DNA of 64,000 nucleotides from a virus (Duplodnaviria; Caudoviricetes): IMG/VR virus record IMGVR_UViG_3300042554_001750. One strand, 5' to 3'. This document shows, one piece after another, positions 1 through 64,000 of the stretch. The notes below the pieces were generated by a model. It worked only from the letters and a program-made list of their open reading frames with translations, was not told the DNA's origin and searched no databases. A program made the translations under genes and the position numbers. Each line of letters begins with the position of its first letter. Within the stretch, counting starts at the first letter, position 1.

Positions 1-178
1 CCATACGCAAATCAATTACCAAGCCACCGAGTTCTTCGGCGACTTCAGCAACTACCTCACTCTTACCGATGCCGGGAGGACCCCACAAGAAAACAGGACG
101 ATTGGCATTGAATGCCTTGAGAATTGCCTTGCGGGCCTGAACACTAGTGATAGTGAGATTGTCAGATACTTGAGCCAT
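1..178 (-). CDS. AAA+ ATPase (MoxR/dynein-related type), N-terminal part; runs off the window edge
   Basis: Manual translation from ATG at 178: MAQVSDNLTITSVQARKAILKAFNANRPVFLWGPPGIGKSEVV..., Walker A GPPGIGKS; GGAG RBS upstream; not in ORF track. Confidence 0.85.
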   Translation of the reverse strand, partial: MAQVSDNLTITSVQARKAILKAFNANRPVFLWGPPGIGKSEVVAEVAEELGGLVIDLRM

Positions 179-211
179 TGTTTACTCCGTTAAAAAAGTT
201 TTGATGTTTGA

Positions 212-240
212 AGTATATATCAACTAGGATTTATCGTCAA
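212..240 (-). promoter_or_regulatory. sigma70-type early promoter
   Basis: TTGACG (240-235), 17-nt spacer, TATACT (217-212), upstream of the AAA ATPase. Confidence 0.8.
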
Positions 241-244
241 CTGC

Positions 245-514
245 TTAGATTGCCCGAAAGCACTCATAGGAGCGAATTGGGCTACGATTATCGGTATGCT
301 TTTCAACATACTTGATTACAGTGCCTTTGGTAGCCAGTGTAGTTACCAAGGTAGAAAGGTCACAATCTTCCTCAAGGTATACAGTATCACCCTTTTGATA
401 ACTGAAATGAGAAATCTTGTCGGCGATGCCAAGGTCAAACAGAACCTTGCGCTTTACTGCACCCCAGCCATGGCCAGGATCAGAGTAAAATTTAATCGTA
501 AATTCTTTAGACAT
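245..514 (-). CDS. hypothetical phage early protein (89 aa)
   Basis: ORF track; FYSDPGHGW...YLEEDCD motif; co-oriented and tightly packed. Confidence 0.7.
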   Translation of the reverse strand: MSKEFTIKFYSDPGHGWGAVKRKVLFDLGIADKISHFSYQKGDTVYLEEDCDLSTLVTTLATKGTVIKYVEKHTDNRSPIRSYECFRAI

Positions 515-516
515 GA

Positions 517-783
517 TTACATGCTCCAGTAAGTTTCGCTAGCCGGGTTGCAACACCAAGGCGTATCCTCGGCGATCACAACATTCTGACCAGTCATCAG
601 GTTCTTGACGACCTTGGTACCAACCGGTCCATACTTGAGTTCGAACCAGGATTCTTCAACAAAGTTGTAAACAAACTTTCCTGCGTTACGATTACTGCAG
701 GTTGCACTACGCTTGGCACCTGCCTTGGTCTTGAAATAACGCTTATCCTGATGCGGGAATTCGGTGTGAAAAACGACAAACAT
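517..783 (-). CDS. hypothetical phage early protein (88 aa)
   Basis: ORF track; AAGGA RBS and a consensus promoter directly upstream. Confidence 0.7.
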   Translation of the reverse strand: MFVVFHTEFPHQDKRYFKTKAGAKRSATCSNRNAGKFVYNFVEESWFELKYGPVGTKVVKNLMTGQNVVIAEDTPWCCNPASETYWSM

Positions 784-815
784 TTTGAGTCCTTTATCTA
801 ACTGTCTATGTATGT

Positions 816-844
816 ATTATATACCCAAATCCATTTATTGTCAA
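816..844 (-). promoter_or_regulatory. perfect-consensus sigma70 promoter
   Basis: TTGACA (844-839), 17-nt spacer, TATAAT (821-816). Confidence 0.9.
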
Positions 845-1110
845 CCGCGGACTGTGTCGCAGTATTCAAAAAGGATCCACTTAGCACGGTTGAGCATTTG
901 ACGGACATCCTCAACGACCATAAAATCGTAGAACCCGCCGTTGTCAGAGGACAACAGTTCCTGACAATCAGACATAAGACTAGCGGCGTACATAGCAGGG
1001 CCCGAGAACCGAAAGGTCAAACTTTGCTCTACTGCCTCACGCATTTCGGCTTCAGTACAGCCATACATGCGGACTTCACGCTTTTGTTGCTCGGTCATTA
1101 TTGCGTACAT
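841..1110 (-). CDS. hypothetical phage early protein (89 aa)
   Basis: ORF track; sigma70 promoter upstream. Confidence 0.65.
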   Translation of the reverse strand: MYAIMTEQQKREVRMYGCTEAEMREAVEQSLTFRFSGPAMYAASLMSDCQELLSSDNGGFYDFMVVEDVRQMLNRAKWILFEYCDTVRG

Positions 1111-1142
1111 GTTTGCCCCGTTAGTTAACTGTCAATACATGT

Positions 1143-1171
1143 AGTATACGCCCAAATTGATTTATTGTCAA
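1143..1171 (-). promoter_or_regulatory. sigma70-type early promoter
   Basis: TTGACA (1171-1166), 17-nt spacer, TATACT (1148-1143); shares TTGACAATAAAT..TTTGGG with the 816-844 promoter. Confidence 0.85.
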
Positions 1172-1173
1172 AT

Positions 1174-1428
1174 TTAGGACATGATCTTGGCCATTAATAT
1201 GAGCTTTTCTAAATGGTCAATAGCCTTGTTGATTTCATTTACCTTGTCTAAGGTCATGTTTGATTTGGGGTTTCGCCTGGCTAGAACTTCTATTTTACTC
1301 AACTCACTAACCATTTTTTCAATATTCAGAAACATTTTATTAAGGTCAGGGTTGTACCCAATACTACGCAAATCTCGGCGTAGTTGGTCACTTACTTTTT
1401 GAAAATCAACGGCGGTTTGAATATTCAT
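1174..1428 (-). CDS. hypothetical protein (84 aa)
   Basis: ORF track; helical-looking sequence; overlaps upstream gene end. Confidence 0.6.
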   Translation of the reverse strand: MNIQTAVDFQKVSDQLRRDLRSIGYNPDLNKMFLNIEKMVSELSKIEVLARRNPKSNMTLDKVNEINKAIDHLEKLILMAKIMS

Positions 1429-1897
1429 TTAATTGACTAAGTGTTGTGGTTATATCTACATGATGTATTGCAATGCCACCTGCTTGTTGCCATTCTACAA
1501 TATTTGATTGTCTATCGTCTATTAGAATGTCACCCGTGTTGCAATGTATATGCTTATCTTTACTATAGGGTCCAAAGTGTACAGGTATGTTTGGGAAGTA
1601 AGCTTGTGCCCAAAGTACTTTGTCATAGAATGCCCAATGTACATCATTGCCCTTTGGCACTGCTGTTAAGAACATAATTTCATAATAGTTGTCTATGGCA
1701 AACTTTTGACACTTGGTAACAAGTATATCAGCATATGGTGTTTTTTGCAAGTCTCTGTATAACCGAGGATTTTGAATCAATTGATTCCAAATCTCAAAAG
1801 GATAAACGCCATTGGATGGTGGAACGCCTAATGTCTCTAGTGCGTACCTGTCAAAATCAGCAACTACCCCATCCATGTCTAAGTATAATTTTTTCAC
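1406..1897 (-). CDS. HAD-family 5'(3')-deoxyribonucleotidase-like protein
   Basis: LYLDMDGVVADF (DxD motif I), FLTA, K and ILIDDR motifs; GTG start overlaps upstream TGA. Confidence 0.8.
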   Translation of the reverse strand: MKKLYLDMDGVVADFDRYALETLGVPPSNGVYPFEIWNQLIQNPRLYRDLQKTPYADILVTKCQKFAIDNYYEIMFLTAVPKGNDVHWAFYDKVLWAQAYFPNIPVHFGPYSKDKHIHCNTGDILIDDRQSNIVEWQQAGGIAIHHVDITTTLSQLNEYSNRR

Positions 1898-2250
1898 TTT
1901 TGGCTATCTCCGGGTAGTACTCGGTAATTATCTTCAACACTATCAGGCGTGCTTACTTCAATGATTGTACCTTCTTCTAAACAAATTACCTGATGCGGTT
2001 GTAAAGGTCTATTGCGCCATGTTGCACCCTGTTCAAGTATAATGTCATGTATGCTGGCATCTTTTGTTTCAATAAAAACTATTTTAAATTTACCACTCAA
2101 TATATACCACGATTCATCTTTCTCGGCATGAAAGTGCATGCTAAACTTAGCATCTTTGTTAAACTTTAAAAGCTTACCACAATACTTTTCATTGGTAGCA
2201 AATATAAATTCATGCCCCCAACCTTTCTCAACGAATCCTTCTAGTCTCAT
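1894..2250 (-). CDS. cupin-fold protein (sugar isomerase/epimerase-like)
   Basis: SMHFHAEKDESWY and P..PHQ cupin motifs; adjacent to heptose genes. Confidence 0.75.
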   Translation of the reverse strand: MRLEGFVEKGWGHEFIFATNEKYCGKLLKFNKDAKFSMHFHAEKDESWYILSGKFKIVFIETKDASIHDIILEQGATWRNRPLQPHQVICLEEGTIIEVSTPDSVEDNYRVLPGDSQK

Positions 2251-2999
2251 TTTATTTCCTCTAATTTGGGTGCATACACGCCCAAATGTTGAACTGTTAC
2301 ACTTGCAGCTTTATTGGCAAACTCAATTGCTTTAACTATATCATTGGTTTCTAAAAACATAAACACTAACGCAGCCAAAAAAGTATCTCCGCACCCAGTA
2401 ACATCTACTACTTCAGTTTCACGGGCAGGAAACTGCACACCGTTATATGTACAACCTTTGTTTCCTTGTGTCACTATAAGTGAACTGGTTGTGCTGTTTG
2501 CTTTTGAAAATTCTGTTTCGTTTATCTTTACAACACAACCTTCAAACTCTTTGAGGTCATGTTTTTTGGTATCTATAAAAATAGGACCTAAATATTTCTT
2601 CCTGATAGATTTTACCAAATCATAAGTTACTAATCCTTTGTTGTAATCACTAACGACAACGGCATCAATGTTGTGTAAGTCTATTGAAATTTCATTTATA
2701 GTTAGTGGATCAGACTTTATATCATCGTCAACTCTAACGATATGCTGCTTGCTTTTAGCGTCAATTAATCTTATCTTAGTTGAATTACCTTTGGTCACAA
2801 AGCAAACATCTAATCCTAGCATCAATAAGTTTTCTTTTACATTTGCTGCCATGCCCGGCTTAGATATTTTTTTAGTCAGTTTGAAAACAGGCACAGGTGC
2901 TTCAGGACTAATTCTATCAACAGTACCAAAGTGGTACTCATCAATACAACTGTCACCGATTAATAATACTGTGAATTTTTTCTGTTGTTGAGTATCCAT
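2247..2999 (-). CDS. rfaE: PfkB-family kinase, heptose-7-phosphate kinase (RfaE/HldE domain I)
   Basis: GDSCIDEY..GTVDRISPEAPVPV, PGMAANV, VSDYNKG, DVTGCGDTF motifs. Confidence 0.85.
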   Translation of the reverse strand: MDTQQQKKFTVLLIGDSCIDEYHFGTVDRISPEAPVPVFKLTKKISKPGMAANVKENLLMLGLDVCFVTKGNSTKIRLIDAKSKQHIVRVDDDIKSDPLTINEISIDLHNIDAVVVSDYNKGLVTYDLVKSIRKKYLGPIFIDTKKHDLKEFEGCVVKINETEFSKANSTTSSLIVTQGNKGCTYNGVQFPARETEVVDVTGCGDTFLAALVFMFLETNDIVKAIEFANKAASVTVQHLGVYAPKLEEIK

Positions 3000-3339
3000 C
3001 TAATCTATCAAAGAAAATAATTTCCCTACAAAAATATTCACCGACAATGGGTTTTCCGATATAGTCACTACCCTTTACCATAATATCACATTGTTCTACC
3101 AATGCTATCAATTCTTGGTCCGAATCAAATATTACAACTTTGTCAACAGCTTTGAGATTTTCTAGCAGTAATTTGCGTTCGTCTTGTGAATTGATAGGTC
3201 TTGATGATCCTTTTAATTCTTTAACTCTACGATCAGAATCAATCGCTACGACCAAATTATCAGTCAAAGACTTAGCGTAATTTAATAGTGCCAAATGCCC
3301 AGAGTGTATAATATCAAAGGTGCCGTTCACTAATACCAT
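2953..3339 (-). CDS. heptose-1-phosphate nucleotidyltransferase (RfaE/HldE domain II)
   Basis: NGTFDIIHSGH (HIGH-like), VAIDSD.RVKELKGSSRPIN, VKGSDY, GYSTT. Confidence 0.85.
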   Translation of the reverse strand: MVLVNGTFDIIHSGHLALLNYAKSLTDNLVVAIDSDRRVKELKGSSRPINSQDERKLLLENLKAVDKVVIFDSDQELIALVEQCDIMVKGSDYIGKPIVGEYFCREIIFFDRLDGYSTTEKIHSIINR

Positions 3340-3347
3340 AGTAGAGG

Positions 3348-3354
3348 TATTTAT
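3348..3354 (-). promoter_or_regulatory. T4-like late promoter variant ATAAATA
   Basis: ATAAATA 9 nt upstream of the ATG at 3339; motif recurs before many genes. Confidence 0.45.
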
Positions 3355-3377
3355 TTCCGTCTCAATATAGTCGTATA

Positions 3378-4376
3378 TTACTTGATAGGGACTAAGTTGT
3401 TTTTAAATATTTCCCAAGCCTGTTGCCAACTCCATCGTTGACTTCCATTTAAAACTATCTGCCTATCCAAATGCAAACAACGCTGGATTGCAATAGATAA
3501 CTCTTGTTCCATATAGCCAGTGATACCCTCGTCAATTACATCCATTGGTCCCTGACATCTATATGCTGCCACCGGTGTACCGCATGCCATTGCTTCTATC
3601 ATAACAATACCAAATGTTTCCCATTGACTTGGAAAAACAAATACATCAGCATTAGCATAGTAATATGCCAATTCATGACCTGTTTTAAAACCTACAAATT
3701 GTATATCGGGGTATTTCTTCTTATATGTTTCCAACATTGGTCCATCCCCTACCATTATTTTATAACTGTTAGGATATTCTAATTTAAAGAAATCTTCTAG
3801 ATTTTTTTCTTTACTAACTCGGCTTACACAGACCAACAATTTAACATCGTCATTTCTATTTCTTTGAGAAGAATTAAAAACCTTTCTATCAACGCCTCTA
3901 GTCCAGCTAACAATTTCTCCATCAAATCCATGCTCACGCAGTTCATTCACCATACTGTCAGTGGTGGTCAATACTTTACCTGAATGTTTGTGAAACCATC
4001 TAACTAAAGGCCAAGTAATACTTTCAGGTATTCCAAATAACTTTCTAATTCCTTCTGGAAACTTAGTATGATAAGCAGTATTGTAGCGATAACCGTGTTT
4101 GTCAAGATATTGTCTAGCACACAAACCCACAGGACCTTCGGTGGCGATATGGATATGATCCGGAGATATCTTCTCAATCGCCTGGCCGATCTTCCTGGGA
4201 AAGGCAATCTTGACTTCGTTGTAGCCAGGGCAACCAATATAGCGGAACCTCCCGGGATCAATAAAAACAACACGATAATTGTCGTGAAGCGCCATAGCCT
4301 CAATATTTTTGTAGGTTGTAACGACACCATTTATTTGATTTGGTAAATTATCAGTTATAATCAGTATAGTTTTCAC
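3378..4376 (-). CDS. GT4 glycosyltransferase resembling Agt-type glycosyl-diacylglycerol synthases
   Basis: ITDNLPNQINGVVTT, HIHIATEGPVG, YHTKFPE, RVSKEKN, VFVFPSQWETFGIVMIEAMACGTPV; paired with LpxH/PlcP-like gene. Confidence 0.85.
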   Translation of the reverse strand: MKTILIITDNLPNQINGVVTTYKNIEAMALHDNYRVVFIDPGRFRYIGCPGYNEVKIAFPRKIGQAIEKISPDHIHIATEGPVGLCARQYLDKHGYRYNTAYHTKFPEGIRKLFGIPESITWPLVRWFHKHSGKVLTTTDSMVNELREHGFDGEIVSWTRGVDRKVFNSSQRNRNDDVKLLVCVSRVSKEKNLEDFFKLEYPNSYKIMVGDGPMLETYKKKYPDIQFVGFKTGHELAYYYANADVFVFPSQWETFGIVMIEAMACGTPVAAYRCQGPMDVIDEGITGYMEQELSIAIQRCLHLDRQIVLNGSQRWSWQQAWEIFKNNLVPIK

Positions 4377-4504
4377 TTTATAGATTCTGTATGTTTATGA
4401 TGTAGACTTTTCTTTAAAAGTTTTAACCAAGTCTTTTTTTCCCGAGCTTGATTATGCTGGACGCAAGCCTTGTAATGTTTTTTGATCAACTTTCTTACTT
4501 TCAT
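4373..4504 (-). CDS. small basic hypothetical protein (43 aa), not in ORF track
   Basis: Manual translation MKVRKLIKKHYKACVQHNQAREKKTWLKLLKKSLHHKHTESIK*; its TGA overlaps the GTG start of the GT4 (GTGA). Confidence 0.55.
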   Translation of the reverse strand: MKVRKLIKKHYKACVQHNQAREKKTWLKLLKKSLHHKHTESIK

Positions 4505-4670
4505 AACAACCTCCTTGTATCTTAAAACTATCAAACTTTAACCAGTATTCTACTGATTTTAATGCCTGTTCACACTCCGTCTGTGTCTGAAATTTTATCA
4601 CTGCTTTGCCCGGCACGTCGGCGGGATTGTTTATGTGTACTGCTATCAAAATTAGTAACCACATTGTCAC
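4452..4670 (-). CDS. small hypothetical protein with hydrophobic N-terminus
   Basis: ORF track; GGAGAG RBS; MWLLILIAVH N-terminus; two Cys. Confidence 0.55.
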   Translation of the reverse strand: MTMWLLILIAVHINNPADVPGKAVIKFQTQTECEQALKSVEYWLKFDSFKIQGGCYESKKVDQKTLQGLRPA

Positions 4671-5418
4671 TCTCCTTAGTCCAAATTACGATTTCCCAGT
4701 GGCCATCGTGGTGTTCAACCAATGCAGTCATAGATTCTACCCAGTCGCCATCATTCATATAAACAATGCCATCAATTTCTTTTATTTCAGCATGATGAAT
4801 GTGCCCACAGATCACACCATCAAAACCACGCTTCTTACAATAAGCAACTAAATTTTTTTCAAACTGAAATATAAAGTCAACAGCCTTTTTCACTCGCTGT
4901 TTCAAATATTGACTCAAACTCCAATAACCAAATCCAAATTTATGACGCCACCAATTGAACTTGTTGTTTAACCATAATACCACATCGTATGCTTTGTCAC
5001 CTAAAAATGCTAACCACGGCGCTAATCTAGTAATTCCATCAAATAAATCTCCGTGTATTACAAGATAATGTTTGCCATCTACACCTATGTGTTCAGTTTG
5101 GTTGGTTACTTCAACATTACCAAAGCCGATATTATAAGGCATGAGTGGTCGTAAAAATTCATCATGATTGCCTGCCACATAAATCACGCGAGTACCACGT
5201 TTAGCATGACCTAATATTCGTCTGACAACATTAGTATGGCTTTGCTTCCAGCGCCATTTGTTTTGCTGTATACGCCAAACATCCAAAATATCACCCACTA
5301 AGTACAATGTTTCACAAGTGTTGTGCTTGAGAAAATTATTTAGTTGTTCGGCTTTACTATCTCTAGTGCCTAAATGAACATCACTGACAAAAATGGCGCG
5401 ATAAGTCTTTGGTGTCAT
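4570..5418 (-). CDS. LpxH-family metallophosphoesterase, PlcP-like phospholipase C
   Basis: SDVHLG, LVGDILD, GNHDEFLR, HGDLFD, GVICGHIHH, YMNDGDWVES motifs, plus the LGDKAYD...YWSLS..K.RVKKAV insertion typical of the PlcP-like group. Confidence 0.8.
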   Translation of the reverse strand: MTPKTYRAIFVSDVHLGTRDSKAEQLNNFLKHNTCETLYLVGDILDVWRIQQNKWRWKQSHTNVVRRILGHAKRGTRVIYVAGNHDEFLRPLMPYNIGFGNVEVTNQTEHIGVDGKHYLVIHGDLFDGITRLAPWLAFLGDKAYDVVLWLNNKFNWWRHKFGFGYWSLSQYLKQRVKKAVDFIFQFEKNLVAYCKKRGFDGVICGHIHHAEIKEIDGIVYMNDGDWVESMTALVEHHDGHWEIVIWTKESDNVVTNFDSSTHKQSRRRAGQSSDKISDTDGV

Positions 5419-5423
5419 ACGAA

Positions 5424-5430
5424 TATTTAT
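5424..5430 (-). promoter_or_regulatory. T4-like late promoter variant ATAAATA
   Basis: GATAAATAT 6 nt upstream of the ATG at 5418. Confidence 0.45.
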
Positions 5431-5456
5431 CGTGTTATTAATTACAAACCTATTAT

Positions 5457-5478
5457 AAAAAAAGGCCCTTTCGGGCCT
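5457..5478 (-). terminator. rho-independent terminator after pstS
   Basis: AGGCCC-GAAA-GGGCCT followed by a run of T on the minus strand. Confidence 0.85.
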
Positions 5479-5520
5479 GCTGGTTACGGATATCCAGCAC
5501 CACCTTATCTTGTGGTCGGT

Positions 5521-6510
5521 TTATTTAATTTTACTTATTTCTTTTTCTACTAACGCTACAACACTGTCTGGTAGAGGAACATAATCAAGTTCTTCTGCCA
5601 TCTTATCGCCCTTAGCAAAAGCCCATCTAAAGAATTTTAATGCTTCTTGTGCTTCTTGTGGTTTGTCATTCTTTAGATACATGATGATGAATGTGGCACC
5701 TGTAACAGGCCATGCAGTCCTGCCAGGTTGATCAGTTAATACTTGGAAAAATGTTTTTTCCCATGTAGCATTTGCTGCCGCAGCCTTGAATGTTAAATCA
5801 TCAGGAGCTACCCACTGACCATCTTTATTCTGCATCTGCACCCAATTCATTTTAGTTTGTTTGACATAAGCATACTCAACATAACCTAGTGCACCGGGTA
5901 GTTGACGAACCATAGCACTAACGCCCTCATTACCCTTGCCACCTACACCAACTTTCCAGTTAACAGCAGTACCTTCTCCAATTGTTTCTTTAAATTCGCT
6001 ATTAACTTTGCTTAGATAGTTTGTCCATAAGAATGTCGTGCCGCTACCATCTGCACGACGAACTACAGCAATATCTTGATTGGGTAGTTTTAATGATGGA
6101 TTAAGGTTTGCAATAGCAGGATCATCCCACTTTTTAATCTTACCTAAATAGATATCTGCAATTACTTGTCCGGTGAGTTTCATTTCGCCAGGCTTGACTT
6201 CTTTCAGATTAATGACAGGTACTACTCCACCAATTACTGTAGGGAACTGTGTTGCACCCATGCTAGATAATTTGTCGTCTTTTAATGGCATATCACTTGC
6301 ACCGAACGCTACTGTCTTGGCTTCAATTTGTCTTATGCCTGCACCTGATCCTACACTTTGATAATTTAATCTAATACCAGTTTCTTTATTATAGGCATCT
6401 GCCCACTTAGCATAAAGCGGAGCCGGGAATGTTGCCCCGGCTCCATTAATTGTCTGTGCGTGTGCCGTGAATGATACGGCTGCTAATACCATAGCAATTA
6501 TTTTGTTCAT
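5521..6510 (-). CDS. pstS: phosphate ABC transporter periplasmic binding protein PstS
   Basis: Signal peptide (..TAHA/Q), GAGATFPAPLY, YQSVGSGAG, FGASDMPL, RADGSGTT, GKGNEGV, YVEY. Confidence 0.95.
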   Translation of the reverse strand: MNKIIAMVLAAVSFTAHAQTINGAGATFPAPLYAKWADAYNKETGIRLNYQSVGSGAGIRQIEAKTVAFGASDMPLKDDKLSSMGATQFPTVIGGVVPVINLKEVKPGEMKLTGQVIADIYLGKIKKWDDPAIANLNPSLKLPNQDIAVVRRADGSGTTFLWTNYLSKVNSEFKETIGEGTAVNWKVGVGGKGNEGVSAMVRQLPGALGYVEYAYVKQTKMNWVQMQNKDGQWVAPDDLTFKAAAANATWEKTFFQVLTDQPGRTAWPVTGATFIIMYLKNDKPQEAQEALKFFRWAFAKGDKMAEELDYVPLPDSVVALVEKEISKIK

Positions 6511-6554
6511 ACTTGTCTCCTTGTGTGTTGAACAACTGTATTTACAAAAAAAGT

Positions 6555-6593
6555 GTTAAGAAATTATGACAAAATTGTGACAGTTTATGACAA
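6555..6593 (-). promoter_or_regulatory. Pho box (PhoB-binding direct repeats) upstream of pstS
   Basis: Minus strand TTGTCAT-AAA-CTGTCAC-AATT-TTGTCAT-AATT-TCTTAAC; matches CTGTCAT-N4-CTGTCA(C/T). Confidence 0.8.
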
Positions 6594-6616
6594 AAGGGGC
6601 CAATGGCCCCTTTTGT
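6590..6616 (-). terminator. symmetric rho-independent terminator after the porin gene
   Basis: ACAAAAGGGGCC-ATT-GGCCCCTTTTGT perfect 12-bp inverted repeat; T-tract overlaps the first Pho half-site. Confidence 0.85.
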
Positions 6617-6634
6617 ATTTTGGCAAAGATAAAA

Positions 6635-7546
6635 TTAAAACTTGTGTGTTACACCAACACCAAATCCACTAGTACCATTGGCTGCAGGACAGCCAATAGC
6701 TAAACAACTTACAGCACTTCTATCAACATTGCGATATACAACATGCAAAGCAGTACGCTTGCTTAAATTGTAATCAGCACCAACATTGTAAGCAGTTGTG
6801 TCTGTATTTGTACGGCCATAACTTGCCTTTGCAGTGATATGACCCATATCACGTGCTACACCAAGCGTTTGACCTTTGCTAGTTACTAGACCTTCGTTGT
6901 CGCTGTATACATACGCTACTGTAGTTCCCATCAATTTAGTTTGAGCACCGAATACTGTGCTCTTTTCTGTTCCTTGTTGGAAACGTGCAACATCAACATG
7001 TAATCTTGCGATTTTAGTTGAGCCGGCAAAAACTTCAGCGTCTGCGCCAGGACCATTTAGTGTACGCTCATACGCAACTACAGAACCCTTAACAGGAACC
7101 ATTGTAGCATATACAGCATCTGCTAAACGCAATCCGCGTAGATTGTGTACATCACCTGCAACACTACCATACAATGTTCCGAAAACATCATTTTTAGTGA
7201 TTGCTAAGAAGTGGCTGTGTACATTGCGACCTAAGTCAACACTACCAAACTTATTGGCAAGACCGACTGTTGCTTGACGATCACCAACTCTAGTATCATC
7301 ACCTCCAAAGGTGTTACCCTTCAATGATGTTTCTACAGTGGCTCGGGCAAACAAATCACGGCCCATTTTTTCTTTAACTGATAGTGCAAAGTTGCTGGTT
7401 GGTTCAGTAACAAGTTGAGTACTGGTAGAACCATTACCAACTTTAGAGTTATCAACAAATGCGCTGACTTTTCCGTTTATTGTTACCTGAGCACTAGCAA
7501 CTGAAACTAGCCCCATCAATAAAGTTGCCATTATAATTTTCTTCAT
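6635..7546 (-). CDS. outer-membrane porin (Gram-negative/Burkholderiales-type)
   Basis: Signal peptide (..VASA/Q), VTINGKV start, DRQATVGL..KFGSVDLGR, GADYNLSKRTAL, C-terminal VGVTHKF beta-signal. Confidence 0.85.
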   Translation of the reverse strand: MKKIIMATLLMGLVSVASAQVTINGKVSAFVDNSKVGNGSTSTQLVTEPTSNFALSVKEKMGRDLFARATVETSLKGNTFGGDDTRVGDRQATVGLANKFGSVDLGRNVHSHFLAITKNDVFGTLYGSVAGDVHNLRGLRLADAVYATMVPVKGSVVAYERTLNGPGADAEVFAGSTKIARLHVDVARFQQGTEKSTVFGAQTKLMGTTVAYVYSDNEGLVTSKGQTLGVARDMGHITAKASYGRTNTDTTAYNVGADYNLSKRTALHVVYRNVDRSAVSCLAIGCPAANGTSGFGVGVTHKF

Positions 7547-7568
7547 GCTTTTTTCCTTATGTAAAAAT

Positions 7569-7588
7569 GCCTGTTAAATTTAACAGGC
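7569..7588. promoter_or_regulatory. perfect 20-bp palindrome in the porin leader
   Basis: GCCTGTTAAATTTAACAGGC is its own reverse complement; lies between ATAAATA (7597-7603) and the RBS. Confidence 0.6.
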
Positions 7589-7596
7589 TAGATTAA

Positions 7597-7603
7597 TATT
7601 TAT
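7597..7603 (-). promoter_or_regulatory. T4-like late promoter variant ATAAATA
   Basis: CAATAAATATT about 50 nt upstream of the porin ATG. Confidence 0.4.
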
Positions 7604-7691
7604 TGAGACAAAAAAATCCAAATACTTTTATAGTTTACACCAAGTATCTTACTATTATGCGTAATAAGTGCTTTTAGTTTATGGTTATATA

Positions 7692-8537
7692 TTACGGAAG
7701 TTTGTTTATGATATATTTAAAATTATTGCAACCAAATTTTTCTTCTAGTGGATATCTGAGCAATAGGTCATAGGGTCTTTTACTGGGTTTGTTTGAATAT
7801 TTAAGTTTGAGTCTATTTGAAATTTTATAGGCGTACTGGTCGTAAAAGTCTTTTACCCGTTCAAAACCTGTATATTTAGTGATTTGCGGTATAATCGGAA
7901 TTCCAACTGATTGCAATGATATTATCTTTTTGTTATATTGATTTGTTTCCTTATGATACTCGCTTGACAAATTCTGAGAAAGTTCATATATATTACTATA
8001 AGCAATTTCAGGCGTTTGTGATAAAAAGTAAGGAACAGTTGAGCGTTGTAAACTAGCATTATACAAACAAATGTTGTTATACCCAATAACTGCTTTAGCT
8101 TTGGTCAATCTATCCCCGCTAAAAATTACAGTTCCGTCCAGATGTTCAGTCATACCCAAGTGAGCACCAAAGTGCGGACTAGTTATTTTGTAAACGTCTG
8201 CCAGTCTGAAATATTCGTGTTCATAAAAACCTAGTAAATCAAAATCCAGATACTGGACTTCCATGTTTTCTCTGGCTGAAAAAACATCTAATGTTTCTAA
8301 ATCATGAGAGTTTAAATCTGTGTTATATCGGACGCTGGTGGGTATATAGTTTTTACCAAACCATTTCCAGGCTAATAAAACAGTTTGGCTATCTACACCA
8401 CCAGTGACCATTAAATGGTATGGTGGTTTATAATTAGCCATTATCTGCTTGACTGTTAACTCAAGCGCATCAATGGTGTTTGTATAGTTTACAGGAGTTG
8501 TAAAGTCTATAGTATCACTTGAAACTTTAAACCACAT
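7692..8537 (-). CDS. asparagine-synthetase/PP-loop-like adenine nucleotide alpha-hydrolase family protein
   Basis: LMVTGGVDSQ resembles the SGGxDS PP-loop; IFSGD downstream; remainder unrecognised. Confidence 0.5.
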   Translation of the reverse strand: MWFKVSSDTIDFTTPVNYTNTIDALELTVKQIMANYKPPYHLMVTGGVDSQTVLLAWKWFGKNYIPTSVRYNTDLNSHDLETLDVFSARENMEVQYLDFDLLGFYEHEYFRLADVYKITSPHFGAHLGMTEHLDGTVIFSGDRLTKAKAVIGYNNICLYNASLQRSTVPYFLSQTPEIAYSNIYELSQNLSSEYHKETNQYNKKIISLQSVGIPIIPQITKYTGFERVKDFYDQYAYKISNRLKLKYSNKPSKRPYDLLLRYPLEEKFGCNNFKYIINKLP

Positions 8538-8541
8538 TGTA

Positions 8542-10185
8542 TCAGAAACAACTACATCTGCCTTTCAATTCACAGCCAGGATCAAAATATATAGTACAGC
8601 CTCCGCCGACGCAGTTGTCAAAGCACCCGTCTAGAGTCTCACAAGGATCTAATGAACACTGGATAGATTGTAATTTAATGTTTAGAATAGGATCATTTTG
8701 TGCTAATGTGCTTAAATCAATACCGGAACGATAAGTCACGATTTCTAAATCATAATCTTGCAATGTTCCATTTCTGAATGTAGCTCTCAATGGTATTTTG
8801 ACATATTCGTAATCACTGGTATTGCTTGTAATTGCGGGTACAACTCCGTAAAGTTTTCCAGAAGAAGTTATTTTTAATCCTGCTGGCAAATCAATGTCAT
8901 ATTCAAATTTCTCTACTACTGAAGGAGAAAATATATTCAATATGTGAGGTTGACCTTCTTCAGCTTTTGTAAAAAGTGAATATGATAAGGTGCTTGATTG
9001 AAATTCTGAGTAGATTGAAGTTATTTTATTAACACTGCCTGCATATTTTGGATCAGTTAAATCCAACATATCTTGGCGGCTCAGTGATCCGCTGCTCATA
9101 TAGTAATTAGGAGATATTACTCCAATTAACTCAGGAAAATGCCATGTCATGTTATACGCCAATGCAGCCGAATGTAATGCTGCTGCAATACTAGTACCCG
9201 AAGCATTTCCTGTTGTGCCGCCTGGAATCGCTACAAAAATGTCTTTTCCAGGAGCCCATCCATCTAAAGCACCGTGATTAGTGTCGCCATTCGTTAATGA
9301 GATTGCGCTACTTCCGGTATAATTAGAGAATGAGCATGGTCTGAAATCACTGTCATATGCTCCTATTGTCAATACGTCATTCATTGAAGCAGGAGTAGCA
9401 TTATCTATAGGCATTCCACTGTTTCCGGCTGCGCAAACAAATAGTATACCAGCATCTATCATCTGCTGTATTTTGTTTTCAATTAGTAAATTTTTATCAA
9501 TGGTCCAGCTACAGTTAACAATAGCGCCATTGTTACTAGAATTTAGAAAATTTGTAACGAAATCATCAAAAATCGCATCTAATGCAGAAAGCAGGTCACT
9601 TTGCTTGGTAGCAACACCACTCTGGAAGATTTTTACTCCCTTAACTTTGGCATTAGTAATACCGCATGTGCGGCCGGCTATAACGCTAGCAATAGCAGTA
9701 CCGTGACCATTTGTGTCATTGTTGCTAGATGTATCGTTGACAAAGCTCCAAAGATTTGTTACATCACTGCCAACAAAATCCGGATGTGTAGTATCTATTC
9801 CACTGTCTAATACATATACTGTACTATTAGCACCTCTGCGATCTATTCTCGTAATAGGTTCTTCTAAATTGATATTGGCCAATGAATAGGCTTTCCACCA
9901 GTTTCGGTCTAGTGTATTATCAAATTCTAAAATGTCACCTGTTAAGGTATTTTTTCCGTATGTTTCATCTAAAATAACCACATGAGAATGCAAACTTACC
10001 GGATTATCTTCATCAGCAACTAAGTGTTCAACAATGTCAGCCATCGTCGGTATGGCTGTAGTTTCTACTAAATAGATACCCTCAAATCTATTAAAAACTT
10101 TGATTATAGTTGCAGAAATAGATTCTAAATAGTGATTTATTTCTTCTTGAGTAACGTTGGCTTTAAAGTCAATTATATATTTCAT
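8542..10185 (-). CDS. subtilisin-like S8 serine protease with prodomain, Ig-like segment and Cys-rich C-terminal tail
   Basis: Triad motifs VLDSG, NGHGTAIAS, SGTSIAA; oxyanion CAAGN; LPAGLKITSSGKLYG (He_PIG-like); tail with 8 Cys; no signal peptide. Confidence 0.88.
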   Translation of the reverse strand: MKYIIDFKANVTQEEINHYLESISATIIKVFNRFEGIYLVETTAIPTMADIVEHLVADEDNPVSLHSHVVILDETYGKNTLTGDILEFDNTLDRNWWKAYSLANINLEEPITRIDRRGANSTVYVLDSGIDTTHPDFVGSDVTNLWSFVNDTSSNNDTNGHGTAIASVIAGRTCGITNAKVKGVKIFQSGVATKQSDLLSALDAIFDDFVTNFLNSSNNGAIVNCSWTIDKNLLIENKIQQMIDAGILFVCAAGNSGMPIDNATPASMNDVLTIGAYDSDFRPCSFSNYTGSSAISLTNGDTNHGALDGWAPGKDIFVAIPGGTTGNASGTSIAAALHSAALAYNMTWHFPELIGVISPNYYMSSGSLSRQDMLDLTDPKYAGSVNKITSIYSEFQSSTLSYSLFTKAEEGQPHILNIFSPSVVEKFEYDIDLPAGLKITSSGKLYGVVPAITSNTSDYEYVKIPLRATFRNGTLQDYDLEIVTYRSGIDLSTLAQNDPILNIKLQSIQCSLDPCETLDGCFDNCVGGGCTIYFDPGCELKGRCSCF

Positions 10186-10205
10186 CTGGATGTCCTCACT
10201 ATTAT

Positions 10206-10460
10206 TTAGTCTAGATTTTCTGTTTTATCCGAATTCACGACTGCAATCGGTAACCACTTTTTTTGTGGGCAGGAAACACTAGGTATATAAGTTTTCACGG
10301 GCATATAACAACCGCAAAGTTTGCAAAAATCAGTAGAATGAAACTGGTCACAAGTCTTGCAAATTTCCAAACGTTGATTTCTTTGTTCTTCGGGCAGTTT
10401 TATATTATCAACAACAGTTTGTGCGGTTTGTGCGAGTTTTTGCTTTAACTTTTCTAGCAT
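10206..10460 (-). CDS. small Cys-rich putative metal-binding protein (DUF6171-like)
   Basis: RLEICKTC...CKLCGCYMPVK...SCPQKKW pattern. Confidence 0.7.
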   Translation of the reverse strand: MLEKLKQKLAQTAQTVVDNIKLPEEQRNQRLEICKTCDQFHSTDFCKLCGCYMPVKTYIPSVSCPQKKWLPIAVVNSDKTENLD

Positions 10461-10480
10461 CGTTGATCCTCTATTATATG

Positions 10481-10488
10481 TATTTATA
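10481..10488 (-). promoter_or_regulatory. T4 late promoter consensus TATAAATA
   Basis: Exact TATAAATA 21 nt upstream of the ATG at 10460; AGAGGA RBS follows. Confidence 0.65.
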
Positions 10489-10532
10489 GTATTAGTAAAT
10501 GTAGATTTTTATATGATCATGACCATCAGTTT

Positions 10533-10560
10533 AAAAAAAGGAGGCTTAAGCCCCCTTTTT
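10533..10560 (-). terminator. rho-independent terminator after the tmRNA coding piece
   Basis: AAAAAGGGGGC-TTAA-GCCTCCTTTTTTT. Confidence 0.8.
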
Positions 10561-10721
10561 GGTTAGTTTGGTAACAAGGTCTTTCCTACCCCGTCTCAAG
10601 CTCAAGCGGCTAGAGCAAATACCTCATCGTTTGCAGGTATAAGTTTTGCTTGATTTACGGTCATCGCCTACCGTGCTGTCCACTCTGTTACTCTTTGCCC
10701 TGTCGAAACCATGACTGGCCC
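10561..10721 (-). ncRNA. ssrA: tmRNA coding piece (permuted, two-piece tmRNA); tag ANDEVFALAA at 10634-10602
   Basis: Begins GGGCCAGTCATGGTTTCGACAGGG; pk1-like CACGGTAGGCGATGACCGT; resume codon GCA and tag ANDEVFALAA-TGA; 3' end approximate. Confidence 0.9.
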
Positions 10722-10722
10722 A

Positions 10723-10797
10723 TCATAAAAGGACTATAGCAAAAACTACTAAAACTACAGTTATACCAAACAACCATTTTACTACTTCGTCGTTCAT
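10723..10797 (-). CDS. 24-aa hydrophobic peptide inside the tmRNA intervening segment
   Basis: AAAGGGA then ATG: MNDEVVKWLFGITVVLVVFAIVLL*; fills the spacer and stops 1 nt before tmRNA G1. Confidence 0.5.
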   Translation of the reverse strand: MNDEVVKWLFGITVVLVVFAIVLL

Positions 10798-10809
10798 ATA
10801 ATCCCTTTA

Positions 10810-10872
10810 TGGTGGACCAGGCGGGAGTCGAACCCGCGTCCAGAACACTTTTCTCTTTGCTTCATACAGCAA
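10810..10872 (-). ncRNA. ssrA: tmRNA acceptor piece (T-arm, acceptor strand, encoded CCA)
   Basis: GCGGG-TTCGACT-CCCGC T-arm then CTGGTCC-A-CCA; pairs with GGGCCAG giving G3:U70; TGTTCTG pairs with CAGGGCA; 5' end approximate. Confidence 0.9.
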
Positions 10873-10886
10873 TAATCTTTATGTTA

Positions 10887-13800
10887 TCATGACTTGTATT
10901 TATTTGTAAAGTACTGATTTAACCATTCCCATTCGTATGTTAATTTCAATTTGGCAAAATCGTCTTTATTGTTTTCATAATACTCATAAGCATCATTTGC
11001 ACCCATTAATGCATACTCACTAAAGTCACCCTCAGCCTTTGCTAACCAAGTATGCAAACGTGTTTGACTCATATAGTCTTGCTCATCATTACACAGTTTA
11101 ATTACTTCTCTGAATGCAGTTCTCCAAGTGCTATATGGGTCTGTATTGAACATTGCAGTTCCCGAATTGATTTCTACTACTTCATGGTTGTCATCAAGTG
11201 TAAAGTCTAATCCTTTACCGGTGTTATTCAATGTCATTATCTTGTTATAGGCAATCATAGCTTGGTGACCATATACTAACCCGTTCACAGGATTAGTAGC
11301 GTGAAAAATATAATGCTTTGACTTTTGAAGCCTGTCAGGTTGCCAGTTCCAATCAAAATTGTCGTCTACTTTTAACTTAGCAAATACCGTAAAGAACCAC
11401 GGCGTAGTGCTTACATTTGCTGCGGCATGGTACGCATTTACTCTTCCATTTACCCCATCAACGCGGACAACTTTGTTCTTTTTACCTTTGGTTACTTTTA
11501 ATAGATGTTCGTAGTTTTCTTCTGCGTTACTTTCACCATTGCTTAAAAATACAATGTCTAACGGATTGCTTTGTAATGGCTTGTAAGATTTTTTAATATA
11601 GGGATAATCATATAATTCTTCTTTTACATATTTTATAGCATCTTTAGGAACTATTATTCTTGTTCCACCTGTAGTAGTTACTAGAATAGTTTTAGAACTT
11701 TCAGACCATAAACTAATAGGTTTCTCATCCTTGATATTAATATTTCTATGGTCGTTAGTTTTAAAAACTGCATAAGGGAACTTAAAGTTTTTATCTATAG
11801 ATCCAACATGACTGTCACTAGTAATAAATTCAGGCGGATTGATTCTAGTGACTGATTGATGCTCATTGAAATTGATACTTGGATAATTTTCTAATGAAGA
11901 AATGTCATTTATGAACTTGCGCAATAATTCAACATTTACTAAAAAGGTATCACCATATTTTTGTCTGTCACTAGGAAACACATGCAATTGTTCCTGCGCA
12001 AAGGGATCGCAAATATAACTGAAATCAAATTTATCGTAATGACATATTGAATTACATACCCAAATAAACTGATCCTTTTTATCTTCTAACAGATTAAGAA
12101 TCTTTTCAAATGTTTTATGATAGGTGTCTACAAAATCAATAGTATGTAATTTTCTATTCCCAATTTTTTCTGTAATGTCGTATATGATATCAACCGATTC
12201 GTAGTTTCCGTGATCTATCAAATATACATCATATAGACAATCAGTAGCCTTTGCTCTTTTACTTTTTACTAAGTTTATAGTATTGAGGTGCTCAATAACT
12301 TTAACATACTTGGTATCTTCTAAAAAGGTTTCTGAATTAATGACATAAGTATTTCCCCAATGATTCCATTGAGTACCAAACACATGAATCATTTTGATTT
12401 GCCATGGACTTGGATAAAAATCAAAAGTAAAATCAGAATAATCTAATTCGCTATTCAATACCCAAAATAATTTTGTTTCTGTTTTGCGAATGCATCTTGC
12501 GATTGTTTCAACCCAGTTGTTGAAGAATCTTGTTTTTTGAAGCTTGGGATATAACTCTTTAAGTTTATTGAAACGAATATTACTTTCTAGGTTACCTTTA
12601 TCAATAAAAAACATACTCAAATTAGTATCTGTTTGAACTTGATGTTCTTCAACATAGTTATATTCTTTATAGCCCAACAAATACAACGGAGCATTGATGT
12701 AGTAGGTTTGTGTGTTCTTACTATATTCATTACCGAACACATTTATGTGTCTAAAGTTTTGTTCAGTTGGCCTCCAACTAAAATCAAACTTATCATAGTT
12801 TAAATCAGGGTTTAGTGCCCAAAATACTTCTTCAGGATGTTGATTAATCAAATCTTCTAATGTAGTCGTAATATAATATTTGTTTACTGTTGTCTTTTTA
12901 CTTTCATTAGAACGTTCCATCAATACAACTTCCGTAGCACCAGGCACTGTGTATCTAGGGCCATTGTTAGCCCACTGATATATTTGAGGCGGACTATGAG
13001 GATTAGGTCTCCATGTAAAATCAAATGTTTCTAAATCATCAGTATTGTTAACGCTCCACAAATTTAGTTGTGCAGCAGGAACAGCTACCGGTTCTAACAT
13101 ATATTTTTTATCTGTTGCTCCCTCTACATGATATTCAACAGTGGGTTCAGTAGATGCATCATTCCATTTATTACCAAACACATATATGTAGGGAGGTGAC
13201 TTGGGATCAGGTCTCCAACTAAAATCAAAACTTTCAATTGGTAGTAATTTTTTCCAATGATTTTCTGTCGCAGTAGATTTTACTAATGCTTTGATGTTAT
13301 CAATGTATGTGTATTCTGTAGCTCCGGGACAATGATACTCAACAGTTGGTTCTTGAAGTGCATCATTCCATTGATTACCAAACACATAGATATAAGGAGG
13401 ACTATGTGGATTAGGTCTCCAGCTATAATCAAAACTTTCTATGTCTATTAATGTTTTCCAATACTGTTGTGTTTTACTAACTTTAGCAATTATGTTAGTA
13501 ATATACTTTTTGTCAGTGGCCCCATGAACTGTGTACAGTACCGTAGGCTCAGTCATAGCATCGTGCCATTGATTGCCAAACACATAGATATAAGGAGGAC
13601 TGCCGGGTTCGGGTCTCCAACTAAAATCAAAATCTTCTACTGGAATCAACACACTCCAATTATCCATGTCGGGCAATGTTTTCGCAAATCTGTCATTCAT
13701 GTATTTGCGTTCAGATGCCCCTTCACAGTGATATTCAATAGTTGGTTCTGTTTCAGCATTGTTACTTTGATTACCCCATACATAGATATATGCTGGTTCT

Positions 13801-16544
13801 CTTGGGTCAGGTCTCCATGTGAAATCAAAACTATCTTTGTCTATAGGTATAAGAATATTATATCTATCATATTCGGGTAGAACGTCAGTATTGCCCATGT
13901 ACTTAATTTCTGTGGCGCCATCACAATGATATTCAATTGTAGATTTTAGTTCACCGGGTATCCACTTGTTACCCCACACATAGATGTATGCTGGCTCTCT
14001 TGGGTCTGGCCGCCAAGTAAAGTCAAAGTTTGTTACCTTTTGTACTTCCTTCCATCTATCATATTCGGGCAATATATCAACAGGTTCTTGAATATATTTG
14101 TACTCAGTAGCCCCTTCCATGTGATATTCTAATGTGGATTTAAGTTCAGGTCTTATCCACTTGTTGCCCCAGACATAGATATATGCAGGTTCTCTTGGAT
14201 CTGGTCTCCAACTTAAATCAAATTTTGCTTTATCAATTGGTTGAATTTCTTTCCACTTAGACAGTTCAGGTAACACTTCAATATCACCCATATACTTTCT
14301 TTCAGTGGCATTTGGCGCTTTATATTCTAAAGTAGGTTTCAATTCAGCCTTGATCCATTTATTTCCCCATGTGTAAATATACGCAGGCTCTCTTGGATCT
14401 GGTCTCCAAGCAAAATCAAATTTAGATTTATCTATTTGCTGATGTTCAACCCAACGGTCATGTTCGGGCAATACTTCAACATTTCCCATATATTTGTATT
14501 CAGTTGCACCGGGGGTGTGATATTCAACAGTAGGTCGTAATTCTCCCGGTATATATTTGTTACCCCATACGTAAATATACGGGGGACTAGTAGGATTGGG
14601 TCTCCAACTAAAGTCAAATTTTTCTTTGTCAATTTGTTGATGTATTTCCCACTTATCTAGCTCGGGTAATACTTCAACATTGCCCATATACTTGCGTTCA
14701 GTTGCTCCATCTACATAATATTCAAGTGTTGGGTGAACCTCAGCCGGCACGTGCTTATTACCCCATGTGTAAATGTAAGCAGGTTCTCTTGGATCTGGTA
14801 TCCAAGTAAAATCAAAATTTTGTATGGATGCATGTATTTTATAGTTGTCCCAATTTGGTAATACTGGAACCTCTCCCATGTATTTTCTATCTGTCGCACC
14901 GGGCACAACATATTCAAGCGTAGGTTTTAATTCAGCAGAAACATACTTATTCCCCCAAGTATAGATATATGCTGGTTCTCTTGGATCGGGGCGCCATGCC
15001 ATGTCAAACTGTGTTTTATCAACTGGAATGTGCATTATCCATTTTTCAAGTTCCGGGACAACATCAACATCTCCCATGTACTTTCTTTCTGTAGCACCTT
15101 CTACATAATATTCTATTGTAGGCTGTATTTCCCCGGGTATATATTTGTTACCCCAAACATAGACATAAGCGGGTTCACGAGGATCTGGTCTCCAGGCTAG
15201 ATCAAAATTAGTTACTAAATGATGTATTTTCCATTTGTCTGTTTCCGGGAGAACCTCAACATCTCCCATGTACTTTCGTTCAGTAGCCCCGGGGGTGTGA
15301 TATTCTAGGGTTGGTTTTATTTCTCCAGGTATATATTTATTACCCCAGACATAAACATAAGCAGGTTCTCTTGGGTCAGGTCGCCATGTCAAATCAAAGG
15401 TGTTCTTTTGATATACGATCCATTTATTATATTCAGGCACAACCTCAACATCTCCCATGTACTTTCGTTCAGTAGCGCCAGGAGTGTGGTATTCTAGAGT
15501 TGGTGATATTTCAGCAGATACAAACTTATTCCCCCAAGTATAGATATATGCTGGTTCTCTTGGATCAGGCCTCCAAGTAAAGTCAAAATTTTTAACTTCA
15601 CTGTATATTTTCCATAACTCAGTTTGGGGCAAGACCGGGGCAGGATCATTCATGTATTTTTTATCTATTGCACCATCTACATGATATTCAATGGTTGAAT
15701 GAAGTTCAGCGGGAACCCACTTATTACCCCATACATAAATGTATGCAGGACTCGTTGGATCAGGTATCCAACTAAAGTCAAATAAATCTAGATTTATTGG
15801 ATCATTGATTACCCACTTGTCATATTTGGGAATCAATCTAACCGTGTCTGACATATATTTTTTTTCTGTCGCACCGGGTGCACGGTACTCTACTGTAGGA
15901 GATATCGCCCCGGAAACCCATTTGTTACCCCATACATAGATATAAGGAGGTTCATGCTCGTCTGGCATCCAAGTAAAGTCAAACAGTTTCTCATCTATTG
16001 GTTTATGAATCACCCAATTATCCCAATCAGGGACTGCTGTTGCTAATTGCGTGTCCACAAATTTAATAACGGTTGCGCCGGGTACAATATATCTAGGTCC
16101 ACCTGTTTTGCGCCACTGAGAACTAAACTGATAGATAAAAGGAGGATCAGTTGTATCAGGATGCCAGCTAAAATCAAACAACTTTTCATCTATAGGATAT
16201 GGAATTACCCAGTTATCAGATTTTAATTTTGTTCTTTTAACACAATCAACATCATTTCTATAAATGATACAGGGATTTTGATTGTCTGTATTAACTAACC
16301 AAGTCCCGCTATCTTTCTGATGCTGGCTGGGCCAAACATTGATATGATCTTCTGCCCACACATCTTCGTCAGGTAGAAAATCAAAATCAAAATCCCAATC
16401 AAAATTGCGATAATCACTAAACTCGTTGATTATCCAAAAATGTTCTGTAGTAGATTGGTTTCTAGCATCTGCTAAATCTTTAGCAAACTTTTCTCTAGGA
16501 TGGACGTTTGGTTTTTTACCGTAATAAAATACATCTCTCAGCAT
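10887..16544 (-). CDS. 1885-aa protein: tandem ~60-aa W/P/Y-rich repeats plus C-terminal glycosyltransferase-like domain
   Basis: ORF track; C-terminal DIVFLS..E..AEENY, RVDGVNGR..AY.AAA, NPVNGLVYGH, WRTAFREV resembles ORF 33284-34243. Confidence 0.75.
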   Translation of the reverse strand: MLRDVFYYGKKPNVHPREKFAKDLADARNQSTTEHFWIINEFSDYRNFDWDFDFDFLPDEDVWAEDHINVWPSQHQKDSGTWLVNTDNQNPCIIYRNDVDCVKRTKLKSDNWVIPYPIDEKLFDFSWHPDTTDPPFIYQFSSQWRKTGGPRYIVPGATVIKFVDTQLATAVPDWDNWVIHKPIDEKLFDFTWMPDEHEPPYIYVWGNKWVSGAISPTVEYRAPGATEKKYMSDTVRLIPKYDKWVINDPINLDLFDFSWIPDPTSPAYIYVWGNKWVPAELHSTIEYHVDGAIDKKYMNDPAPVLPQTELWKIYSEVKNFDFTWRPDPREPAYIYTWGNKFVSAEISPTLEYHTPGATERKYMGDVEVVPEYNKWIVYQKNTFDLTWRPDPREPAYVYVWGNKYIPGEIKPTLEYHTPGATERKYMGDVEVLPETDKWKIHHLVTNFDLAWRPDPREPAYVYVWGNKYIPGEIQPTIEYYVEGATERKYMGDVDVVPELEKWIMHIPVDKTQFDMAWRPDPREPAYIYTWGNKYVSAELKPTLEYVVPGATDRKYMGEVPVLPNWDNYKIHASIQNFDFTWIPDPREPAYIYTWGNKHVPAEVHPTLEYYVDGATERKYMGNVEVLPELDKWEIHQQIDKEKFDFSWRPNPTSPPYIYVWGNKYIPGELRPTVEYHTPGATEYKYMGNVEVLPEHDRWVEHQQIDKSKFDFAWRPDPREPAYIYTWGNKWIKAELKPTLEYKAPNATERKYMGDIEVLPELSKWKEIQPIDKAKFDLSWRPDPREPAYIYVWGNKWIRPELKSTLEYHMEGATEYKYIQEPVDILPEYDRWKEVQKVTNFDFTWRPDPREPAYIYVWGNKWIPGELKSTIEYHCDGATEIKYMGNTDVLPEYDRYNILIPIDKDSFDFTWRPDPREPAYIYVWGNQSNNAETEPTIEYHCEGASERKYMNDRFAKTLPDMDNWSVLIPVEDFDFSWRPEPGSPPYIYVFGNQWHDAMTEPTVLYTVHGATDKKYITNIIAKVSKTQQYWKTLIDIESFDYSWRPNPHSPPYIYVFGNQWNDALQEPTVEYHCPGATEYTYIDNIKALVKSTATENHWKKLLPIESFDFSWRPDPKSPPYIYVFGNKWNDASTEPTVEYHVEGATDKKYMLEPVAVPAAQLNLWSVNNTDDLETFDFTWRPNPHSPPQIYQWANNGPRYTVPGATEVVLMERSNESKKTTVNKYYITTTLEDLINQHPEEVFWALNPDLNYDKFDFSWRPTEQNFRHINVFGNEYSKNTQTYYINAPLYLLGYKEYNYVEEHQVQTDTNLSMFFIDKGNLESNIRFNKLKELYPKLQKTRFFNNWVETIARCIRKTETKLFWVLNSELDYSDFTFDFYPSPWQIKMIHVFGTQWNHWGNTYVINSETFLEDTKYVKVIEHLNTINLVKSKRAKATDCLYDVYLIDHGNYESVDIIYDITEKIGNRKLHTIDFVDTYHKTFEKILNLLEDKKDQFIWVCNSICHYDKFDFSYICDPFAQEQLHVFPSDRQKYGDTFLVNVELLRKFINDISSLENYPSINFNEHQSVTRINPPEFITSDSHVGSIDKNFKFPYAVFKTNDHRNINIKDEKPISLWSESSKTILVTTTGGTRIIVPKDAIKYVKEELYDYPYIKKSYKPLQSNPLDIVFLSNGESNAEENYEHLLKVTKGKKNKVVRVDGVNGRVNAYHAAANVSTTPWFFTVFAKLKVDDNFDWNWQPDRLQKSKHYIFHATNPVNGLVYGHQAMIAYNKIMTLNNTGKGLDFTLDDNHEVVEINSGTAMFNTDPYSTWRTAFREVIKLCNDEQDYMSQTRLHTWLAKAEGDFSEYALMGANDAYEYYENNKDDFAKLKLTYEWEWLNQYFTNKYKS
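10897..10903 (-). promoter_or_regulatory. ATAAATA late-promoter variant upstream of the tmRNA
   Basis: Motif in the last codons of the 1885-aa gene, about 25-30 nt upstream of the acceptor piece. Confidence 0.35.
12935..16210 (-). repeat. coding tandem repeat, 17 copies of a ~180-nt unit
   Basis: Unit FDF(S/T)WRPDPREPAYIYVWGNK....(P)TLEYH.PGATE.KYM counted 17 times; 3-4 more degenerate copies downstream. Confidence 0.9.
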
Positions 16545-16552
16545 TTTATTAC

Positions 16553-18037
16553 TTATGATATAACTTTTACATTATATAGTTTTTCAAAACGGTCGGCATC
16601 AAATCTATCATTGACCATTGGTTCGCCGCGTATATTCAATGAAGTGTTCAGTAATATAGGGCATTCGGTCATTACATACCACTTTTCTAGTAAGTCTCGT
16701 ATTCCTGATCCATCTTTCGGAACAGTTTGTACACGACTAGTCCCATCATAATGAACAATAGCAGGGAACTTGTTTGGAAATTTGCACTTTGCAATAACTT
16801 GCATGTATCTGCTGTTGTTCCAATTTTTAGGCATATCAAAATACTTATGCACATGCTCCTCTAGAATTATAGGGGCAAATGGTCTGAATTTCTGTCTGCG
16901 TTTGATTTCATTTACTTTGTCTTTAATTTCGTTCCCTCTAGGATCTGCTAACAAACTACGGTTGCCTAAGGCTCTTGGGCCAAACTCTGCTTTACCACTA
17001 GCCACACCAACAATACGATCGGTAAAAAGACAATCAAGTATACGGTTAGTAGGATAAGGACCAGGGATATTGTGGCCGAGAAAAGCACTAGTCCAATTAA
17101 GGTGCTTGCGATAACCAAGCGCAGCGGCTCCCAAACTAGAACCGCAATCACCAGGATTAGGCATAATCCATATTTGATCAAAATATTCTCCTAGTAGTCT
17201 GTTAGCAAGACAGTTTAGTGCAACACCGCCGCCATACACTAAATTGCGACTCGCGCCTTTTAGTCTGGCTTTTGACATTACTTCCCGCAATAATTGTTCT
17301 AAGAACACTTGACTAGAGCTTGCAATATCCATTGGATCTGCGTCTTTTAAAAACTCATCATCAGCGCCAATGTGCAGATTTTGTTTAAAGTCAATGGAAT
17401 GCATATTCTCTATAAATTCCGAATGCATCAAATCAGTATACTTGGGTTCTCCGTATGCAGCCATTCCCATAAGAATATATTCTTCATCCATTGGCTTTAA
17501 ACCAACTTTATGAGTCATGGCACTATAAAATAAACCTAAACTGTTTGGATATTGTTTGCTGTATAGTTTTATGTATTTTGCATTACCGTTATTATCGTAA
17601 TATGCATCCCATATTGTTATGGTATCAAATTCTCCAATAGCATCTATAATAACCACTGTAGCATCAGTAAAAGGACTAGTTTGAAAACTAGCTGCGGCAT
17701 GACTTAAATGATGATTATGTTTTTTAATACTTTTTTTGCCCAACATGTTATACATGTTGGGTCCTACTAATTCAGAATCAAACAAATTCAATAAAGAAGG
17801 TTTTTCTCCGGCACGGAGTTGTCTTAGTATCTTATAAAACGGTCTTTCGTAATAATGAAGTTCAAAATCACCAGTTGCATGATTCAACGCATCTTGAACA
17901 ATACTTGCACACAAATTTTTGTCGTGCTTGTGTTTGCTGTATCTTTCACTATGGCTGGCAAAAAGTATATCACCCGTTCCAGAGATGACAGTTAATCCGG
18001 CATCATGAAAACCGTTGCTTATACCTATATAGTTCAT
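16553..18037 (-). CDS. carbamoyltransferase (NodU/CmcH family)
   Basis: GFHDAG, HSERYS, HHLSHAA, IDAIGE, MGMAAYG, GGVALNC, EFGPRALGNRSLLADPR, KRRQKFRPFAP, DGTSRVQTV, LLNTSLN. Confidence 0.95.
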   Translation of the reverse strand: MNYIGISNGFHDAGLTVISGTGDILFASHSERYSKHKHDKNLCASIVQDALNHATGDFELHYYERPFYKILRQLRAGEKPSLLNLFDSELVGPNMYNMLGKKSIKKHNHHLSHAAASFQTSPFTDATVVIIDAIGEFDTITIWDAYYDNNGNAKYIKLYSKQYPNSLGLFYSAMTHKVGLKPMDEEYILMGMAAYGEPKYTDLMHSEFIENMHSIDFKQNLHIGADDEFLKDADPMDIASSSQVFLEQLLREVMSKARLKGASRNLVYGGGVALNCLANRLLGEYFDQIWIMPNPGDCGSSLGAAALGYRKHLNWTSAFLGHNIPGPYPTNRILDCLFTDRIVGVASGKAEFGPRALGNRSLLADPRGNEIKDKVNEIKRRQKFRPFAPIILEEHVHKYFDMPKNWNNSRYMQVIAKCKFPNKFPAIVHYDGTSRVQTVPKDGSGIRDLLEKWYVMTECPILLNTSLNIRGEPMVNDRFDADRFEKLYNVKVIS

Positions 18038-18156
18038 TTGTAAATAAACGGATCGCGCTTTTTAAGTTCTTTGATTTTTTTTCTGTAAGTAATTTCTCGG
18101 TGAACTTTATGATAGTAATTGAATACTAATTCTTTTAGCTTGTTGAATAAACTCAT
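18034..18156 (-). CDS. small basic hypothetical protein (40 aa), not in ORF track
   Basis: MSLFNKLKELVFNYYHKVHREITYRKKIKELKKRDPFIYK*; GAGG RBS; ATGA overlap with the carbamoyltransferase start. Confidence 0.7.
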   Translation of the reverse strand: MSLFNKLKELVFNYYHKVHREITYRKKIKELKKRDPFIYK

Positions 18157-18166
18157 GGGATGAACC

Positions 18167-19249
18167 TCATAACAAATGATGGAAATTGTGATTGATCCGT
18201 TCGGATTTGTTATTTATCTTGTATAATTCAGCTAGGAAATCTTTAAACTGTGGGTGTGCAGGATCAAAGATTGAAATATTACTAATGTCTTTAATCGTAT
18301 ACGCACCGGTATTCCAATGTACTATTTGTCTATAATTGATACTAAAAGTAAACGATGCCTTTTCAAAAATTTCCAACATCAAATTATAAAAAATTTCCAT
18401 TTCTTTATAATTGTATTGAGAAACAACCATTGACAATGTTAGATGTTCAAGCGTAGTTTGTGTTCGTAAAAACTTTAAATTCTCAATTAGTGCATCCCAA
18501 TCACCATTCAATCTGGTAATATTTTCATAAGTATGTTTTGTGCCAGCGTCAATACTTATTTCCATTGTTTTAATAAAGGGCTTGGCTTTTAACTTATCCC
18601 ACATTTTTTCAGTCAACAATACACCATTGGTAATAATGTGTATTCTTTCAAGATTGGGATACTTACTAGCATCAAAATTTATAAGATAATCTCTGTATAA
18701 CTTGCTATAAAAGGGATCACCACTTCCCGTAATCATTATAACCTTAGCAGATTCACTAAATTCGTTATCTACTGCATCTAGTAAATATTTTTTTGTTTTA
18801 TGACTTTCAGATTCAAGGTCATCGTTAGGAACAAAATCTTTTCTGCATGAGGGACATTTTAAGTTGCAACTTCTATCAAATCCAAATAATATTTGTTCTG
18901 GAAATCCTGAATAATTTTCTAAATCATATGATTGTTGAAATTCTTCAATCGTTATAAAGTCCTTAGGCTTTACACCCGTGTTTACAAGTTGTGACAACTG
19001 AGGGCATACTTTATGGTCACAAAACTTATAAGTACCATCAGTTACTGACTCTCTAATATCTTTTACGGTCTGTGAAAACCAACTTTGTTTTAGTGTTTCG
19101 GTATCATTAAAGTTTGTGTTATTTTGTCTGATATTTGTAGGACACCAGCTGGGGCAACACACCCACTGAGTATCCTGCTGTATATCAATGTACTTAAAAG
19201 GATTTAAACAGACATACTTTTTAAGTATGTCTTTATTTTCTTGTTTCAT
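18167..19249 (-). CDS. radical SAM protein with extra N-terminal Cys cluster
   Basis: RSCNLKCPSC (CxxxCxxC), TGSGDPF, ITNG, ISIDAG; N-terminal VCCPSWC and CDHKVCP. Confidence 0.88.
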   Translation of the reverse strand: MKQENKDILKKYVCLNPFKYIDIQQDTQWVCCPSWCPTNIRQNNTNFNDTETLKQSWFSQTVKDIRESVTDGTYKFCDHKVCPQLSQLVNTGVKPKDFITIEEFQQSYDLENYSGFPEQILFGFDRSCNLKCPSCRKDFVPNDDLESESHKTKKYLLDAVDNEFSESAKVIMITGSGDPFYSKLYRDYLINFDASKYPNLERIHIITNGVLLTEKMWDKLKAKPFIKTMEISIDAGTKHTYENITRLNGDWDALIENLKFLRTQTTLEHLTLSMVVSQYNYKEMEIFYNLMLEIFEKASFTFSINYRQIVHWNTGAYTIKDISNISIFDPAHPQFKDFLAELYKINNKSERINHNFHHLL

Positions 19250-20105
19250 AATGGAAGGGATCTCTTGCCTGTAACTCAGCCATCATTTGTTTGAAATTTT
19301 CTTCGGAGGTCTGATCTATTGTAGGACTATTTTCAAGATTTTGATCAAGCCAATCTTTCAACATTTTAGCATATTCTTGATGAGCAAAATAACCTGGATG
19401 AGGATCATCAGAATATCCCTTAATTTCATCACAAACAAATTTATTATTATCTCTTGAATATGCCAATATATTACTATAAAATAAATCGTTTTTATTGAAA
19501 AACTTATCATAAAATTTATACATATAACCGTGCATAAGTTTTATTGCAATATTGTTAGATTTACAAAACAAGTATAATCCAATCATGTCCCGGCTTATTT
19601 TTTTCCAAAACTCAAAAGTGTTATGAAATTTTTCAAAGTAGTGTTTAAAATCTTCTTGGACATCATCTACGCCTTCTGGGCGAGGATTATAGCAAGGAGT
19701 AGCGTATGCAAATTTTTGTGTGCTTAATTCTGAATTACAAATAAAGTATTTGCCCCAGTCATTGTAATACAGTTCACTTCTTCCGGGATCGGGCATTTCT
19801 AAAAACAAAAATAATCTATGACGATTATCCCAGTTTTTTTCCAAAAATTCATAAGTCATTCTTATGACTCTATCCAATCCTCCCCCACACTCGGCTTCAT
19901 TGACACATTGTATGTTAATCAGTTTAGATAGCATGGCTCCATAATTTGCTTCAGTGCGTGTATCACTCCAAGATACATTATACAAGGTTTTGTAGCCCTC
20001 TAAACATTTTTCATTCCATGGTGCGATAGTGGTATCTTCTAATCCGCCCCCCATAGTATATGAGCTACCATTGATGTAAAATAAGTCGTAACCTTTATAA
20101 CTCAT
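19233..20105 (-). CDS. SGNH/GDSL-like hydrolase-fold protein
   Basis: INGSSYTMG block I and C-terminal DDPHPG (DxH). Confidence 0.55.
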   Translation of the reverse strand: MSYKGYDLFYINGSSYTMGGGLEDTTIAPWNEKCLEGYKTLYNVSWSDTRTEANYGAMLSKLINIQCVNEAECGGGLDRVIRMTYEFLEKNWDNRHRLFLFLEMPDPGRSELYYNDWGKYFICNSELSTQKFAYATPCYNPRPEGVDDVQEDFKHYFEKFHNTFEFWKKISRDMIGLYLFCKSNNIAIKLMHGYMYKFYDKFFNKNDLFYSNILAYSRDNNKFVCDEIKGYSDDPHPGYFAHQEYAKMLKDWLDQNLENSPTIDQTSEENFKQMMAELQARDPFHYETRK

Positions 20106-20641
20106 GATGCATAATATAATTCAGGGTATTCTACTAATACATGCACTCCGCCGTTTTGATATGCCTCTAGATAAGATTTTTCAATCAAATTATATGAAGT
20201 CAAATCATAAAAAGAAATATTTTTACACATGTTTTTGAATTCATTAATATAATTACCCTTATGTTGATGACCCGGATCTAGTGGCTTATCTGACCCTTTA
20301 CCCAATCTAATTATTAAATTAATTTTATGGCCGGTCATAAGTTCGTATTTGTCTACATGATTAATCAATTGATTGGCTGCACAAATAATAAAATCCCATC
20401 TTGGATAAAAAGTAATAACAGTTTTGCCTGTCATTGCAATGCCCAAACTCATTCCCATTTGAGTTTCTTCCATTACGGGAAGCTCTATCATTTTTTCTTT
20501 TGGCACATTATTAAGTGTTGTGCTCATTGGATTGCCAGCGTACAATATCTGCTGTCCAATAAAAATTGTATCCCCCTTGGTGCCCAATTCTGTCATTACT
20601 GACGACAATGCATCTTTATATACAGAATTATTGTCGCTCAT
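20102..20641 (-). CDS. TPP enzyme beta-type subunit (transketolase/PDH E1 beta pyrimidine-binding domain only)
   Basis: FIGQ, IELPVMEETQMGMSLGIA, RWDFIICAANQLINH, GHQH; only 179 aa. Confidence 0.8.
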   Translation of the reverse strand: MSDNNSVYKDALSSVMTELGTKGDTIFIGQQILYAGNPMSTTLNNVPKEKMIELPVMEETQMGMSLGIAMTGKTVITFYPRWDFIICAANQLINHVDKYELMTGHKINLIIRLGKGSDKPLDPGHQHKGNYINEFKNMCKNISFYDLTSYNLIEKSYLEAYQNGGVHVLVEYPELYYAS

Positions 20642-21470
20642 ATTGATCCAACTTTTCTATGATGTTTTTTGCCATTACTTGATGACATTCTAATGAAGGA
20701 TGATGATCTTTGGGAGGATCTTCAAAGAAAACGGTATCTCCATTAATAACCAAATTCCTATTTTCTTTCATCATCGTTTCCATACAATCGTATTTTTGAT
20801 TGTTATAGTTTATTTCCATAAATCTTTTGTTCAACCATTCATCTTGCTTGATATACTGTACAAAGTCTACAGGCCAAGAATAAATTATAGTTTTTATTCC
20901 CTTGCTTTCAAAATGCATTAAAAACTTTTTTACTTTCATCAAACTGTGTTGGATATATCTTGCTGATAACTCATCAAAGGTGTAATTTTTATCTCTAATG
21001 TATTTAAAAAAGTTTATAGACTCAACCGACCCGTCGTTCAATAAGTCTTGCCAAGAAAATGTAAAGTTATGTCCATCTTCTATAACTTGTTTTTTATCCC
21101 GAGTCCAGTATGTTAGTTGGTACACAAGGTATTTTACCTCATTGTATCCGTAACAGTTACGGTCAGCCATTGGTTTTTCACCCTGAAATAATTCATAAAA
21201 ATAGCCCATAATTGAATCATTTGATCCGCCGTTATTTTTCTGAACTATTTCAAATGTATTAAAATGATTCGCAACTAATCTCGCGCCTCGCACAGAATCT
21301 TTGAAATTAAATTGTGCTTGAGTTAACAATGACTCATTGTATGCATCCGGTGCAGGTTCATCTAATGTAGGTAAGTTACTGTAATAATATAGTCCTTGAC
21401 CCCAAGTAAATGAACAGCCAGCAAATGCTATCCCTTTCCTAATATTAGTATTTGGTTTTACTTTAAACAT
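20628..21470 (-). CDS. SGNH/GDSL-like hydrolase-fold protein
   Basis: FAGCSFTWGQG, GGSND, C-terminal KDHHPS. Confidence 0.6.
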   Translation of the reverse strand: MFKVKPNTNIRKGIAFAGCSFTWGQGLYYYSNLPTLDEPAPDAYNESLLTQAQFNFKDSVRGARLVANHFNTFEIVQKNNGGSNDSIMGYFYELFQGEKPMADRNCYGYNEVKYLVYQLTYWTRDKKQVIEDGHNFTFSWQDLLNDGSVESINFFKYIRDKNYTFDELSARYIQHSLMKVKKFLMHFESKGIKTIIYSWPVDFVQYIKQDEWLNKRFMEINYNNQKYDCMETMMKENRNLVINGDTVFFEDPPKDHHPSLECHQVMAKNIIEKLDQYERQ

Positions 21471-21888
21471 TTTGATCTCGTTGACTCCAACTGATTTCCC
21501 AGTCTTTAAATTCGGCTGCTAAACAATCTACTTTGTAATCTTTTCTGCCACCAATCGCTTCTTGAATTACATTTTTAGCTGTATTTCGTATACCATTTAA
21601 TCCATGAGTTAACTCTAGATTATTACCATCTTTAATTCCACGCCGATAATTACTTTCATTATGCCAAATATGCAAGTTCATTTGAGACACAACAACTACT
21701 GCTCGTATTGTTTCAGCAGTAATTACACCATTATTCTCATCTAAAATCATTTGTATATCGTGTACAATATCTGCAATTTCTTGAGAATATGCTTCTTTAT
21801 GTTCGGGTATAAACACTTCTTTAAGTTGAACAATACTTAAACGGTCAATTAAATCACCAAGTGAATGTAGATATCGGCGCTGTTTCAT
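21463..21888 (-). CDS. hypothetical protein of the sugar cluster
   Basis: ORF track; LGDLIDRLSIVQLK helical motif; translationally coupled. Confidence 0.65.
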   Translation of the reverse strand: MKQRRYLHSLGDLIDRLSIVQLKEVFIPEHKEAYSQEIADIVHDIQMILDENNGVITAETIRAVVVVSQMNLHIWHNESNYRRGIKDGNNLELTHGLNGIRNTAKNVIQEAIGGRKDYKVDCLAAEFKDWEISWSQRDQNV

Positions 21889-22820
21889 AAGTTTGTAAAG
21901 TTTCTATTATTGTGATTTATCGTCATTTGATATGCACTAATTAATTGTTGGATTCCATAATCTAAACTAAAACTTGGTCTCCAACCCAAACTTTCTAGTT
22001 TTTGATTACTAACAATATAATTTCTCTTATCAAAATCTTCTTTGAACTCATCCTGCTTGATTACCAAAGACGGGACATGTTCTTTTATCTTATTTGCTAA
22101 TTCTAACTTGCTTAAGTTAGCATCAGACAACCCAACATTATATACATTATGGTTGCAAATATTATAATTGGATACCATGAACAAAAATGTTTGAGCTATG
22201 TCTTGCACATGTATATAATTTCTTTTGAAGTTTGCCTCAAACAATACTAGGTAACCATCTGTGACTGATTTATAAACAAAGTCATTGACCAATAAATCCT
22301 GTCTCATACGAGGGCTAACACCAAATACGGTAGCCAAACGCAATACAATACCATTACTTTTATCTAGCACATATTGTTCAGCATCGCACTTTGTCTGCGC
22401 ATATAGACTTAACGGCTTGAATGGGCTATCTTCAGTAATAATTGAATCGCTAGATCCATATTGACTGTTTGTATTGGGTATTATCAATTTCTGATCGTTA
22501 CTTAACCAATCCACGATGTTTTTGATTTGTTTATAATTAACATCAACCGTAAGCTCTGGATTGGATTTGCATGCAGGCATGCCAACAATCGCTGCTAACG
22601 GAATCACTATATCATGTGTAGTAACCAGTTCTTTTAGCAATTCGGTATTACGCACATCACCTTGAACAAACTTAAATTTTTCATGCTTGAATAGATGCAA
22701 CAAGCTAAGTTGCTTGTACATTAAGTTGTCCAAAACCGTAACTTCATACTGTTGCTGTAAAAAGTATTCGGCCATAGTAGAGCCCAAATAGCCGGCGCCG
22801 CCTGTAATTAAAACCTTCAT
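21885..22820 (-). CDS. NAD-dependent epimerase/dehydratase (extended SDR)
   Basis: ITGGAGYLG, YAQTK (YxxxK), LRLATVFGVSPRMR, RNYIHVQD. Confidence 0.9.
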   Translation of the reverse strand: MKVLITGGAGYLGSTMAEYFLQQQYEVTVLDNLMYKQLSLLHLFKHEKFKFVQGDVRNTELLKELVTTHDIVIPLAAIVGMPACKSNPELTVDVNYKQIKNIVDWLSNDQKLIIPNTNSQYGSSDSIITEDSPFKPLSLYAQTKCDAEQYVLDKSNGIVLRLATVFGVSPRMRQDLLVNDFVYKSVTDGYLVLFEANFKRNYIHVQDIAQTFLFMVSNYNICNHNVYNVGLSDANLSKLELANKIKEHVPSLVIKQDEFKEDFDKRNYIVSNQKLESLGWRPSFSLDYGIQQLISAYQMTINHNNRNFTNL

Positions 22821-22828
22821 AGCAGTAT

Positions 22829-23821
22829 TTACGGCTTACTGTTTGGATTGAATAAATTTTTGTTAGCTTTGTACCAATCTAGAGTTAATTTCAACCCCTC
22901 TTCAATTGTGAACTTGGGAGTCCAGCCTAATTGATTGATTTTCTTAGATGACAACAATCTTTTCGGTATCATAGGAGCCTTGTTGTTTACATATTCAACA
23001 GGATTATTGTTGTTTTCTATCTTTTTCAAGGTATCTAATATTTCATTTACGGTATACCCTTCACCATAACATACATTGTATATGTCGTATTTGTCTACTT
23101 TTTCAGCAACAAAAATAATACCTTCAGCCATATCTTCAACATACAACAAATCACGGACTTCAGTGCCGTCGCCCCATACTGGTATAGGATTAAGATTGTC
23201 TGCAACTTTTCTTATATTAGCTGGAGTAACGTGACACTTTTCATAATCAAACTTATCATTGGGACCAAACGCATTGCTAGGCCTAATGATGACACATTGC
23301 ATTGGATCATGGATTTGATTGGAAAAGAACTCGCAAAGTTGCTCACCATATCTTTTCATTCCACCTACAGCTTTGTATATGGGAACTAAATCTGTCTTGT
23401 GAATATCAAGGTCTTCAGCGCAATAGCCGTCCTTCAAATCGGGATATGTAGTATTAGAACTTATGAACACAAACTTTTTAACTTTGTTTCTCCAACTTTG
23501 TTCCAAAAGATTTGTATTCATTTCCACATTGGGTGTTACATGTAACAATGGATTTACTTTTGTATCCAATGCGTTAGATGTGTTCGCTGAACAATGTATA
23601 ACCACATCTATGTCTTTAGTGATTTCATTGCAAAATTCTGCATCTCGCAAATCACCTTTAAGGTTAGTTATATTTTTAGAGCCATCAAAATCAAATTTTG
23701 GTTCTCTAGAAAATGTTGTGGTTACAATATTAGTGTAGCCTTTTTGATGAAGTAGTTTTAAAATATTTGAGCCTATAAAACCACTCACGCCTGTTAATAA
23801 TATTCTACTGTTTTTATTCAT
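22829..23821 (-). CDS. GDP-L-fucose synthase-like epimerase/reductase (extended SDR)
   Basis: LTGVSGFIG, FISSNTTYP, RPSNAFGPND, VWGDGTEVRDLLYVED. Confidence 0.85.
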   Translation of the reverse strand: MNKNSRILLTGVSGFIGSNILKLLHQKGYTNIVTTTFSREPKFDFDGSKNITNLKGDLRDAEFCNEITKDIDVVIHCSANTSNALDTKVNPLLHVTPNVEMNTNLLEQSWRNKVKKFVFISSNTTYPDLKDGYCAEDLDIHKTDLVPIYKAVGGMKRYGEQLCEFFSNQIHDPMQCVIIRPSNAFGPNDKFDYEKCHVTPANIRKVADNLNPIPVWGDGTEVRDLLYVEDMAEGIIFVAEKVDKYDIYNVCYGEGYTVNEILDTLKKIENNNNPVEYVNNKAPMIPKRLLSSKKINQLGWTPKFTIEEGLKLTLDWYKANKNLFNPNSKP

Positions 23822-24807
23822 AATTCCTCATTTAAGTGTTTTTGTTGATACTTTTTTACAGTATGTTCTATGCCATCCTTAAGGGATGTTTTCGGCACTA
23901 TGCCATACTGCACTTGCTTGTCAGCCGACAAACATCTAAGCAAATCACCATTTGGTTTAGTAGTATCCCAAATAATTTCTTTTCTTGTTCCGGTTAATTT
24001 TTCATAGACTTCTACTATAGTTTCAATTGTTTCTTTTATTGATACTGCTTTACCACAACCAAAGTTTATAGTATCTTTTACTTCTTTTTTAACTGTGTCA
24101 ATCGCAGCTTGTGCTACATCATCACCGAAAACGAAGTCTCGTTTCGCGGACCCATCGCCCCAACAAATCATTTTGTCAGTATTAAATAGTTTCCAAATAT
24201 TTGAACTTATTACTGTGGCATCTTGTGCGAAGTTGTCATTCTTTCCATAAATGTTAGAGGGGCGAATGATAGTATATCTATCAAAATTATACTGAATCTT
24301 TAGAGCATCTAACGCCAACTCTCCTATGCGTTTTGCCCAACCCGGATGCCAATCATTTTTGCTAGGCATTGTTTCCCAAACAGTATCTTCAACCATCACA
24401 TCTGCCGGAGCATATACGCCCACACTTGACATGTATACTAGCCATTCAACATTTGCTTCAAATGCTGCTTTAAAAATATTCGTATTAAACATTAGCATAG
24501 GAAACATATAATCTGCCGGCGATGTTTTTGTTCTCTGGGGCGATCCCTTGATGCCTGCTAAGTGTAAAACAACATGTATATTTTTATTTTTAAATAGGTT
24601 CTCGCAGTTGGTCAAATAGCACAAATCAGTTTGAACTAATTCAATAATGTCAGGATTTAACTGTTGTAATGCGATTAATTCTTGATTAAACCGTAAGTCA
24701 ACTGCGTAAATTTTGCTAACATTTTCATTTAATAATTTTTCAACGGTCGGTAGTCCAACTAATCCGTTAGCTCCAGTAACAACAACATTTTTATTTTGTA
24801 AATTCAT
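23818..24807 (-). CDS. GDP-L-fucose synthase-like epimerase/reductase (extended SDR)
   Basis: VTGANGLVG, HLAGIKG, YMSSVGVY, GWAKR, RPSNIYG, WGDGSAKRDFVF, KPNG. Confidence 0.85.
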   Translation of the reverse strand: MNLQNKNVVVTGANGLVGLPTVEKLLNENVSKIYAVDLRFNQELIALQQLNPDIIELVQTDLCYLTNCENLFKNKNIHVVLHLAGIKGSPQRTKTSPADYMFPMLMFNTNIFKAAFEANVEWLVYMSSVGVYAPADVMVEDTVWETMPSKNDWHPGWAKRIGELALDALKIQYNFDRYTIIRPSNIYGKNDNFAQDATVISSNIWKLFNTDKMICWGDGSAKRDFVFGDDVAQAAIDTVKKEVKDTINFGCGKAVSIKETIETIVEVYEKLTGTRKEIIWDTTKPNGDLLRCLSADKQVQYGIVPKTSLKDGIEHTVKKYQQKHLNEEL

Positions 24808-26230
24808 TTTTATATATTATTCCGGCGTCCTTAATCACCTGTTTGAAAACTTCATAATGAGAAAATGTTTGAAGATGTTTTTGGTTGTGAACCAAAATAT
24901 CAATAATTGAATAATACCATTCGTGAAGTTGATTGATGGGCATATTATTTAGTTGTATAACCTGATCTCCTGCTAATTTCATTCTCTTTAATGGATCAGG
25001 TTCTTCATCGTATGACTCATCAATAAAAGGAGAAAAAGTTTTAAAGCCCAAATCTTTCAATGTTTTTAATGCATGGTAGTCTCCGAAATACACGAAAGGC
25101 TGCAAATTCATAAAAGGTCTTACTGTTTTTTCTGAAAAGAAAGGAGTAAATTTTTCGTTGTTCATACATGTTTCACTTACAATATGAACATATGTGCTAC
25201 TATAAAAATCTTTATTGTAATTGTCTACTGTACCAAATCCAGATAATTCTTTATATGACAAATGCTGGGTATCCAATTGAATCGGAACTCTAGATTTTAA
25301 GTCATCAATATATTTGTTAATATTAAGTTGATCTAAACCGTTCAAAATGTTTTTTATGTTGTAAAAATTGTTAGCAATGTTATTGATATCATTGATAACT
25401 AAAAAACTAAAATAACTGTTTTCGTATAGTTTATGCTTCAAGTATAGATAAGCCAAATAAATCCTGTGGCTTTTTCCATAATGCCTATTAAAGCATAAAA
25501 AACGTTTAGTTCTGGGTATACCGGTTAGCTCTTGCTCTCTAACTAAATCAGATATATATCCCAATTGTGTCTGTCGGGGGTACCGACTGAATAATTTTCC
25601 ACCCTCATATAGTGCCAAAATACCAGTGACTGTATTGTATTCAGAATCAAGTTGCTTATTGCCAGCAATGAATATTGGATTATTTTTAGGTATGCCAACT
25701 TTTTCTAAATTTGACATAAAAAATTCTAAGTGTCTATCATGATGGCAAGGATCTTGAATTCCACAAATCAATAGCCTTACTTTGTTCGTTTTGAGTAATG
25801 AAACTATTTTTTTCGGTAAGCTATCTGTAAAGGAACATTTGGTTTCCGATCCATCAACATTAACACAATAATCATTGTACAGAACATGATTACCCTTGTT
25901 AGTTTCAATGGGGTAGAAATAAACATTGTCATCGTCTTTTATTTCATTTTCGTTGACAAAACAAGTGTCTATAAAAAACTCATTTAAATATGTCATCAAT
26001 AAAGAATGCCCAAGCATGAAAAAATTTTCATATTCAGGATATTTTTCAAGAATCTTTTTTTCTAGGTTCTCTTGGCTTCCAAATCCTACCTGAATTGTTT
26101 CATTGTAGAATTTATAGTATTGTTTAATACCTTCGGGATGTATACCATTGGCTATAGGAAAATTGCCACGCGGTGTTTTTAACCAATGCGTGTATACAAA
26201 CTTAAAATGCGATCCATTTACCAGAGCCAT
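24791..26230 (-). CDS. hypothetical, putative GT-B glycosyltransferase; paralog of 27380-28795
   Basis: FLCFNR..HR, HIVSET, FSEKTVRPF..QPF..FG, LGFKTFSPFIDESYD shared with the paralog. Confidence 0.55.
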   Translation of the reverse strand: MALVNGSHFKFVYTHWLKTPRGNFPIANGIHPEGIKQYYKFYNETIQVGFGSQENLEKKILEKYPEYENFFMLGHSLLMTYLNEFFIDTCFVNENEIKDDDNVYFYPIETNKGNHVLYNDYCVNVDGSETKCSFTDSLPKKIVSLLKTNKVRLLICGIQDPCHHDRHLEFFMSNLEKVGIPKNNPIFIAGNKQLDSEYNTVTGILALYEGGKLFSRYPRQTQLGYISDLVREQELTGIPRTKRFLCFNRHYGKSHRIYLAYLYLKHKLYENSYFSFLVINDINNIANNFYNIKNILNGLDQLNINKYIDDLKSRVPIQLDTQHLSYKELSGFGTVDNYNKDFYSSTYVHIVSETCMNNEKFTPFFSEKTVRPFMNLQPFVYFGDYHALKTLKDLGFKTFSPFIDESYDEEPDPLKRMKLAGDQVIQLNNMPINQLHEWYYSIIDILVHNQKHLQTFSHYEVFKQVIKDAGIIYKNEFTK

Positions 26231-26831
26231 AATGCGGGTATTTTGATTTGTATGTGTAGTAAATTACATCATCGGGTATGTCACGTTGCACATTCCATGT
26301 TTTAACTGTCGGTGTGTAAGTTGAAATTCCATTATCTTCAACGACAAAGTATAAAGGTAAATCAAAATTTCTAGCGTACTTGTGCACCTCATAAAATGCA
26401 CCAGTTTCAAAACACATATCACCGATGAAACACCAGACCTTTTCTTGTTTATTATCTAATTTAATTGATTGAGCTACACCCAATGCTATAGATAATGTTG
26501 ATGCCACGATAGCAGACGAATAAAACTTTTCTTCATGATTGCATATTGTAATTGATTTTCCTTTAAGTATTTCTTCTTCAAGCCAACTAGTATCAAGACC
26601 TTTTAAAAGTGCGTGATAATGGGATCTCCATGTACTAAAAACCCAATCATTTTTATCTATTCTTTTAAAAATTTCAATTAATGGATTCTCATTACCATTA
26701 CTCAAATGTACCGGGCCTCTGATTTTGGCATTTTCCCAATGGTCTATGATCTTAAGTTCAAAATCAATAAGGTCATTTTCAGTAAATCCAATATCTCTAA
26801 CTATTGGATAATTTTGCAAGTTTTTAATCAT
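26202..26831 (-). CDS. TPP enzyme alpha-type subunit (PDH E1 alpha-like)
   Basis: HLSNGNE, STWRSHYHAL, TPP-binding motif FIGD...VVEDNG. Confidence 0.8.
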   Translation of the reverse strand: MIKNLQNYPIVRDIGFTENDLIDFELKIIDHWENAKIRGPVHLSNGNENPLIEIFKRIDKNDWVFSTWRSHYHALLKGLDTSWLEEEILKGKSITICNHEEKFYSSAIVASTLSIALGVAQSIKLDNKQEKVWCFIGDMCFETGAFYEVHKYARNFDLPLYFVVEDNGISTYTPTVKTWNVQRDIPDDVIYYTYKSKYPHYGSGKWIAF

Positions 26832-26837
26832 AGATGT

Positions 26838-27383
26838 TTATTTGTCTCGTTCTTGTAATAAGGGCGTTGTGGTGGGCCACTCTAAATTAAATCTAGGATC
26901 ATTAAATTTTATGACTCCCTGATCCTTCACATCATAGTACTCGCCTTTATAGAATAGGTAATAATGAAAGATGCAATCAGTCAATGCATAATGACCATTA
27001 GCGAACCCCGGCGGTATTAAAACTTGATGCCTGTGCTTTTCAGATAAGATATAAGATTCATATTTGCCATATGTCTCTGATCCTTCTCTTACATCCAACA
27101 CTACCAAATATATGTCACCAACTAATGCTTGTACCAACTTATATGTTTTAGTATCGTAGTGCAAGCCTCTAAGCACATTTTTATAAGACTTACTGAATCT
27201 GCTGTGAAAATGTAAATCTTTAGGTAAGACTGAGTTTACGGGATGCAACTCGTCATGATATGTGGTAAAAATCTCTCCACGATGTTCATGAAAAACAGAA
27301 GGGGCAAAGATAGGAACTTCGTTACCAAATGTAGTTAAGTACGAAGTTTCAAAATCTTGCCATTTCTTTAATTTGTAGTTCAT
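26838..27383 (-). CDS. rmlC: dTDP-4-dehydrorhamnose 3,5-epimerase family
   Basis: EHRGEIF, SKSYKNVLRGLHY, KLVQALVGDIYLVVLDVR, LIPPGFANGH. Confidence 0.88.
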   Translation of the reverse strand: MNYKLKKWQDFETSYLTTFGNEVPIFAPSVFHEHRGEIFTTYHDELHPVNSVLPKDLHFHSRFSKSYKNVLRGLHYDTKTYKLVQALVGDIYLVVLDVREGSETYGKYESYILSEKHRHQVLIPPGFANGHYALTDCIFHYYLFYKGEYYDVKDQGVIKFNDPRFNLEWPTTTPLLQERDK

Positions 27384-28795
27384 GAATATAATTTATCTCT
27401 AAGAGTGTCTGTAAGATTTTTTGAGTATGAATTATTTTTGTAAAAATTAACTAAATGGTTCTGATTGTGAATCAATATATCTTCCATAGACCAATACCAG
27501 TTATGTAGTTCTTGGATAGGCATATCACACAAACGTTTTATTTCTTGGTATATCTTTTGCAGTCTAATACTGTTATTTGATTCATTATCATAGCTTTCAT
27601 CAATGAACGGAGAAAAAGTTTTAAAACCCAGTTCTCGTAACAATTTTAGCGAACCCGGCCACGATGCAAACACAAAGGGCATAAAATGTGCGATGGGCTT
27701 GAATACTTTTTCAGTTAAGGATTTGTTGGATAAATCCATGTATGTTTCGGTGGCGATATACAAATAACTACTAAGATAACTGTTAGGTACATCTGCCCAG
27801 CCACCTAATGAGTAAAAATCTTCATTAGCCTCATCACTTAAGGTTTTAGGAAGCTCGTTATGTAATTCCATTATTTTTTCTGGTTCAATTTTATTGAATC
27901 CAAAATTTGTTAGGGTTAGGTTCAAATGATTAATATCATGGTTTAATTTTTGTAGGCAAGACCAATTGCCCTTATTTAAATACCCATCATTATATAATTG
28001 AGCTAATAATACTTGTCTATGATCTCTGGGTCTACGAATCTTGAATAAGAAATGTTTAGGTCTTAGCTGATTTTTAGAAGATAGAAAATCCTCTCTATTC
28101 AATGTTTTTATATGTTTATTTTCACCGTAATGAAATGACGAATTTAAAATCATGTAGGGAAAATTAACTACATTTAACATTCTCTCCTCTTCAGAAAACC
28201 ATTCTTTATAAACATCTGCACCATTAAATGTGTTAAACAATAAAAACACTTGCGATGGAGAAATACCGCTTTTTCGTAAACCACGGTGTAAATTTTCATA
28301 AATGTATTTTGGAACTTCGTTTTCTTGTAAGTAGTCAAGAACAATAAAAGCCCTACCTTGTCTGGCGTCAGTAAGAGCTTCATGTGACATATATTTCCAA
28401 AAATACTCACCATTGAGTTTGCTACCAGTGCATGTGTCCCCGGTAAAATCATCAATGTATGGCGTCATACTAACAGGATACAAATACTTATTATATTGTT
28501 TTTTACCCATAAACAAGGATGTTGAATCAATTTCAATATAGTCTTGTAGGCTTCCTGTTCTAAGTTGTGAGTCGGAATTCCAGCATGCTGGCCAATGACC
28601 ATTCCCTAAACTATCGCCGAATATTTTTTGAAATAAATCGCTACTTTGATTTGACATAAACAAATCATTTCCGTTACTTCTGTTACTATGCTGACTGTGA
28701 ATATAATTGATCAAAACAAAATCCATTTTCATACAATTAGGAATAACATAAGCCGGAAATACATAATCGTAAAATAGGGGAATTTTAACTCTCAT
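27380..28795 (-). CDS. hypothetical, putative GT-B glycosyltransferase; paralog of 24791-26230
   Basis: FLFKIRRPRDHR, YIATET, LTEKVFKPI..MPFVF, LGFKTFSPFIDESYD. Confidence 0.55.
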   Translation of the reverse strand: MRVKIPLFYDYVFPAYVIPNCMKMDFVLINYIHSQHSNRSNGNDLFMSNQSSDLFQKIFGDSLGNGHWPACWNSDSQLRTGSLQDYIEIDSTSLFMGKKQYNKYLYPVSMTPYIDDFTGDTCTGSKLNGEYFWKYMSHEALTDARQGRAFIVLDYLQENEVPKYIYENLHRGLRKSGISPSQVFLLFNTFNGADVYKEWFSEEERMLNVVNFPYMILNSSFHYGENKHIKTLNREDFLSSKNQLRPKHFLFKIRRPRDHRQVLLAQLYNDGYLNKGNWSCLQKLNHDINHLNLTLTNFGFNKIEPEKIMELHNELPKTLSDEANEDFYSLGGWADVPNSYLSSYLYIATETYMDLSNKSLTEKVFKPIAHFMPFVFASWPGSLKLLRELGFKTFSPFIDESYDNESNNSIRLQKIYQEIKRLCDMPIQELHNWYWSMEDILIHNQNHLVNFYKNNSYSKNLTDTLRDKLYS

Positions 28796-28797
28796 GA

Positions 28798-29607
28798 TTA
28801 TTCCCCAAATGGCCTAAAGTAGACTGATTTGTCATATTTTTTACTAAAAAGATCATAAAATTTTATACCCTGTTCTCGTTGACTATCTTTAATGTTAATT
28901 TGTTCACAATAGTAAAATAATTTTTCAGACAATGGTGTATTAAATTCTGGAAACATCTTTTTCATATATTGATAATGCACATATTGTGAGGGATGTCCGT
29001 CAAAATTATTTTTATCTTTCCAAAACTGTTGAGTTTTTTCTTTATTTTCAATTTGATCTAAATCTGAAAAAAAAGTCGTTAGTGACAATGGATCATCCGC
29101 AATGCTATAAATCATGTCACTAACTTTGAATATATCTTCATCAGATAATTCTTTTGTGTTAGTTAAATACCAGTCATAGTCAAGTCCTAATAAAATTTTA
29201 TGTTTAATTTTCTTTAAATCTAAAATCTTTTTAATTGTGCGTGCGGCTACCCAGGCATTATATACTTGCCATTTTTCAGACCAAATATTATCAACAATCC
29301 AAACTACATCTTTGTTACTTGGATTACTTGCTGCATGTACTACCAAATCCCCGTGAGTTTGTAGGCTATCGGATTTCATATAAGAAAATCTACCAATGCC
29401 TGTAAGCATTACAACTACATAATCTGTTTCTGAATTAAAATTCAATTTAGTGTCTGCTTCTATTAGACGATTGCTAATAAGTCGCATATCTGATCCAGAT
29501 CTACCATAGTTATAGTATTCGTCAAAATTTGCTGATAAAAAGTCAGCCCAGGTGCCATATACATATTTGGTCATGCTGCAACCAAATGCAAACAATCTTT
29601 TTTTCAT
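28798..29607 (-). CDS. SGNH/GDSL-like hydrolase-fold protein
   Basis: FAFGCSMT, NYGRSGS, FDGHPS. Confidence 0.55.
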   Translation of the reverse strand: MKKRLFAFGCSMTKYVYGTWADFLSANFDEYYNYGRSGSDMRLISNRLIEADTKLNFNSETDYVVVMLTGIGRFSYMKSDSLQTHGDLVVHAASNPSNKDVVWIVDNIWSEKWQVYNAWVAARTIKKILDLKKIKHKILLGLDYDWYLTNTKELSDEDIFKVSDMIYSIADDPLSLTTFFSDLDQIENKEKTQQFWKDKNNFDGHPSQYVHYQYMKKMFPEFNTPLSEKLFYYCEQINIKDSQREQGIKFYDLFSKKYDKSVYFRPFGE

Positions 29608-30278
29608 TTTTTAAGTATCCAATTATATAAATTATCAGCTATCCAAATATGACCGGTTTCACTAGGGTGGTATCCATCATTAGCAAGTAACTTCAATTCT
29701 TTACATACAACTTTATTAAGTGAATTGTTGTATCCTAAAAAATACTTTTCTTTCTTTATTCCACTGTGCAGGTTTTTAGTTAATGAATCATTTTCCCAAA
29801 ATCTATACCTTAATAATAAATTATCATCTACTGCATTCATAAAAGCATAATTTAATTTATTATTTTCTAAAAAGTTTTGCAACAACAATTGCTGTTGATA
29901 AAGAGTAGTTAGAGAATCGTAATCAGAATATATATTGGCATAAAAATACTTCATATTTTCGCCATCTTCAGAAATTGTGTTATCTTCATTTAATGGTACA
30001 TGTCCTGGTAGGTACATATTCCAATTATTAAATTTTCTAGAATAGAACATAGTTCGGGTGAACCCTGTCCAAGAAAAAATAATGAAGGTGTCTGGTGTAA
30101 ATTTTTTTAAATCTTCAAAGAAGCGAATTAAAGAAAATTTGTTAGAGCCACCTCTTTCCCCGCGATTAAAGACGGGAACATTAAATTTATTACCTAAAAG
30201 CTGTGGCCAGGCGTCCTCTTGTTTGACACCATCACCGTACACAAAACTACAGCCATACGCATAAATCTCTGAAATCAT
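29604..30278 (-). CDS. SGNH/GDSL-like hydrolase-fold protein
   Basis: YAYGCSFVYGDG, NRGERGGSN, DGYHPSETGH. Confidence 0.65.
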   Translation of the reverse strand: MISEIYAYGCSFVYGDGVKQEDAWPQLLGNKFNVPVFNRGERGGSNKFSLIRFFEDLKKFTPDTFIIFSWTGFTRTMFYSRKFNNWNMYLPGHVPLNEDNTISEDGENMKYFYANIYSDYDSLTTLYQQQLLLQNFLENNKLNYAFMNAVDDNLLLRYRFWENDSLTKNLHSGIKKEKYFLGYNNSLNKVVCKELKLLANDGYHPSETGHIWIADNLYNWILKK

Positions 30279-31711
30279 TCGTCTTTATACTCCCCTTCTT
30301 CATGGTGGCTTATACCTATATTGTGTAGTGGTTTTATTTCAAAGGTTTTATTTAACTCTATAGATTCGTACCAATCTTTTAACTCAGGAAAGGTTTCAAC
30401 TAAATTTTTATTTCTTCTTTCATCATACTGAGTAAAGAAACTTTTAAAATCATGAAATAATAAAGCTTTGTCGTCAGTCACAAAAGTATGACCGGTTTTT
30501 ACTACTTCAATATAATCAAGTAATCTTTGAATTTGCGCCTTCTCTCCCTCAGATAGCAATTTACTTTGTTTGTGCTTTTTAAACCATTTTAATAATTTTG
30601 CGTGTAAAGTACTTTTGATATCATCCGGTAGAGTTACAGGACTCATCATGCCAGGCCATCTTAAAATGTTTAAATCTAACAATGGTTTAACTGTACCATA
30701 TTTTGCCTTTAATTTAAGCATGTCATCCATAAATTCTGTGATGCTGAATAAGCACAAATTATTAATGGTCATCATAATTGTTAGCATGCTTAAATTGGCA
30801 TTATCAAGCAACTTAACCATGTTCTCTCGCCACTTTACATAATCTAAACCATCTCGTATATACTCGGCATGTTTGCCGTAACTTTCATTGCTTGTAAATA
30901 TTCTTACTTCTTTAACAGGTAAAGTTTTTGTAACATCTATCAACTTTTGCAATGCCTTCTCTGACATTCCCAAATTGGTGTTTACCGCAAAGTTCATGTT
31001 AGGTGATGCGAACTCATGCATTTTATCAACAAATCGCCAAAAGTTCTGACTTACAGTTGCTTCACCGCCTGTAATTCTTAATTCCATTAAGGATTGCGAC
31101 AATTCAGGCCACCATTTAAAAAAGGCATCTACATATGGATTTTCATCTAAATGTTTGCCGTATGCTTCAGCCCAACTTCCATCTGTTTGATATGCTCCAC
31201 CCCCGCCGCCTGGCGCGATAAAGTTTTGGTATGCACCGTTCTTTTCTAAATCTTGTGCCCAAGTCGTGCTGTAACCCGCATTACAATAACTGCATGCAAA
31301 GTTGCATTGTCTGTCAAAACTTATCTCCAAAGTCTTTAACAAAACATCTTGATCCCAAGGCAGGTCTTTTAACTTTACAATATCTTCGTAATTGTAAAAT
31401 ATGCTTTTATAAACTCGGTCACTGACATTATCTCTTTGTATGCCTTCAACTTTCCAGCAGTAGTTACATTCTGCAGGTCGTACACCTTCTAGCATCATTT
31501 TTCTTACATTTTTCTTATGATCTGTGTTGTGCAATGCTGATGGATTCTGTGCTACCTGATCTTTGTCCATTAAATGTGGTAAGGGCAGGTGACAAGACCC
31601 AGTGTAACCTGATCCTAAGAAAATAGAAGCATTATACCACTTAGCTGCGCAAAAGCTAGGGCTGATAGCGTCTAAAACATTTTTGCGCCATTGGATCAAA
31701 TTTGTTGACAT
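30275..31711 (-). CDS. radical SAM protein with N-terminal extra Cys domain; paralog of 31713-33290
   Basis: QCNFACSYC, RITGGE, NTNLG; N-terminal FCAAKW..SCH and RPAECNYCW. Confidence 0.88.
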   Translation of the reverse strand: MSTNLIQWRKNVLDAISPSFCAAKWYNASIFLGSGYTGSCHLPLPHLMDKDQVAQNPSALHNTDHKKNVRKMMLEGVRPAECNYCWKVEGIQRDNVSDRVYKSIFYNYEDIVKLKDLPWDQDVLLKTLEISFDRQCNFACSYCNAGYSTTWAQDLEKNGAYQNFIAPGGGGGAYQTDGSWAEAYGKHLDENPYVDAFFKWWPELSQSLMELRITGGEATVSQNFWRFVDKMHEFASPNMNFAVNTNLGMSEKALQKLIDVTKTLPVKEVRIFTSNESYGKHAEYIRDGLDYVKWRENMVKLLDNANLSMLTIMMTINNLCLFSITEFMDDMLKLKAKYGTVKPLLDLNILRWPGMMSPVTLPDDIKSTLHAKLLKWFKKHKQSKLLSEGEKAQIQRLLDYIEVVKTGHTFVTDDKALLFHDFKSFFTQYDERRNKNLVETFPELKDWYESIELNKTFEIKPLHNIGISHHEEGEYKDE

Positions 31712-31712
31712 A

Positions 31713-33290
31713 TTAATTGGGTATTAGTTTTTCTTTTGCCATTTTACACTTATTATAGAACTCTGCCATTTCAGGGAAAGTTTTAACAAAGTTTCTGTTG
31801 TGTCTCTTGTCAATTTCATTTACGAAATCAAAAAATCTTGCTCTGTGTAATAGAATGGTTTCATGATCTTCTTCATGAATTTTGTTAAAATTCATTGCCT
31901 CAATAACAATGCGTTTGAATTTTTCTATTTCATAATCTTCAAAGCCCTGATGTAGGCCCATACCATTAACATTTCCACTAGCAAATCTTATCATATAATT
32001 AAAGCTAGGAATCATGTAATCTTGTATCAAATTTTTGTCAATATAGTGGGCATCTAAAAAGCCCGGACTTCTTAAATAAGGAACATCTAAACCAACTAGA
32101 CCATGATGATTTTGACACCGTTCTTTGCGCTGTCGTTGCGTATAGTCACCATCTGCTAATCTGTACCCAAATTGCTCTTCCAAGTCAATCAATGCCATGT
32201 CTGGATTATAAATTGATTTCAAATTAGCTTGCCACTCTAATAATTGCTTCATGCTTGTGACACTGAAAATATTGTAAGTACACATAATGGTTGCACGAAT
32301 ATTTCCAATTTTAAGCAATTGCTCGTATCTAGTTTTAAACAGTTCAAAATTTAATCCAGGACGCGCATATTCGGCTCTTTCACCCCAACCGTCTACACTA
32401 GTAAATACCGTAAATCTTTTAACACACTTGTTGTTTGTGAGTATTTGAATCTTTTCTATAAACTGATCCCACAATTTTTGTGGGGCACCCAGATTACTGT
32501 TAATACTAAATTCAAGCTCAGGATTAGGATTATCAATAAACCAATCTATACTGCGAAAGGTTTCTTTACTTAGCAAAGGTTCGCCGCCAGTAATGCGATA
32601 TACCTTTAATTGCTTGTAAACTTCAGGGAACCATTTCCAAAACGCATCTACATACGGATTAAACTCACTACTCTTATAGGTGAGGCTATCTAAATCTTGC
32701 CAGCCATGACTCCATTGAGAATACTTTGTATTGTCTAATAACTTAATAGGCCCATGTTGCTTTAAATTCTCCACCCATTTTGAACTATATTCAGGTCCAC
32801 AATATGTGCAGGCAAAATTACAAACATTACTGAAATCAACTTCTAAGTAGGTTGGTACTATATTATCTTCTGGATCAGTATTAACAATTCTGTCATGCTC
32901 ATTTAACGCCCAAGGCTCTAGGCTTTTAAAGAATCTGTCACTATATCCATTGGTATCTTCAACTCTCCAACAGTAATCACATTCGCTTGGTCTTTCATTT
33001 TCAAACATTTCTCTACGGGCCTTTTTAAGGCGGTTCGTATTGAATAATGCAGCAGGATTTTTTTCAATTTCTTCTAATGGAATTTTATGTGGGCTAGGAT
33101 GGTGACAAGAATGCGTCATCCCTGTTCCCAAATGCATTGTAACTTGAGTGAATTTGGCTAGACAAAATCCTTTACCAGTCTCACCTAGTAAATCTTTTAC
33201 TTTATCTAGATTTTCATTACTTGAATCAATATAGTTACTTTTATTTCTAATCCAAATAACATCATTTAATTTTTTCTTACTCATTACCAT
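31713..33290 (-). CDS. radical SAM protein with N-terminal extra Cys domain; paralog of 30275-31711
   Basis: VCNFACTYC, RITGGEP, NSNLG; N-terminal FCLAKF..SCHHP and RPSECDYCW. Confidence 0.88.
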   Translation of the reverse strand: MVMSKKKLNDVIWIRNKSNYIDSSNENLDKVKDLLGETGKGFCLAKFTQVTMHLGTGMTHSCHHPSPHKIPLEEIEKNPAALFNTNRLKKARREMFENERPSECDYCWRVEDTNGYSDRFFKSLEPWALNEHDRIVNTDPEDNIVPTYLEVDFSNVCNFACTYCGPEYSSKWVENLKQHGPIKLLDNTKYSQWSHGWQDLDSLTYKSSEFNPYVDAFWKWFPEVYKQLKVYRITGGEPLLSKETFRSIDWFIDNPNPELEFSINSNLGAPQKLWDQFIEKIQILTNNKCVKRFTVFTSVDGWGERAEYARPGLNFELFKTRYEQLLKIGNIRATIMCTYNIFSVTSMKQLLEWQANLKSIYNPDMALIDLEEQFGYRLADGDYTQRQRKERCQNHHGLVGLDVPYLRSPGFLDAHYIDKNLIQDYMIPSFNYMIRFASGNVNGMGLHQGFEDYEIEKFKRIVIEAMNFNKIHEEDHETILLHRARFFDFVNEIDKRHNRNFVKTFPEMAEFYNKCKMAKEKLIPN

Positions 33291-34243
33291 CCTTCAATTT
33301 GGCGAACAACATCCATTTCTTTAACTAACAGACCTCTGTTATACTTATCGGCACCATAGTGTCGTTTAAAGAATTTGCTTTGCTCGGGGCTTAATGTACA
33401 GATAGGTAGCCCTAGTTTATTTTCTAATTGTGATCCAATTTGCTCGGCTGCATCTTTAGGATCTTTGCCTTCACCATATTCTTTCCATAGTTCAGGGTAA
33501 TTATCAAACCATTGCACATTAGTATGATCCCAGTCACTTAACATCGTTAAGAATGTACCTAATCGCGCGCCGTATATTGCCCAATATCCATTATCTACAT
33601 CACTGCCAACATTCTGCCATATTGTCAAGTTATTAAGATTTCTACTTGAAACTGTTTCTTTAAAGTGTTCTACTGTGGGTACTGCGCCACGATCTAGGCA
33701 CATCTTGACGCCTTCCCTGAAGCCCGCACGCCAAGCTTGAAATGGAGTATAGTTAGGATACGTAGTTGAATAGCAATCATACATGGCCCAATACAAATTG
33801 TCAGTGCTATCTAAACAAAAGTCTGCAATGCGTGTTACATCACCCTCAGTTTGAGCCTCATGAGTTTTCATGTTAGCAACATAAGTTTTTGTCCAACTAC
33901 TCATGCCACCATTGCCATATCGTAGACCATTGATTGCGTTGATAGCTTTCCAACGATATTGCGCAAGTTTATAGTTAGGATCTTTGTCAGTAAAGTCAAG
34001 TTGCAAGTTAAAGAATGATTCATCCGGCATGTTGTCGCCGTCAATAAGAATAAACCTTTCTGTGTCGCTTGCTTCCCCGGCAGCTTTGTGTGCTGCATCA
34101 CTTCCTTTGACCCCATCAACTCTTTTTGCCCAAGGCACCATGTTTTTAATCTTGAGCCAAAATTCTTCTTTTTGCGGTTCATCGTAGCTAAGATAAATGC
34201 AATCCAAATCTACGATATCAACAATGTCATCATCTGTATTCAT
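33284..34243 (-). CDS. GT-A glycosyltransferase-like protein
   Basis: CIYLSYDEP, RVDGVKGSDAAH, FILIDGDN (DxD), AWRAGFREGVK; similar to the C-terminus of the 1885-aa protein. Confidence 0.6.
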   Translation of the reverse strand: MNTDDDIVDIVDLDCIYLSYDEPQKEEFWLKIKNMVPWAKRVDGVKGSDAAHKAAGEASDTERFILIDGDNMPDESFFNLQLDFTDKDPNYKLAQYRWKAINAINGLRYGNGGMSSWTKTYVANMKTHEAQTEGDVTRIADFCLDSTDNLYWAMYDCYSTTYPNYTPFQAWRAGFREGVKMCLDRGAVPTVEHFKETVSSRNLNNLTIWQNVGSDVDNGYWAIYGARLGTFLTMLSDWDHTNVQWFDNYPELWKEYGEGKDPKDAAEQIGSQLENKLGLPICTLSPEQSKFFKRHYGADKYNRGLLVKEMDVVRQIEGW

Positions 34244-34571
34244 ATGTTTGCAGCTTCCAGTGGGTTACATCACCCGAATAACTATCATCAACTACAATGC
34301 TTATATCTTCTTTTGCACATTTTTGTCCCACTATGTTGGGCATTAATTTGGATATTATTGCATTGGGATTTACTGTAGAAATTTTCCCATCAATAACACG
34401 AACATCAGGTCTTGCTTGTGCAAATGTTTGAGCATCAATAACAATAAAATTACCAGGTAACTTTTCACAAGTATAGCACACTACTTTACCTGTGTCATCA
34501 TAATATAGTCTGAATTCGGGAGGCTGAATCTGGGGAGCTTCCCAAATAACAATCATTTCATCGTTATTCAT
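34230..34571 (-). CDS. hypothetical protein (113 aa)
   Basis: ORF track; EFRLYYD..G; coupled to neighbours. Confidence 0.65.
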   Translation of the reverse strand: MNNDEMIVIWEAPQIQPPEFRLYYDDTGKVVCYTCEKLPGNFIVIDAQTFAQARPDVRVIDGKISTVNPNAIISKLMPNIVGQKCAKEDISIVVDDSYSGDVTHWKLQTYEYR

Positions 34572-35314
34572 ATAAATTTATTTGCAAAAGATTTAACATG
34601 ATAGTGTACCGGATACATTTGCGGAACTGTATTGATCCGAAATTGATCAGATAAAATTTCATACACTAAAGTATCTGTCCAGTTTTCCGTAGGCAAATCA
34701 TTTATGAACTGTTTCATATGCACCATGCCCATTTGAGTGAATGCTGGTAATGTTGTATTTTCTTCGCCCATAATATGACATGCCAATGCATATACCCAAT
34801 CGGTAGTTGCTTCTTCATCAACATTACACTTTAATACTTTCTTGTATTCGTCCCAATTTTCAAAAATATTTCTAACCAAACTAAAAAACTTTTTAGACTT
34901 TTCGCTCTTTCTAAAATATGTGATAGCGTTATAAACATCAGGTAATTTATTTTCATCTATAAACTTACGGTACGCCCTAGACGATGATATTTCTTGTTTA
35001 AAATTTCTTATTGTAGTGCTTACAACTAAATCATGATTTTTAAGAATATCCCACCAATACTCAATAGAAGTGGGCACATACATATCAGCTTCTAGCTTGA
35101 TTGTATATTCATATGGACTTGCCTCATAAACTTGCCAATCGTTGATTAGTTTCCAGTCACTATTAGGTGCCAAATCGCCATATGGCAACTTTGTGATGAT
35201 TGTAACATTAGACTCGGGCATAACTTTTTTGATGCTAGCCTCTAGAACTTCCGCGCACTTAACATAATCTGTTGTTGCCGTATTTTGTGCAAGTATTACA
35301 AATCCTTTGTTCAT
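34568..35314 (-). CDS. GT-A (GT8-like) glycosyltransferase-like protein
   Basis: SPYEYTIKLEADM (DxD-like), HMK, HYH; paralog of 35311-36114. Confidence 0.55.
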   Translation of the reverse strand: MNKGFVILAQNTATTDYVKCAEVLEASIKKVMPESNVTIITKLPYGDLAPNSDWKLINDWQVYEASPYEYTIKLEADMYVPTSIEYWWDILKNHDLVVSTTIRNFKQEISSSRAYRKFIDENKLPDVYNAITYFRKSEKSKKFFSLVRNIFENWDEYKKVLKCNVDEEATTDWVYALACHIMGEENTTLPAFTQMGMVHMKQFINDLPTENWTDTLVYEILSDQFRINTVPQMYPVHYHVKSFANKFI

Positions 35315-36114
35315 AGAATAAGCTCCATAAAGTTATCTTTATTCATGACATGGAAGTCCATATCTTTTATGATCGCATATTCTTTACGGATTTTGCCACG
35401 GCGCCAATTATCAAATAGTACAGTATATTCTGTATTAAATGGTAGATCAGAATTTTTATAAACTGATGTTTTTTTACCAACATGAACTAAATTCCAAGGA
35501 ATAATATCCCCGGGTAAAACAGTATGACCATTAGCAATTCTAAGTGCTAGTGTCAGTGCATAATCATTTCTATATACACCGCCCACAAAACTATGAATAT
35601 TTGCATAATGGTCATAGTTTTTCTGAACCATTTCTAAACATTCAAATATTTGTTTTGCTCTTTTGGTTTTTCTGAAAGTAACAACAGTTGCCCATAGTGT
35701 CTTAAAACTGTAGGCGCTTAAAATTTCTTGAGGTGCATCGGGATACATTAAAAAACTTGTAGTGTCATGACAACAAAAGTCAATTGATACATCAAAGGTT
35801 TTTAATAACTTGTTTGAATTAATCATGTAGTCTGTATCAACTAAGATTGTTTCATCATATGGGCTTAATTCAAAGGCTTGGTATCTACCCTTATTAATCC
35901 ATACGCCCCAATCTCTCAAATTATTTTTGTCCGGTTCTGTAATAATTATTTTGTCAAAGTTATATCCGGTAGATGATGTCCGTGATTCTTCATCTGTGAC
36001 AATAGTGACTGGTAAGTCTAAGAAGTGATTGATTCTTTTTGCAGTCTCTTCTGCCATTCTATAATAATCGTAACGGCCACTGTTAAATGCAAATAATAAG
36101 GCTCCCCGTATCAT
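35311..36114 (-). CDS. GT-A (GT8-like) glycosyltransferase-like protein
   Basis: SPYDETILVDTDY (DxD), RND.A, HVMNK. Confidence 0.6.
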   Translation of the reverse strand: MIRGALLFAFNSGRYDYYRMAEETAKRINHFLDLPVTIVTDEESRTSSTGYNFDKIIITEPDKNNLRDWGVWINKGRYQAFELSPYDETILVDTDYMINSNKLLKTFDVSIDFCCHDTTSFLMYPDAPQEILSAYSFKTLWATVVTFRKTKRAKQIFECLEMVQKNYDHYANIHSFVGGVYRNDYALTLALRIANGHTVLPGDIIPWNLVHVGKKTSVYKNSDLPFNTEYTVLFDNWRRGKIRKEYAIIKDMDFHVMNKDNFMELIL

Positions 36115-36416
36115 CTATTGCCTTCTAAATTTTTCCATTCTGCATGCCATTCTTGCATCACAGAGTTATATGTGTTAGACAAAGAATCAAATAATTCTTG
36201 GCGGTTAACTTCAACTGGATTGCCAAAAGTGTCAATTAAAACTACCTTTTCATTAGTTAATGCTGATAGTAATGTAATGGTAATATTGTCTGCCTTCCAC
36301 AACCCACCCTGTTCTGCTATTATTAATTTACTTTCGTATTTTTCTTTTAGGTATGCCTTGGTTGCGTTGTGATTAAATCTAGCTTTTGCCTCTAAAATTA
36401 AGGTTGTGGTATCCAT
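36111..36416 (-). CDS. hypothetical protein (101 aa)
   Basis: ORF track; AGGAG RBS; CTAAATA at 36433-36439 upstream. Confidence 0.7.
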   Translation of the reverse strand: MDTTTLILEAKARFNHNATKAYLKEKYESKLIIAEQGGLWKADNITITLLSALTNEKVVLIDTFGNPVEVNRQELFDSLSNTYNSVMQEWHAEWKNLEGNR

Positions 36417-36463
36417 CTAAAACTCCTAAAAGTATTTAGATGGATGAGTATGCGAGATAAAAT

Positions 36464-37414
36464 TTATGAACCGGATACAGTACCAGACACTGTAGGAGAC
36501 CCCCAAGTACTTGAAATATAAGTAGTGCTCGGAGGTCTTATAGTTACAGTTGTAGCTGAACCCGAAGATACTGACAGTCCATTGGGAATTTCATCCCAAA
36601 GAGTGTACAATGTAATTACAGAGCCGGCGTCACCATTTGAACCCTGTGTTCCGTTAGTCGCGGCAATTACTCGTATGAAAGTGCTTAGGTATCCAGATGG
36701 ACCTGTACTTGCTGTTTGCGTAAACAATGTTGTATTGGCCGTAGACAATCCAAAATAACCTGAATTAGTTGATATTGTGGGGGAATTTCCGCCGCCGCCG
36801 ATCTTAGTTACGCCATTGTAACTAGTCCCGGCTATTGTAACAGCACCTGATGTTGGGCTACTTAAAACAATTGTTCCCACATTACTAGCCAAACCGTTAA
36901 ACAATAAATTTATTCCAGTACCCGATGGATGCGAGCAAGTAACTGCTAACTGGCCGCCTGCGTTAAAGAAATATCTAGCAGCATCACCTGAACTAAAAGT
37001 AACAGTATGAGTGAAAGTTATTGCTGAACTCCATGCAGAACCAAATGTTGCAGTATTTGAACTGGTTGAGCCTTGACTAGCTGCATTTAATCTGTTTGTG
37101 TATATTGTAGACAAATTGGTCGGAACAGCACTTAAAAAAGCAATAGTGTTACCAGTTGCCGGAGCTGTAACAGATGTAATTGACGATCCTTGGTGTTGTG
37201 CCGCGCTAGATGTATTGTTAACTAATGATGCCCAATTGGTAGCAGTTACTGTGGTTCCTATTGCTACGTTTGCAACTGCGGATTGTCCATAGCCAGCATT
37301 TGTGCCTCCTGTAGCCCATACTGTATTAAGTTTGTTGGCTGTGGTGACTGGGTTACCACCAACAAGATTGTTGAAGTCTGCGGCTTCAATTAAACCATAT
37401 TGTGCGTAACTCAT
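36464..37414 (-). CDS. putative virion structural/tail protein (Gly/Ser/Thr-rich)
   Basis: ORF track; composition; motif TVTFSSGDAARYFFNAGG; in structural block. Confidence 0.6.
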   Translation of the reverse strand: MSYAQYGLIEAADFNNLVGGNPVTTANKLNTVWATGGTNAGYGQSAVANVAIGTTVTATNWASLVNNTSSAAQHQGSSITSVTAPATGNTIAFLSAVPTNLSTIYTNRLNAASQGSTSSNTATFGSAWSSAITFTHTVTFSSGDAARYFFNAGGQLAVTCSHPSGTGINLLFNGLASNVGTIVLSSPTSGAVTIAGTSYNGVTKIGGGGNSPTISTNSGYFGLSTANTTLFTQTASTGPSGYLSTFIRVIAATNGTQGSNGDAGSVITLYTLWDEIPNGLSVSSGSATTVTIRPPSTTYISSTWGSPTVSGTVSGS

Positions 37415-37423
37415 CTTTTATCC

Positions 37424-38668
37424 TTAATTTATTTTAACAAATGCTTCAACTGTGCCAATGTCATTTGAATTTTTATTTTCTAATGATCGTCCAATTATAT
37501 TAAATGCTGTAGCTTCACCTTGTTCTGCTGCACGGGCCATACCATTACCTGCACTAACTAATCGTTGGCCCTTCTTAACTTTACCGGTTACTTTTACTTT
37601 TACTCTTCCGCCCACGGCGATTGGGGGATGTGTATTATTGTCGCCGGCGCCTGCATTCATCAAATATCCGGCGGTTTCAGATACAACACCAAACACATCA
37701 TCGCTTAATTCGTATTGGACAGCAGTAATTTCTTTTTCGCCACCTAGCTCAACAACGGTTCCGGCATCATAGTAGCGGTCTGCTTCAAATCGTTCTGCCA
37801 AGTCAGCGTATGTTGCATTAAGTCTTGATCCAGATGTTAATGTCCAGTTACCGGTAATGCTACCTGTTGTTGTATTAGCTCCGGTAGAAATTGTTCTACC
37901 ATTAAACACTGAGCTTCCACCTACAACGCCTAAATTACCAGTGTATGTTGGTAAATAAGCTTGAACATTACTGTCGTTATATGTTCCAGCGTATGTAATT
38001 GGGTTACCAGTTAAATCCATGATACAGTTAGCATTTGCAACTTTAATACCTAAAGTCCCTGCACCTGAAATAACTAAATTACCGGTATTCATCCACACTG
38101 TGGTTCCAGCAACACCGTTTGCTGTTCCGGTACCGGTTGCAGTCCAAGTTCCAGTTAACGTACCTGCAGTCGTTGTTCCGCCAGTAGTAATTGCCTGAGT
38201 TCTCAATGTGCCGATATTTGCAGTGGTTATGTTGCCATCAGCAATGTTTGCACTTGCAGAAACGGTTAAGTAGTTAAATGACGCTGCATTGGCATTACTA
38301 TTATTAGTTGCTGTAATATTATTAGCAGTTAAATTGCCAGTTACTGTTACTGCACTAAAGGTTGTTGCACCACCGCTTGATGTTGAGGTCAATGTAGACC
38401 ATGCACTTGCATTAGTTTCACCGTCTGATGGACAAACTTTTAATGCGTTATTGTTAGTATCATACCAAAGTTGACCACGCAGTGGGTTCGCTGGAGGGGT
38501 AGAATCTGCGAAGTTTTCTACCATGTGTGTAAAGTTAGTGTCTAACGATTGACCATAACCAGCATAATTACGACCTGGTAGGCCTAATGGAGTACTTGTA
38601 GTGTTAATAGTACCATCGGGTATTGTTGTTAGAACTGTACCGTCGCTCTTAACAATTGTATATGCCAT
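37424..38668 (-). CDS. putative tail fibre/baseplate protein with C-terminal ADLAE-type domain
   Basis: N-terminal LPGRNYAGYG..L..NF..MVENFA..PP.NP..GQLWYD; GNLTANNI beta-repeats; YADLAERFEAD...GGRVKVKV.G C-terminus. Confidence 0.65.
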   Translation of the reverse strand: MAYTIVKSDGTVLTTIPDGTINTTSTPLGLPGRNYAGYGQSLDTNFTHMVENFADSTPPANPLRGQLWYDTNNNALKVCPSDGETNASAWSTLTSTSSGGATTFSAVTVTGNLTANNITATNNSNANAASFNYLTVSASANIADGNITTANIGTLRTQAITTGGTTTAGTLTGTWTATGTGTANGVAGTTVWMNTGNLVISGAGTLGIKVANANCIMDLTGNPITYAGTYNDSNVQAYLPTYTGNLGVVGGSSVFNGRTISTGANTTTGSITGNWTLTSGSRLNATYADLAERFEADRYYDAGTVVELGGEKEITAVQYELSDDVFGVVSETAGYLMNAGAGDNNTHPPIAVGGRVKVKVTGKVKKGQRLVSAGNGMARAAEQGEATAFNIIGRSLENKNSNDIGTVEAFVKIN

Positions 38669-38687
38669 GTTTTAATGCTCCGCTATA

Positions 38688-38694
38688 TATTTAT
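38688..38694 (-). promoter_or_regulatory. late promoter variant ATAAATA
   Basis: GATAAATAT 20 nt upstream of the ATG at 38668; GGAG RBS. Confidence 0.45.
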
Positions 38695-38698
38695 CTAT

Positions 38699-39319
38699 TT
38701 AAATCGTTACCAGGTTAGTCAAGCTTTGAATTCTAACTGTGTAATCTATTTGAATTTGTCTGTTTAAAGACTTCTGAACCGGGTGAAAAATCACATGGGT
38801 CAAAAGTCTGGTAATTACATTACCTTCGTTGTCTGTACCGTAATTTGCCAAAAGTCCCAATTCATCAAAAATGAAGCTAGAATCAGTTTGGGTGCTGTTG
38901 TCAAATGCAGCTTGGCCTGCAGGCTCACCATAATCAAGTAAACACTGAACTAAGATATCTGTGTAAACCTTACCAGTAGTGTGAGAAACTGTCATCTTGT
39001 TTCTTGTTGGATCTAGGTTGAAAACGCTGGTATCGTCAACAATTTTAGCGTAGGTTTGATTATAAAGAGCAGCATTTTGCCCCGTTGTATTTGGGGGTAG
39101 GTATGTGATAACACCTGTTTCGTCTACGCTTGCGCCACCGTTTCCAAAAGCCATTTGATAGATTTCACCGTAACCACGACTACTTAGTGTGTCAGCAATC
39201 GCTTCTGACATATTTTCATAGTTGATGGCATTCTTTTTATCTACAAAGATTTCCCCATTATTGGGGTCATAGATTTTTAGAAAACCTTCTATTTTATATG
39301 ATAAAGTAATGACTGACAT
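38699..39319 (-). CDS. putative virion structural protein (206 aa)
   Basis: ORF track; FDELGL...LLTHVIFHPVQKSLNR motif; in structural block. Confidence 0.65.
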   Translation of the reverse strand: MSVITLSYKIEGFLKIYDPNNGEIFVDKKNAINYENMSEAIADTLSSRGYGEIYQMAFGNGGASVDETGVITYLPPNTTGQNAALYNQTYAKIVDDTSVFNLDPTRNKMTVSHTTGKVYTDILVQCLLDYGEPAGQAAFDNSTQTDSSFIFDELGLLANYGTDNEGNVITRLLTHVIFHPVQKSLNRQIQIDYTVRIQSLTNLVTI

Positions 39320-39471
39320 TAGTTATCGCCTCTTTTTTGAACTAAAACTTGCTTTGTATTGGGATCAAATATTTTGATGTGTGAGGAAAAATAAAACCCA
39401 CCAACTTCGTTGGGTTTCTTTTCAGCAATTTTTTCAGGTTTCTGCTGTGAATTTGGGATAATTTTACTCAT
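39319..39471 (-). CDS. small hypothetical protein (50 aa), not in ORF track
   Basis: MSKIIPNSQQKPEKIAEKKPNEVGGFYFSSHIKIFDPNTKQVLVQKRGDN*; TAATG overlap with next start; ATAAATAAATA directly upstream. Confidence 0.65.
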   Translation of the reverse strand: MSKIIPNSQQKPEKIAEKKPNEVGGFYFSSHIKIFDPNTKQVLVQKRGDN

Positions 39472-39473
39472 AA

Positions 39474-39484
39474 TATTTATTTAT
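39474..39484 (-). promoter_or_regulatory. tandem late promoter variant ATAAATAAATA
   Basis: Directly upstream of the ATG at 39471. Confidence 0.45.
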
Positions 39485-39487
39485 CAT

Positions 39488-42400
39488 TCAAGTTTGGTCT
39501 TGGTTTAAGAAAATTGCACTTGCAGTTGTGCTTATCTGTAATGGATCGCCCAATGTTGTATTAAAGGTATAACTATTCCAAGTCTGGTTATACTGTATGT
39601 TTGTCATACGGTTATTAGACAAATAGCTGTATACCTCAGAGTATTTAGGAATAATTACCTGTTCTCCGGTACCATTAGCACCGCGTTGCAAGTTATATAA
39701 CGCATTTAACGCTATTACTGTCCCTGATCCAGGAATAATGGTATTGTTATTGGTCGCAGTAAATGTGACCCCAACAGTATTTGAGCTAGCCCCATATAGT
39801 GTAAAATCGGTAGATCCTACTGTTTCTATTGTATATTTTTGACCATATACAATTTCACCTGCAGTGATCACCGGATTAACAGTTCTAAATCTAATTTGCT
39901 CACCATTGATAGATACCAAATTACCTTCTAGAACCACAATCGTTAAACTATCCCCTGCGGTTATGTAATTTCCCTGATTAATTCTCAATATCGGAGACAA
40001 TTCTTCAACGACAATTTCATAATTTGAGCTTCCAATGAGTTGTGATGTTGTATTATTGTAGACTGAAATTCCTGTAATAATTCTCTTATCTGCGGTCAAT
40101 CCAATATCATAAACACCATTCAATAATGAAGGAGTTGTAACATTTTGAATTACATTATCGGTCAAATGAACAATATCGTTTACATATATAATGTTATCTG
40201 TATTGTAAAGATCCTGTGTCATCCAAGTTCTAGATAATGAGTTAGCACGATACACAGTTGCTTCATTTACTGAATTTACAGTCAATACATAAACTTCTTC
40301 GTTCGGTGTTGCGCTTGGCATCATACTTGTAATAATCACAACATCGGTAGTAATTATTGTTTCTAAGATGCTAATCTGATTACCAGCATTGATGCGCAAG
40401 CTTGATGACGGTACTCTGTAGCCGTTGACAGTTACCCAAAGTCTATCTACATTTACTTGTTCCCATTGAGAAATAGTAATAGTGTTAGGTGCTGCAGTAC
40501 CACTTGTTAAAGTCTTAACTGTACCATCATATGTTTCACTTATAGTGATATTGTTACTTGCTCTGGTCTTAATATAATAAACAGTTCCTGTAACCAAACC
40601 ACCAATGATAGTTGTACCAAGTGGATCACCAATCTGAGTAAATACTATTGGTGTTCCTGCAACTAAACTAGAACCATCGGCTACAGTAATTATATTTCCA
40701 GTTGAACTGGTCGATGTTACTGTGCTAGTCTGCAATGTAAATGTGTCAGAAACCCATACATATCCAGCACCAGTGTAAGCAGTAATCTGAGTTATTGGGC
40801 TGTTGACAGCATTAAATGCAGGATCGTATTCAGTTTGATAAATCCAGAATGATGTATCATTAATAACCTGAACATAATATAGATTGTTGTTTAACTGCGT
40901 AGAACCAGTCGTGCCGTCAATTCTAACTATATCGTTTGTAACAAAGTTATGATTTATTCCTGTTGTTATTCTTACTGCAGGATTTCCACCAACAATTACA
41001 TTCATCGTACCTACAGCGTCTGATACCGGGACTAGTGTTCCAGTACTGTCTTTAATAGTAAATTCGGTTAGACTATCAACACTTCTTACAAAATATACAG
41101 TACCATCTGTTAATACTCCACCAAAGCTAGTACCTTGGAATATTACTATATCATTAACAGTGAAATTAGTTGTACTAATCACAGTTATATAATCTGTCGC
41201 CGAAGTTGTTGCTGTTGCTTGAGTAGATGCAGAAGGTGAAGAAATATTATTGTTAATAGAAACAATATTTGCTACAGTTTCACCAGTAATACCGAATTGA
41301 CTATTCAAATACTGTCTACTTGTATCATTAAAAGTAGTGACAGCAATGTTATCATTTAAAGAAGGAATAGTAGTAAAGGTAATTGTCTCGGCACTAGAGT
41401 TGATAGTGTAGTCCGTATTATCAAGACGCAATCCATTTATTTCCACTACTGCATTTGCTGCATTGTTCAAGTCAACAAAGTTGGTTAAGTTAAATGTACT
41501 TGTAACTCCATCACCAACAAACATTTGAAGTTCAGGTATAGAATATCCATATTGTTGAGGGTTAGTTTCTCCAAACAATGTATAACTTAAGAAGTCAATA
41601 CCATTTACATATGGGGCGCTAAAAATAATCTTAGCTTGAATTCCGTTTGGCTGTAATCCAAACGCATAATCACGGGTTATTAGTTGAGCACCACCAGTAT
41701 CTGTTGTTAGAGCAATAGCAGGACCACCTTGAGTTAAACTAATTGTAAACTCATTGTTGTCTACAATAGATTCAATATAGTAAGTTGTTAAGGGTTGAAT
41801 TACTCCACCAAAAATTGTATTACTGAATACAATCTTATCTCCAACTACCATAGCACTTGTTGTGTTGCAAGTAACTGTATTGGTTGCCCCGTTAGTTTTT
41901 GTAACAGTCCCTGTTGTTCCATGTACTAACTTTGTACCATTATGATAGATTAAAGGATCTGTCCAAGTAACACCTGATCCAACCTGTATAATAGCATACA
42001 TGGACCCTGTGTCATCTGTTACGGCAAATGTTGGTCCGGCTACGCCAGTAGATAAGTCAATACTAGTAGAAACTGTAATGCTTGAACTTGCCAAACTTAT
42101 TGTTTTTACATAATAATTTGTATCCTCTAATAGTCCACCAAAAGTAATACCTTGGAATCTAATTGGATCGTTCAAGTTAAATTCTCGTACACTTTCGCAT
42201 ACAATAGAATTTGATAGACTTATTGTTTCAGTAGCTTGAACCGAAACTGGATTAGTATTGGGTTGAATTACCCCACTGCCATTAAAAGAAGGTGCAGAGT
42301 AATTACAATTTACAAATATCTCATTAAATCCAGTAGTTTCATTGTATCTGATAGGATCAGTCTGTGTATCAGCCTTTACTAACTGATTACCGTTGCCTGT

Positions 42401-45400
42401 TTCGTATATATCTACACGCAATGAATCTGTAATTGGACTGAATGGGAGTGCGTTGTTCAGAGTAATGATAGAATCAATCCAATTAACGGTATAATCAATA
42501 GTTTCATATAAGCGGGTAGACAATCCTGTTACTCCACTAGTTTGATATACACTTATTTGTGCGGGTGTTTGAGCAACATTATGGAATACATATTCAGTTT
42601 GAAGTTCAAATGAAGGAGTCAATTCTAACGATATTACATTAAATCCAACATGTTGATATTCTGTTGCTTCCCAAGTTGTGCCGGGCCGGGTAGCAACAGT
42701 CATCATTAATGTGTCCGTAACTACACCAGGTACTAGTTCTTCTGGTCCATAACCATCAGTAAATTCACCACCTTGAATATCGTAAGTTGATTCCAACTGA
42801 ATAATGATGGCATCGTCTACCCAAGTTACGCCGCCGTCATAACTAATTAGTGCTGTATTGTTTTCACCAACAACTAATATTCTTCCATTGGTTTCATCAA
42901 CTGCAATACCTTTTAAATTGTTAGTTGTATTAGAAACTTGAGTTGTCCATGTGGCAAAGTCAGTACTTGTTACGATAGTACCATTATTTCCAACTGCTAT
43001 TAAAGTTTCAAAAGTGGCTGTTCCAGTTCCCGATCCTGTGCCCAAAGCCACAAAGATTGTACCCGGGTTATTATTTGCAGCACCAAGTGAAATAAAGTCT
43101 GTAGTACCTGCGGTTTCAATAATATAAACTTGTCCAATGATAAAGTTACCAGCAGTAATAATAGAAGAAACAAATTTAACATCATTAAGTGTTTCTTCAT
43201 CTGCTACTGTAACTGTAGTCAAGAATACAGGAGATGCGGTAGTTAATGCTACAGTAGGTATTAATGATGAGGCAGAACTTAAAACAATTGTATTATCGCC
43301 CGTGTCAACTGACTTGACCCAATAATTTGTGCCAGTAGTTATACCACCAAAGCTAGAGCCGGTGAATTTTACTTTTTGTCCCACTGTAAATGTAGTTCCT
43401 GGAACAATTTGAACTTTGTTTGTAGTTCCATAAGAGTTTAAAACTACTGCTTCATTTAAACCATTCCAATTATTGCCATCAAATGATTTATAAATTATAC
43501 CATCTTCACCTACTGCAATAATGTTTCCAACACCAGTACTTGTGAAAGTGCCACTGGTAACTGCTCTTAATCCTTTATAATTTATAGGGTTAAACTGTGT
43601 CCAGTTAGAACCATTTAATGCAGCAATAAAAGTGCCTCTTGGATATATATTTCCGCCTATTTGTTGTTCTCCGGATCCTACTGCTATTAGTCCGTTGAAG
43701 CCTGAATTTATATTGACCCCTGTTAAACCATAAACAGTATAACTTAATGAGGGTAAATAATAAGGATTAATTGCTGACCAATTATTTGTATCCGAGCTAA
43801 TTAATATTGCGTTTGTACCGCCAGCTGCATAATAATTTTGACTGCCAGTATTATATACACCGATACTATTAATATTATAGTTTCCTGCAGTACCTTTTAC
43901 AGTCCAAATTTCTCCATCTGTGCTCTTAAATATTGGAGTTGCATAATTTGTAGATGTTACTAAATACTCGCCATCGTGATATAAACTATCTGTAAGATTT
44001 ACATTACTTCCAGCTAACTTAGTAGATATCCAACTATTTGCTTCTGTCGCAATTGCAGAGTAATCAGCGGTATTGAAAGTTACATAGAATTTATCTAAGC
44101 CATATACTGCACTGGTTGAATCTACATCAGTTTGTGTAAAACTGGTTGAAGGTAGTATAACATCTAATGAATATTGATCGTCCGGCGCAAACGCATTACC
44201 CAAATATGTACTGTTTGGGTAAGTAATACCAGTAACTAGCTGAGTTAAATCTAAGCCCGGCATGTTAACAGTAGGTTGATAGTAACCCATAATTCTGTCA
44301 AGCGCATTCAATCTACGGTCACCTGAGTCTAGTAGTTCCCATTTTCCTAAAACAAATTCAGTGTCATTGTTACTTACAACACAAACATATACTTGATTGT
44401 TGAACTTAACAATACTTTGATTGAAGTAGAAGGGTTCCGGAAGTAATGCATAATCTCCTGATTTAGCAACAGTCATGGATCCTGTTGCATCAGCAGAAAC
44501 ATTAAATGTAGTGCCTCCTGGGATCTCTGATACTGTAATTGTAGTAGATGTTGGCTTTGACTTGATATAATAAGTCTGCCCTAAAGTTACTCCACCAAAT
44601 ACAGTGCCGGTAAATACTACAGGGTCATTCAAGTCAAAATCACTAGAACTGGTTACAGTAAATCTATCAGTTGACGCTGTACATGCAGTAACCCCAGTAG
44701 AAGTTATACCATTGTATCCAAATCCTATGCCACTAACTGGAATAGTCATCAATGAGTTAGAGTAAACTTCTAATTCATTTTCACTAATTACCTTTAAGTA
44801 GTAGTCTGATGATGTTGCTGGAATTGTTCCATTTACAATAAATGATGTGACTTCTCCGTTTGCATCAATGCTATTTACAATTAAGTTTACATCATTAGCA
44901 GGAGTTGTTCCACCAAAGTTTGTACCGGGTATGTTGATAGTATTTTCTAATGCATAACCTTCGCCCGCATTGATGATAGTAACTTTATATCCACCTAATA
45001 TCCAGCTTATGTCATAAGTAGCTGAAGTGGTTATTTCTTGTGTCAATGTTACTGTTGCTGTTGCTGTTGCACTAGATAATGATACTTCGGCACCACCAGC
45101 TGAGGTACTTACTGTAATGTATGGTTCTCCAGTACCGGTCATTGAGCCATTCTGAGTAGTCAATGTTACTACAACGCCGCCAGGAAAATCAGTAATTTTG
45201 AAGTGCGTGCTATCTATGATAGATTCAACATAATAAGTTTGATCTATCTGTATTCCACCTAATCCAAATCCAGAGAATGTGATAGGCATATCTACATACA
45301 AGGATTCGGTAGTGTCACATGTTATTTCATTTGTAGATGAACTAGTGCTTGTAGCTGCGATTGATATTACACCAGTGTCTAAAACATAGTATGTTGTACC

Positions 45401-48400
45401 GGTGGTTAATCCGCCTATGTTTGTGTCTATTGTAAATGGCATGTTTACATAAACATTAGTTAATCCGCCGCTACTAGTAGATAACGCTACTCTATTAACA
45501 GTAGTAATAGTCGCACTAATACTTCTTTCAATTAAGTCGTTAGTTGTCTCGCCGGTAAATGGTCCTGAGAATATACCACTAGTTGGGTAAAGAGTGAACT
45601 TTTGACCATTGATTTGCCCTGGACTTACTGGTAGATTGACATTTATTGTCATGTTACCGGTTAAAGTTTCAGTAATTTGTAACACATCTACTTGACTAGT
45701 CAATGTCGCACTTGATGAAGCAGACGCTGTACTTAGTGACAAGATTGCCCCATTAACTTGTGTAGAGATTTGTATTTGATCTAAACCCAATACAGTAGCA
45801 ACATAGTATACAGTACCTGCAACAATGCCACCGACCGATTCGTTGAAAATTATTGGATTGTTAACCTGTAGTTTTGTTGTTTCTTCAGCTAATAAAACAA
45901 TATTTGGACTTTGAGTTCCCTGTACTGATACAATTAACGGGTCAGGATTTCTTGAAACAGTAAATGTTTGTTTGTCACATACCGAAGTAATGTAATATAC
46001 ATCATTTTCTATTACGCCACTGAACACATCACCGGTAAAGAATACTGGTAAACCAGTATAGAATCCTATTGTTCCGCCTGTGCCCAATAATGACAATGGT
46101 GCAGTAATAGTATTGGTTGTTTTATTTGTTGCTGTGCAACTGTAAATTCCGGGATAGTTGATAGTTAAGACAGCAGTATTAACTACTTCTCCTACAAAAC
46201 AATTTAATCCGGCAGCAGAGATAGTTTGATTTCCTAAAGTGTTGTTAATCTTAAACTCTGTAGAACTTACAATTTCTGTAACATAATAAACTTCACCATA
46301 AACTATATTGCTAGCTCCGACTGCCCCGATAAATTTAACAGGCATTCCAATATAGAAACCAATTGTAGTACCTGAGGCGGTATCGCCGATTCCGCCACCT
46401 AGAGGCGCTAAGTCAATAATGTCAGTTCCAGCATGAGTAGCTACAACATTTCTAGCGAGGCTTGAGAATGTAACTTGTTGGTCATTTGTTACGTTTACAA
46501 TTTCAAATGCTACACCTTGCCCGCTAGCTAAAATGCTTTCAATTGGTGGTTGAGTGCTTTGCAATAGTATAGAAGAACTTGAAACAGATTCACTATTATT
46601 ATACTGACCTGCGTAGTATGCACCATAGAAATTGCCAGCTTGCCAATCTATAATCTGCGAATCGTAAGTTGTTCTATCAAACCTCAATGTGATATTATTT
46701 TCACGAACTGGTGAGCTTGTGCCAATAGTATATGCTCTTGCACCTAAGTTTAGATTTTGGTTATTACCTGTTCCAATACCATGTAGAGGTACTCGGTCAT
46801 GATCATTAATAGCATTAGCATAGTTGTTATAAAATGCTATAATAACAGTTGGGTTATTTTCTAAAACATTAACATAATACCATTGGTTGTTGACTAATCC
46901 CGGTATGCGGGTGCTATCAGCTCCGACTACATACTGAACCAGATCTCCTGTTTGTAGTAGAGGTGCATATAATCTAACTGAATCAGTGCTTATGATAACA
47001 TCATCACTAGAGAATGTAATTACAGTTGCAGGCTCAATAATTATTTGAGGGGTTGCTGCATAACCACTGCCTGAATTAATTACATCAATTCTAAGCACTG
47101 AGTCCAATGCCATAACTGCTTGCAATTGCGCAGGAATTACTGGGCCGCTGTACTGAGTAAATAGTACCTCTGTTGTTAATTCTTGCGCTACATTTATTTG
47201 GTATGTGTTAGTTGTTAATTGTGAAACAATTATAGTTTGAGGTATTATGCCTGGTGCGTCTAAGTAATCACCTACATTTACTTGTCCATTGACAATGGTT
47301 GTAATTGTTAATGTGCTTCCTGTTATAGATCCATAATATTCGGCAGTTTTAGTAATCTGCGGATCAACATAAGCTGTAATTTTTGGCGGATTCACATATC
47401 CTCGTCCTGCATCAACTACCACTACAGGAGGCAAATCCATAAATATTTCTTCACCGGGCAAATGTGCAGTAACAGTAGTTTCATTAACGCCGCGTGTTAG
47501 TCCAAGTAAGCTTCCTGTTGCAGAGTCAACACTAGAATAACCGATTTCTTCATTTCCAATTTTTATAACACCATTAATAGGGAAACCATATGCATTGTTC
47601 ACAGTTAAAGAAGTTGAATTCAATGTAACATAGGAAGTTAAACGGGACATTGGATAATTTAATTGTCCAAACAATTGTGTTGAATCACCTTGTTGAACAG
47701 CTTGACCAATTTTAACGCCATAGTTTTGTTTCCATTGCGTATAGTTCGGATTGCTCCAAATACTATTATCAGGAGTAAACTGGTTATCAGTATTTGGATT
47801 TATATACACTAATTCAGGTGTAATAAATTCTCGGCTTGTTGAACTATATTGAGCTGGTAAATCAAAGTCAGTTACATCACCCTCAAATGTGTCAGATCCA
47901 GTATATTCAAATAAGAATTCTTTAATTACCACATGATATGGTTTAACTTCATTTAAGTAGCCTGACAAGAAATCTTGATTGTCACTTTGGAATACTTCAA
48001 TAGGTCTTAATTCACGAATCTTATGTGCAACATCAACAAATGATGTTTTATTCAACCAAGGTAAATAATTTTGATTTTCTATAGTTTCACTTTGAATGTA
48101 TTCAAACAACAGTATTAATGACCTATTTCTATAAATTAATAGTTCATTAGTGTAGATTTGCTCATTCAACGCACGAATAATAAAGCGTGTTTCTTCACTT
48201 GGATACTCATCATAAGGGGTCGTGTCATAGAAATTATCACCAAAACCCAATCTAGCAGATGCATAATCCCATAATGCAGAATTAAATTTAATAGTACCAT
48301 TCTGCAAACCAATTCTTGTCCAACCGGTTACATCTTTGATGTATGTTTCGCTGAAACCACGTGAATTCTGTTTTACAGTAACGATGGTGCCGTTAGGTAC

Positions 48401-51400
48401 AGATAATGTAGACAAGTCTGAGTACAATGGAACTTGTAGTGCAGACTTTGTACTGTCACTATATCCATCTGCCCACCAGTTTGTGAATTCCCAATATCTG
48501 CCATCGCTTACATCATACTTTTCACCTTCTTCAAATAAGACTACAGTAGGATCATTTGGATCATAAATTGTAGGATTCTTTTCATTTAAGAAAGTTATGT
48601 TTTCTCTAATCTCAGCTATCGGGAATTGCGAAAGAATTTCATTTGCATATAGCAAATAATTCTTAAGTGCCATAAAACGGTTTAAGAAGAAACTCTGTCT
48701 AGGACGAGCCAAGATACCTGTTTGAACTGCCTTTGGTAAGTATGGATTAGGAACCACTTGACCGGTTTCGTCAACACCAGATAAGCTGTCTAGCAATCTG
48801 TCATATAAACCTTGAGGATTAACACTAAAATTATAATCGCTGTTTACACTTTGATTGCTTAAGTTAGTAGGTATACCTGGCAAGAAATCATCAGCATAAT
48901 TTGCTCTGATCAAGCTAAACTGATTATGTGCCACATCCTGATTTGTTCCTGTAGCAAATCCAATATGGAACACGCTGTCATTAGCGTTTAGATATTCTTG
49001 GATGTTATACAAGCCAAATGCATTTGGTAACAATGGAACAAAATAGCTGATGCCTGAATCTTCAGGATTAGCAATATAAGACTCTATCACAGAATCTGCT
49101 AAACTCTTTCCAGCTAGTGTATAAACAGTGTTTGTATTTCTGACCCAGTAATAATATGTAGGTATTAAATTGCCCGCATCGTTGAGATTGTAATTAATTA
49201 CAAATTGAGTTATATCAAATGGGGTTCCGGGTCCTGCATAATCTACTGGTAGTTGTGTGCTTTCAACCCAAGTAAACGCTTGAACTGTGCTACCAGGGAA
49301 TAATGTGCCCCAATATTGGCTATTATATACTGCATCATCTTGATGGTAGTTAACGAATCTTAATGTTGAAGTGTTAAGCCAAATCTGTCCAACTTGTACT
49401 GGTCCCCATGTGATGCTAGTTTCTATATTACCCTGATTGTTGTATCTTGCAGGATCATTGTTAGAAACAAAATCAATATTCTGTCTAACAGCACCTAATA
49501 TTTTGCCCTGCAATGGGTCAATGTAATCTAGGTTTACTAAAGTTTCATTAGTTTGGGCGCTGTAAATTTGTGCGTTGTTAATTTTATCAATATCTACTAC
49601 AGCACTTGAACTTCTGTAAACACTCCAATCTTGTTTACCTGTGATGTTGTTATAACCTATGACTTGACCATTATCAAATCCAGGTCTGAATGTTGGGGTG
49701 CCGATTGCAACGGTGTTATCATTGAAATCTAAAGCATGACCGTATAATGGTTGTGCACCAAAATCTAAGTTTCTTGCATTTACGCTTTGAGCATATACAT
49801 ACTTACCTGTATTATTAATACTTTCAGCATAGACAGGCAAATAGTCAAACATGTAGACGGCGCCAGCATTGTCAAATTCTTCTATGAATTGAGTTGTGTT
49901 ATTGTCAAATATGGTATCATTATCAAAGTAATTGTCATCAGAGAAATCAAATGTTGTTTCACTGAATCTAGATCCAGTTGGTGCGCTTGCAACAAAAGAG
50001 CCATTAGATCCAAACTTAACAGTTGATCCAAACTGAGTGGGACCTTCTGTATGTGGGCACTGTATAACTTGTGTTTCTGTAAATAGTGTAATCCCCAACT
50101 CAGCTAGAACTGTATTGTTCATTACACCAAGAGTTAACTGTTGATTGGGCACTGATAAATCGTTATTAATCAATCCGATTATCAGTCTATTATCAGGAGT
50201 TGCTGTTGCAGTAACATTTGTGATATTAGTTTGATTAATGGTACTTGCTACACTAGATGCATTTCCGGGTGTTAATTTAACCAGATATCCGTTGATTAAT
50301 ATATTTGAATTTGTTGTTAATGCTACCGGGTCTGTTCCTATGATGTAACCATAGTTTGATCCACTGTTGGTAAATCTATAAACTGCACCTTCTTGTAATT
50401 GTGTGTTTAGTTGGAACGGAGCTCCAATAATAATTTCATTACCTTTTGTTGCAATATCCAAACTGTGTCCAAATTCTACACCTATTAATGGGGTAGTATC
50501 TGTGCTGAATCTTTGTGTATTAACAAACAATTGACCACTGACTGTAATAATATCACCCGCAGTCAATGATCCATAGTAGTATAAAGTATTATTAATAATT
50601 GCATATTGATTGTCATCAATTAAAGTATTATTAACACTTAAGTATATAGGAGTATTTTGTACGCTTACTGTTGCGTTTACTGAACCTTGTGTTGTAACAG
50701 TAAATGCAGAAAGACTTGCCCTAGATGTTTTGATAGTTATGTCATTGCCAGACTTGCTTGCAATGTAATACACTTGATTAGGACTGATTAAAGTATTTTG
50801 CAGTCCTGCTCCCAAGAATACAATTGGATCGTCAACATTTAATGAGGCTGCACTGGTTGTCAATGTTAGAGTACTTGGTGCAGTTGTAGAAGCCAAAACT
50901 TTACTGACAGTTGTAGGGGTATATGCTAATTCAAATGATTGCGGTATGTCGGGTTGACTGTTATTCTGTACTTCAATTTTTTGAACTATACGGTTGAATG
51001 CATATGCGTAACCATAGTCATCAATAGTTACGCTGTAACTTACATTAGGAGCACTAATAACAATATTTTCGCCAGTGTAATCAGTTGCAATAGCATATCC
51101 AAAGTTGTCGCCAGCAACCAAACCAGATACTGTTACTGTTGTTGCAAATTCATATTCATCAGTAAGTTGTGACTTTCTATATACATGTACCAAATTTGGA
51201 GATACTGTATTGTCAAAGTCACTAATAAAGATCCAATTTTTATCACCTGAAATTGCAACTGCTTGGCCCCAGTTAACTGAATTAGCAGGAGCACTAATAG
51301 GTGTTTGGTATACTACTAAGTCATCAGATGATATAGTTTGATCTAGTCTATAGATGTGTACTTCCTTAGAACCAGTTGGCTCACTTATTACAAAAATATC

Positions 51401-54400
51401 ATCAGCATATTCAATTGTAGTACCAAATGATGTGCCATGGGTGATAGTTTGTATTAATTGCCAATCTTGTAATAATTCATTATAAGTATAACGGTAAACA
51501 GCACCTTCGGCTTCATCTCCGATTAAATATCCTAAATTGGTAGAATACGCAACTGCACTACCGAACGCTTGACCAGTAGGTCTTGTAAATTGCTTTTGAT
51601 AAGTGTAATTAAGGTCTTTTCTAAATACAGCCCAAGAACCATTATTATTTGTATCTACCCAAACTTTATTTTTTTCAAATTCAGTGTTCAGTAATGGTAG
51701 ATTGATAATATCTGCAGGGGTTGCAACTCTTTGTTGCTGAAACTTAAATCCTACACCTTGTCCTGTCAATGTTATAATTGAAGGATCCATTTGTAAATTA
51801 ATAATAATTCTGTATGGATCTACTATAAGAGCAGCGATGTAGTACCCATTAACGGCTGTGTCAAAATTTAATATCGCTAATGGATCGTATTGTGTTAAGT
51901 TATGTTGTTCTTTAAATGTAATTGTTACAGTGCCATTTAGATTATTCAATGCACCAATTACTTGCCCCATGCTTACTGGAGAATAAACATTCCATGTTCC
52001 TAAATAATTTGCAATCCAAACATAATCGCCAACATAGAATCTGTCTAGTGGAACTATCAATCCATTTTTATCAACGGCCGCTGCAATCTGTGACAGATAG
52101 AATGATGACATTTTTACATCATTTAAGTTCACATAACCGGCATCAGGGAATAATGTTGAAGGCTCTTCACTTGGGACAGTAGCTAGAATATTAGGATCAG
52201 TTATTGGTCTATCATAATTATACAGACTGCTTAACGGAACTTCTTGTTGTGAACCTTCTGTATTTGATCCATCAGTTAGTGAAACAATGCTTGGATTTCC
52301 AACAAGACTGTTTTGATTAAGTTTAAAATCTACAAAGTTAGAGTTTAATACTCCACCAAATTCTCCAGACTTAATAGCCCAGTTTTCATAGACTTCATAA
52401 TCAATTCCACCTTGCGGTAAATTAGCTCCCCTAAAGGCACTAACAGCATTAAGTGTACCTTTATTCTTAATCATGTTTTTGTAAACATTGACTTGAGTAA
52501 TGTCAGTCAAGTCTGCAAGTGCAAGGTAATCACGAGGACGATAGCCAATCAAACTAAAACTTAACAGGTCTGCATCTTTTTCTAGATTAGCCCTATCTAC
52601 ATCATAATACAATGTGCTCTCATAACTGCGAGTGCTAGAATTAGATAATAATCCTTTTTGAATTTCACCGTACTCAGTTAATTTCCAATCTAGTTCGTTA
52701 AAAATATTATTAGGTTGAACGACCTTTAAAGCAGTCCAATACTTGTTTTTGTATTTTACAATGCTGCCCTTAGTGTACTTAAATTCTTTACTCCACTCGG
52801 TTATATTGTCTTGATTTAAAATGAAACCGCTAGTGGTTACGGTACCATTCCACTCGGCTGTCTTAGTACCACGACATGTAATTCTTAATTGTCTTAATCC
52901 AGTAATTAGGTTATAAATTACATCATCAAATAATGTTATATTGTCAAATACAATTCCATGTTCAATATTGTTAATATTGAATTGACCATATGCAAGTGTA
53001 TCTCCTGTGTTCTGCGGGACAACATTAAACAATGTTTGGTCTCTTACGATACTCAAGTCTTTAGTTTGTATTGGATATAAATTTTCATTTAAAATGAAAT
53101 TAGATTGTTGGAAAGTCAGTGGCTGAACTACATAACCGTCTTTATTAATTGTTAAACTCTTTGCAGCAGGATTTACTGTAACAATACTGCCTTGTTCCCA
53201 ACCAGTTTGTGCCCAGTATAAGAACTCGGCAACCATTTGTTTCCAATTAACTTCTAAACCGTTTTCAACTTCTTCAAACACCATACCATTGGCTTCTAAA
53301 TAGAAACCATAGTTTATTAAGAACTGTGATACTTCTTGAATAGTATAAAATATAGTGCCGTATGGTACTATAACTTCAGTTTCTGAAGGTTTTGTATATA
53401 CAGTTACTGAGGTGCTTTCTACATTAATAATTTCAGAGTCTACATTTATTCTTGGTGCTAATGTAGTGAAGTATGCCTGTGTCTGAGAATTACCATATAC
53501 GGCATAACCCTCTGGTACTATCTGAATAATAATACCGCTGTAAATTAATTTTGTAAACGGTTGATTTTCATATAGTAATAAAGAATAACTTTCATCAGGT
53601 ATTAACAATGAGGCGTTGCGTGAGTTAGGTGTTCCCTTTTCAACATAGAATTTCAAGAAGGTCTTATCACTAAAGCCCGCCATTCTGTACACTAGACGGA
53701 CATCCAAATTCTGTAGTAATTCTGTAACTTTGGTTGTAGCATCAATACCGATTTGCTTTTGATAATCAACAATCCAGTTAATGTATGATGTTTTGGCAAT
53801 ACCATTGCCATAAATTTGAATATCTGATATAACTAAATGGCTTCTATCGTTTACAAGATATTGATTGAATTCGTAATTATACTTGTAGTTGTCAATGTCG
53901 GCAGCTAAGTTAAAGAACTTAGCAGGCTTCATCAATGCTAAAATTCGCATTAAATCAAATGGATATGAACTGCTTCTACGGTAGCTCAACTCAACAGGAG
54001 AATCATCGCCGACTTTCCAATCTCTTTGGAAAAGATTAGGATTATAATTGCCTACAACAGATGCAAAGGGAGATAGTAAATTACCAGCACTATTAACTGG
54101 AAGCACTTCTAGTAATCCAGGTCTAATAGCTTGTTCTATAACTACTGGGTTACCGTTGTTATAGTCAATACCATTTTCTAAATCTTCCCACAACACCAAG
54201 TTGTCACTAGTATATGGTGCAGGACCATATCTATCTTCCCACCATGCTGGCTTGTTTGTGTAACCAATCATTTCCCATGGCGTTAAATTGGGAGTTGTAG
54301 TATCATAAAAATATTGGTATATACCTCTCCAATACCCTTGTTCTATGGGCTGTCCATTTAACTTGTTACCACTGTCGGTATAGTTATATGTATATTGGTC

Positions 54401-57400
54401 AAACTTATTATAAACCTGCCTCTTATAATTCAAGCGGTTTTCACCAACCCAAGCTAAGAAATTGGTTGTGTAAATTTGCAACCATTCGTCATAAGAATAG
54501 TCTGTTGTTCTAAAGAATCCAGGTGTTACTTCATATTCTTTAATTGGAATTACATTACTTAATTTTAAGTTATTGTAAACTCGTTTTTCAAATTCAAATA
54601 ATGCTTGATCGCGGAAATCAACAAGAATCCCAGTTTGTGGATCATAATCACCATATAACTTAGTATATGAACCATCGTGACCCTTTATAAAATATGTTGG
54701 GGTGCTATAATCACTATCTAAAACAATTTCAGGAATAGAAGCAGGATACATTCCTAACTTAGTGGGAGTATTTGGTACATATGATCCATATGTCTGATTA
54801 TATTCTTTAACTGTAATAATGTCGTTTGGTAACAAATCATAGGTTACAGTTAGTGAGGGGCTATCAACACTAACCGTGTAATCCTGGTTTATGATTAATT
54901 GTTGTGTGGTTGTAATATTGTTAATGGTTCTAGTTAGATACACCAATATTCCACTATAATTTGCTGAACTAAAATCATAAATTTTAGTTAATGGATATCT
55001 AGAAATATCAAGACTATTTGCGAATGAATAAACATTAGTAACAAATGCAGCCTTGCTAGGAATCATATCAGACCAGAAGAACGACTGATTATCAGTTTTA
55101 CTTGCTGTCATTTGATCCAACGCATCATCTAAAATAAATGATGGATCAAATTGTTGAGAATAATCTGTATTATTAATAGTATCTACTAATAGAGTTTTAA
55201 ACTTAATATATTCTTTACTGTTAAATGATAACGCATTGAAAATATTTGTGTTAGGATCTCTTAAGAATGCGCCAGGTAATACTAGACTTGCACTATTCTG
55301 AATAATTCTATTGCCCCATGGTACTAGATTACCTGAATCACGATAATTGTTTGATCCAAAAATTTGACCTGTCAAATTAGGATTGTTATAAAAAATACTT
55401 TGATATTGACCTCTTATATCACCTAAGTTAGCAACTGTTATATCCTGATTTAATGGGTTGTTGTTTAAGTTAATTGGAATTGTGAAGTAAGCATTCTCAC
55501 TTACTTGTGAACTTAATACTGCAATTTGAATAACTGTATCTTCAACTGGTGCAGAATCAAGAGTTACCACCGTACTTGTGTCTAAACTAGTTACAGAATA
55601 TGCTGATGTTTCTAATAATGTGTTATTATTGAAAACTTGTATGATTGGCCATTCAGTCTGTGTGTCGGGAATTAATCCAACATCAACTGTAAATACTGGG
55701 TCTGAACCAAGTGTGTAATTAAAACTAAACAATTGATACTGAACACTTGGGCTTACCGCAGTTTGCCATCCTAGTAATCTTTCTAGTGTTCCAAAATAAT
55801 TGTAATTGTAAACATAACCCTTGTTCACTTGTTCAGTAATAGGTGTTGATCCACTTACATAATTAAATATGTCAGAGTTAAAAGTAACATCAAAGCTAAT
55901 ATCACCGATGTTGTTAATTGATGAGTACTTTAAAGGAAAGCCTAAAACATTATCGTCTAACCCTGATCCGATACCATACTGAAATAAGGTTGATCCACTG
56001 AAATCAGTTCCGGTATATACTGTGCTATCGCTAAAACTAATTCCATTATTATCAAAAATATCAAATAATGGTGCTTGATTTACTGTTACCTTTTCCTGTC
56101 CCTTTATCCATTCAATACCGTCATACCAAAATTCTAAGCCTAAATAATTATAACCTCTGTATGCAACTGTTTGTTGATCAGGTAAAACAAGTCCGTCATC
56201 GGCTTCAGTCAAAGTAATTACTGGAACACTAGAGCCAGTTATAGATGAGAATCTTACAACATAGATTTTGTTGCGAACATTTTCATCTGTATCTGCTGCA
56301 AAAATAATTCTAGCACCATCAAAAACTGCATAGCTGTTTACACCTTCAGGTACTGCAATTATAGATGCCACTGATGTACCATTGAAGTACGCAGATTGAT
56401 CTTCACCCCAAGATACAACAAGAGTTTTTGTTGATGTACCTGTAACAGATTCAATGATAGTATTAGGTGGTAATAAATTAGTAGAATCAGCAACATACTG
56501 ACCAACGGTGAATGTCCCCACACCCACAAACTCATTGTTACCGATATCAGCAGTAGTTACTTGAATGGTTGTGCTTTGTGGATACCATTTAGCTGTGCAG
56601 ACACTAGCAGCCGTAGTTAAGTTAATAACAGCACCATTTTTAGAAAGGCTAACTTTAATTGTAGTACCATCTACAACTTCTGCAACATAATAATTTGTGT
56701 TATATGTTAGACCACCGATACTAAATGGTGGATCTAAAATAATTATATCATTTACTCTGAAACCGGTTGTACTATTGATTGTTACTGTATCTGAAGGACC
56801 ATCGGTATTAGTGATGGTTCTATTCTGAGTATAATTTGTACTTGCAATGACTGATGTGTAATCTGTATATACAGCAACATCAGGATAATAACTTTCTTGA
56901 CCGGCTACATATGTAAACGCATCTGAAGTTCTAAAATCTACAAAGTCTACTGGATTTTTTCCACTAGAACCTTGATTGAATAATTTTAAGTTTGGATAAA
57001 ACTCAATGATAGGTCTCTTAGCCTTTGCAGCCGCAGTTGCATAGATGGCTACAGATTCTGGGTCATTATTGTATTGCGCTGTTGCATTTATAACATCAAT
57101 ATGGAACCAACGATTGCTTCGTGACCATGCATTTTTATTAACAGAATTTCTAGCTATAGTAATATAATCAGGACTTACTGGAATAAAACTGTCGCCATCA
57201 AAATTACCAAAATCATATGGTGTAGTATCATATGGTATTAAAACACTTTCAGTAAATGCTTCCGGTACTACAAGGGTATCTACGGGAATAAGTTCAATAT
57301 GTGATCCTACTCCTTCTACATAATATTCACCTGACAGGTAACTAGTTGGTACTACATCTCCCTGGAATGAGACCTTCAATCCATTTGTAAATACTATCCC

Positions 57401-58984
57401 GTTCGTTGAACTAAAATTCTTTTTACCTAAAATTTCTGTTTCTACATCTAATGTATTAGTAGCGTTGCTTTCAATTAATTTAATAATGCCAACTTTATTG
57501 GCACTTGTGCCATCTTGATAATATAGTGTATCTAATTGTGCGCTTAGGTATGGAATTAAAACTATAGTACCAAATTCATTTTTATAGAAGTTTCTGTTAC
57601 TGTAATTGGTACCAAAACTTGCAGTAATTTTTTGATTGGTTGGAATAGCACCAGCTGGAGATAAACTAATAACAGGATCACTACTGTTGTCTAAAAATGT
57701 AATTGTATAAAAATTTTCATTTACTGTAGTATAAAATCCTTGCTCTAATAAACCCTGATTAATATTACCAGTTAATGTTCCTGAAGCTGTTGTTAAAACG
57801 ACTGCAGGGCCACCTAGTGTTGAGCTTACAGTAAATTTAGTACCGTTAATAATACTACGGACATAATAAATTGTACCACCAGAAAATTCAGAATATACTG
57901 CTAAATTACCAAACGGAACTCCAGTGAAAGTTATTGTGTTACCAACGGTTAACACAGATGTGTCCGTGATCGTTACGGAATTGTCAACTGAACTAGTTGC
58001 TGTTGCTGTGACAGTCTGAGGTGCTGTTATATTGTTATTTTGATCGTAATTAGTGTAATCAAAGAAATTAGATACATAACCAATTTCATTAGAAACACCT
58101 GTGTTATAAAACATTACAGTAAGGCCATTTAGTGCTGTAATGCCATCAATGCTTCCTAATTCACTTAATCTTTTGCCATTTACTTCAGCAAAGGGTAAGG
58201 TACTTACCACAGACACAAGATTGTTGCCTGGGAAGTTATATTCATCTTGAGCGTTTTTAAACGGGACAGTAAAAGTAACTACACCTTGACTTATACCATT
58301 GTTGCTTACGCCATAAACTTCGCGTGTTTGTAAATTGGGCTGAGTTGGACTAAATCCAGTTACTCCCGGTACGCCTTGAATCCAAAATTCACTATCTTGA
58401 TTAACTGCAAAGGTATAAGTTCCACCTCTAAGTAAAGTTAATGTTGGGTTAGTAGAGCCAGCAGATGAACCAACCGGATAAATTGAGTAACCATTAATAA
58501 TATCTTGAACAATATAATCAATAGCACTGAATACTGTTTCGCTACTTACGGTAACTGATTCAGGACCTAATGGTAACCAATAGTATTGGTTAAAGTTAAT
58601 AACTTTATCTAAGTCTGTAAAACTATCCCAAGAGTAAAATTGGCTTTCAAAAAGACGGTTATTATTATTAGTAACTCCGCCATTGACTTTTAATGAGTCA
58701 ATAATACCTGGATAACTTATAAAATCTTTAGGGGTGTTTTTATTTGCATCAGTAAGAACAATACCTGGATCTAATTGATAGTCTGTTCTTGTTTTGGTTG
58801 GCTCTGTTACATAATAATTTTTAGCATTTATACCATAACCAAACTTACTACCTATATAACCTTCTATTTTTTTAGTACTAGGCTGATCAACAATCTGATC
58901 TAATGTCGCGGCTAAAAATTGCGCATTTGTAGGTGTTTTAAATATTTCAGGAAGAAAGTTTAAGGTTCTAATTCTTGTTGCCAT
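39488..58984 (-). CDS. giant (6498 aa) baseplate/tail-associated structural protein
   Basis: Uninterrupted ORF following gp6-like wedge; KPYHVVIKE motif; about 15 copies of a V.F.G..FGG.....YYV module. Confidence 0.75.
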   Translation of the reverse strand: MATRIRTLNFLPEIFKTPTNAQFLAATLDQIVDQPSTKKIEGYIGSKFGYGINAKNYYVTEPTKTRTDYQLDPGIVLTDANKNTPKDFISYPGIIDSLKVNGGVTNNNNRLFESQFYSWDSFTDLDKVINFNQYYWLPLGPESVTVSSETVFSAIDYIVQDIINGYSIYPVGSSAGSTNPTLTLLRGGTYTFAVNQDSEFWIQGVPGVTGFSPTQPNLQTREVYGVSNNGISQGVVTFTVPFKNAQDEYNFPGNNLVSVVSTLPFAEVNGKRLSELGSIDGITALNGLTVMFYNTGVSNEIGYVSNFFDYTNYDQNNNITAPQTVTATATSSVDNSVTITDTSVLTVGNTITFTGVPFGNLAVYSEFSGGTIYYVRSIINGTKFTVSSTLGGPAVVLTTASGTLTGNINQGLLEQGFYTTVNENFYTITFLDNSSDPVISLSPAGAIPTNQKITASFGTNYSNRNFYKNEFGTIVLIPYLSAQLDTLYYQDGTSANKVGIIKLIESNATNTLDVETEILGKKNFSSTNGIVFTNGLKVSFQGDVVPTSYLSGEYYVEGVGSHIELIPVDTLVVPEAFTESVLIPYDTTPYDFGNFDGDSFIPVSPDYITIARNSVNKNAWSRSNRWFHIDVINATAQYNNDPESVAIYATAAAKAKRPIIEFYPNLKLFNQGSSGKNPVDFVDFRTSDAFTYVAGQESYYPDVAVYTDYTSVIASTNYTQNRTITNTDGPSDTVTINSTTGFRVNDIIILDPPFSIGGLTYNTNYYVAEVVDGTTIKVSLSKNGAVINLTTAASVCTAKWYPQSTTIQVTTADIGNNEFVGVGTFTVGQYVADSTNLLPPNTIIESVTGTSTKTLVVSWGEDQSAYFNGTSVASIIAVPEGVNSYAVFDGARIIFAADTDENVRNKIYVVRFSSITGSSVPVITLTEADDGLVLPDQQTVAYRGYNYLGLEFWYDGIEWIKGQEKVTVNQAPLFDIFDNNGISFSDSTVYTGTDFSGSTLFQYGIGSGLDDNVLGFPLKYSSINNIGDISFDVTFNSDIFNYVSGSTPITEQVNKGYVYNYNYFGTLERLLGWQTAVSPSVQYQLFSFNYTLGSDPVFTVDVGLIPDTQTEWPIIQVFNNNTLLETSAYSVTSLDTSTVVTLDSAPVEDTVIQIAVLSSQVSENAYFTIPINLNNNPLNQDITVANLGDIRGQYQSIFYNNPNLTGQIFGSNNYRDSGNLVPWGNRIIQNSASLVLPGAFLRDPNTNIFNALSFNSKEYIKFKTLLVDTINNTDYSQQFDPSFILDDALDQMTASKTDNQSFFWSDMIPSKAAFVTNVYSFANSLDISRYPLTKIYDFSSANYSGILVYLTRTINNITTTQQLIINQDYTVSVDSPSLTVTYDLLPNDIITVKEYNQTYGSYVPNTPTKLGMYPASIPEIVLDSDYSTPTYFIKGHDGSYTKLYGDYDPQTGILVDFRDQALFEFEKRVYNNLKLSNVIPIKEYEVTPGFFRTTDYSYDEWLQIYTTNFLAWVGENRLNYKRQVYNKFDQYTYNYTDSGNKLNGQPIEQGYWRGIYQYFYDTTTPNLTPWEMIGYTNKPAWWEDRYGPAPYTSDNLVLWEDLENGIDYNNGNPVVIEQAIRPGLLEVLPVNSAGNLLSPFASVVGNYNPNLFQRDWKVGDDSPVELSYRRSSSYPFDLMRILALMKPAKFFNLAADIDNYKYNYEFNQYLVNDRSHLVISDIQIYGNGIAKTSYINWIVDYQKQIGIDATTKVTELLQNLDVRLVYRMAGFSDKTFLKFYVEKGTPNSRNASLLIPDESYSLLLYENQPFTKLIYSGIIIQIVPEGYAVYGNSQTQAYFTTLAPRINVDSEIINVESTSVTVYTKPSETEVIVPYGTIFYTIQEVSQFLINYGFYLEANGMVFEEVENGLEVNWKQMVAEFLYWAQTGWEQGSIVTVNPAAKSLTINKDGYVVQPLTFQQSNFILNENLYPIQTKDLSIVRDQTLFNVVPQNTGDTLAYGQFNINNIEHGIVFDNITLFDDVIYNLITGLRQLRITCRGTKTAEWNGTVTTSGFILNQDNITEWSKEFKYTKGSIVKYKNKYWTALKVVQPNNIFNELDWKLTEYGEIQKGLLSNSSTRSYESTLYYDVDRANLEKDADLLSFSLIGYRPRDYLALADLTDITQVNVYKNMIKNKGTLNAVSAFRGANLPQGGIDYEVYENWAIKSGEFGGVLNSNFVDFKLNQNSLVGNPSIVSLTDGSNTEGSQQEVPLSSLYNYDRPITDPNILATVPSEEPSTLFPDAGYVNLNDVKMSSFYLSQIAAAVDKNGLIVPLDRFYVGDYVWIANYLGTWNVYSPVSMGQVIGALNNLNGTVTITFKEQHNLTQYDPLAILNFDTAVNGYYIAALIVDPYRIIINLQMDPSIITLTGQGVGFKFQQQRVATPADIINLPLLNTEFEKNKVWVDTNNNGSWAVFRKDLNYTYQKQFTRPTGQAFGSAVAYSTNLGYLIGDEAEGAVYRYTYNELLQDWQLIQTITHGTSFGTTIEYADDIFVISEPTGSKEVHIYRLDQTISSDDLVVYQTPISAPANSVNWGQAVAISGDKNWIFISDFDNTVSPNLVHVYRKSQLTDEYEFATTVTVSGLVAGDNFGYAIATDYTGENIVISAPNVSYSVTIDDYGYAYAFNRIVQKIEVQNNSQPDIPQSFELAYTPTTVSKVLASTTAPSTLTLTTSAASLNVDDPIVFLGAGLQNTLISPNQVYYIASKSGNDITIKTSRASLSAFTVTTQGSVNATVSVQNTPIYLSVNNTLIDDNQYAIINNTLYYYGSLTAGDIITVSGQLFVNTQRFSTDTTPLIGVEFGHSLDIATKGNEIIIGAPFQLNTQLQEGAVYRFTNSGSNYGYIIGTDPVALTTNSNILINGYLVKLTPGNASSVASTINQTNITNVTATATPDNRLIIGLINNDLSVPNQQLTLGVMNNTVLAELGITLFTETQVIQCPHTEGPTQFGSTVKFGSNGSFVASAPTGSRFSETTFDFSDDNYFDNDTIFDNNTTQFIEEFDNAGAVYMFDYLPVYAESINNTGKYVYAQSVNARNLDFGAQPLYGHALDFNDNTVAIGTPTFRPGFDNGQVIGYNNITGKQDWSVYRSSSAVVDIDKINNAQIYSAQTNETLVNLDYIDPLQGKILGAVRQNIDFVSNNDPARYNNQGNIETSITWGPVQVGQIWLNTSTLRFVNYHQDDAVYNSQYWGTLFPGSTVQAFTWVESTQLPVDYAGPGTPFDITQFVINYNLNDAGNLIPTYYYWVRNTNTVYTLAGKSLADSVIESYIANPEDSGISYFVPLLPNAFGLYNIQEYLNANDSVFHIGFATGTNQDVAHNQFSLIRANYADDFLPGIPTNLSNQSVNSDYNFSVNPQGLYDRLLDSLSGVDETGQVVPNPYLPKAVQTGILARPRQSFFLNRFMALKNYLLYANEILSQFPIAEIRENITFLNEKNPTIYDPNDPTVVLFEEGEKYDVSDGRYWEFTNWWADGYSDSTKSALQVPLYSDLSTLSVPNGTIVTVKQNSRGFSETYIKDVTGWTRIGLQNGTIKFNSALWDYASARLGFGDNFYDTTPYDEYPSEETRFIIRALNEQIYTNELLIYRNRSLILLFEYIQSETIENQNYLPWLNKTSFVDVAHKIRELRPIEVFQSDNQDFLSGYLNEVKPYHVVIKEFLFEYTGSDTFEGDVTDFDLPAQYSSTSREFITPELVYINPNTDNQFTPDNSIWSNPNYTQWKQNYGVKIGQAVQQGDSTQLFGQLNYPMSRLTSYVTLNSTSLTVNNAYGFPINGVIKIGNEEIGYSSVDSATGSLLGLTRGVNETTVTAHLPGEEIFMDLPPVVVVDAGRGYVNPPKITAYVDPQITKTAEYYGSITGSTLTITTIVNGQVNVGDYLDAPGIIPQTIIVSQLTTNTYQINVAQELTTEVLFTQYSGPVIPAQLQAVMALDSVLRIDVINSGSGYAATPQIIIEPATVITFSSDDVIISTDSVRLYAPLLQTGDLVQYVVGADSTRIPGLVNNQWYYVNVLENNPTVIIAFYNNYANAINDHDRVPLHGIGTGNNQNLNLGARAYTIGTSSPVRENNITLRFDRTTYDSQIIDWQAGNFYGAYYAGQYNNSESVSSSSILLQSTQPPIESILASGQGVAFEIVNVTNDQQVTFSSLARNVVATHAGTDIIDLAPLGGGIGDTASGTTIGFYIGMPVKFIGAVGASNIVYGEVYYVTEIVSSTEFKINNTLGNQTISAAGLNCFVGEVVNTAVLTINYPGIYSCTATNKTTNTITAPLSLLGTGGTIGFYTGLPVFFTGDVFSGVIENDVYYITSVCDKQTFTVSRNPDPLIVSVQGTQSPNIVLLAEETTKLQVNNPIIFNESVGGIVAGTVYYVATVLGLDQIQISTQVNGAILSLSTASASSSATLTSQVDVLQITETLTGNMTINVNLPVSPGQINGQKFTLYPTSGIFSGPFTGETTNDLIERSISATITTVNRVALSTSSGGLTNVYVNMPFTIDTNIGGLTTGTTYYVLDTGVISIAATSTSSSTNEITCDTTESLYVDMPITFSGFGLGGIQIDQTYYVESIIDSTHFKITDFPGGVVVTLTTQNGSMTGTGEPYITVSTSAGGAEVSLSSATATATVTLTQEITTSATYDISWILGGYKVTIINAGEGYALENTINIPGTNFGGTTPANDVNLIVNSIDANGEVTSFIVNGTIPATSSDYYLKVISENELEVYSNSLMTIPVSGIGFGYNGITSTGVTACTASTDRFTVTSSSDFDLNDPVVFTGTVFGGVTLGQTYYIKSKPTSTTITVSEIPGGTTFNVSADATGSMTVAKSGDYALLPEPFYFNQSIVKFNNQVYVCVVSNNDTEFVLGKWELLDSGDRRLNALDRIMGYYQPTVNMPGLDLTQLVTGITYPNSTYLGNAFAPDDQYSLDVILPSTSFTQTDVDSTSAVYGLDKFYVTFNTADYSAIATEANSWISTKLAGSNVNLTDSLYHDGEYLVTSTNYATPIFKSTDGEIWTVKGTAGNYNINSIGVYNTGSQNYYAAGGTNAILISSDTNNWSAINPYYLPSLSYTVYGLTGVNINSGFNGLIAVGSGEQQIGGNIYPRGTFIAALNGSNWTQFNPINYKGLRAVTSGTFTSTGVGNIIAVGEDGIIYKSFDGNNWNGLNEAVVLNSYGTTNKVQIVPGTTFTVGQKVKFTGSSFGGITTGTNYWVKSVDTGDNTIVLSSASSLIPTVALTTASPVFLTTVTVADEETLNDVKFVSSIITAGNFIIGQVYIIETAGTTDFISLGAANNNPGTIFVALGTGSGTGTATFETLIAVGNNGTIVTSTDFATWTTQVSNTTNNLKGIAVDETNGRILVVGENNTALISYDGGVTWVDDAIIIQLESTYDIQGGEFTDGYGPEELVPGVVTDTLMMTVATRPGTTWEATEYQHVGFNVISLELTPSFELQTEYVFHNVAQTPAQISVYQTSGVTGLSTRLYETIDYTVNWIDSIITLNNALPFSPITDSLRVDIYETGNGNQLVKADTQTDPIRYNETTGFNEIFVNCNYSAPSFNGSGVIQPNTNPVSVQATETISLSNSIVCESVREFNLNDPIRFQGITFGGLLEDTNYYVKTISLASSSITVSTSIDLSTGVAGPTFAVTDDTGSMYAIIQVGSGVTWTDPLIYHNGTKLVHGTTGTVTKTNGATNTVTCNTTSAMVVGDKIVFSNTIFGGVIQPLTTYYIESIVDNNEFTISLTQGGPAIALTTDTGGAQLITRDYAFGLQPNGIQAKIIFSAPYVNGIDFLSYTLFGETNPQQYGYSIPELQMFVGDGVTSTFNLTNFVDLNNAANAVVEINGLRLDNTDYTINSSAETITFTTIPSLNDNIAVTTFNDTSRQYLNSQFGITGETVANIVSINNNISSPSASTQATATTSATDYITVISTTNFTVNDIVIFQGTSFGGVLTDGTVYFVRSVDSLTEFTIKDSTGTLVPVSDAVGTMNVIVGGNPAVRITTGINHNFVTNDIVRIDGTTGSTQLNNNLYYVQVINDTSFWIYQTEYDPAFNAVNSPITQITAYTGAGYVWVSDTFTLQTSTVTSTSSTGNIITVADGSSLVAGTPIVFTQIGDPLGTTIIGGLVTGTVYYIKTRASNNITISETYDGTVKTLTSGTAAPNTITISQWEQVNVDRLWVTVNGYRVPSSSLRINAGNQISILETIITTDVVIITSMMPSATPNEEVYVLTVNSVNEATVYRANSLSRTWMTQDLYNTDNIIYVNDIVHLTDNVIQNVTTPSLLNGVYDIGLTADKRIITGISVYNNTTSQLIGSSNYEIVVEELSPILRINQGNYITAGDSLTIVVLEGNLVSINGEQIRFRTVNPVITAGEIVYGQKYTIETVGSTDFTLYGASSNTVGVTFTATNNNTIIPGSGTVIALNALYNLQRGANGTGEQVIIPKYSEVYSYLSNNRMTNIQYNQTWNSYTFNTTLGDPLQISTTASAIFLNQDQT

Positions 58985-58994
58985 AATATATTAC

Positions 58995-61900
58995 TTATCT
59001 TATTTGTAATTCGGCGGGTGTGAGAGCCGGAATAACCAAAACATCGTTTGCTGTTGCAGCATTTACAAATATCTCATAAGGAGCACATTTTATTTCATAT
59101 AAATCCCCGAAATTCATAGTTGGATCGTTTGGAACTAAAACTGCTGAACTTATTAAATCACCACACTCATTGTGTAGATATGCACTTAGTTCACTAAAGA
59201 AAAAGGTATCACCAAAGTTCCAATTGTTGATTGAAAAATAGTTATTCATTGCTGTCAATACTGCACTACGGATTTCGCTATCGCTAGCATTTGTTGTGCT
59301 ATCTTTAATAACTTTAACTGTTGCTCTTAATGCCGGCGCTGCCTTTTCACCAAACAATGGTTTAAAAATTACACTGTTAAGAATTACACTATCGCTTAAC
59401 ATCTTAAAGTTATTTACTTGGCTATATTCTTGATTTAATTCAGTAATTGTAGGTTTATTAGGTTCAGCTACTGTTCCAGTTACATCTTGAATCCAATTTT
59501 GATAAGCCGTATAATAAGCTTGGGTTACTACATATAAATCAATAATATTTGTTGTAGCTGGATCAATTCGTGTTGTATTATTGCTATTATGACGGTACTG
59601 GAATTGCAATCCTTGACGACCAGGCTTAATACTATATTGCGGTTGTTCAACTAATGTATAAGAAGGTGTTGTAACTGTTTGATCTTGAAATGATTTATAG
59701 AATTTATTTTCTACATAGGCGTAAAATAATTGACCAACTGGATAATCATATTTTACGATTTCAATATCAGATTTATTACCATATGTATATACAACATCGC
59801 TTGTAGGTACTATTTGAAATCTGGTTAATGATAAAGCATCTTGAATTAATTCAAAGAAAACATAAATTCCAGTATTATTACCACCATATACATATCCTGT
59901 AACAGTCGTAAAGAAATCTGGATTTGTTATAATAGTTCTGTTATTAACATCTGTAGTAGAAACTTCAACTTCAAAATCATTTATATAACCATCACTCTCT
60001 ACTGTTTGACCAATAATATTAGTTTTTACATCAATGTTTAATGGACTACTAGAGTTTGGTTGTGAATTAGTTTTTAAAATGTTTACGAAATCTTGAAGAA
60101 TTTTTCCAGTAAAAGGATCATAAACTAGTTTATCTCTTTCAAAACTAAATCTTGTATCTGCTACGCTACCAAAGTAATATGCCAATGATCTATATGTTAC
60201 TGCATATCTATTATTTCCCAAACTTAAAAAGTTTACAAAATAATTTGGTGCATTATAATTCTCAATAAACCAACGATCTTGTGCAATAGTTAGTGAATTA
60301 TTGAACACCAATGAAAAACTTTGCTGAAGTTGCATTTTAATTCTGCACTCAGTAATAATGTCGTTTGACAATGTATTATCAAATGACGGTATAATACTAG
60401 TTGAATTACTACTATTAACTGGATCCGTTAATGTAGCACCATTAGGAACATAACCATTTAATGTAACTGGGCCGGTACCATTTGTAAATCCACCTCTACC
60501 GTTATTGTATCCATCACCAATAACATTTATAACAGTAGTCCAAATAAATGTTGGATTATTTGGGCCTGGAATTCCTGCAACTAAGCGATTGTTATCATCA
60601 AAATAATAACCAATTGGCGCATAGAATTTTAGTAAAGCACCCTTTGTGATATACTTGACATTATTAGAGCTATAAGTTCCAATTGGAATAGGAGTATCTA
60701 TTCCATTTTGAATAATGTAAAAATATCCTGTAATTGAATTGGCATCTACAGTTTTTGTTTGCCAATAAACAGTGCCATCACCGGTAGATGAATTAACTGC
60801 ATATCTAGGATAAGTTTGAATATAATATTGTAGAGCACGGTTGCTTGCTAACGCATTTGCTAATGAGTCAGTTAAGAATCTAATAATATTACCAGTATTG
60901 GTAATAGTTAATGAAAGATTTCCTAAGGCATCGTTTTCATACAATGCACCATCATTGGCAAAAGTATTGGTACTTGAGTACTTGCCGGTTGGATCTAATA
61001 AATCTAAATTTTTGCTAACACCAATACTACTACGGTTAATTGCTTTTGACTTGATAATTGAACTGTATAGTGTATATGGGAAGTTGTTATAATCTTCACC
61101 ATTGACCATACGGTTTTGAGTATAATAGCGTGTGGGTGCTCTTTGTTTAATTTGTGCTAAAGGCTCACGGGCTTGAGCGTTGCTGACAGGAGTTGTTAAC
61201 TCTAAGCTAAGAGTTAATGATTCTACTCTACCTATTCTACTGATATAGTTAAAGGTAACTGAAATGCCCTGCATCTCATTTGGATCAATAGTATATGTAA
61301 TACCATTACTGGATCTTACATATGCTCTAAAGTTTCCAACAGGGATCTTGCTAAAGACACCGTCACCGAATACATAACTTACTTGGTCGTTGAATCTAGA
61401 ATTCACGCTGAAAACTTCGCGTCTGCTACTCTCAGTCTGAAGATATGCGTCAGCATAAATGTTATCTACTTTTTTCCACAATACATTTGTTTGATTTGTA
61501 TCACTTAGTTGATATAACCAAGTATCAGTATTATTAATACCTTGAATGTCAATATCAATAACCTGATTGGCAATTTGCTGTTCTAAAGAAAAATCTGAAT
61601 TTTGCAAAGTACCTTGTTTGAAATAGAAAAAATATCCTGTATTTGGGCTACCATAGCCTAGTCTGTCATTTCTATACAGCATGTTAAATCTGCCACTAGG
61701 TGCAGGAGGTATTTCATAGATAGTATCGCTGTCCACACTAGACACACTAACTAATTCAAAACCCATATTGATGCCATCAACTACGCTACTAAACGGAACG
61801 ATAGGTAAGCTGTTCTGTGGGATTGATAACGAATATTCGCTAGTAGTTACTCCTAAGATTTCAGCAACATTACCGGGTCTTCCGATTCGTTGTGTATTAA

Positions 61901-62393
61901 TCAAGGCAGCGTTGATAATTGTGTTAAATTGTTCTAACCAATTTGAATTAGCAGGGTCATTCCATAAAATTGGAATGTTACTTAAATTGTTTCCATTTAG
62001 ATCAGTAATATTCTGAGTAGTTTGTATACTGGTAACTTTCAAATACCCTTGCGCTGTTAAATTTCTTTTTGGAGTATAGCTAACTAAATTTGCTAGTTTA
62101 ATAACTGAATCACGGCGTTCAGCAGTATCAATAAAGTTTTCACGGGTATTTAAGTCATTTCTGAAGGCAAGACCTTGGCCCATGAAGGCGATAACATCTA
62201 ATAGTGCAATAAATTCACTGGATTCAATATAATCATTGAATGTTTCTGGGTAGTAAGTACGAAGGTAATCAATGAAACTTTTACGCAGGGTTTCGTAGTC
62301 ATAGCTACGGAAATCAGCCTCTCTAAATGTCTGGTAGAAGGCTTTCCAATCATTAACCCCAAAAAGTGCGGATTGTCTTGAACTTGTTGCCAT
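58995..62393 (-). CDS. baseplate wedge subunit (T4 gp6-like)
   Basis: DFRSYDYETLRKSFIDYLR, LLDVIAF, FIDTA.RRDSV..LA.LVSY.P, IKQRAP..Y..QNRMV..EDY. Confidence 0.85.
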   Translation of the reverse strand: MATSSRQSALFGVNDWKAFYQTFREADFRSYDYETLRKSFIDYLRTYYPETFNDYIESSEFIALLDVIAFMGQGLAFRNDLNTRENFIDTAERRDSVIKLANLVSYTPKRNLTAQGYLKVTSIQTTQNITDLNGNNLSNIPILWNDPANSNWLEQFNTIINAALINTQRIGRPGNVAEILGVTTSEYSLSIPQNSLPIVPFSSVVDGINMGFELVSVSSVDSDTIYEIPPAPSGRFNMLYRNDRLGYGSPNTGYFFYFKQGTLQNSDFSLEQQIANQVIDIDIQGINNTDTWLYQLSDTNQTNVLWKKVDNIYADAYLQTESSRREVFSVNSRFNDQVSYVFGDGVFSKIPVGNFRAYVRSSNGITYTIDPNEMQGISVTFNYISRIGRVESLTLSLELTTPVSNAQAREPLAQIKQRAPTRYYTQNRMVNGEDYNNFPYTLYSSIIKSKAINRSSIGVSKNLDLLDPTGKYSSTNTFANDGALYENDALGNLSLTITNTGNIIRFLTDSLANALASNRALQYYIQTYPRYAVNSSTGDGTVYWQTKTVDANSITGYFYIIQNGIDTPIPIGTYSSNNVKYITKGALLKFYAPIGYYFDDNNRLVAGIPGPNNPTFIWTTVINVIGDGYNNGRGGFTNGTGPVTLNGYVPNGATLTDPVNSSNSTSIIPSFDNTLSNDIITECRIKMQLQQSFSLVFNNSLTIAQDRWFIENYNAPNYFVNFLSLGNNRYAVTYRSLAYYFGSVADTRFSFERDKLVYDPFTGKILQDFVNILKTNSQPNSSSPLNIDVKTNIIGQTVESDGYINDFEVEVSTTDVNNRTIITNPDFFTTVTGYVYGGNNTGIYVFFELIQDALSLTRFQIVPTSDVVYTYGNKSDIEIVKYDYPVGQLFYAYVENKFYKSFQDQTVTTPSYTLVEQPQYSIKPGRQGLQFQYRHNSNNTTRIDPATTNIIDLYVVTQAYYTAYQNWIQDVTGTVAEPNKPTITELNQEYSQVNNFKMLSDSVILNSVIFKPLFGEKAAPALRATVKVIKDSTTNASDSEIRSAVLTAMNNYFSINNWNFGDTFFFSELSAYLHNECGDLISSAVLVPNDPTMNFGDLYEIKCAPYEIFVNAATANDVLVIPALTPAELQIR

Positions 62394-62411
62394 AGAATAT
62401 TCTCTTTTAAG

Positions 62412-62418
62412 TATTTAT
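62412..62418 (-). promoter_or_regulatory. late promoter variant ATAAATA
   Basis: GATAAATAC 19 nt upstream of the ATG at 62393. Confidence 0.5.
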
Positions 62419-62446
62419 CATACCTAAAACCTGGCGTTTTTAAGGG

Positions 62447-62896
62447 TTATTGAATAATTGCTTGATTCAAATCTCTGTCAAAGAATACACTTAAAATCTG
62501 TGCGTCATTAAACGGAGCAATAGCTAATTCAACTTCTAATAGTATCCCGTTTTCTTGGGGGAATGCTTTGACATAATTTATTATAAGTCTTGGATCTAAA
62601 CTAGCAACTCTACGAATTTCATTTTCTAATTGAAACTGTACATCGGCTGTATTAGGTTCAAACACAAAGCTCCAAAGAGTTGTACCATATTCAGGCTTTC
62701 CAACTTTTTGCCCTTGTTGTATATTCAGTGCGTTGACAAAATCTTGTATAACCAACGGTTGATCAACTAACCTATACTTTTTTCCAAAGTTAATAGGCTT
62801 TACTACACTACCAAATCCACCGTCTACCCCTCCCGGAGCATTGGTTGTTCGTGGTTGATTTGACCCTATTGTGCTAAATCCAATGTATGTAGGCAT
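62447..62896 (-). CDS. baseplate wedge subunit (T4 gp25-like)
   Basis: L....GQKVGKPEYGT.LW..VFEP, I......DPRL motifs. Confidence 0.85.
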   Translation of the reverse strand: MPTYIGFSTIGSNQPRTTNAPGGVDGGFGSVVKPINFGKKYRLVDQPLVIQDFVNALNIQQGQKVGKPEYGTTLWSFVFEPNTADVQFQLENEIRRVASLDPRLIINYVKAFPQENGILLEVELAIAPFNDAQILSVFFDRDLNQAIIQ

Positions 62897-62900
62897 ATAT

Positions 62901-62908
62901 TATTTATA
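62901..62908 (-). promoter_or_regulatory. T4 late promoter consensus TATAAATA
   Basis: Exact match 5 nt upstream of the gp25-like ATG. Confidence 0.6.
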
Positions 62909-64000
62909 TTATGTTGCTAAAGAGGCCGTGTATGCCTTGTATTTTTCAACAGAGTCTTTGTACGCTGCTACGTATTCTTGTAAGGCAGCTTGCAATTCTG
63001 GATCACCTTCGGGTAATGTATTTTTAAGTTCACGATATTTGGTTTGTGCTATTTTTAGTTTTGCTACTGCTTCTTCTGCTACTTTGTATAATCTATTTGC
63101 TTCTGCATTTTTTTTGTCTCTTTCCTCTCTAATTTTATCTAGTGGATTTTCTGTTTTAATAGTTCCAGTGTAATTTGGAGTAGGAATTCCAGGACCCAAT
63201 AAGCTAGAGATACCGGATGTAATTTCAGTTCGGTTAGTTGTGTCAATACCAACTGCCGGCAGTTTAATTGGCGTAGATCCTGAAGCACTTAAACTAGACA
63301 ATGCACTATTCAATTGCGATGCTAGTCCTGCAGGTAACCCGGCGCTTGCTAAACTTGTCAACGAAGAACCAGATTTTAATTTATCAAGTGCGCCTGTTAC
63401 TTGGCTTGCTGCTCCGGAAACTGTACCAGTTACTTGACCTGCTACACCTGCAACTGCTCCAGTAACTCTAGCTGAAGCTGCACCAACCGCACTATTCAAT
63501 GATATATTATTCATTGAAGCTGTGGTTGAGTTGCTAATCAATCCAGATATAGCTTCAGTTCCGGGAACTTTATTTGTAGCACCCGCCGCTTTACTGACTA
63601 CAGTAGCAACTGCTGATTGGGCGCCCGGTAATGCTGACACTCCACTAGCAATAGTTGAGGATAGACTTGCTGTTGTATTTTTAGCCAGATCAGTAACATT
63701 TCCAGGAACTGCATTTGCACTTTCAGCAATGGATTTTAAATTCTGTGGTACATTTGGCTTGAAAGATTTAAATGACGCAGTGATTGCTGCAAACGCAGAT
63801 CCTGCTACACCTTTGGCTGCGTCTAATAAACCACTTATTCCTGTAGATTTCCCTAATGCTCCAACCGCACCACTTATTGCACCCAATCCACCTGATACAT
63901 TTTGTGCTAATCCTGCGGCAAAACTTCCTGATTTGATTGTATTTGCAATATTACTGACAGCGCCTAAACCACCGGCAACAGCCGCTGTTGCGCCGCCCAC
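62909..64000 (-). CDS. Ala/Gly/Ser-rich protein with C-terminal coiled coil; start lies outside the window
   Basis: Open to window edge; low-complexity helical repeats; adjacent to baseplate genes. Confidence 0.6.
   Translation of the reverse strand: MGGATAAVAGGLGAVSNIANTIKSGSFAAGLAQNVSGGLGAISGAVGALGKSTGISGLLDAAKGVAGSAFAAITASFKSFKPNVPQNLKSIAESANAVPGNVTDLAKNTTASLSSTIASGVSALPGAQSAVATVVSKAAGATNKVPGTEAISGLISNSTTASMNNISLNSAVGAASARVTGAVAGVAGQVTGTVSGAASQVTGALDKLKSGSSLTSLASAGLPAGLASQLNSALSSLSASGSTPIKLPAVGIDTTNRTEITSGISSLLGPGIPTPNYTGTIKTENPLDKIREERDKKNAEANRLYKVAEEAVAKLKIAQTKYRELKNTLPEGDPELQAALQEYVAAYKDSVEKYKAYTASLAT

What the first reader, a model, noticed from the sequence alone, without database searches (positions are those of the whole stretch)
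3378..7546. Phage phosphate-starvation module: porin, PstS, PlcP-like phospholipase and Agt-like glycosyltransferase
Seen: four co-oriented genes (porin, pstS with a Pho box, LpxH-family metallophosphoesterase, GT4) inside an otherwise clearly phage genome. Established: in Sinorhizobium, Agrobacterium and SAR11 a PhoB-controlled PlcP phospholipase C plus a GT4 (Agt) replaces phospholipids with glucosyl/glucuronosyl-diacylglycerols under P limitation. Inference: this phage both imports phosphate (porin + PstS) and mines it from the host membrane to supply genome replication. Phage pstS is well known; I do not know a description of the full import-plus-lipid-remodelling cassette in a phage, but cannot verify novelty.
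Basis: partly seen in the sequence, partly recalled or inferred. Interest (0 to 1): 0.88.

Follow-up and report, generated by a model that had tools for sequence, protein, structure and literature searches.

The report
Phage phosphate-starvation lipid-remodelling genes
A very large lake-water phage carries bacterial-type genes for a phosphate-binding protein and for the enzyme pair that swaps phosphate-containing membrane lipids for sugar lipids, so it can probably free host membrane phosphorus during infection; virus surveys have been filing the key gene as the cell-wall gene lpxH.

Summary

The phosphoesterase is not LpxH. It fails the LpxH models and sits in a tree inside the paralogue clade. 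In 51 of 80 bacterial loci that paralogue is followed directly by a homologue of this GT4, which is the published plcP-agt operon. The pair recurs in many related phage contigs.

Pho-box-like repeats are nearly confined to the upstream regions of the phosphoesterase and pstS genes in relatives. In this window the phosphoesterase's own box has decayed.

Three caveats apply:
- The four genes are a mosaic, not a fixed cassette. Of 80 relatives, 31 have the GT4, 15 pstS and 2 the porin.
- The porin is an old resident of this phage clade, has no Pho box and is not a phosphate-specific type.
- The GT4 has Glu where Agt has its essential Asp.

Independent lake metagenomes hold the stretch, so it is not contamination. 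I found no paper describing phage plcP-agt. This scan has noted the same module in other phage genomes. All enzyme functions are inferred.

The parts
6635..7546 (-). Porin with signal peptide. It is a 16-stranded general porin of betaproteobacterial type. It is a neighbour of the module, and a role in phosphate uptake is doubtful.
   Evidence: Pfam Porin_4, E 2.7e-22. The AlphaFold model (pLDDT 76) best matches Omp32, BpsOmp38 and PorB, with TM 0.7-0.8. Homologues at 52-93% identity lie in phage contigs without pstS or plcP. In 100 Burkholderiales genomes the best scores are only 27-34 bits.
6539..6592 (-). Pho-box array and a -10-like motif. Half-sites are TGTCAT (6592-6587), TGTCAC (6582-6577) and TGTCAT (6571-6566), then a degenerate fourth, then TAAATA (6544-6539).
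   Evidence: These are the only matches to the tandem pattern in 64 kb, against 0.19 expected. The same kind of site lies 59-82 nt before pstS in 12 of 15 relatives.
5521..6510 (-). pstS: periplasmic phosphate-binding protein with signal peptide.
   Evidence: NF008171, 437.7 bits against a cut-off of 339. PHROG 5385, phosphate transporter subunit. Up to 65% identity to Burkholiales PstS. Only 51-56% identity to PstS of sister phages.
5475..5522 (-). Conserved two-hairpin RNA-like element. It starts on the pstS stop codon and runs into the terminator at 5478-5463.
   Evidence: Fold z-score -4.25. Across 27 copies 97.4% of cells are paired and 5 pairs covary. The covariance model finds one copy in the window and 35 gene-strand copies in relatives, mostly at the edges of pstS, MPE and GT4. 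No Rfam match.
5424..5446 (-). Decayed Pho-box remnant (TGTAAT, 5446-5441, then TAACAC) followed by GATAAATA (5431-5424), ahead of the phosphoesterase gene.
   Evidence: Read from the sequence and compared with the intact TGTAAY-N5-TGTAAY repeats at the same place in relatives.
4570..5418 (-). PlcP-like metallophosphoesterase: a predicted phospholipase C acting on membrane phospholipids. It has no signal peptide.
   Evidence: All metal-binding motifs are intact. LpxH models are not met. It sits inside the PlcP-type clade, split from LpxH with 100% support. The model has an LpxH-like core plus a helical lid.
4452..4664 (-). sORF1: a small phage-specific gene that overlaps the 3' end of the phosphoesterase gene. 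It is 53-57 aa in relatives and has two conserved Cys. In this window it is extended at the C-terminus.
   Evidence: Present in 56 of 80 viral loci, with or without the GT4. Absent from 80 bacterial loci.
3378..4376 (-). Agt-like GT4 glycosyltransferase: a predicted diacylglycerol glycosyltransferase. It has Glu in place of the Agt catalytic Asp.
   Evidence: 36-44% identity to the GT4 directly downstream of bacterial plcP. The viral clade lies inside the Agt-like group relative to WaaG and WaaB. Motifs: SRVSKEKN, FPSQWETFG, YHTKFPE, WTRGVD.

Best explanation
The region is part of a variable island of host-derived genes in a very large freshwater phage, probably of a betaproteobacterium. It holds two phosphate-starvation units.

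Unit 1 is pstS behind a PhoB-type Pho box. When the host is starved of phosphate, host PhoB switches it on, and the secreted protein feeds the host PstCAB importer.

Unit 2 is a PlcP-like metallophosphoesterase, a small overlapping phage-specific gene, and an Agt-like GT4. The phosphoesterase cuts the phosphate head group off membrane phospholipids and leaves diacylglycerol. The GT4 caps diacylglycerol with a sugar from a UDP-sugar, so the membrane holds until lysis. The released phosphate esters enter the host pool used for phage DNA.

Shown here: family placement, synteny, Pho-box placement and presence in nature.
Inferred: every enzyme activity, PhoB control, and the benefit to the phage.

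The neighbouring porin is a separate, older phage gene. Its link to phosphate is only positional.
For: **The phosphoesterase is PlcP-type, not LpxH**
- It scores 48 bits on the LpxH equivalog, against a cut-off of 134.
- Pseudomonas, Paraburkholderia, Limnohabitans and Chromobacterium genomes each have a true LpxH elsewhere (219-333 bits). Their homologue of this protein scores 37-57 bits.
- In the tree LpxH splits off with 100% support. The window protein lies in a viral clade (97%) inside the bacterial paralogue clade.
- 53 of 81 genomes sampled from the order that holds Bradyrhizobium have a homologue at 46-54% identity. No true LpxH was found in the one Bradyrhizobium genome tested.
- Characterised PlcPs are themselves only 46-47% identical to one another (PMC8528852).

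**The partner GT4 is Agt-like**
- In 51 of 80 bacterial loci a homologue of this GT4 lies directly downstream, with a median gap of 67 nt. This is the 'type 2' plcP-agt arrangement of PMC4796936.
- Those bacterial neighbours carry the published Agt motifs GRVAxEKN and FPSxTDTFG (bioRxiv 10.1101/2021.03.25.437072).
- The pair is kept in phage contigs whose flanking genes differ.

**Phosphate control**
- In 1.07 Mb of related viral loci, 46 of 53 gene-strand matches to TGT[AC]A[CT]-N4-5-TGT[AC]A[CT] lie within 150 nt upstream of the phosphoesterase gene (34 of 80 loci, mostly 32-55 nt before the start) or of pstS (12 of 15 loci, 59-82 nt).

**The stretch is real phage DNA**
- It is held by 20 lake and freshwater metagenome runs of 20 studies.
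- Contigs from four of those runs cover positions 1-12000 at even depth. Error-free pieces bridge porin to pstS and porin to the upstream phage genes.

**Host clues**
- A betaproteobacterial-type tmRNA.
- PstS up to 65% identical to Burkholiales PstS.
Against: - No activity, transcript or lipid has been measured.
- I could not align the proteins directly with the characterised enzymes (SMc00171, MED193_17359, PB7211_983, PA3219, Atu2297, PB7211_960). Family placement rests on unnamed orthologues, published motifs and synteny.
- In this window the phosphoesterase gene's own Pho box is reduced to one half-site. A terminator separates it from pstS.
- The window's GT4 subclade has FPSxWETFG. The D256E change cut the activity of the SAR11 enzyme by more than 90%.
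- The GT4 is absent from 49 of 80 related loci, so the phosphoesterase does not depend on it.
- Heptose-nucleotide genes follow the GT4 without a terminator.
- The gain is modest. Remodelling freed about 0.3-0.9 million P atoms per cell in two marine bacteria (PMC4796936). A genome of 340-513 kb needs about 0.7-1.0 million.
Confidence: 0.68

Rival explanations
1. Envelope remodelling for reasons other than phosphorus. The phosphoesterase, GT4, porin and the adjacent heptose-nucleotide genes together change the host surface or membrane. The purpose would be to block superinfection, to alter receptors or to time lysis. Phosphate release would be a side effect.
For: - The island also holds a porin and split rfaE-type genes.
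- The pelagimyophage literature reads such glycosyltransferase and rfaE genes as surface modification against co-infection (PMC7029224).
- The phosphoesterase gene in this window has lost its Pho box and is preceded by a late-promoter-like GATAAATA.
- The GT4 differs from Agt at the catalytic Asp.
Against: - In relatives, Pho-box-like repeats sit at a fixed distance before the phosphoesterase gene in 34 of 80 loci, and pstS is a frequent direct neighbour.
- The GT4 follows the phosphoesterase gene or sORF1 directly, whereas rfaE genes are near it in only 5 of 80 loci.
- The proteins lack signal peptides and group with the cytoplasmic PlcP and Agt families.
Confidence: 0.14
2. The GT4 belongs to the heptose pathway encoded just downstream. 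It would transfer a sugar to a glycan, a protein or DNA rather than to diacylglycerol. The phosphoesterase would act alone.
For: - rfaE domain II and domain I genes, a cupin and a HAD phosphatase follow the GT4 with no terminator between them.
- The phosphoesterase gene occurs without the GT4 in 49 of 80 relatives.
- The Glu-for-Asp change may signal another specificity.
Against: - The GT4 is 36-44% identical over its full length to the GT4 next to bacterial plcP. It shares their His and their Thr-Arg and Trp positions.
- Heptosyltransferases are GT9, not GT4 (established knowledge).
- In other phage contigs the GT4 follows the phosphoesterase gene with no rfaE nearby.
- Earlier-branching viral GT4s keep the Asp.
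Confidence: 0.1
3. The phosphoesterase is a true LpxH (lipid A synthesis), as databases annotate it.
For: - JGI names its homologues LpxH.
- LpxH is the only solved fold it resembles, with TM about 0.5-0.6.
- The Mosig homologue is annotated as UDP-2,3-diacylglucosamine hydrolase.
Against: - It scores below both LpxH equivalog cut-offs.
- E. coli LpxH finds none of about 120 family members at E 1e-10, only the true LpxH genes.
- It is separated from LpxH by a 100%-supported long branch.
- Four of the five bacterial genomes tested carry this paralogue alongside a true LpxH.
Confidence: 0.03
4. The segment is host DNA wrongly joined to a phage contig.
For: PstS is up to 65% identical to bacterial PstS.
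Against: - No genome found by the GTDB scan has a phosphoesterase above 58% identity, while hundreds of viral contigs have 74-88%.
- The same backbone (S8 peptidase ... AAA/DUF2201 ... ThyA) flanks the island in independent contigs.
- GC content is even across the region.
- Independent runs cover the junctions at the same depth as the flanks.
Confidence: 0.01

Closest known systems
Bacterial PlcP-Agt lipid renovation pathway (S. meliloti SMc00171; Phaeobacter MED193_17359; SAR11 HTCC7211 PB7211_983/960; P. aeruginosa PA3219/PA3218; A. tumefaciens Atu2297). Sources: PMC4796936, PMC8528852, bioRxiv 10.1101/2021.03.25.437072.
   Same: - An LpxH-like Mn-type phosphoesterase is followed directly by a GT4 of the Agt group.
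- Pho-box repeats lie upstream in many phage relatives.
- Identity levels match those seen between characterised members: 47-58% for the phosphoesterase and 36-44% for the GT4.
   Different: - It is encoded by a phage.
- A small phage-only gene overlaps the end of the phosphoesterase gene.
- The GT4 subclade has Glu for the catalytic Asp, and SRVSKEKN for GRVAxEKN.
- The Pho box before the phosphoesterase gene has decayed in this window.
- The pair is a movable cassette, often found without the GT4.
Pelagibacter phage Mosig EXVC030M (MT647606), genes Mosig_00120 and Mosig_00119.
   Same: A cultured T4-like phage with a homologue of the phosphoesterase (48% identity) next to pstS.
   Different: - The two genes are divergently oriented.
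- There is no Agt-like GT4.
- The gene is annotated as UDP-2,3-diacylglucosamine hydrolase.
- The host is marine SAR11.
- The pelagimyophage paper does not mention pstS or phospholipids.
Cyanophage pstS and phoA auxiliary genes under host PhoBR control (own knowledge: Sullivan et al. 2010; Zeng and Chisholm 2012).
   Same: A phage pstS behind a host-type Pho box. The logic is that of a phosphate-starvation auxiliary gene.
   Different: - Here the PstS is of the E. coli / Burkholiales type.
- The Pho box is of the TGTCA type.
- A lipid-remodelling pair travels with it.
True LpxH (UDP-2,3-diacylglucosamine diphosphatase).
   Same: A calcineurin-like core with a helical lipid-binding lid. It is the best structural match.
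   Different: - The window protein fails the equivalog models.
- It lies in a separate clade.
- In four of the five bacterial genomes tested, its homologue coexists with a true LpxH as a paralogue.
Anion-selective porin Omp32 (Delftia acidovorans), BpsOmp38 and Neisseria PorB. Also phage-borne porins such as Lc of phage PA-2 (own knowledge).
   Same: A predicted 16-stranded barrel with an internal loop 3.
   Different: - About 20% identity to these porins.
- Shorter, with a mature length of about 283 aa.
- It forms a phage-clade-specific family.
- It is not OprP/OprO or PhoE.
- No Pho box lies upstream.

Membership tests
PlcP (phosphate-starvation phospholipase C of the LpxH-like metallophosphoesterases) | Calcineurin-like phosphoesterase with an intact set of metal-binding motifs | tested here: met
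   D13, H15, D43, N84, H85, H122, H206 and H208 are invariant in a 25-sequence alignment. Pfam Metallophos hit.
PlcP (phosphate-starvation phospholipase C of the LpxH-like metallophosphoesterases) | Distinct from true LpxH | tested here: met
   48 and 36 bits against cut-offs of 134 and 190. The paralogue relation is shown in four genomes. The split has 100% support.
PlcP (phosphate-starvation phospholipase C of the LpxH-like metallophosphoesterases) | Strong similarity to a characterised PlcP (Sebastian et al.: BLASTP E below 1e-40 to MED193_17359) | not testable with these tools
   The characterised sequences could not be fetched. Proxies: 46-58% identity and 233-301 bits to the homologues found in 53 of 81 genomes of the order that holds Bradyrhizobium, and to the non-LpxH paralogue of Pseudomonas.
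PlcP (phosphate-starvation phospholipase C of the LpxH-like metallophosphoesterases) | A gene for a phosphorus-free lipid (agt in the type 2 arrangement) directly downstream | tested here: met
   The GT4 lies 194 nt downstream, with sORF1 between. The same pair is found in 51 of 80 bacterial loci and 31 of 80 viral loci.
PlcP (phosphate-starvation phospholipase C of the LpxH-like metallophosphoesterases) | Pho box in the promoter | tested here: inconclusive
   The window has only one half-site, TGTAAT. 34 of 80 relatives have a tandem site within 150 nt of the start, mostly 32-55 nt before it.
PlcP (phosphate-starvation phospholipase C of the LpxH-like metallophosphoesterases) | Mn-dependent hydrolysis of PE, PG or PC to diacylglycerol | not testable with these tools
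   Needs an enzyme assay or complementation.
Agt / GTcp clade of GT4 (diacylglycerol glucosyl/glucuronosyl transferase) | GT-B fold GT4 that groups with the plcP-linked enzymes rather than with other GT4s | tested here: met
   Pfam GT4 N- and C-terminal domains. 36-44% identity to plcP neighbours, against under 25% to other GT4s as stated in the paper. One clade relative to WaaG and WaaB, 99% support. No NCBIfam model is met, and bacterial neighbours give the same hit profile.
Agt / GTcp clade of GT4 (diacylglycerol glucosyl/glucuronosyl transferase) | UDP-sugar motifs GRVAxEKN and FPSxTDTFG, with the catalytic Asp (Asp256 of GTcp) | tested here: not met
   The window has SRVSKEKN and FPSQWETFG, that is, Glu for Asp. 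Bacterial neighbours mostly have the published motifs. An earlier-branching viral subclade keeps Asp.
Agt / GTcp clade of GT4 (diacylglycerol glucosyl/glucuronosyl transferase) | Catalytic His and the diacylglycerol-binding Thr-Arg and Trp (His104, Thr162, Arg163, Trp320 of GTcp) | tested here: met
   YHTKFPE (H103), WTRGVD (T159, R160) and RWSWQQAW are conserved in the alignment with Agt-motif neighbours. Equivalence to the GTcp numbering is inferred from the motifs, not from a direct alignment.
Agt / GTcp clade of GT4 (diacylglycerol glucosyl/glucuronosyl transferase) | Forms glycosyl-diacylglycerol from a UDP-sugar and diacylglycerol | not testable with these tools
   Needs expression and lipid analysis.
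LpxH (UDP-2,3-diacylglucosamine diphosphatase) | Score above the curated equivalog cut-off | tested here: not met
   NF003743: 48.1 bits against 134. TIGR01854: 35.7 bits against 190.35.
PstS (phosphate ABC transporter substrate-binding protein) | Score above the curated equivalog cut-off, and an export signal | tested here: met
   NF008171: 437.7 bits against 339. TIGR00975: 400.7 bits against 205. The N-terminus MNKIIAMVLAAVSFTAHA-Q was read.
Phosphate-selective porins (OprP/OprO, Pfam Porin_O_P; PhoE) | Family model hit, or phosphate-starvation control | tested here: not met
   Only Porin_4 and a weak Porin_1 hit. No Pho-box-like tandem in the 64 kb other than before pstS. Best folds are Omp32, BpsOmp38 and PorB.

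The most novel reading that the evidence does not exclude
A widespread clade of giant lake phages runs its own PhoB-triggered membrane-lipid renovation. The machinery is a PlcP-type phospholipase C working with a phage-only small partner protein (sORF1) and a diverged Agt, in which Trp-Glu replaces Thr-Asp, that makes a glycolipid different from the host's. The phosphate cassettes are moved between phages as units marked by a conserved two-hairpin RNA element. On this reading, infection measurably shifts lake lipid and phosphorus budgets, and the 'viral lpxH' counts in virus surveys are really this gene.
Probability: 0.2. Interest if true: 0.85.

Novelty: new variant of a known kind. Interest (0 to 1): 0.72.

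Why it matters
Phosphate-starvation genes of phages (pstS, phoA, phoH) are a textbook case of viral auxiliary metabolism. Membrane phospholipids, a large cellular phosphorus store, have not been part of that picture.

If the pair works as in bacteria, large phages can convert host membrane phosphorus into roughly one extra genome's worth of nucleotides while keeping the cell intact. That would make infection a driver of the phospholipid-to-glycolipid shift that is used as a field marker of phosphorus stress.

The gene is common. At least 472 IMG/VR stretches encode it, and thousands of metagenome proteins are 76% or more identical to it.

It is currently counted as the lipopolysaccharide gene lpxH in virus surveys (PMC9611531, PMC10653327). 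Existing tables of auxiliary genes therefore probably misassign it.

The claim is directly testable with a plcP mutant and lipidomics.

Tried and rejected
- **Complex prediction.** Phosphoesterase (residues 1-256) with sORF1 (1-58) scored 0.12, below the mark. This gives no verdict either way.
- **RNA runs.** No RNA holder was listed for the 5.7-kb stretch or for the phosphoesterase-sORF1 stretch. This says nothing on expression.
- **Named references.** Searches of genomes reached through loci return no organism names, so I could not pick out Sinorhizobium, Agrobacterium or Pelagibacter orthologues.
- **Solved structures.** A PDB sequence search found only P. aeruginosa LpxH at 24-27 bits. There is no solved PlcP.
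- **Literature.** Searches for PlcP with phage, virus or AMG, for lpxH with pstS and phage, for phage-encoded porin, and for virus-encoded lipid remodelling found no description of a phage plcP-agt pair.
- **sORF2 (4373-4534).** It has no homologue in any related locus and is treated as not a gene.
- **Rfam.** The pstS-downstream element has no match at E up to 5.
- **Co-orientation as evidence.** Rejected, because the whole window is transcribed from one strand.
- **NCBIfam top hit for the GT4.** The GlcN-phosphatidylglycerol synthase model scores 66 bits against a cut-off of 480. Bona fide plcP-linked bacterial GT4s give the same weak hit (68-84 bits), so it does not discriminate.

Full report
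**What is there**

The window is the minus strand of an IMG/VR virus record of 88,986 bases, which CheckV rates 17% complete. Every ORF of 100 aa or more that looks like a gene lies on the minus strand, so co-orientation says nothing.

In order of transcription, the region holds:
- a terminator-like hairpin (7588-7569);
- a porin gene (7546-6635);
- a hairpin (6610-6596);
- three TGTCAY half-sites at 10-11 nt spacing (6592-6566), a degenerate fourth, and TAAATA;
- pstS (6510-5521);
- a structured element and a terminator (5522-5463);
- the metallophosphoesterase gene (5418-4570);
- a small overlapping gene, sORF1 (4664-4452);
- the GT4 gene (4376-3378);
- with no terminator in between, split rfaE domain II and domain I genes, a cupin and a HAD phosphatase.

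The tandem Pho pattern occurs nowhere else in the 64 kb, against 0.19 expected by chance.

**The phosphoesterase is PlcP-type, not LpxH**

- All metallophosphoesterase motifs are intact.
- The two LpxH equivalog models give 48 and 36 bits, against cut-offs of 134 and 190.
- A scan of one genome per species found homologues of 47-58% identity in Alpha-, Beta- and Gammaproteobacteria.
- In Pseudomonas graminis, Paraburkholderia nodosa, Limnohabitans DCL3 and Chromobacterium haemolyticum a true LpxH (219-333 bits) lies elsewhere in the genome. The homologue of the window protein scores only 37-57 bits on the LpxH model. In a Bradyrhizobium genome only the latter kind was found.
- E. coli LpxH finds the true LpxH genes and none of the roughly 120 family members at E 1e-10.
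- In a maximum-likelihood tree of 78 proteins, LpxH is split off with 100% support. The window protein lies in a viral clade (97%) nested in the bacterial paralogue clade, next to a Pseudomonas and gammaproteobacterial group (95%).
- 53 of 81 genomes sampled from the order that holds Bradyrhizobium have a homologue at 46-54% identity.
- The characterised PlcPs are 46-47% identical to one another (PMC8528852), so the window protein lies within the family's known spread.
- The predicted structure (pLDDT 81) has the LpxH-like core and a helical lid at about residues 128-196. Its 25 best solved matches are all LpxH, with TM about 0.5-0.6. There is no solved PlcP.
- The tail from residue 250 is disordered in the model. 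It is the part that overlaps sORF1.

I could not fetch the characterised PlcP sequences themselves, so that one membership criterion is untested.

**The GT4 is Agt-like, with one notable departure**

In 55 of the 80 bacterial loci a homologue of the window's GT4 (36-44% identity over the full length) lies within the 4-kb flank. In 51 it is directly downstream on the same strand, with a median gap of 67 nt. This is the 'type 2' plcP-agt arrangement that Sebastian et al. call the most common (PMC4796936).

These bacterial neighbours carry the two motifs published for the SAR11 enzyme GTcp and for Agt, namely GRVAxEKN and FPSxTDTFG. The phage enzymes share several conserved blocks with them:
- NGVV;
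- ATEGPxG;
- YHT[KR]FPE, which holds the catalytic His;
- W[TS]RGVD, which holds the Thr-Arg that binds diacylglycerol;
- the C-terminal Trp block.

The window's subclade, however, reads SRVSKEKN and FPSxWETFG. Glu stands where GTcp has Asp256. The D256E change cost that enzyme more than 90% of its activity.

In a tree rooted with E. coli WaaG and WaaB, the viral GT4s are one clade (100%) within the Agt-like group. An earlier-branching viral subclade keeps Asp, and the Limnohabitans enzyme also has Glu. No NCBIfam model is met, and bona fide bacterial neighbours give the same weak hit profile.

I therefore file the GT4 as a diverged relative of Agt, not as a proven member.

**The pair in phages, and the mosaic**

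The phosphoesterase has thousands of metagenomic homologues at 76-93% identity. At least 472 stretches in IMG/VR encode it, on contigs up to 360 kb. These close homologues are therefore a phage lineage.

In a 513-kb contig and in 26-76-kb contigs from other lakes, the phosphoesterase and GT4 genes are adjacent while the flanking genes differ.

Of the 80 closest viral loci:

| Gene | Loci that have it |
|---|---|
| sORF1 | 56 |
| GT4 | 31 |
| pstS | 15 |
| Porin | 2 |
| rfaE-type genes | 5 |

The core unit is thus the phosphoesterase gene plus sORF1. The GT4 and pstS are frequent companions. The four-gene set of this window is one combination among many.

The window's PstS is 51-56% identical to that of sister phages but up to 65% identical to Burkholiales PstS. 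This suggests a separate acquisition.

In GenBank phages, homologues of the phosphoesterase occur only in:
- Pelagibacter phage Mosig (48% identity, next to pstS, annotated as UDP-2,3-diacylglucosamine hydrolase);
- Synechococcus phage S-SRM01 (36%);
- one unverified fragment;
- one weak hit (25%) in an uncultured 595-kb phage.

None has an Agt-like GT4.

**Control**

With the pattern TGT[AC]A[CT]-N4-5-TGT[AC]A[CT], the 1.07 Mb of related viral loci hold 53 sites on the gene strand and 7 on the other strand. Of the 53, 46 lie within 150 nt upstream of one of two genes:
- the phosphoesterase gene, in 34 of 80 loci, mostly 32-55 nt before the start;
- pstS, in 12 of 15 loci, 59-82 nt before the start.

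The strict TGTCA form occurs 7 times on the gene strand, always in those positions. A TAAATA motif follows.

This is the layout of PhoB-activated promoters, whose consensus is CTGTCATNNNNCTGTCAT (PMC8528852). It argues that both units answer to host phosphate starvation.

In this window the box before the phosphoesterase gene has lost about four bases and keeps one half-site. Here the gene may depend on read-through or on a phage promoter.

**The porin**

The porin has a signal peptide. Its model is a 16-stranded barrel (pLDDT 76) that is closest to Omp32, BpsOmp38 and PorB.

Its homologues (52-93% identity) lie in related phage contigs at the same place, between an S8 peptidase and an AAA/DUF2201 pair, without pstS or the lipid genes. 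It has only 27-34-bit matches in 100 Burkholiales genomes.

It has no Pho box and belongs to no phosphate-specific porin family. Its link to phosphate is positional only.

**Not an artefact**

GC content is even across the region. Twenty lake and freshwater metagenome runs of 20 studies hold at least half of the sampled words of the 5.7-kb stretch.

Contigs of four of those runs, none flagged as a possible source, cover positions 1-12000 at even depth. Error-free pieces bridge the rfaE genes to the GT4, pstS to the porin, and the porin to the S8 peptidase gene.

**Host**

Three clues point to a freshwater betaproteobacterium:
- a betaproteobacterial-type permuted tmRNA at 10534-10922;
- the PstS affinities;
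- the porin fold.

**Scale**

Sebastian et al. measured 0.54 and 2.63 million phospholipid P atoms per cell in two marine bacteria. About 0.27 and 0.9 million of these were freed by remodelling. A double-stranded genome of 340-513 kb holds about 0.7-1.0 million P atoms. The gain is therefore of the order of one genome copy. This is an inference, and it is modest but not trivial for a phage of this size.

**Literature and earlier notes**

I found no paper that describes a phage plcP-agt pair. Two virus surveys list lpxH among lipopolysaccharide auxiliary genes.

This scan has already noted the same module in other phage genomes. Those notes are AI notes. I retested their main claims here on this window.

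**Verdict**

The finding is a phage-borne variant of a known bacterial pathway. It is well founded by comparative evidence and wholly untested at the bench.

Noticed in passing
window 5475-5522 (- strand); L006:9481-9528 and 11738-11785; 35 further copies in L135-L214: A conserved, strand-specific two-hairpin element that begins on the stop codon of the upstream gene. The first stem covaries. The second is GCUGG / CCAGC around the loop AnYYCGUAA.

- One copy lies in the 64-kb window, between pstS and the phosphoesterase gene.
- In relatives, 20 of 35 copies abut the pstS end, the GT4 end or the phosphoesterase start.
- In L006, two copies bracket the phosphoesterase-sORF1-GT4 cassette.
- It has no Rfam match and is absent from bacterial plcP loci.

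It may be an mRNA processing or stabilising site, or a marker of movable cassettes.
   Followed up: partly
window 4452-4664 (- strand): sORF1 is a small gene of 53-57 aa in relatives (70 aa here, because the usual stop is lost). It has a hydrophobic start, MW(L/I)LIL(I/L)AVH, and two conserved Cys. It overlaps the last 95 nt or so of the phosphoesterase gene in another frame. It is present in 56 of 80 viral loci, with or without the GT4, and in none of 80 bacterial loci. Its function is unknown.
   Followed up: partly
window 10534-10922 (- strand): A phage-encoded permuted tmRNA of the betaproteobacterial type (RF01850 at 138 bits, RF04321 at 137 bits). I used it here only as a clue to the host.
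   Followed up: no
window 1406-3339 (- strand): Directly after the GT4 lie split rfaE genes (an adenylyltransferase of 128 aa that overlaps a shortened 250-aa kinase), a cupin (PHROG 7851) and a HAD/NT5C-type phosphatase. This looks like a heptose-nucleotide pathway with no GT9 transferase nearby. These genes recur in the island of some relatives.
   Followed up: partly
window 39488-58984 and 10887-16544 (- strand): Two very long ORFs, of 6498 aa and 1885 aa. I did not examine them.
   Followed up: no
window 4373-4534 (- strand): In relatives sORF1 ends right at the GT4 start. This window has about 80 extra bases there, which hold a basic 43-53-aa ORF with no homologue in any related locus. 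It is probably an insertion remnant, not a gene.
   Followed up: partly
L001 (Pelagibacter phage Mosig, MT647606, record 94129-94866): The gene annotated 'putative UDP-2,3-diacylglucosamine hydrolase' in this cultured SAR11 phage belongs to the PlcP-type clade (48% identity to the window protein) and lies beside pstS. The annotation is probably wrong.
   Followed up: partly

What the first reader, a model, noticed from the sequence alone, without database searches (positions are those of the whole stretch)
10561..10872. Circularly permuted (two-piece) tmRNA carried by a phage
Seen: the T-arm/acceptor/CCA half (10872-10810) lies upstream of the conventional 5' end (10721). The halves pair into a 7-bp acceptor stem with the G3:U70 alanine determinant. 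A tag ANDEVFALAA and a terminator follow. Established: two-piece tmRNAs occur in Alphaproteobacteria, some cyanobacteria and one betaproteobacterial lineage; phage tmRNAs are known. Inference: a compact phage ribosome-rescue RNA (about 225 nt in total) that could back up host tmRNA if it is cleaved by defence nucleases, or alter tagging and proteolysis.
Basis: partly seen in the sequence, partly recalled or inferred. Interest (0 to 1): 0.8.

Follow-up and report, generated by a model that had tools for sequence, protein, structure and literature searches.

The report
Two-piece tmRNA in lake jumbo phage
A giant lake-water phage carries a complete, rearranged ("two-piece") gene for tmRNA, the RNA that frees stalled ribosomes; such phage genes are already published, so the call is right but ordinary, except that the cut-out spacer of this gene also holds a small conserved reading frame that may be a real mini-gene.

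Summary
ARAGORN and three Rfam models call a circularly permuted tmRNA at 10534-10922 on the minus strand, tag ANDEVFALAA. It scores best as the betaproteobacterial type (138 bits; alpha 50, cyano 64.7). The contig is a fragment of a freshwater T4-like jumbo myovirus.

The RNA belongs to a large lineage. The tag string occurs in 118 IMG/VR contigs, about 90 of them called as permuted tmRNAs. Among about 185,000 species genomes it occurs only on 3 short MAG contigs and in one standard tmRNA. Across 47 distinct family sequences, every helix joining the two pieces covaries; G3:U70 and the discriminator A never change. SmpB is absent from this contig and from five large relatives, so host SmpB must serve.

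Phage two-piece tmRNAs are already published (Melnitz paper, PMC9004378: 53 unique ones in cultured phages). This is a new member of a known kind.

One less ordinary point: the 88-nt spacer holds an SD-like motif plus a 24-codon hydrophobic ORF. The ORF is intact in five variants whose tags and stems differ. A relative carries a nuclease gene in the same slot. This scan has already noted the same layout on other genomes, and a separate note covers this window's spacer ORF. No experiment shows processing, charging or translation.

The parts
10881..10910 (-). Promoter-like site: -35 TTTACA, 18-nt spacer, TG-extended -10 TAACAT. It would start transcription a few bases before the acceptor piece.
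   Evidence: 9 of 12 matches, TG present. The count of such sites in the region is not above shuffles, so on its own this is weak. It does align with the promoter part of the RF01850 model.
10810..10872 (-). Acceptor piece (about 63 nt): outer-helix strand UGCUGU 10871-10866, P2a strand 10847-10841, T-arm 10837-10821, acceptor 3' strand 10820-10814, discriminator A 10813, encoded CCA 10812-10810.
   Evidence: Covariation.
10722..10809 (-). 88-nt intervening segment (spacer), expected to be cut out of the precursor. A 13-bp stem closes it.
   Evidence: -21.5 kcal/mol, z = -3.06, 0 of 200 shuffles fold as well. Stem-closed spacers of 31-455 nt occur throughout the family.
10723..10797 (-). 24-codon ORF plus stop inside the spacer (protein P0001; acidic N-terminus, then 16 hydrophobic residues). 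An SD-like AAAGGGA lies at 10808-10802. The stop ends 1 nt before G1.
   Evidence: The ORF is intact in five variants. The spacer is more conserved than the mature RNA in WIN vs L166. Translation has not been shown.
10534..10721 (-). Coding piece: acceptor 5' strand GGGCCAG 10721-10715, D-loop-like UGGUUUCGAC 10711-10702, P2a strand 10702-10696, outer-helix strand ACAGCA 10679-10674, a hairpin, the tag frame, the 3' domain and the terminator.
10602..10634 (-). Tag reading frame: resume codon GCA 10634-10632, ANDEVFALAA, stop UGA 10604-10602.
10533..10560 (-). 3' hairpin plus U-run, an intrinsic-terminator-like end of the gene.
   Evidence: -14.8 kcal/mol, z = -2.46. It aligns to the terminal hairpin of RF01850. 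The simple scan did not flag it.

Best explanation
Window 10910-10533 (minus strand) is a complete gene for a beta-type, circularly permuted (two-piece) tmRNA in a freshwater T4-like jumbo myovirus, with a promoter-like site and a terminator-like hairpin. Shown from sequence and comparison: the gene order (acceptor piece, 88-nt stem-closed spacer, coding piece); a 7-bp acceptor stem with G3:U70, discriminator A and an encoded CCA; a T-arm; three further helices joining the two pieces, all with compensatory changes in relatives; and a tag frame for ANDEVFALAA. Inferred from what is established for two-piece tmRNAs (Caulobacter: Keiler, Shapiro and Williams 2000, cited from memory and from PMC9004378): one precursor is made; host RNase P cuts at G1 (10721) and the 3' end is trimmed to the CCA (10810), which releases the spacer; the two pieces stay base-paired; host alanyl-tRNA synthetase charges the RNA; host SmpB and EF-Tu bring it to ribosomes stalled on broken mRNAs; translation resumes at GCA 10634 and adds a ClpXP-type degron. 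The likely benefit to the phage is extra ribosome-rescue capacity while infection damages and turns over mRNA. That benefit is inference. In addition, at roughly even odds, the spacer is a small mRNA for a 24-residue hydrophobic peptide.
For: Identity: ARAGORN calls a permuted tmRNA with this tag. RF01850 scores 138 bits and RF04321 137.1 bits over the full models; RF01849 scores 50.0 and RF01851 64.7.
Constraint: 63 of 65 family members have a 7/7 acceptor stem. G3:U70 and the discriminator A are invariant, and there are 7 stem variants with changes on both sides at positions 4-6. In 47 distinct joined sequences the outer helix, P2a, T-stem and acceptor stem are paired in 37-47 of 47, with several pair types per position.
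Phage setting: gp6-like baseplate wedge at E 1.6e-253 plus a gp25-like protein. The closest cultured phages are 350-490 kb jumbo myoviruses at about 33% identity. There is no integrase. Genes on the same strand flank the RNA on both sides.
Lineage: the tag string occurs in 118 viral contigs, about 90 of them called as permuted tmRNAs. In 185,579 species genomes it occurs 4 times. Three of those are short contigs in MAGs that also have their own standard tmRNA; the fourth is itself a standard tmRNA.
Presence in RNA libraries: contigs identical to the window cover 10645-10710 (X15), 10646-10701, 10675-10723 and 10812-10868 (X18), and 10810-10861 (X20). These come from three studies.
Spacer ORF. 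The confirmed SNase gene in the same slot of L020.
Against: Nothing here shows processing, alanylation or tagging. The RNA-library contigs may come from relatives or from DNA carry-over, and they cannot show ends or strand. No SmpB gene is in the 89-kb contig or in five relatives of 223-321 kb, so activity depends on a compatible host SmpB, and the host is unknown. Pseudoknots were not tested. Some pairs of the RF01850 outer helices are non-standard in this sequence. The promoter-like match is no better than shuffles give. For the spacer ORF there are only five substitutions, 2 synonymous and 3 not. The near-identity is at the DNA level, so recent exchange of the spacer or constraint on RNA structure would explain it equally well. 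U-rich sequence gives hydrophobic frames by chance, and other spacers hold ORFs of similar length without an SD-like motif.
Confidence: 0.85

Rival explanations
1. The tmRNA call stands, but the spacer ORF is not a gene. The spacer is conserved because its stem and interior guide precursor processing, or because the acceptor-spacer module was exchanged recently between phage tmRNA genes. The ORF is a by-product of U-rich sequence and of the TGAT motif that precedes G1 in nearly all family members.
For: Most family spacers end in TGAT whether or not they hold an ORF. ORFs of 24 or more codons starting near the CCA also occur in spacers without an SD-like motif (L085, L004, L103). The SD-like motif lies inside the closing stem and is paired. 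Only 2 synonymous against 3 non-synonymous changes are seen. WIN and L165 are identical over the acceptor piece and the first 75 nt or so of the coding piece, then become unrelated, which shows recombination within the gene.
Against: The ORF keeps its start, frame and stop in five variants. The SD-like motif changes only among purine-rich forms (AAAGGGA, AAGAGGA, AAAAGGA). The interior of the spacer is conserved as well as its stem, whereas spacers are hypervariable across the family. In WIN vs L166 the spacer differs at 3 of 88 positions against 22 of 119 in the mature parts (p = 0.0009). A true SNase gene has the same layout: SD-like motif, ATG at +13, stop 2 nt before G1.
Confidence: 0.5
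2. The RNA acts mainly as a decoy or modulator and not as a rescuer. It would compete with host tmRNA for SmpB, or redirect tagging, in the way suggested for the tRNA-like-domain-only molecule of mycobacteriophage DS6A.
For: The phage brings no SmpB of its own, so it must draw on the host pool. PMC4131195 reports that DS6A carries little more than the tRNA-like domain and that a similar molecule inhibits tmRNA.
Against: This gene is complete. The resume codon, the in-frame tag with a canonical ALAA end and the stop codon are kept across about 90 contigs. Conservation of the tag frame is not expected for a pure SmpB sponge.
Confidence: 0.07
3. The gene is host DNA: a bacterial ssrA picked up at a prophage end, or a mis-assembled or mis-binned bacterial fragment.
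For: tmRNA genes are common integration sites, and fragments of them occur in prophages (PMC9004378). Four MAG contigs carry the tag.
Against: The gene is complete, not a 3' fragment, and sits between phage genes on the same strand. No integrase is present. Baseplate genes lie in the same contig. The MAGs with a permuted copy hold it on 1.1-6.7 kb contigs and also have their own standard tmRNA with a different tag. Only 3 of 151 sampled genomes of the order that holds the Burkholderiaceae MAG have a beta-type two-piece tmRNA, and their tags differ.
Confidence: 0.02

Closest known systems
Phage-encoded two-piece tmRNAs of aquatic T4-like myophages (OM43 phage Melnitz, pelagimyophages such as Mosig, some cyanophages); Buchholz et al. 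2022, PMC9004378
   Same: A permuted tmRNA gene in an aquatic T4-like myovirus, without a phage smpB reported. That paper counts 53 unique two-piece tmRNAs among cultured phages, 50 of them from marine or aquatic samples.
   Different: Melnitz's gene groups with alphaproteobacterial tmRNAs and has a glutamine riboswitch in its 3' domain. This one is beta-type, and no riboswitch family reached threshold anywhere in the window. This phage is a freshwater jumbo phage related to the GAP32 and Atu_ph07 group, not a 141-kb Melnitz-like phage. blastn found no similarity beyond the T-arm in 50,697 phage records. That paper does not mention spacer ORFs in the parts I read.
Betaproteobacterial two-piece tmRNA (Rfam RF01850 beta_tmRNA; lineage of Sharkady and Williams 2004, which I could not read here)
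   Same: Best-scoring model over its full length, including the region after the tag (CCUUGUUACCAAA) and the terminal hairpin. Tags of three cellular examples are ANDEHFAIAA, ANDERFALAA and ANDENFALAA against ANDEVFALAA here.
   Different: The cellular examples score 169-296 bits against 138 here. This gene is in a phage. The exact tag with a permuted gene was found only on viral or phage-like contigs. The direction of transfer between phages and bacteria was not resolved.
One-piece phage tmRNAs (mycobacteriophage Bxz1 group, Bacillus phage G, Stenotrophomonas phages such as Marzo and Yut2)
   Same: A phage-borne ssrA without a phage smpB. The T-arm and acceptor part of this gene matches them at 79-92% over 39-72 nt (PMC4131195).
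   Different: Those genes are not permuted, so they have no spacer.
Other genes nested inside tmRNA genes: homing endonuclease genes in group I introns of the T-loop, and one permuted tmRNA with a tRNA-Ala in its intervening sequence (PMC11915505)
   Same: A separate gene lies in a part of the tmRNA gene that is removed from the mature RNA.
   Different: Here there is no intron. The candidate gene fills the spacer of a permuted gene. PMC11915505 mentions only a tRNA and a repeat element in intervening sequences, and no protein genes, in the passages found.

Membership tests
tmRNA (ssrA) in general | tRNA-like domain: 7-bp acceptor stem with G3:U70, discriminator A, CCA end, T-arm | tested here: met
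   63 of 65 relatives have a 7/7 stem, with G3:U70 and the discriminator A invariant. The T-stem is paired in 47 of 47 distinct sequences, with 4 pair types at one position.
tmRNA (ssrA) in general | Internal tag reading frame that starts at an alanine resume codon, ends in a stop and encodes a C-terminal ALAA-type degron | tested here: met
   GCA at 10634 through UGA at 10602, reading ANDEVFALAA. The same tag, or the same tag with an N-terminal extension, is called in about 90 viral contigs.
tmRNA (ssrA) in general | Pseudoknots around the tag frame | not tested
   The Rfam models and RNAalifold used here do not model pseudoknots. Only the hairpin CGG...CCG after the outer helix was recovered.
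tmRNA (ssrA) in general | Works with SmpB; is charged with alanine; tags proteins on stalled ribosomes | not testable with these tools
   No SmpB (PF01668) in this contig or in five large relatives, one of them 93% complete, so host SmpB would be needed. Activity needs experiments.
Two-piece (circularly permuted) tmRNA, RF04321 / RF01850 | Gene order: acceptor piece with CCA, intervening segment, coding piece starting at G1 | tested here: met
   CCA at 10810, G1 at 10721, 88 nt between them. ARAGORN flags the gene as permuted. RF04321 scores 137.1 bits over model positions 1-213.
Two-piece (circularly permuted) tmRNA, RF04321 / RF01850 | Helices between the two pieces that hold them together | tested here: met
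   Outer helix of 6 bp, P2a of 7 bp and acceptor stem of 7 bp, each with compensatory changes across 47 distinct sequences.
Two-piece (circularly permuted) tmRNA, RF04321 / RF01850 | Precursor is cut into two mature RNAs and the spacer is lost | tested here: inconclusive
   RNA-library contigs match both pieces, but contigs cannot show ends, and relatives confound the picture.
Two-piece (circularly permuted) tmRNA, RF04321 / RF01850 | Beta subtype rather than alpha or cyano | tested here: met
   Beta 138 bits (cut-off 84), alpha 50.0 (cut-off 50), cyano 64.7 (cut-off 70).
Melnitz-type phage tmRNA (PMC9004378) | Glutamine riboswitch (glnA RNA type) in the 3' domain; alphaproteobacterial affinity | tested here: not met
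   Only the two tmRNA families passed the gathering score in the 64-kb window, and the alpha model scores only 50 bits.
Protein-coding gene (for the spacer ORF) | Start, frame and stop kept in relatives, with an excess of synonymous change | tested here: inconclusive
   The ORF is intact in 5 of 5 variants, but only 2 synonymous and 3 non-synonymous changes are seen. There is no family match, which is expected for 24 residues. The Pfam and PHROG scans used a shifted frame for this peptide and are void.

The most novel reading that the evidence does not exclude
The tmRNA precursor of this phage lineage does double duty. The spacer that is cut out between the CCA end and G1 is itself a small messenger. 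In this window it would encode a 24-residue membrane-type peptide whose SD-like motif is masked by the spacer's closing stem until the stem is opened or the RNA is processed. Related phages use the same stem-closed slot for unrelated genes, including a 146-residue SNase-type nuclease, and exchange acceptor-spacer and tag modules by recombination.
Probability: 0.45. Interest if true: 0.65.

Novelty: new member of a known kind. Interest (0 to 1): 0.4.

Why it matters
The tmRNA on its own adds one more well-supported example, from a freshwater jumbo phage, to a published class. It also shows that a beta-type lineage with the tag ANDEVFALAA is widespread in uncultured phages and almost absent from cellular genomes. 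That is useful for annotation: these genes are easily missed, or they are binned into MAGs as a "second tmRNA". It also bears on the question of why large phages invest in ribosome rescue. If the spacer ORF is real, a supposedly disposable part of a stable-RNA precursor would be a protein-coding slot. That would be an undescribed way of packing genes and of coupling their expression to tmRNA synthesis, and simple reporter fusions could test it.

Tried and rejected
1. A structural DNA pattern (T-loop, CCA, 70-100 nt, UGGUUUCGAC) found nothing in viral contigs. It was too strict.
2. blastn of the gene, and of the coding piece alone, against 50,697 phage records gave only T-arm matches or noise. 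No close cultured relative was found at that sensitivity.
3. The tag string occurs in none of the searchable papers, nor in the held supplements of PMC9004378. Sharkady and Williams 2004 is not held.
4. Metatranscriptome contigs leave the spacer 10736-10807 and both flanking genes almost uncovered, and several contigs start at 10810-10812. I do not count this as evidence of processing. The runs were found through conserved words, the contigs at 90-95% identity come from relatives with other spacers, loose ends exist at 10810, and contigs cannot show RNA ends.
5. The simple terminator scan found none. I set that aside in favour of the fold and the Rfam alignment.
6. My first two scripts had errors: an ORF filter masked ATG starts that followed an in-frame TTG or GTG, and a CCA anchor was 3 nt short. 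The first was corrected and the second.
7. The Pfam and PHROG scans of the 24-mer used coordinates shifted by one base, so that part is void.
The only host lead is a Burkholderiaceae MAG whose standard tmRNA has the same tag (L123).
9. I did not try to settle with a tree whether the phage or the bacterial beta lineage came first. There are too few sites and only three cellular sequences.

Full report
**1. The observation.**
Read on the minus strand, the region holds the following, in order:
- a promoter-like site at 10910-10881;
- a 63-nt piece that ends in a T-arm, the strand CUGGUCC, a discriminator A and CCA (10872-10810);
- 88 nt of spacer (10809-10722);
- the conventional tmRNA 5' end GGGCCAG followed by UGGUUUCGAC (from 10721);
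- a frame from GCA 10634 to UGA 10602 that reads ANDEVFALAA;
- a hairpin with a U-run (10560-10533).

The two acceptor strands give seven pairs with G3:U70. ARAGORN calls one gene in the window, a permuted tmRNA with this tag. Rfam gives RF01850 (beta_tmRNA) at 138 bits against a cut-off of 84, and RF04321 (tmRNA_permuted) at 137.1 bits against 47, both over the whole model. The alpha model gives 50.0 bits, exactly its cut-off. The cyano model gives 64.7, below its cut-off of 70. So the beta assignment rests on a comparison of models.

**2. What the DNA is.**
The window is part of an 88,986-base IMG/VR virus record that CheckV rates at about 17% complete. GC content is 36%, and the tmRNA is its only tRNA-like gene.
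- The window encodes a gp6-like baseplate wedge protein (E 1.6e-253), a gp25-like protein and a 6,498-residue ORF beside them.
- The nearest cultured phages, at about 33% protein identity, are jumbo myoviruses of 350-490 kb: Phosso, Atu_ph07, GAP32, CBB, Serratia BF and SCTP-2.
- The same DNA is held almost complete in lake-water and freshwater metagenomes of many studies.
- There is no integrase, and genes on the same strand flank the RNA gene.

So it is a phage gene, not a captured host fragment. Earlier notes of this scan describe the genome as about 370 kb with a 27-gene tRNA array. I could not check that, because only 89 kb is held for me.

**3. Relatives and constraint.**
A degenerate pattern for the tag found 118 viral contigs. 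ARAGORN calls about 90 of them as permuted tmRNAs with ANDEVFALAA or an N-terminally extended form.

The same pattern found only four places in 185,579 species genomes.
- Three are contigs of 1.1, 2.6 and 6.7 kb in MAGs labelled Flavobacteriaceae, Rubritalea and Flavobacteriales. Each of these MAGs also has its own standard tmRNA with another tag.
- The fourth is itself a standard tmRNA, in a Burkholderiaceae MAG.

The permuted gene with this tag is therefore essentially a phage lineage.

Acceptor stem: in 63 of 65 members that I could anchor, the stem is 7/7 paired. G3:U70 and the discriminator A are invariant, and there are seven stem variants with changes on both sides at positions 4-6.

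Whole fold: I joined the acceptor and coding pieces in silico for 47 distinct sequences and folded the alignment. This recovers the acceptor stem, the T-stem, a 7-bp helix (10847-10841 with 10702-10696) and a 6-bp outer helix (10871-10866 with 10679-10674). All of them show several standard pair types per position. This is direct comparative evidence that the RNA is selected to fold across the two pieces.

**4. Relation to cellular tmRNAs.**
Of 151 sampled genomes of the order that holds the Burkholderiaceae MAG, three have a beta-type two-piece tmRNA above the cut-off (169-296 bits). Their tags are ANDEHFAIAA, ANDERFALAA and ANDENFALAA. The phage RNA shares not only generic tmRNA features with the beta model but also the stretch after the tag and the terminal hairpin. 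So it belongs with that lineage. Which way the gene moved was not resolved.

**5. SmpB.**
PF01668 is absent from this contig. It is also absent from five large contigs that carry the same tmRNA family (223-321 kb, one of them 93% complete). The RNA must therefore use host SmpB.

**6. How it most likely works.**
By analogy with the established two-piece tmRNA of Caulobacter (from memory, and as summarised in PMC9004378):
- one precursor is transcribed;
- RNase P cuts at G1, and the 3' side is trimmed to the CCA;
- the two pieces remain paired;
- alanyl-tRNA synthetase charges the RNA through G3:U70;
- SmpB and EF-Tu deliver it to stalled ribosomes;
- the tag ending in ALAA sends the product to ClpXP-type proteases.

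All of these steps are inferred. Only the sequence features that they require are shown.

RNA-library contigs from three studies are identical to parts of both pieces. That is compatible with expression of this RNA or of close relatives, and it proves nothing more.

The tag looks canonical.

**7. The spacer.**
Across the family the spacer is 31-455 nt long, hypervariable in sequence, closed by a stem, and it usually ends in TGAT before G1.

In this window the spacer has the following layout:
- an SD-like AAAGGGA three bases after the CCA;
- an ATG at +13 (10797);
- 24 codons for a peptide with an acidic start and 16 hydrophobic residues (P0001);
- a stop that ends one base before G1.

The 13-bp closing stem hides the SD-like motif (z = -3.06).

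Four further contigs carry the same spacer: L165, L166, L168 and L169. Their acceptor stems, T-stems, P2 regions and tags differ; the tags are ANDSSYALAA, ANDEKFALAA and AANDSRFALAA (L168 is cut off before its tag). Yet the ORF is intact in all of them. The substitutions are K7 and L16 (synonymous), V14I, A20V and V5G. The SD-like motif varies only among purine-rich forms that still pair.

In WIN vs L166 the spacer differs at 3 of 88 positions, against 22 of 119 in the mature parts (Fisher p = 0.0009). This is the reverse of what a throw-away spacer should show.

In another branch of the family (L020, L106, L086) the spacer is 455 nt. It is filled, in the same layout, by a 146-residue SNase-family nuclease gene (Pfam 47.6 bits against a cut-off of 21; PHROG endonuclease E 2e-34). 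RF04321 matches end to end around it (114 bits). So a protein gene in this slot is a fact for a relative.

For this window I put the odds at about even. There are few substitutions. The near-identity is at the DNA level. Recombination within the gene is evident: WIN and L165 are identical for the acceptor piece and about the first 75 nt of the coding piece, then unrelated. And ORFs of this length occur by chance in U-rich spacers.

**8. What is known.**
Two-piece tmRNAs in phages are published. Buchholz et al. 2022 (PMC9004378) describe one in OM43 phage Melnitz and count 53 unique two-piece tmRNAs among cultured phages, 50 of them from marine or aquatic samples. The 2025 tmRNA database lists 79 phage tmRNAs (PMC11915505). 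That paper mentions a tRNA-Ala and a repeat element inside intervening sequences, but no protein genes. I found no paper holding the tag string, and none with 'intervening segment' together with two-piece tmRNA.

This scan has already noted protein genes in phage tmRNA spacers on several other genomes, and a separate first-stage note covers this window's spacer ORF. Those are unchecked notes. I reached the same reading from my own calls before I looked at them.

**9. Verdict.**
The finding is a real, complete, beta-type two-piece tmRNA gene of a freshwater jumbo phage, so it is a new member of a known kind. The spacer ORF is the one feature that could lift it above the ordinary, and it needs an experiment.

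Noticed in passing
L020:3144-3780 (also L106 and L086): A 146-residue SNase-family nuclease gene fills the 455-nt spacer of a permuted tmRNA gene of the same family. The layout is an SD-like motif, ATG at +13 after the CCA, and a stop 2 nt before G1.
   Followed up: yes
window 10520-10930 against L165:4120-4560 (alignment A1): Mosaic tmRNA genes. WIN and L165 are identical over the acceptor piece and about the first 75 nt of the coding piece, and differ at only 2 positions in the spacer. After that they have unrelated tag regions (ANDEVFALAA against ANDSSYALAA) and 3' domains, so the tag module appears to be exchanged by recombination.
   Followed up: partly
L162:6054-6339; L161 and L164: In phages whose homologue of the upstream 1,885-residue gene is 51-59% identical, one (L162) has an alpha-type two-piece tmRNA (tag VAANDNNVELALAA) about 1.2 kb downstream, and two have no tmRNA within 3 kb. 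The tmRNA is thus a variable accessory at this locus, and its type can differ.
   Followed up: partly
L099, L018 and L006 spacers (for example L018:6426-6593): Other family spacers hold 52-61-codon ORFs that start at the same offset after the CCA, two of them with AAGGAG. These frames run through G1 into the mature coding piece, so after processing they would lack a stop codon. No family match was found.
   Followed up: partly
window 10797-10786 and 10631-10620: The spacer peptide starts M-NDEV and the tag reads A-NDEV. The two 12-nt stretches agree at 10 of 12 bases. In L165 and L169 the tags differ while the peptide start is kept (apart from V5G in L169). Unexplained, possibly chance.
   Followed up: no
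window 39488-58984: A single 6,498-residue ORF lies directly beside the gp6-like baseplate wedge gene (58995-62393). It is presumably a giant tail or fibre protein.
   Followed up: no
window 16553-33290: A carbamoyltransferase gene (16553-18037) is followed by at least three radical-SAM-type genes (18167-19249, 30275-31711, 31713-33290) on the same strand. This may be a modification or small-molecule pathway.
   Followed up: no
window 3378-7546: A glycosyltransferase, PstS and a Porin_4-type porin lie together. Earlier notes of this scan read the stretch as a phosphate-starvation lipid-remodelling module. The porin family points to a proteobacterial host.
   Followed up: partly
G002 (Flavobacteriales MAG): contigs C175, C126 and C13: One MAG holds three different permuted tmRNA genes on separate short contigs, besides its own standard tmRNA. 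ARAGORN's tag calls for two of them are ANNADYTRNYSYALAA and ANNDDYTSAYVALAA. These are probably binned phage fragments, a trap for counts of 'second tmRNAs' in MAGs.
   Followed up: partly
L123 (Burkholderiaceae MAG, standard tmRNA): A one-piece tmRNA with exactly the tag ANDEVFALAA. It is the only cellular match to the phage tag and so a lead to the host group.
   Followed up: no

Follow-up and report, generated by a model that had tools for sequence, protein, structure and literature searches.

A predicted membrane-peptide gene under purifying selection in the spacer of a circularly permuted phage tmRNA gene

The window analyzed in this study is a 64,000-nt stretch of phage DNA, part of an 89-kb IMG/VR viral contig estimated by CheckV to be approximately 17% complete; DNA of the window is present in lake-water metagenomes, and loci used for comparison are designated by L-numbers (such as L051 and L126). 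The neighboring genes are those expected of a large T4-like phage, encoding a baseplate wedge protein, a PstS-like phosphate-transporter subunit, a carbamoyltransferase, and radical-SAM proteins; very large ORFs are also among them, and almost all genes lie on the minus strand. Two giant ORFs were observed in the window, both on the minus strand, at 39488-58984 (6498 aa) and 10887-16544 (1885 aa). The 1885-aa ORF, which is essentially without a PHROG match, ends 15 nt before the tmRNA unit.

Both ARAGORN and Rfam identified one circularly permuted tmRNA in the window, on the minus strand. The permuted ARAGORN call (10511-10902) predicted the tag ANDEVFALAA. The beta_tmRNA model RF01850 scored 138 bits against a gathering threshold of 84, with the full model covered (positions 1-331), and the tmRNA_permuted model RF04321 scored 137.1 bits against a threshold of 47, again over the full model. 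The 3' half with its CCA precedes G1, and the G3-U70 pair and the tag frame are present, as expected for a permuted tmRNA; when read from the sequence, GGGCCAG pairs with CUGGUCC-A-CCA. By homology, the tmRNA of the window would be processed into two pieces with removal of the spacer (PMC11915505). The parts of the gene are listed in Table 1. The candidate promoter agrees with the consensus at 9 of 12 positions, and such sites are no commoner than in shuffled sequences; in related tmRNA units, TTGACA, TATAAT, and TAAATA are strongly enriched by position just upstream of the acceptor piece. The terminator hairpin was missed by a simple terminator scan. No SmpB gene was found on the 89-kb contig, which represents approximately 17% of the estimated genome.

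Table 1. Parts of the permuted tmRNA gene and their positions in the window.
Feature	Positions	Strand	Evidence or remark
Whole permuted two-piece tmRNA gene	10534..10922	-	Rfam RF01850, ARAGORN
Gene order: promoter region, acceptor piece, spacer, coding piece, terminator hairpin	10922-10534	-	
Candidate promoter TTTACA-18-(TG)TAACAT	10881..10910	-	Consensus scan, weak; inside the 3'-terminal part of the 1885-aa gene upstream
Acceptor piece: T-arm, 3' acceptor strand CUGGUCC, discriminator A, encoded CCA (10812-10810)	10810..10871	-	RF04321 alignment and sequence
Spacer (intervening segment), 88 nt	10722..10809	-	Not part of the mature two-piece tmRNA, judged by homology
SD-like AAAGGGA, 4 nt before ATG	10802..10808	-	Sequence and leaders of 38 relatives
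24-codon ORF with TGA	10723..10797	-	Frame conservation, pN/pS, codon-position U, alignment
Closing stem, 5' strand, over the SD and first base of ATG	10797..10811	-	MFE fold, 27 relatives
Closing stem, 3' strand, which also encodes residues 20-24 and enters the stop codon	10724..10738	-	MFE fold, 27 relatives
Coding piece, 5' part: G1 (10721), G3-U70, tag frame ANDEVFALAA* (10634-10602)	10602..10721	-	ARAGORN, Rfam, sequence
Terminal GC hairpin and U-run, forming an intrinsic terminator	10533..10560	-	beta_tmRNA model alignment and sequence

The initial annotation of this DNA had described an 88-nt spacer holding an SD-like AAAGGGA and a TM-like ORF whose stop ends 1 nt before G1, and this layout proved exact: the CCA ends at 10810, the ATG begins at 10797, the TGA occupies 10725-10723, and a single U(-1) at 10722 separates it from G1 at 10721. 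The encoded peptide, MNDEVVKWLFGITVVLVVFAIVLL, comprises an acidic N-terminus, Gly11, and a 17-residue hydrophobic tail that reaches the C-terminus. The mean Kyte-Doolittle value of residues 8-24 is 2.98, and this figure, together with the 81% U at the second codon position in the relatives, reveals a continuous and conserved hydrophobic stretch of sufficient length to cross or anchor in a membrane. The product is therefore most likely a single-pass membrane peptide, as predicted from its composition.

We searched for known relatives of the peptide. Pfam returned no match at E<=10, NCBIfam yielded only noise (E 0.35-0.9), and PHROGs gave nothing credible; membership in a known toxin family (Hok, Ldr, Ibs, ShoB, TisB, Fst, and others) was accordingly found with neither Pfam nor NCBIfam. 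A tblastn search of isolated phages with the peptide, conducted with the low-complexity filter on, produced no match, and the tmRNAs of cultured Menderavirus and of Xanthomonas phage X1 have ORF-less spacers. Contigs from four metatranscriptome runs matched only conserved mature parts of the tmRNA, from relatives with other spacers. One RNA-library contig (run X19) spans window positions 10675-10725 and 10810-10874 across a different 79-nt spacer, and represents either the unprocessed precursor of a relative or contaminating DNA.

Shuffling of the spacer mononucleotides yielded a complete ATG-initiated ORF of at least 20 codons in 4% of the shuffles, and in 0.8% one that also had an SD. A single-sequence ORF is thus within chance, and the case for a gene rests on comparison. 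A structural pattern scan of viral contigs (T-arm, CCA, spacer, G1) identified at least 120 permuted tmRNAs whose spacers measure 61-90 nt, and a spacer homologous to that of the window occurred in 10 of the matches listed. After two targeted scans of IMG/VR, the homologous set comprised at least 38 loci, corresponding to 27 unique nucleotide sequences and 26 unique peptides. All 38 spacers possess an SD (AAGGAG or AAAGGGA) 4-7 nt before the start, with the AAGGAG of the relatives at 6-7 nt, and all 38 carry a 22-24-codon frame ending at the same TGA; L126, the apparent exception, has the start codon TTG. A metagenome scan added four unique spacer variants, each of 24 codons, three of which are window-like and one of which (L324) combines a window-type SD with a subfamily B-type peptide. 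Among the matches listed, an ORF of at least 20 codons was present in none of the 92 unique non-family spacers of 61-90 nt.

The initial annotation had also proposed that homologous spacers be compared for ORF conservation and selection, and the comparison bore out a selected coding frame. Frame 0 is open in all 27 unique sequences, and stops occur in frame +1 in 27 of 27 and in frame +2 in 20 of 27. Length differences among the related spacers amount to whole codons, and none of the 38 loci has lost the frame, at nucleotide identities as low as approximately 45%. The pN/pS ratio was 0.20 in subfamily B and 0.32 in subfamily C, compared with 0.7-7.8 in shifted frames of the same alignments; without the six stem-paired 3' codons, the ratios were 0.23 and 0.30, respectively. 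Subfamily A, to which the window belongs, gave 0.41-0.49 with few variants and is not clearly apart from frame +1, and subfamily D is saturated, with a ratio near 1. Because pS reaches approximately 0.5 in subfamily B, the homologous spacers are not near-clonal copies. In the hydrophobic part, U accounts for 22%, 81%, and 36% of codon positions 1, 2, and 3, a 3-nt periodicity that fits NUN codons and would not be expected from an RNA-structural constraint. Gly11 is invariant in the peptide alignment and the acidic N-terminus nearly so. On this comparative evidence, the spacer ORF is a conserved peptide gene under purifying selection, encoding a single-TM-like peptide.

One further homologue was observed in a bacterial data set. 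The sole match among 185,579 species genomes was L151 (CAZCDW010000126.1), a contig of 7.6 kb from a MAG that bears the label Bifidobacterium; it carries the subfamily-B spacer ORF MDDLSSLGIGVIVVLVVFALVLL and may be a mis-binned phage contig.

We also examined 171 viral permuted tmRNAs with 91-150-nt spacers among the matches listed. An SD with an ORF starting approximately 11 nt into the spacer was present in 26 of 88 unique spacers of 91-120 nt and in 14 of 32 unique spacers of 121-150 nt. These ORFs belong to many unrelated families and are hydrophobic in 39 of the 47 cases that end within the spacer; many stop at the same -1 position, and others run into the mature tmRNA. An ORF for a 4-Cys mini-protein (MKYTALCP.CF...KHKCF..) was observed in the 101-nt spacers of L152, L157, L159, L160, L185, L224, and others. 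It starts 11 nt into the spacer and passes G1 into the mature tmRNA, so that RNase P cleavage would remove its stop codon. The 80-nt spacer of L111 holds a non-hydrophobic 15-codon ORF, MSVEEYWKWIHDNVQ, with a good SD and no relatives in the sample. At L046:6779-7016, a tRNA-Asn(GTT) exactly fills the interval between a ...TCCACCA end and a GGG...TGGTTTCGAC start, and a tRNA-Thr lies shortly upstream. The arrangement can be read in two ways, as a tmRNA whose spacer holds a tRNA or as a tmRNA adjoining a cluster of tRNAs.

The claim that the spacer flanks extend the acceptor stem and loop out the ORF was upheld by structure prediction. In the MFE fold of the precursor (-61.4 kcal/mol, z -4.1), the 8-bp acceptor helix is followed by one C/A mismatch and a 15-bp extension (10811-10797 with 10738-10724), which buries the SD and the A of the ATG in the predicted precursor. 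RNAalifold recovered the same closing stem from 27 relatives, with compensatory pairs 34-119, 44-110, and 45-109, and detected no conserved pairing inside the ORF and no alternative hairpins; the closing stem was thus recovered alone, and the conserved alternative hairpins of an attenuation leader were not found among these relatives. The 3' strand of the stem also constitutes codons 20-24, and these positions are therefore constrained both as RNA and as protein, the C-terminal residues of the peptide being partly dictated by the RNA stem. In the nascent RNA, before the 3' stem strand, the sequence is predicted to be unstructured (z -0.5) with the SD region unpaired, and the excised 88-nt spacer is predicted to form a closed hairpin (z -3.1).

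ORF-less spacers share this architecture, usually with a cleaner stem of 12-16 bp of the type AAAGCATATT...AATATGCTTTTGAT. The AAAG after the CCA and the U(G/A)AU before G1 are general spacer features, found in ORF-less spacers as well. The stop position 1 nt before G1, to which the initial annotation had drawn attention, is correct, and it follows from the conserved U(G/A)AU, which supplies the last stop available in frame; it is not special to this gene, since the same motif occurs in ORF-less spacers. A markedly weaker closing stem in ORF-bearing spacers was considered and rejected, the difference in medians (-13.7 versus -15.8 kcal/mol) being small; the closing stem of the window is strong, at -18.1 kcal/mol.

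A resemblance between the start of the peptide (NDEV) and the tag (ANDEV) had been noted earlier as a possible echo, and this suggestion did not survive comparison. The tags of the 38 relatives range from short AND(E/S)x(F/Y)ALAA forms to approximately 27 residues and do not track the peptide: L051 has a peptide identical to that of the window with the tag ANDSSYALAA, and L123 has the tag ANDEVYALAA with a peptide (MMNPAY...) of unrelated N-terminus. Judged from this lack of co-variation, the echo is a coincidence of two short acidic motifs. Unusually long tags of approximately 27 residues (ANADTFDFSAMSFTGN.VSGKSKVALAA) were observed in L016, L048, L124, L125, L128, and others. Tag type and spacer type are shuffled against each other across loci, a pattern in the sequences that suggests modular recombination within the tmRNA gene.

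In a tree of the mature tmRNA parts, which is based on a short alignment, the ORF-bearing genes are scattered. A single origin found no support on this tree, which requires approximately 20 changes, of which at least eight are forced by well-supported branches, again with the short alignment in mind. Because the alignment is short, we compared pairs of loci directly. L095, which has no spacer ORF, and L136, which has one, are 95-100% identical in their mature parts and 84% identical in upstream DNA, and their spacers are unrelated. Conversely, the spacers of the window and L146 are 97% identical with flanks of only 78-83% identity. L016 and L048 have mature parts that are 99-100% identical and spacers of different peptide subfamilies. 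Near-identical backbones with unrelated spacers, and the converse, indicate that the spacer is exchanged as a cassette, and the near-invariant tRNA-like halves beside it would serve as recombination arms.

To locate further family members, we compared a profile of 25 spacer peptides with all 83,402 small ORFs in the 2.83 Mb of collected sequence. The profile matched 50 ORFs: 41 in spacers and nine located 125-250 nt upstream of a tmRNA T-arm. Among the 83,402 small ORFs, no match lay away from a tmRNA unit. The nine leader copies are free-standing ORFs in the tmRNA 5' leader, such as MNDDLTRFLVGFLIVAAVLFIILL in L278 and MDDDLTRFVIGF... in L224. The initial annotation had offered cargo inserted at a tRNA-like site as an alternative, and this idea gains support from the swapping of spacers between backbones and from the presence of the peptide family in tmRNA 5' leaders.

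The leader copies were observed at L224:12930-13020, L278, L067:7478-7550, L282, L285, L233, L310, L318, and L319; that of L278 lies on the minus strand approximately 250 nt upstream of its tmRNA T-arm. They follow the pattern M[ND]DDLTRF.IGF...LL, and the spacers of those units hold another ORF or none. In L224 and L278, the sequence TTGACA-17-TTAAAT directly precedes the ATG, an arrangement that would leave almost no leader. A second leader family of 22 residues (MKAYQFIVAVLIVIFVLVHVFM and variants), located no more than 100 nt upstream of the acceptor piece, was found in L095, L167, L218, L286, and approximately 10 other loci, and it resembles spacer subfamily D (MKPYEVIVITLLTILILVHVFF in L126). 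Further types seemingly common to leader and spacer are ...YDWTKF..., MTWQEK..., and ...LEVWC.VYG.L. Judged by eye, at least five peptide families appear to be common to the two sites.

TM-like small ORFs occur in 18% of leaders compared with 6% of control windows, a three-fold enrichment. In unbiased scans, 161 of 227 unique units (71%) have no TM-like ORF in either leader or spacer, and such an ORF at one site neither favors nor disfavors one at the other (odds ratio 0.98). On both counts, an obligatory partnership between peptide and tmRNA was rejected. As judged from their distribution, the peptides are portable genes, accessory yet tied specifically to the transcription unit of the tmRNA.

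Taken together, we consider it probable that the spacer holds a selected membrane-peptide gene that is exchangeable between tmRNA backbones, driven by the tmRNA promoter, and active as an accessory phage factor. The peptide gene would hitch-hike on the tmRNA promoter. Both the folded precursor and the excised spacer would lock the SD in the closing stem, and translation would occur mostly on the nascent transcript, during the window of approximately 75 nt before the 3' stem strand is made. Ribosomes that initiate or terminate on the ORF would occupy the acceptor strands on the CCA side and the G1 side, so that translation and tRNA-like folding would exclude each other on each molecule, and each transcript would support no more than about one round of peptide synthesis. 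In the predicted precursor of the window, the whole of the SD is paired, which counts against efficient translation. After processing, the spacer would be a closed hairpin with the stop codon 1 nt from its 3' end, probably silent or short-lived. The tRNA-like halves may act as recombination arms through which small genes move in and out, and the product would be a membrane-anchored accessory phage factor rather than an obligatory tmRNA partner.

Several other readings of the ORF were weighed against this one. It could be no gene at all, the frame having arisen by chance in a T-rich spacer between an SD-like purine-rich stem strand and the conserved UGAU. The rate of long ORFs among shuffled spacers and the generality of the AAAG and U(G/A)AU flanks agree with that reading, which leaves unexplained a frame kept in all 38 spacers despite low identity, with whole-codon length changes and the other frames closed. 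It also leaves unexplained why no such ORF appears in the 92 non-family spacers of similar length among the matches listed, and why homologues exist outside the spacer context. On these comparisons, a chance frame is strongly disfavoured, and we consider it very improbable. A type I toxin-like function, in which a membrane-damaging peptide serves host shut-off, exclusion, or lysis timing and the closing stem provides a hok-like fold-back inhibition that keeps translation very low, seems to us rather unlikely. The peptide is of a size and composition that we take to be akin to those of the Ibs, ShoB, and TisB class, and the gene is a phage gene on a probably strong promoter; nevertheless, it matches no toxin family in Pfam or NCBIfam. 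The closing stem, moreover, is general in ORF-less spacers, which indicates that the stem did not evolve to repress the spacer ORF.

The ORF might alternatively act in cis, ribosome passage melting the closing stem and thereby timing or gating precursor processing, with the peptide as a by-product that is hydrophobic because of the U-rich sequence. The SD and stop do lie inside the closing stem beside the CCA end and G1, which would make translation and tRNA-like folding mutually exclusive, and the ORF consists mainly of Val, Leu, and Ile codons, a feature also of some attenuator leader peptides. Such a role would not account for the purifying selection on the amino acids (pN/pS 0.2-0.3 in subfamilies B and C), the U periodicity, and the invariant glycine, nor for the retention of the same peptide family in the 5' leader, where the closing stem is out of reach. 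Most related tmRNAs, furthermore, have ORF-less spacers and presumably mature without translation, and no alternative conserved hairpins are predicted; we regard a cis-acting role as unlikely. Equally unlikely, in our assessment, is that peptide output is wired to trans-translation, with release-factor termination and tmRNA-SmpB entry competing on the peptide-coding RNA. If such wiring existed, 3' trimming would turn the peptide-coding RNA into a non-stop message, and accumulation of the peptide would be limited to times at which the tmRNA of the phage or the host is saturated, or to synthesis from nascent precursors. The spacer gene would then serve as an internal reporter of ribosome-rescue capacity, or as a feedback element acting on it, and not as a passenger. 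Because 71% of the tmRNA units lack a peptide, no link to tmRNA function is needed. The portable accessory gene described above is the reading that we prefer.

Such a gene would carry several implications. The coding and RNA constraints overlap, with the SD and the last five codons forming the processing stem. Families of small membrane peptides that reside on tmRNA units and swap backbones would make conserved RNA genes landing pads for small genes. The spacer-gene system would be approachable with short synthetic constructs.

Phage-borne two-piece tmRNA genes in aquatic environments have been published, for example, that of the OM43 phage Melnitz (PMC9004378). According to a 2025 tmRNA database, mature tmRNA lacks the intervening sequence, and the only elements reported there within such sequences are a tRNA-Ala and a repetitive element (PMC11915505). 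The gene in the window shares with beta-type two-piece tmRNAs the order of acceptor piece, intervening sequence, and coding piece, as well as the G3-U70 pair, the encoded CCA, and a tag ending in ALAA. It differs from the published examples in that their intervening sequence is treated as discarded, whereas the spacer here contains a conserved protein gene; full-text literature searches returned no account of a tmRNA spacer that encodes a protein. ORFs as short as 24 codons are generally passed over by gene callers. With spacers annotated as discarded RNA and short ORFs skipped, a class of phage small proteins would have gone unannotated.

A partial analogue is the 428-nt intervening sequence with an S23p ORF in helix 45 of the 23S rRNA of Coxiella burnetii, an ORF regarded in that study as probably not expressed (PMC4990558). 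Both are stem-closed, ORF-bearing segments removed from the precursor of a stable RNA (PMC4990558). The spacer peptide differs in having no S23p similarity (no Pfam match), in being under purifying selection, and in being a predicted membrane peptide; it is an analogue rather than a member. Group I introns, some with homing-endonuclease genes, occur in the T-loop of tmRNA genes (PMC11915505). Like the spacer, they are removable inserts able to carry a protein gene; unlike it, they are self-splicing with re-ligation of the exons, whereas the spacer has no ribozyme or ligation and its cargo is a 24-residue peptide. Type I toxin mRNAs such as hok/sok are inhibited by 5'-3' fold-back, and very small hydrophobic toxins include Ibs, ShoB, and TisB. 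The spacer peptide has no sequence relationship with these toxins, and the stem here belongs to the architecture of the tmRNA precursor. Dual-function small RNAs, including RNAIII/delta-haemolysin, SgrS/SgrT, and SR1/SR1P, combine a functional RNA with a tiny peptide, in some cases membrane-active, in one transcript, and the tmRNA precursor of the window would do likewise. In dual-function RNAs, the coding part stays in the functional RNA, whereas the spacer ORF lies in the part that is excised, and in the tmRNA precursor translation and RNA folding would be mutually exclusive. A selected peptide gene in the excised part of a stable-RNA precursor would represent a new layout among dual-function RNAs.
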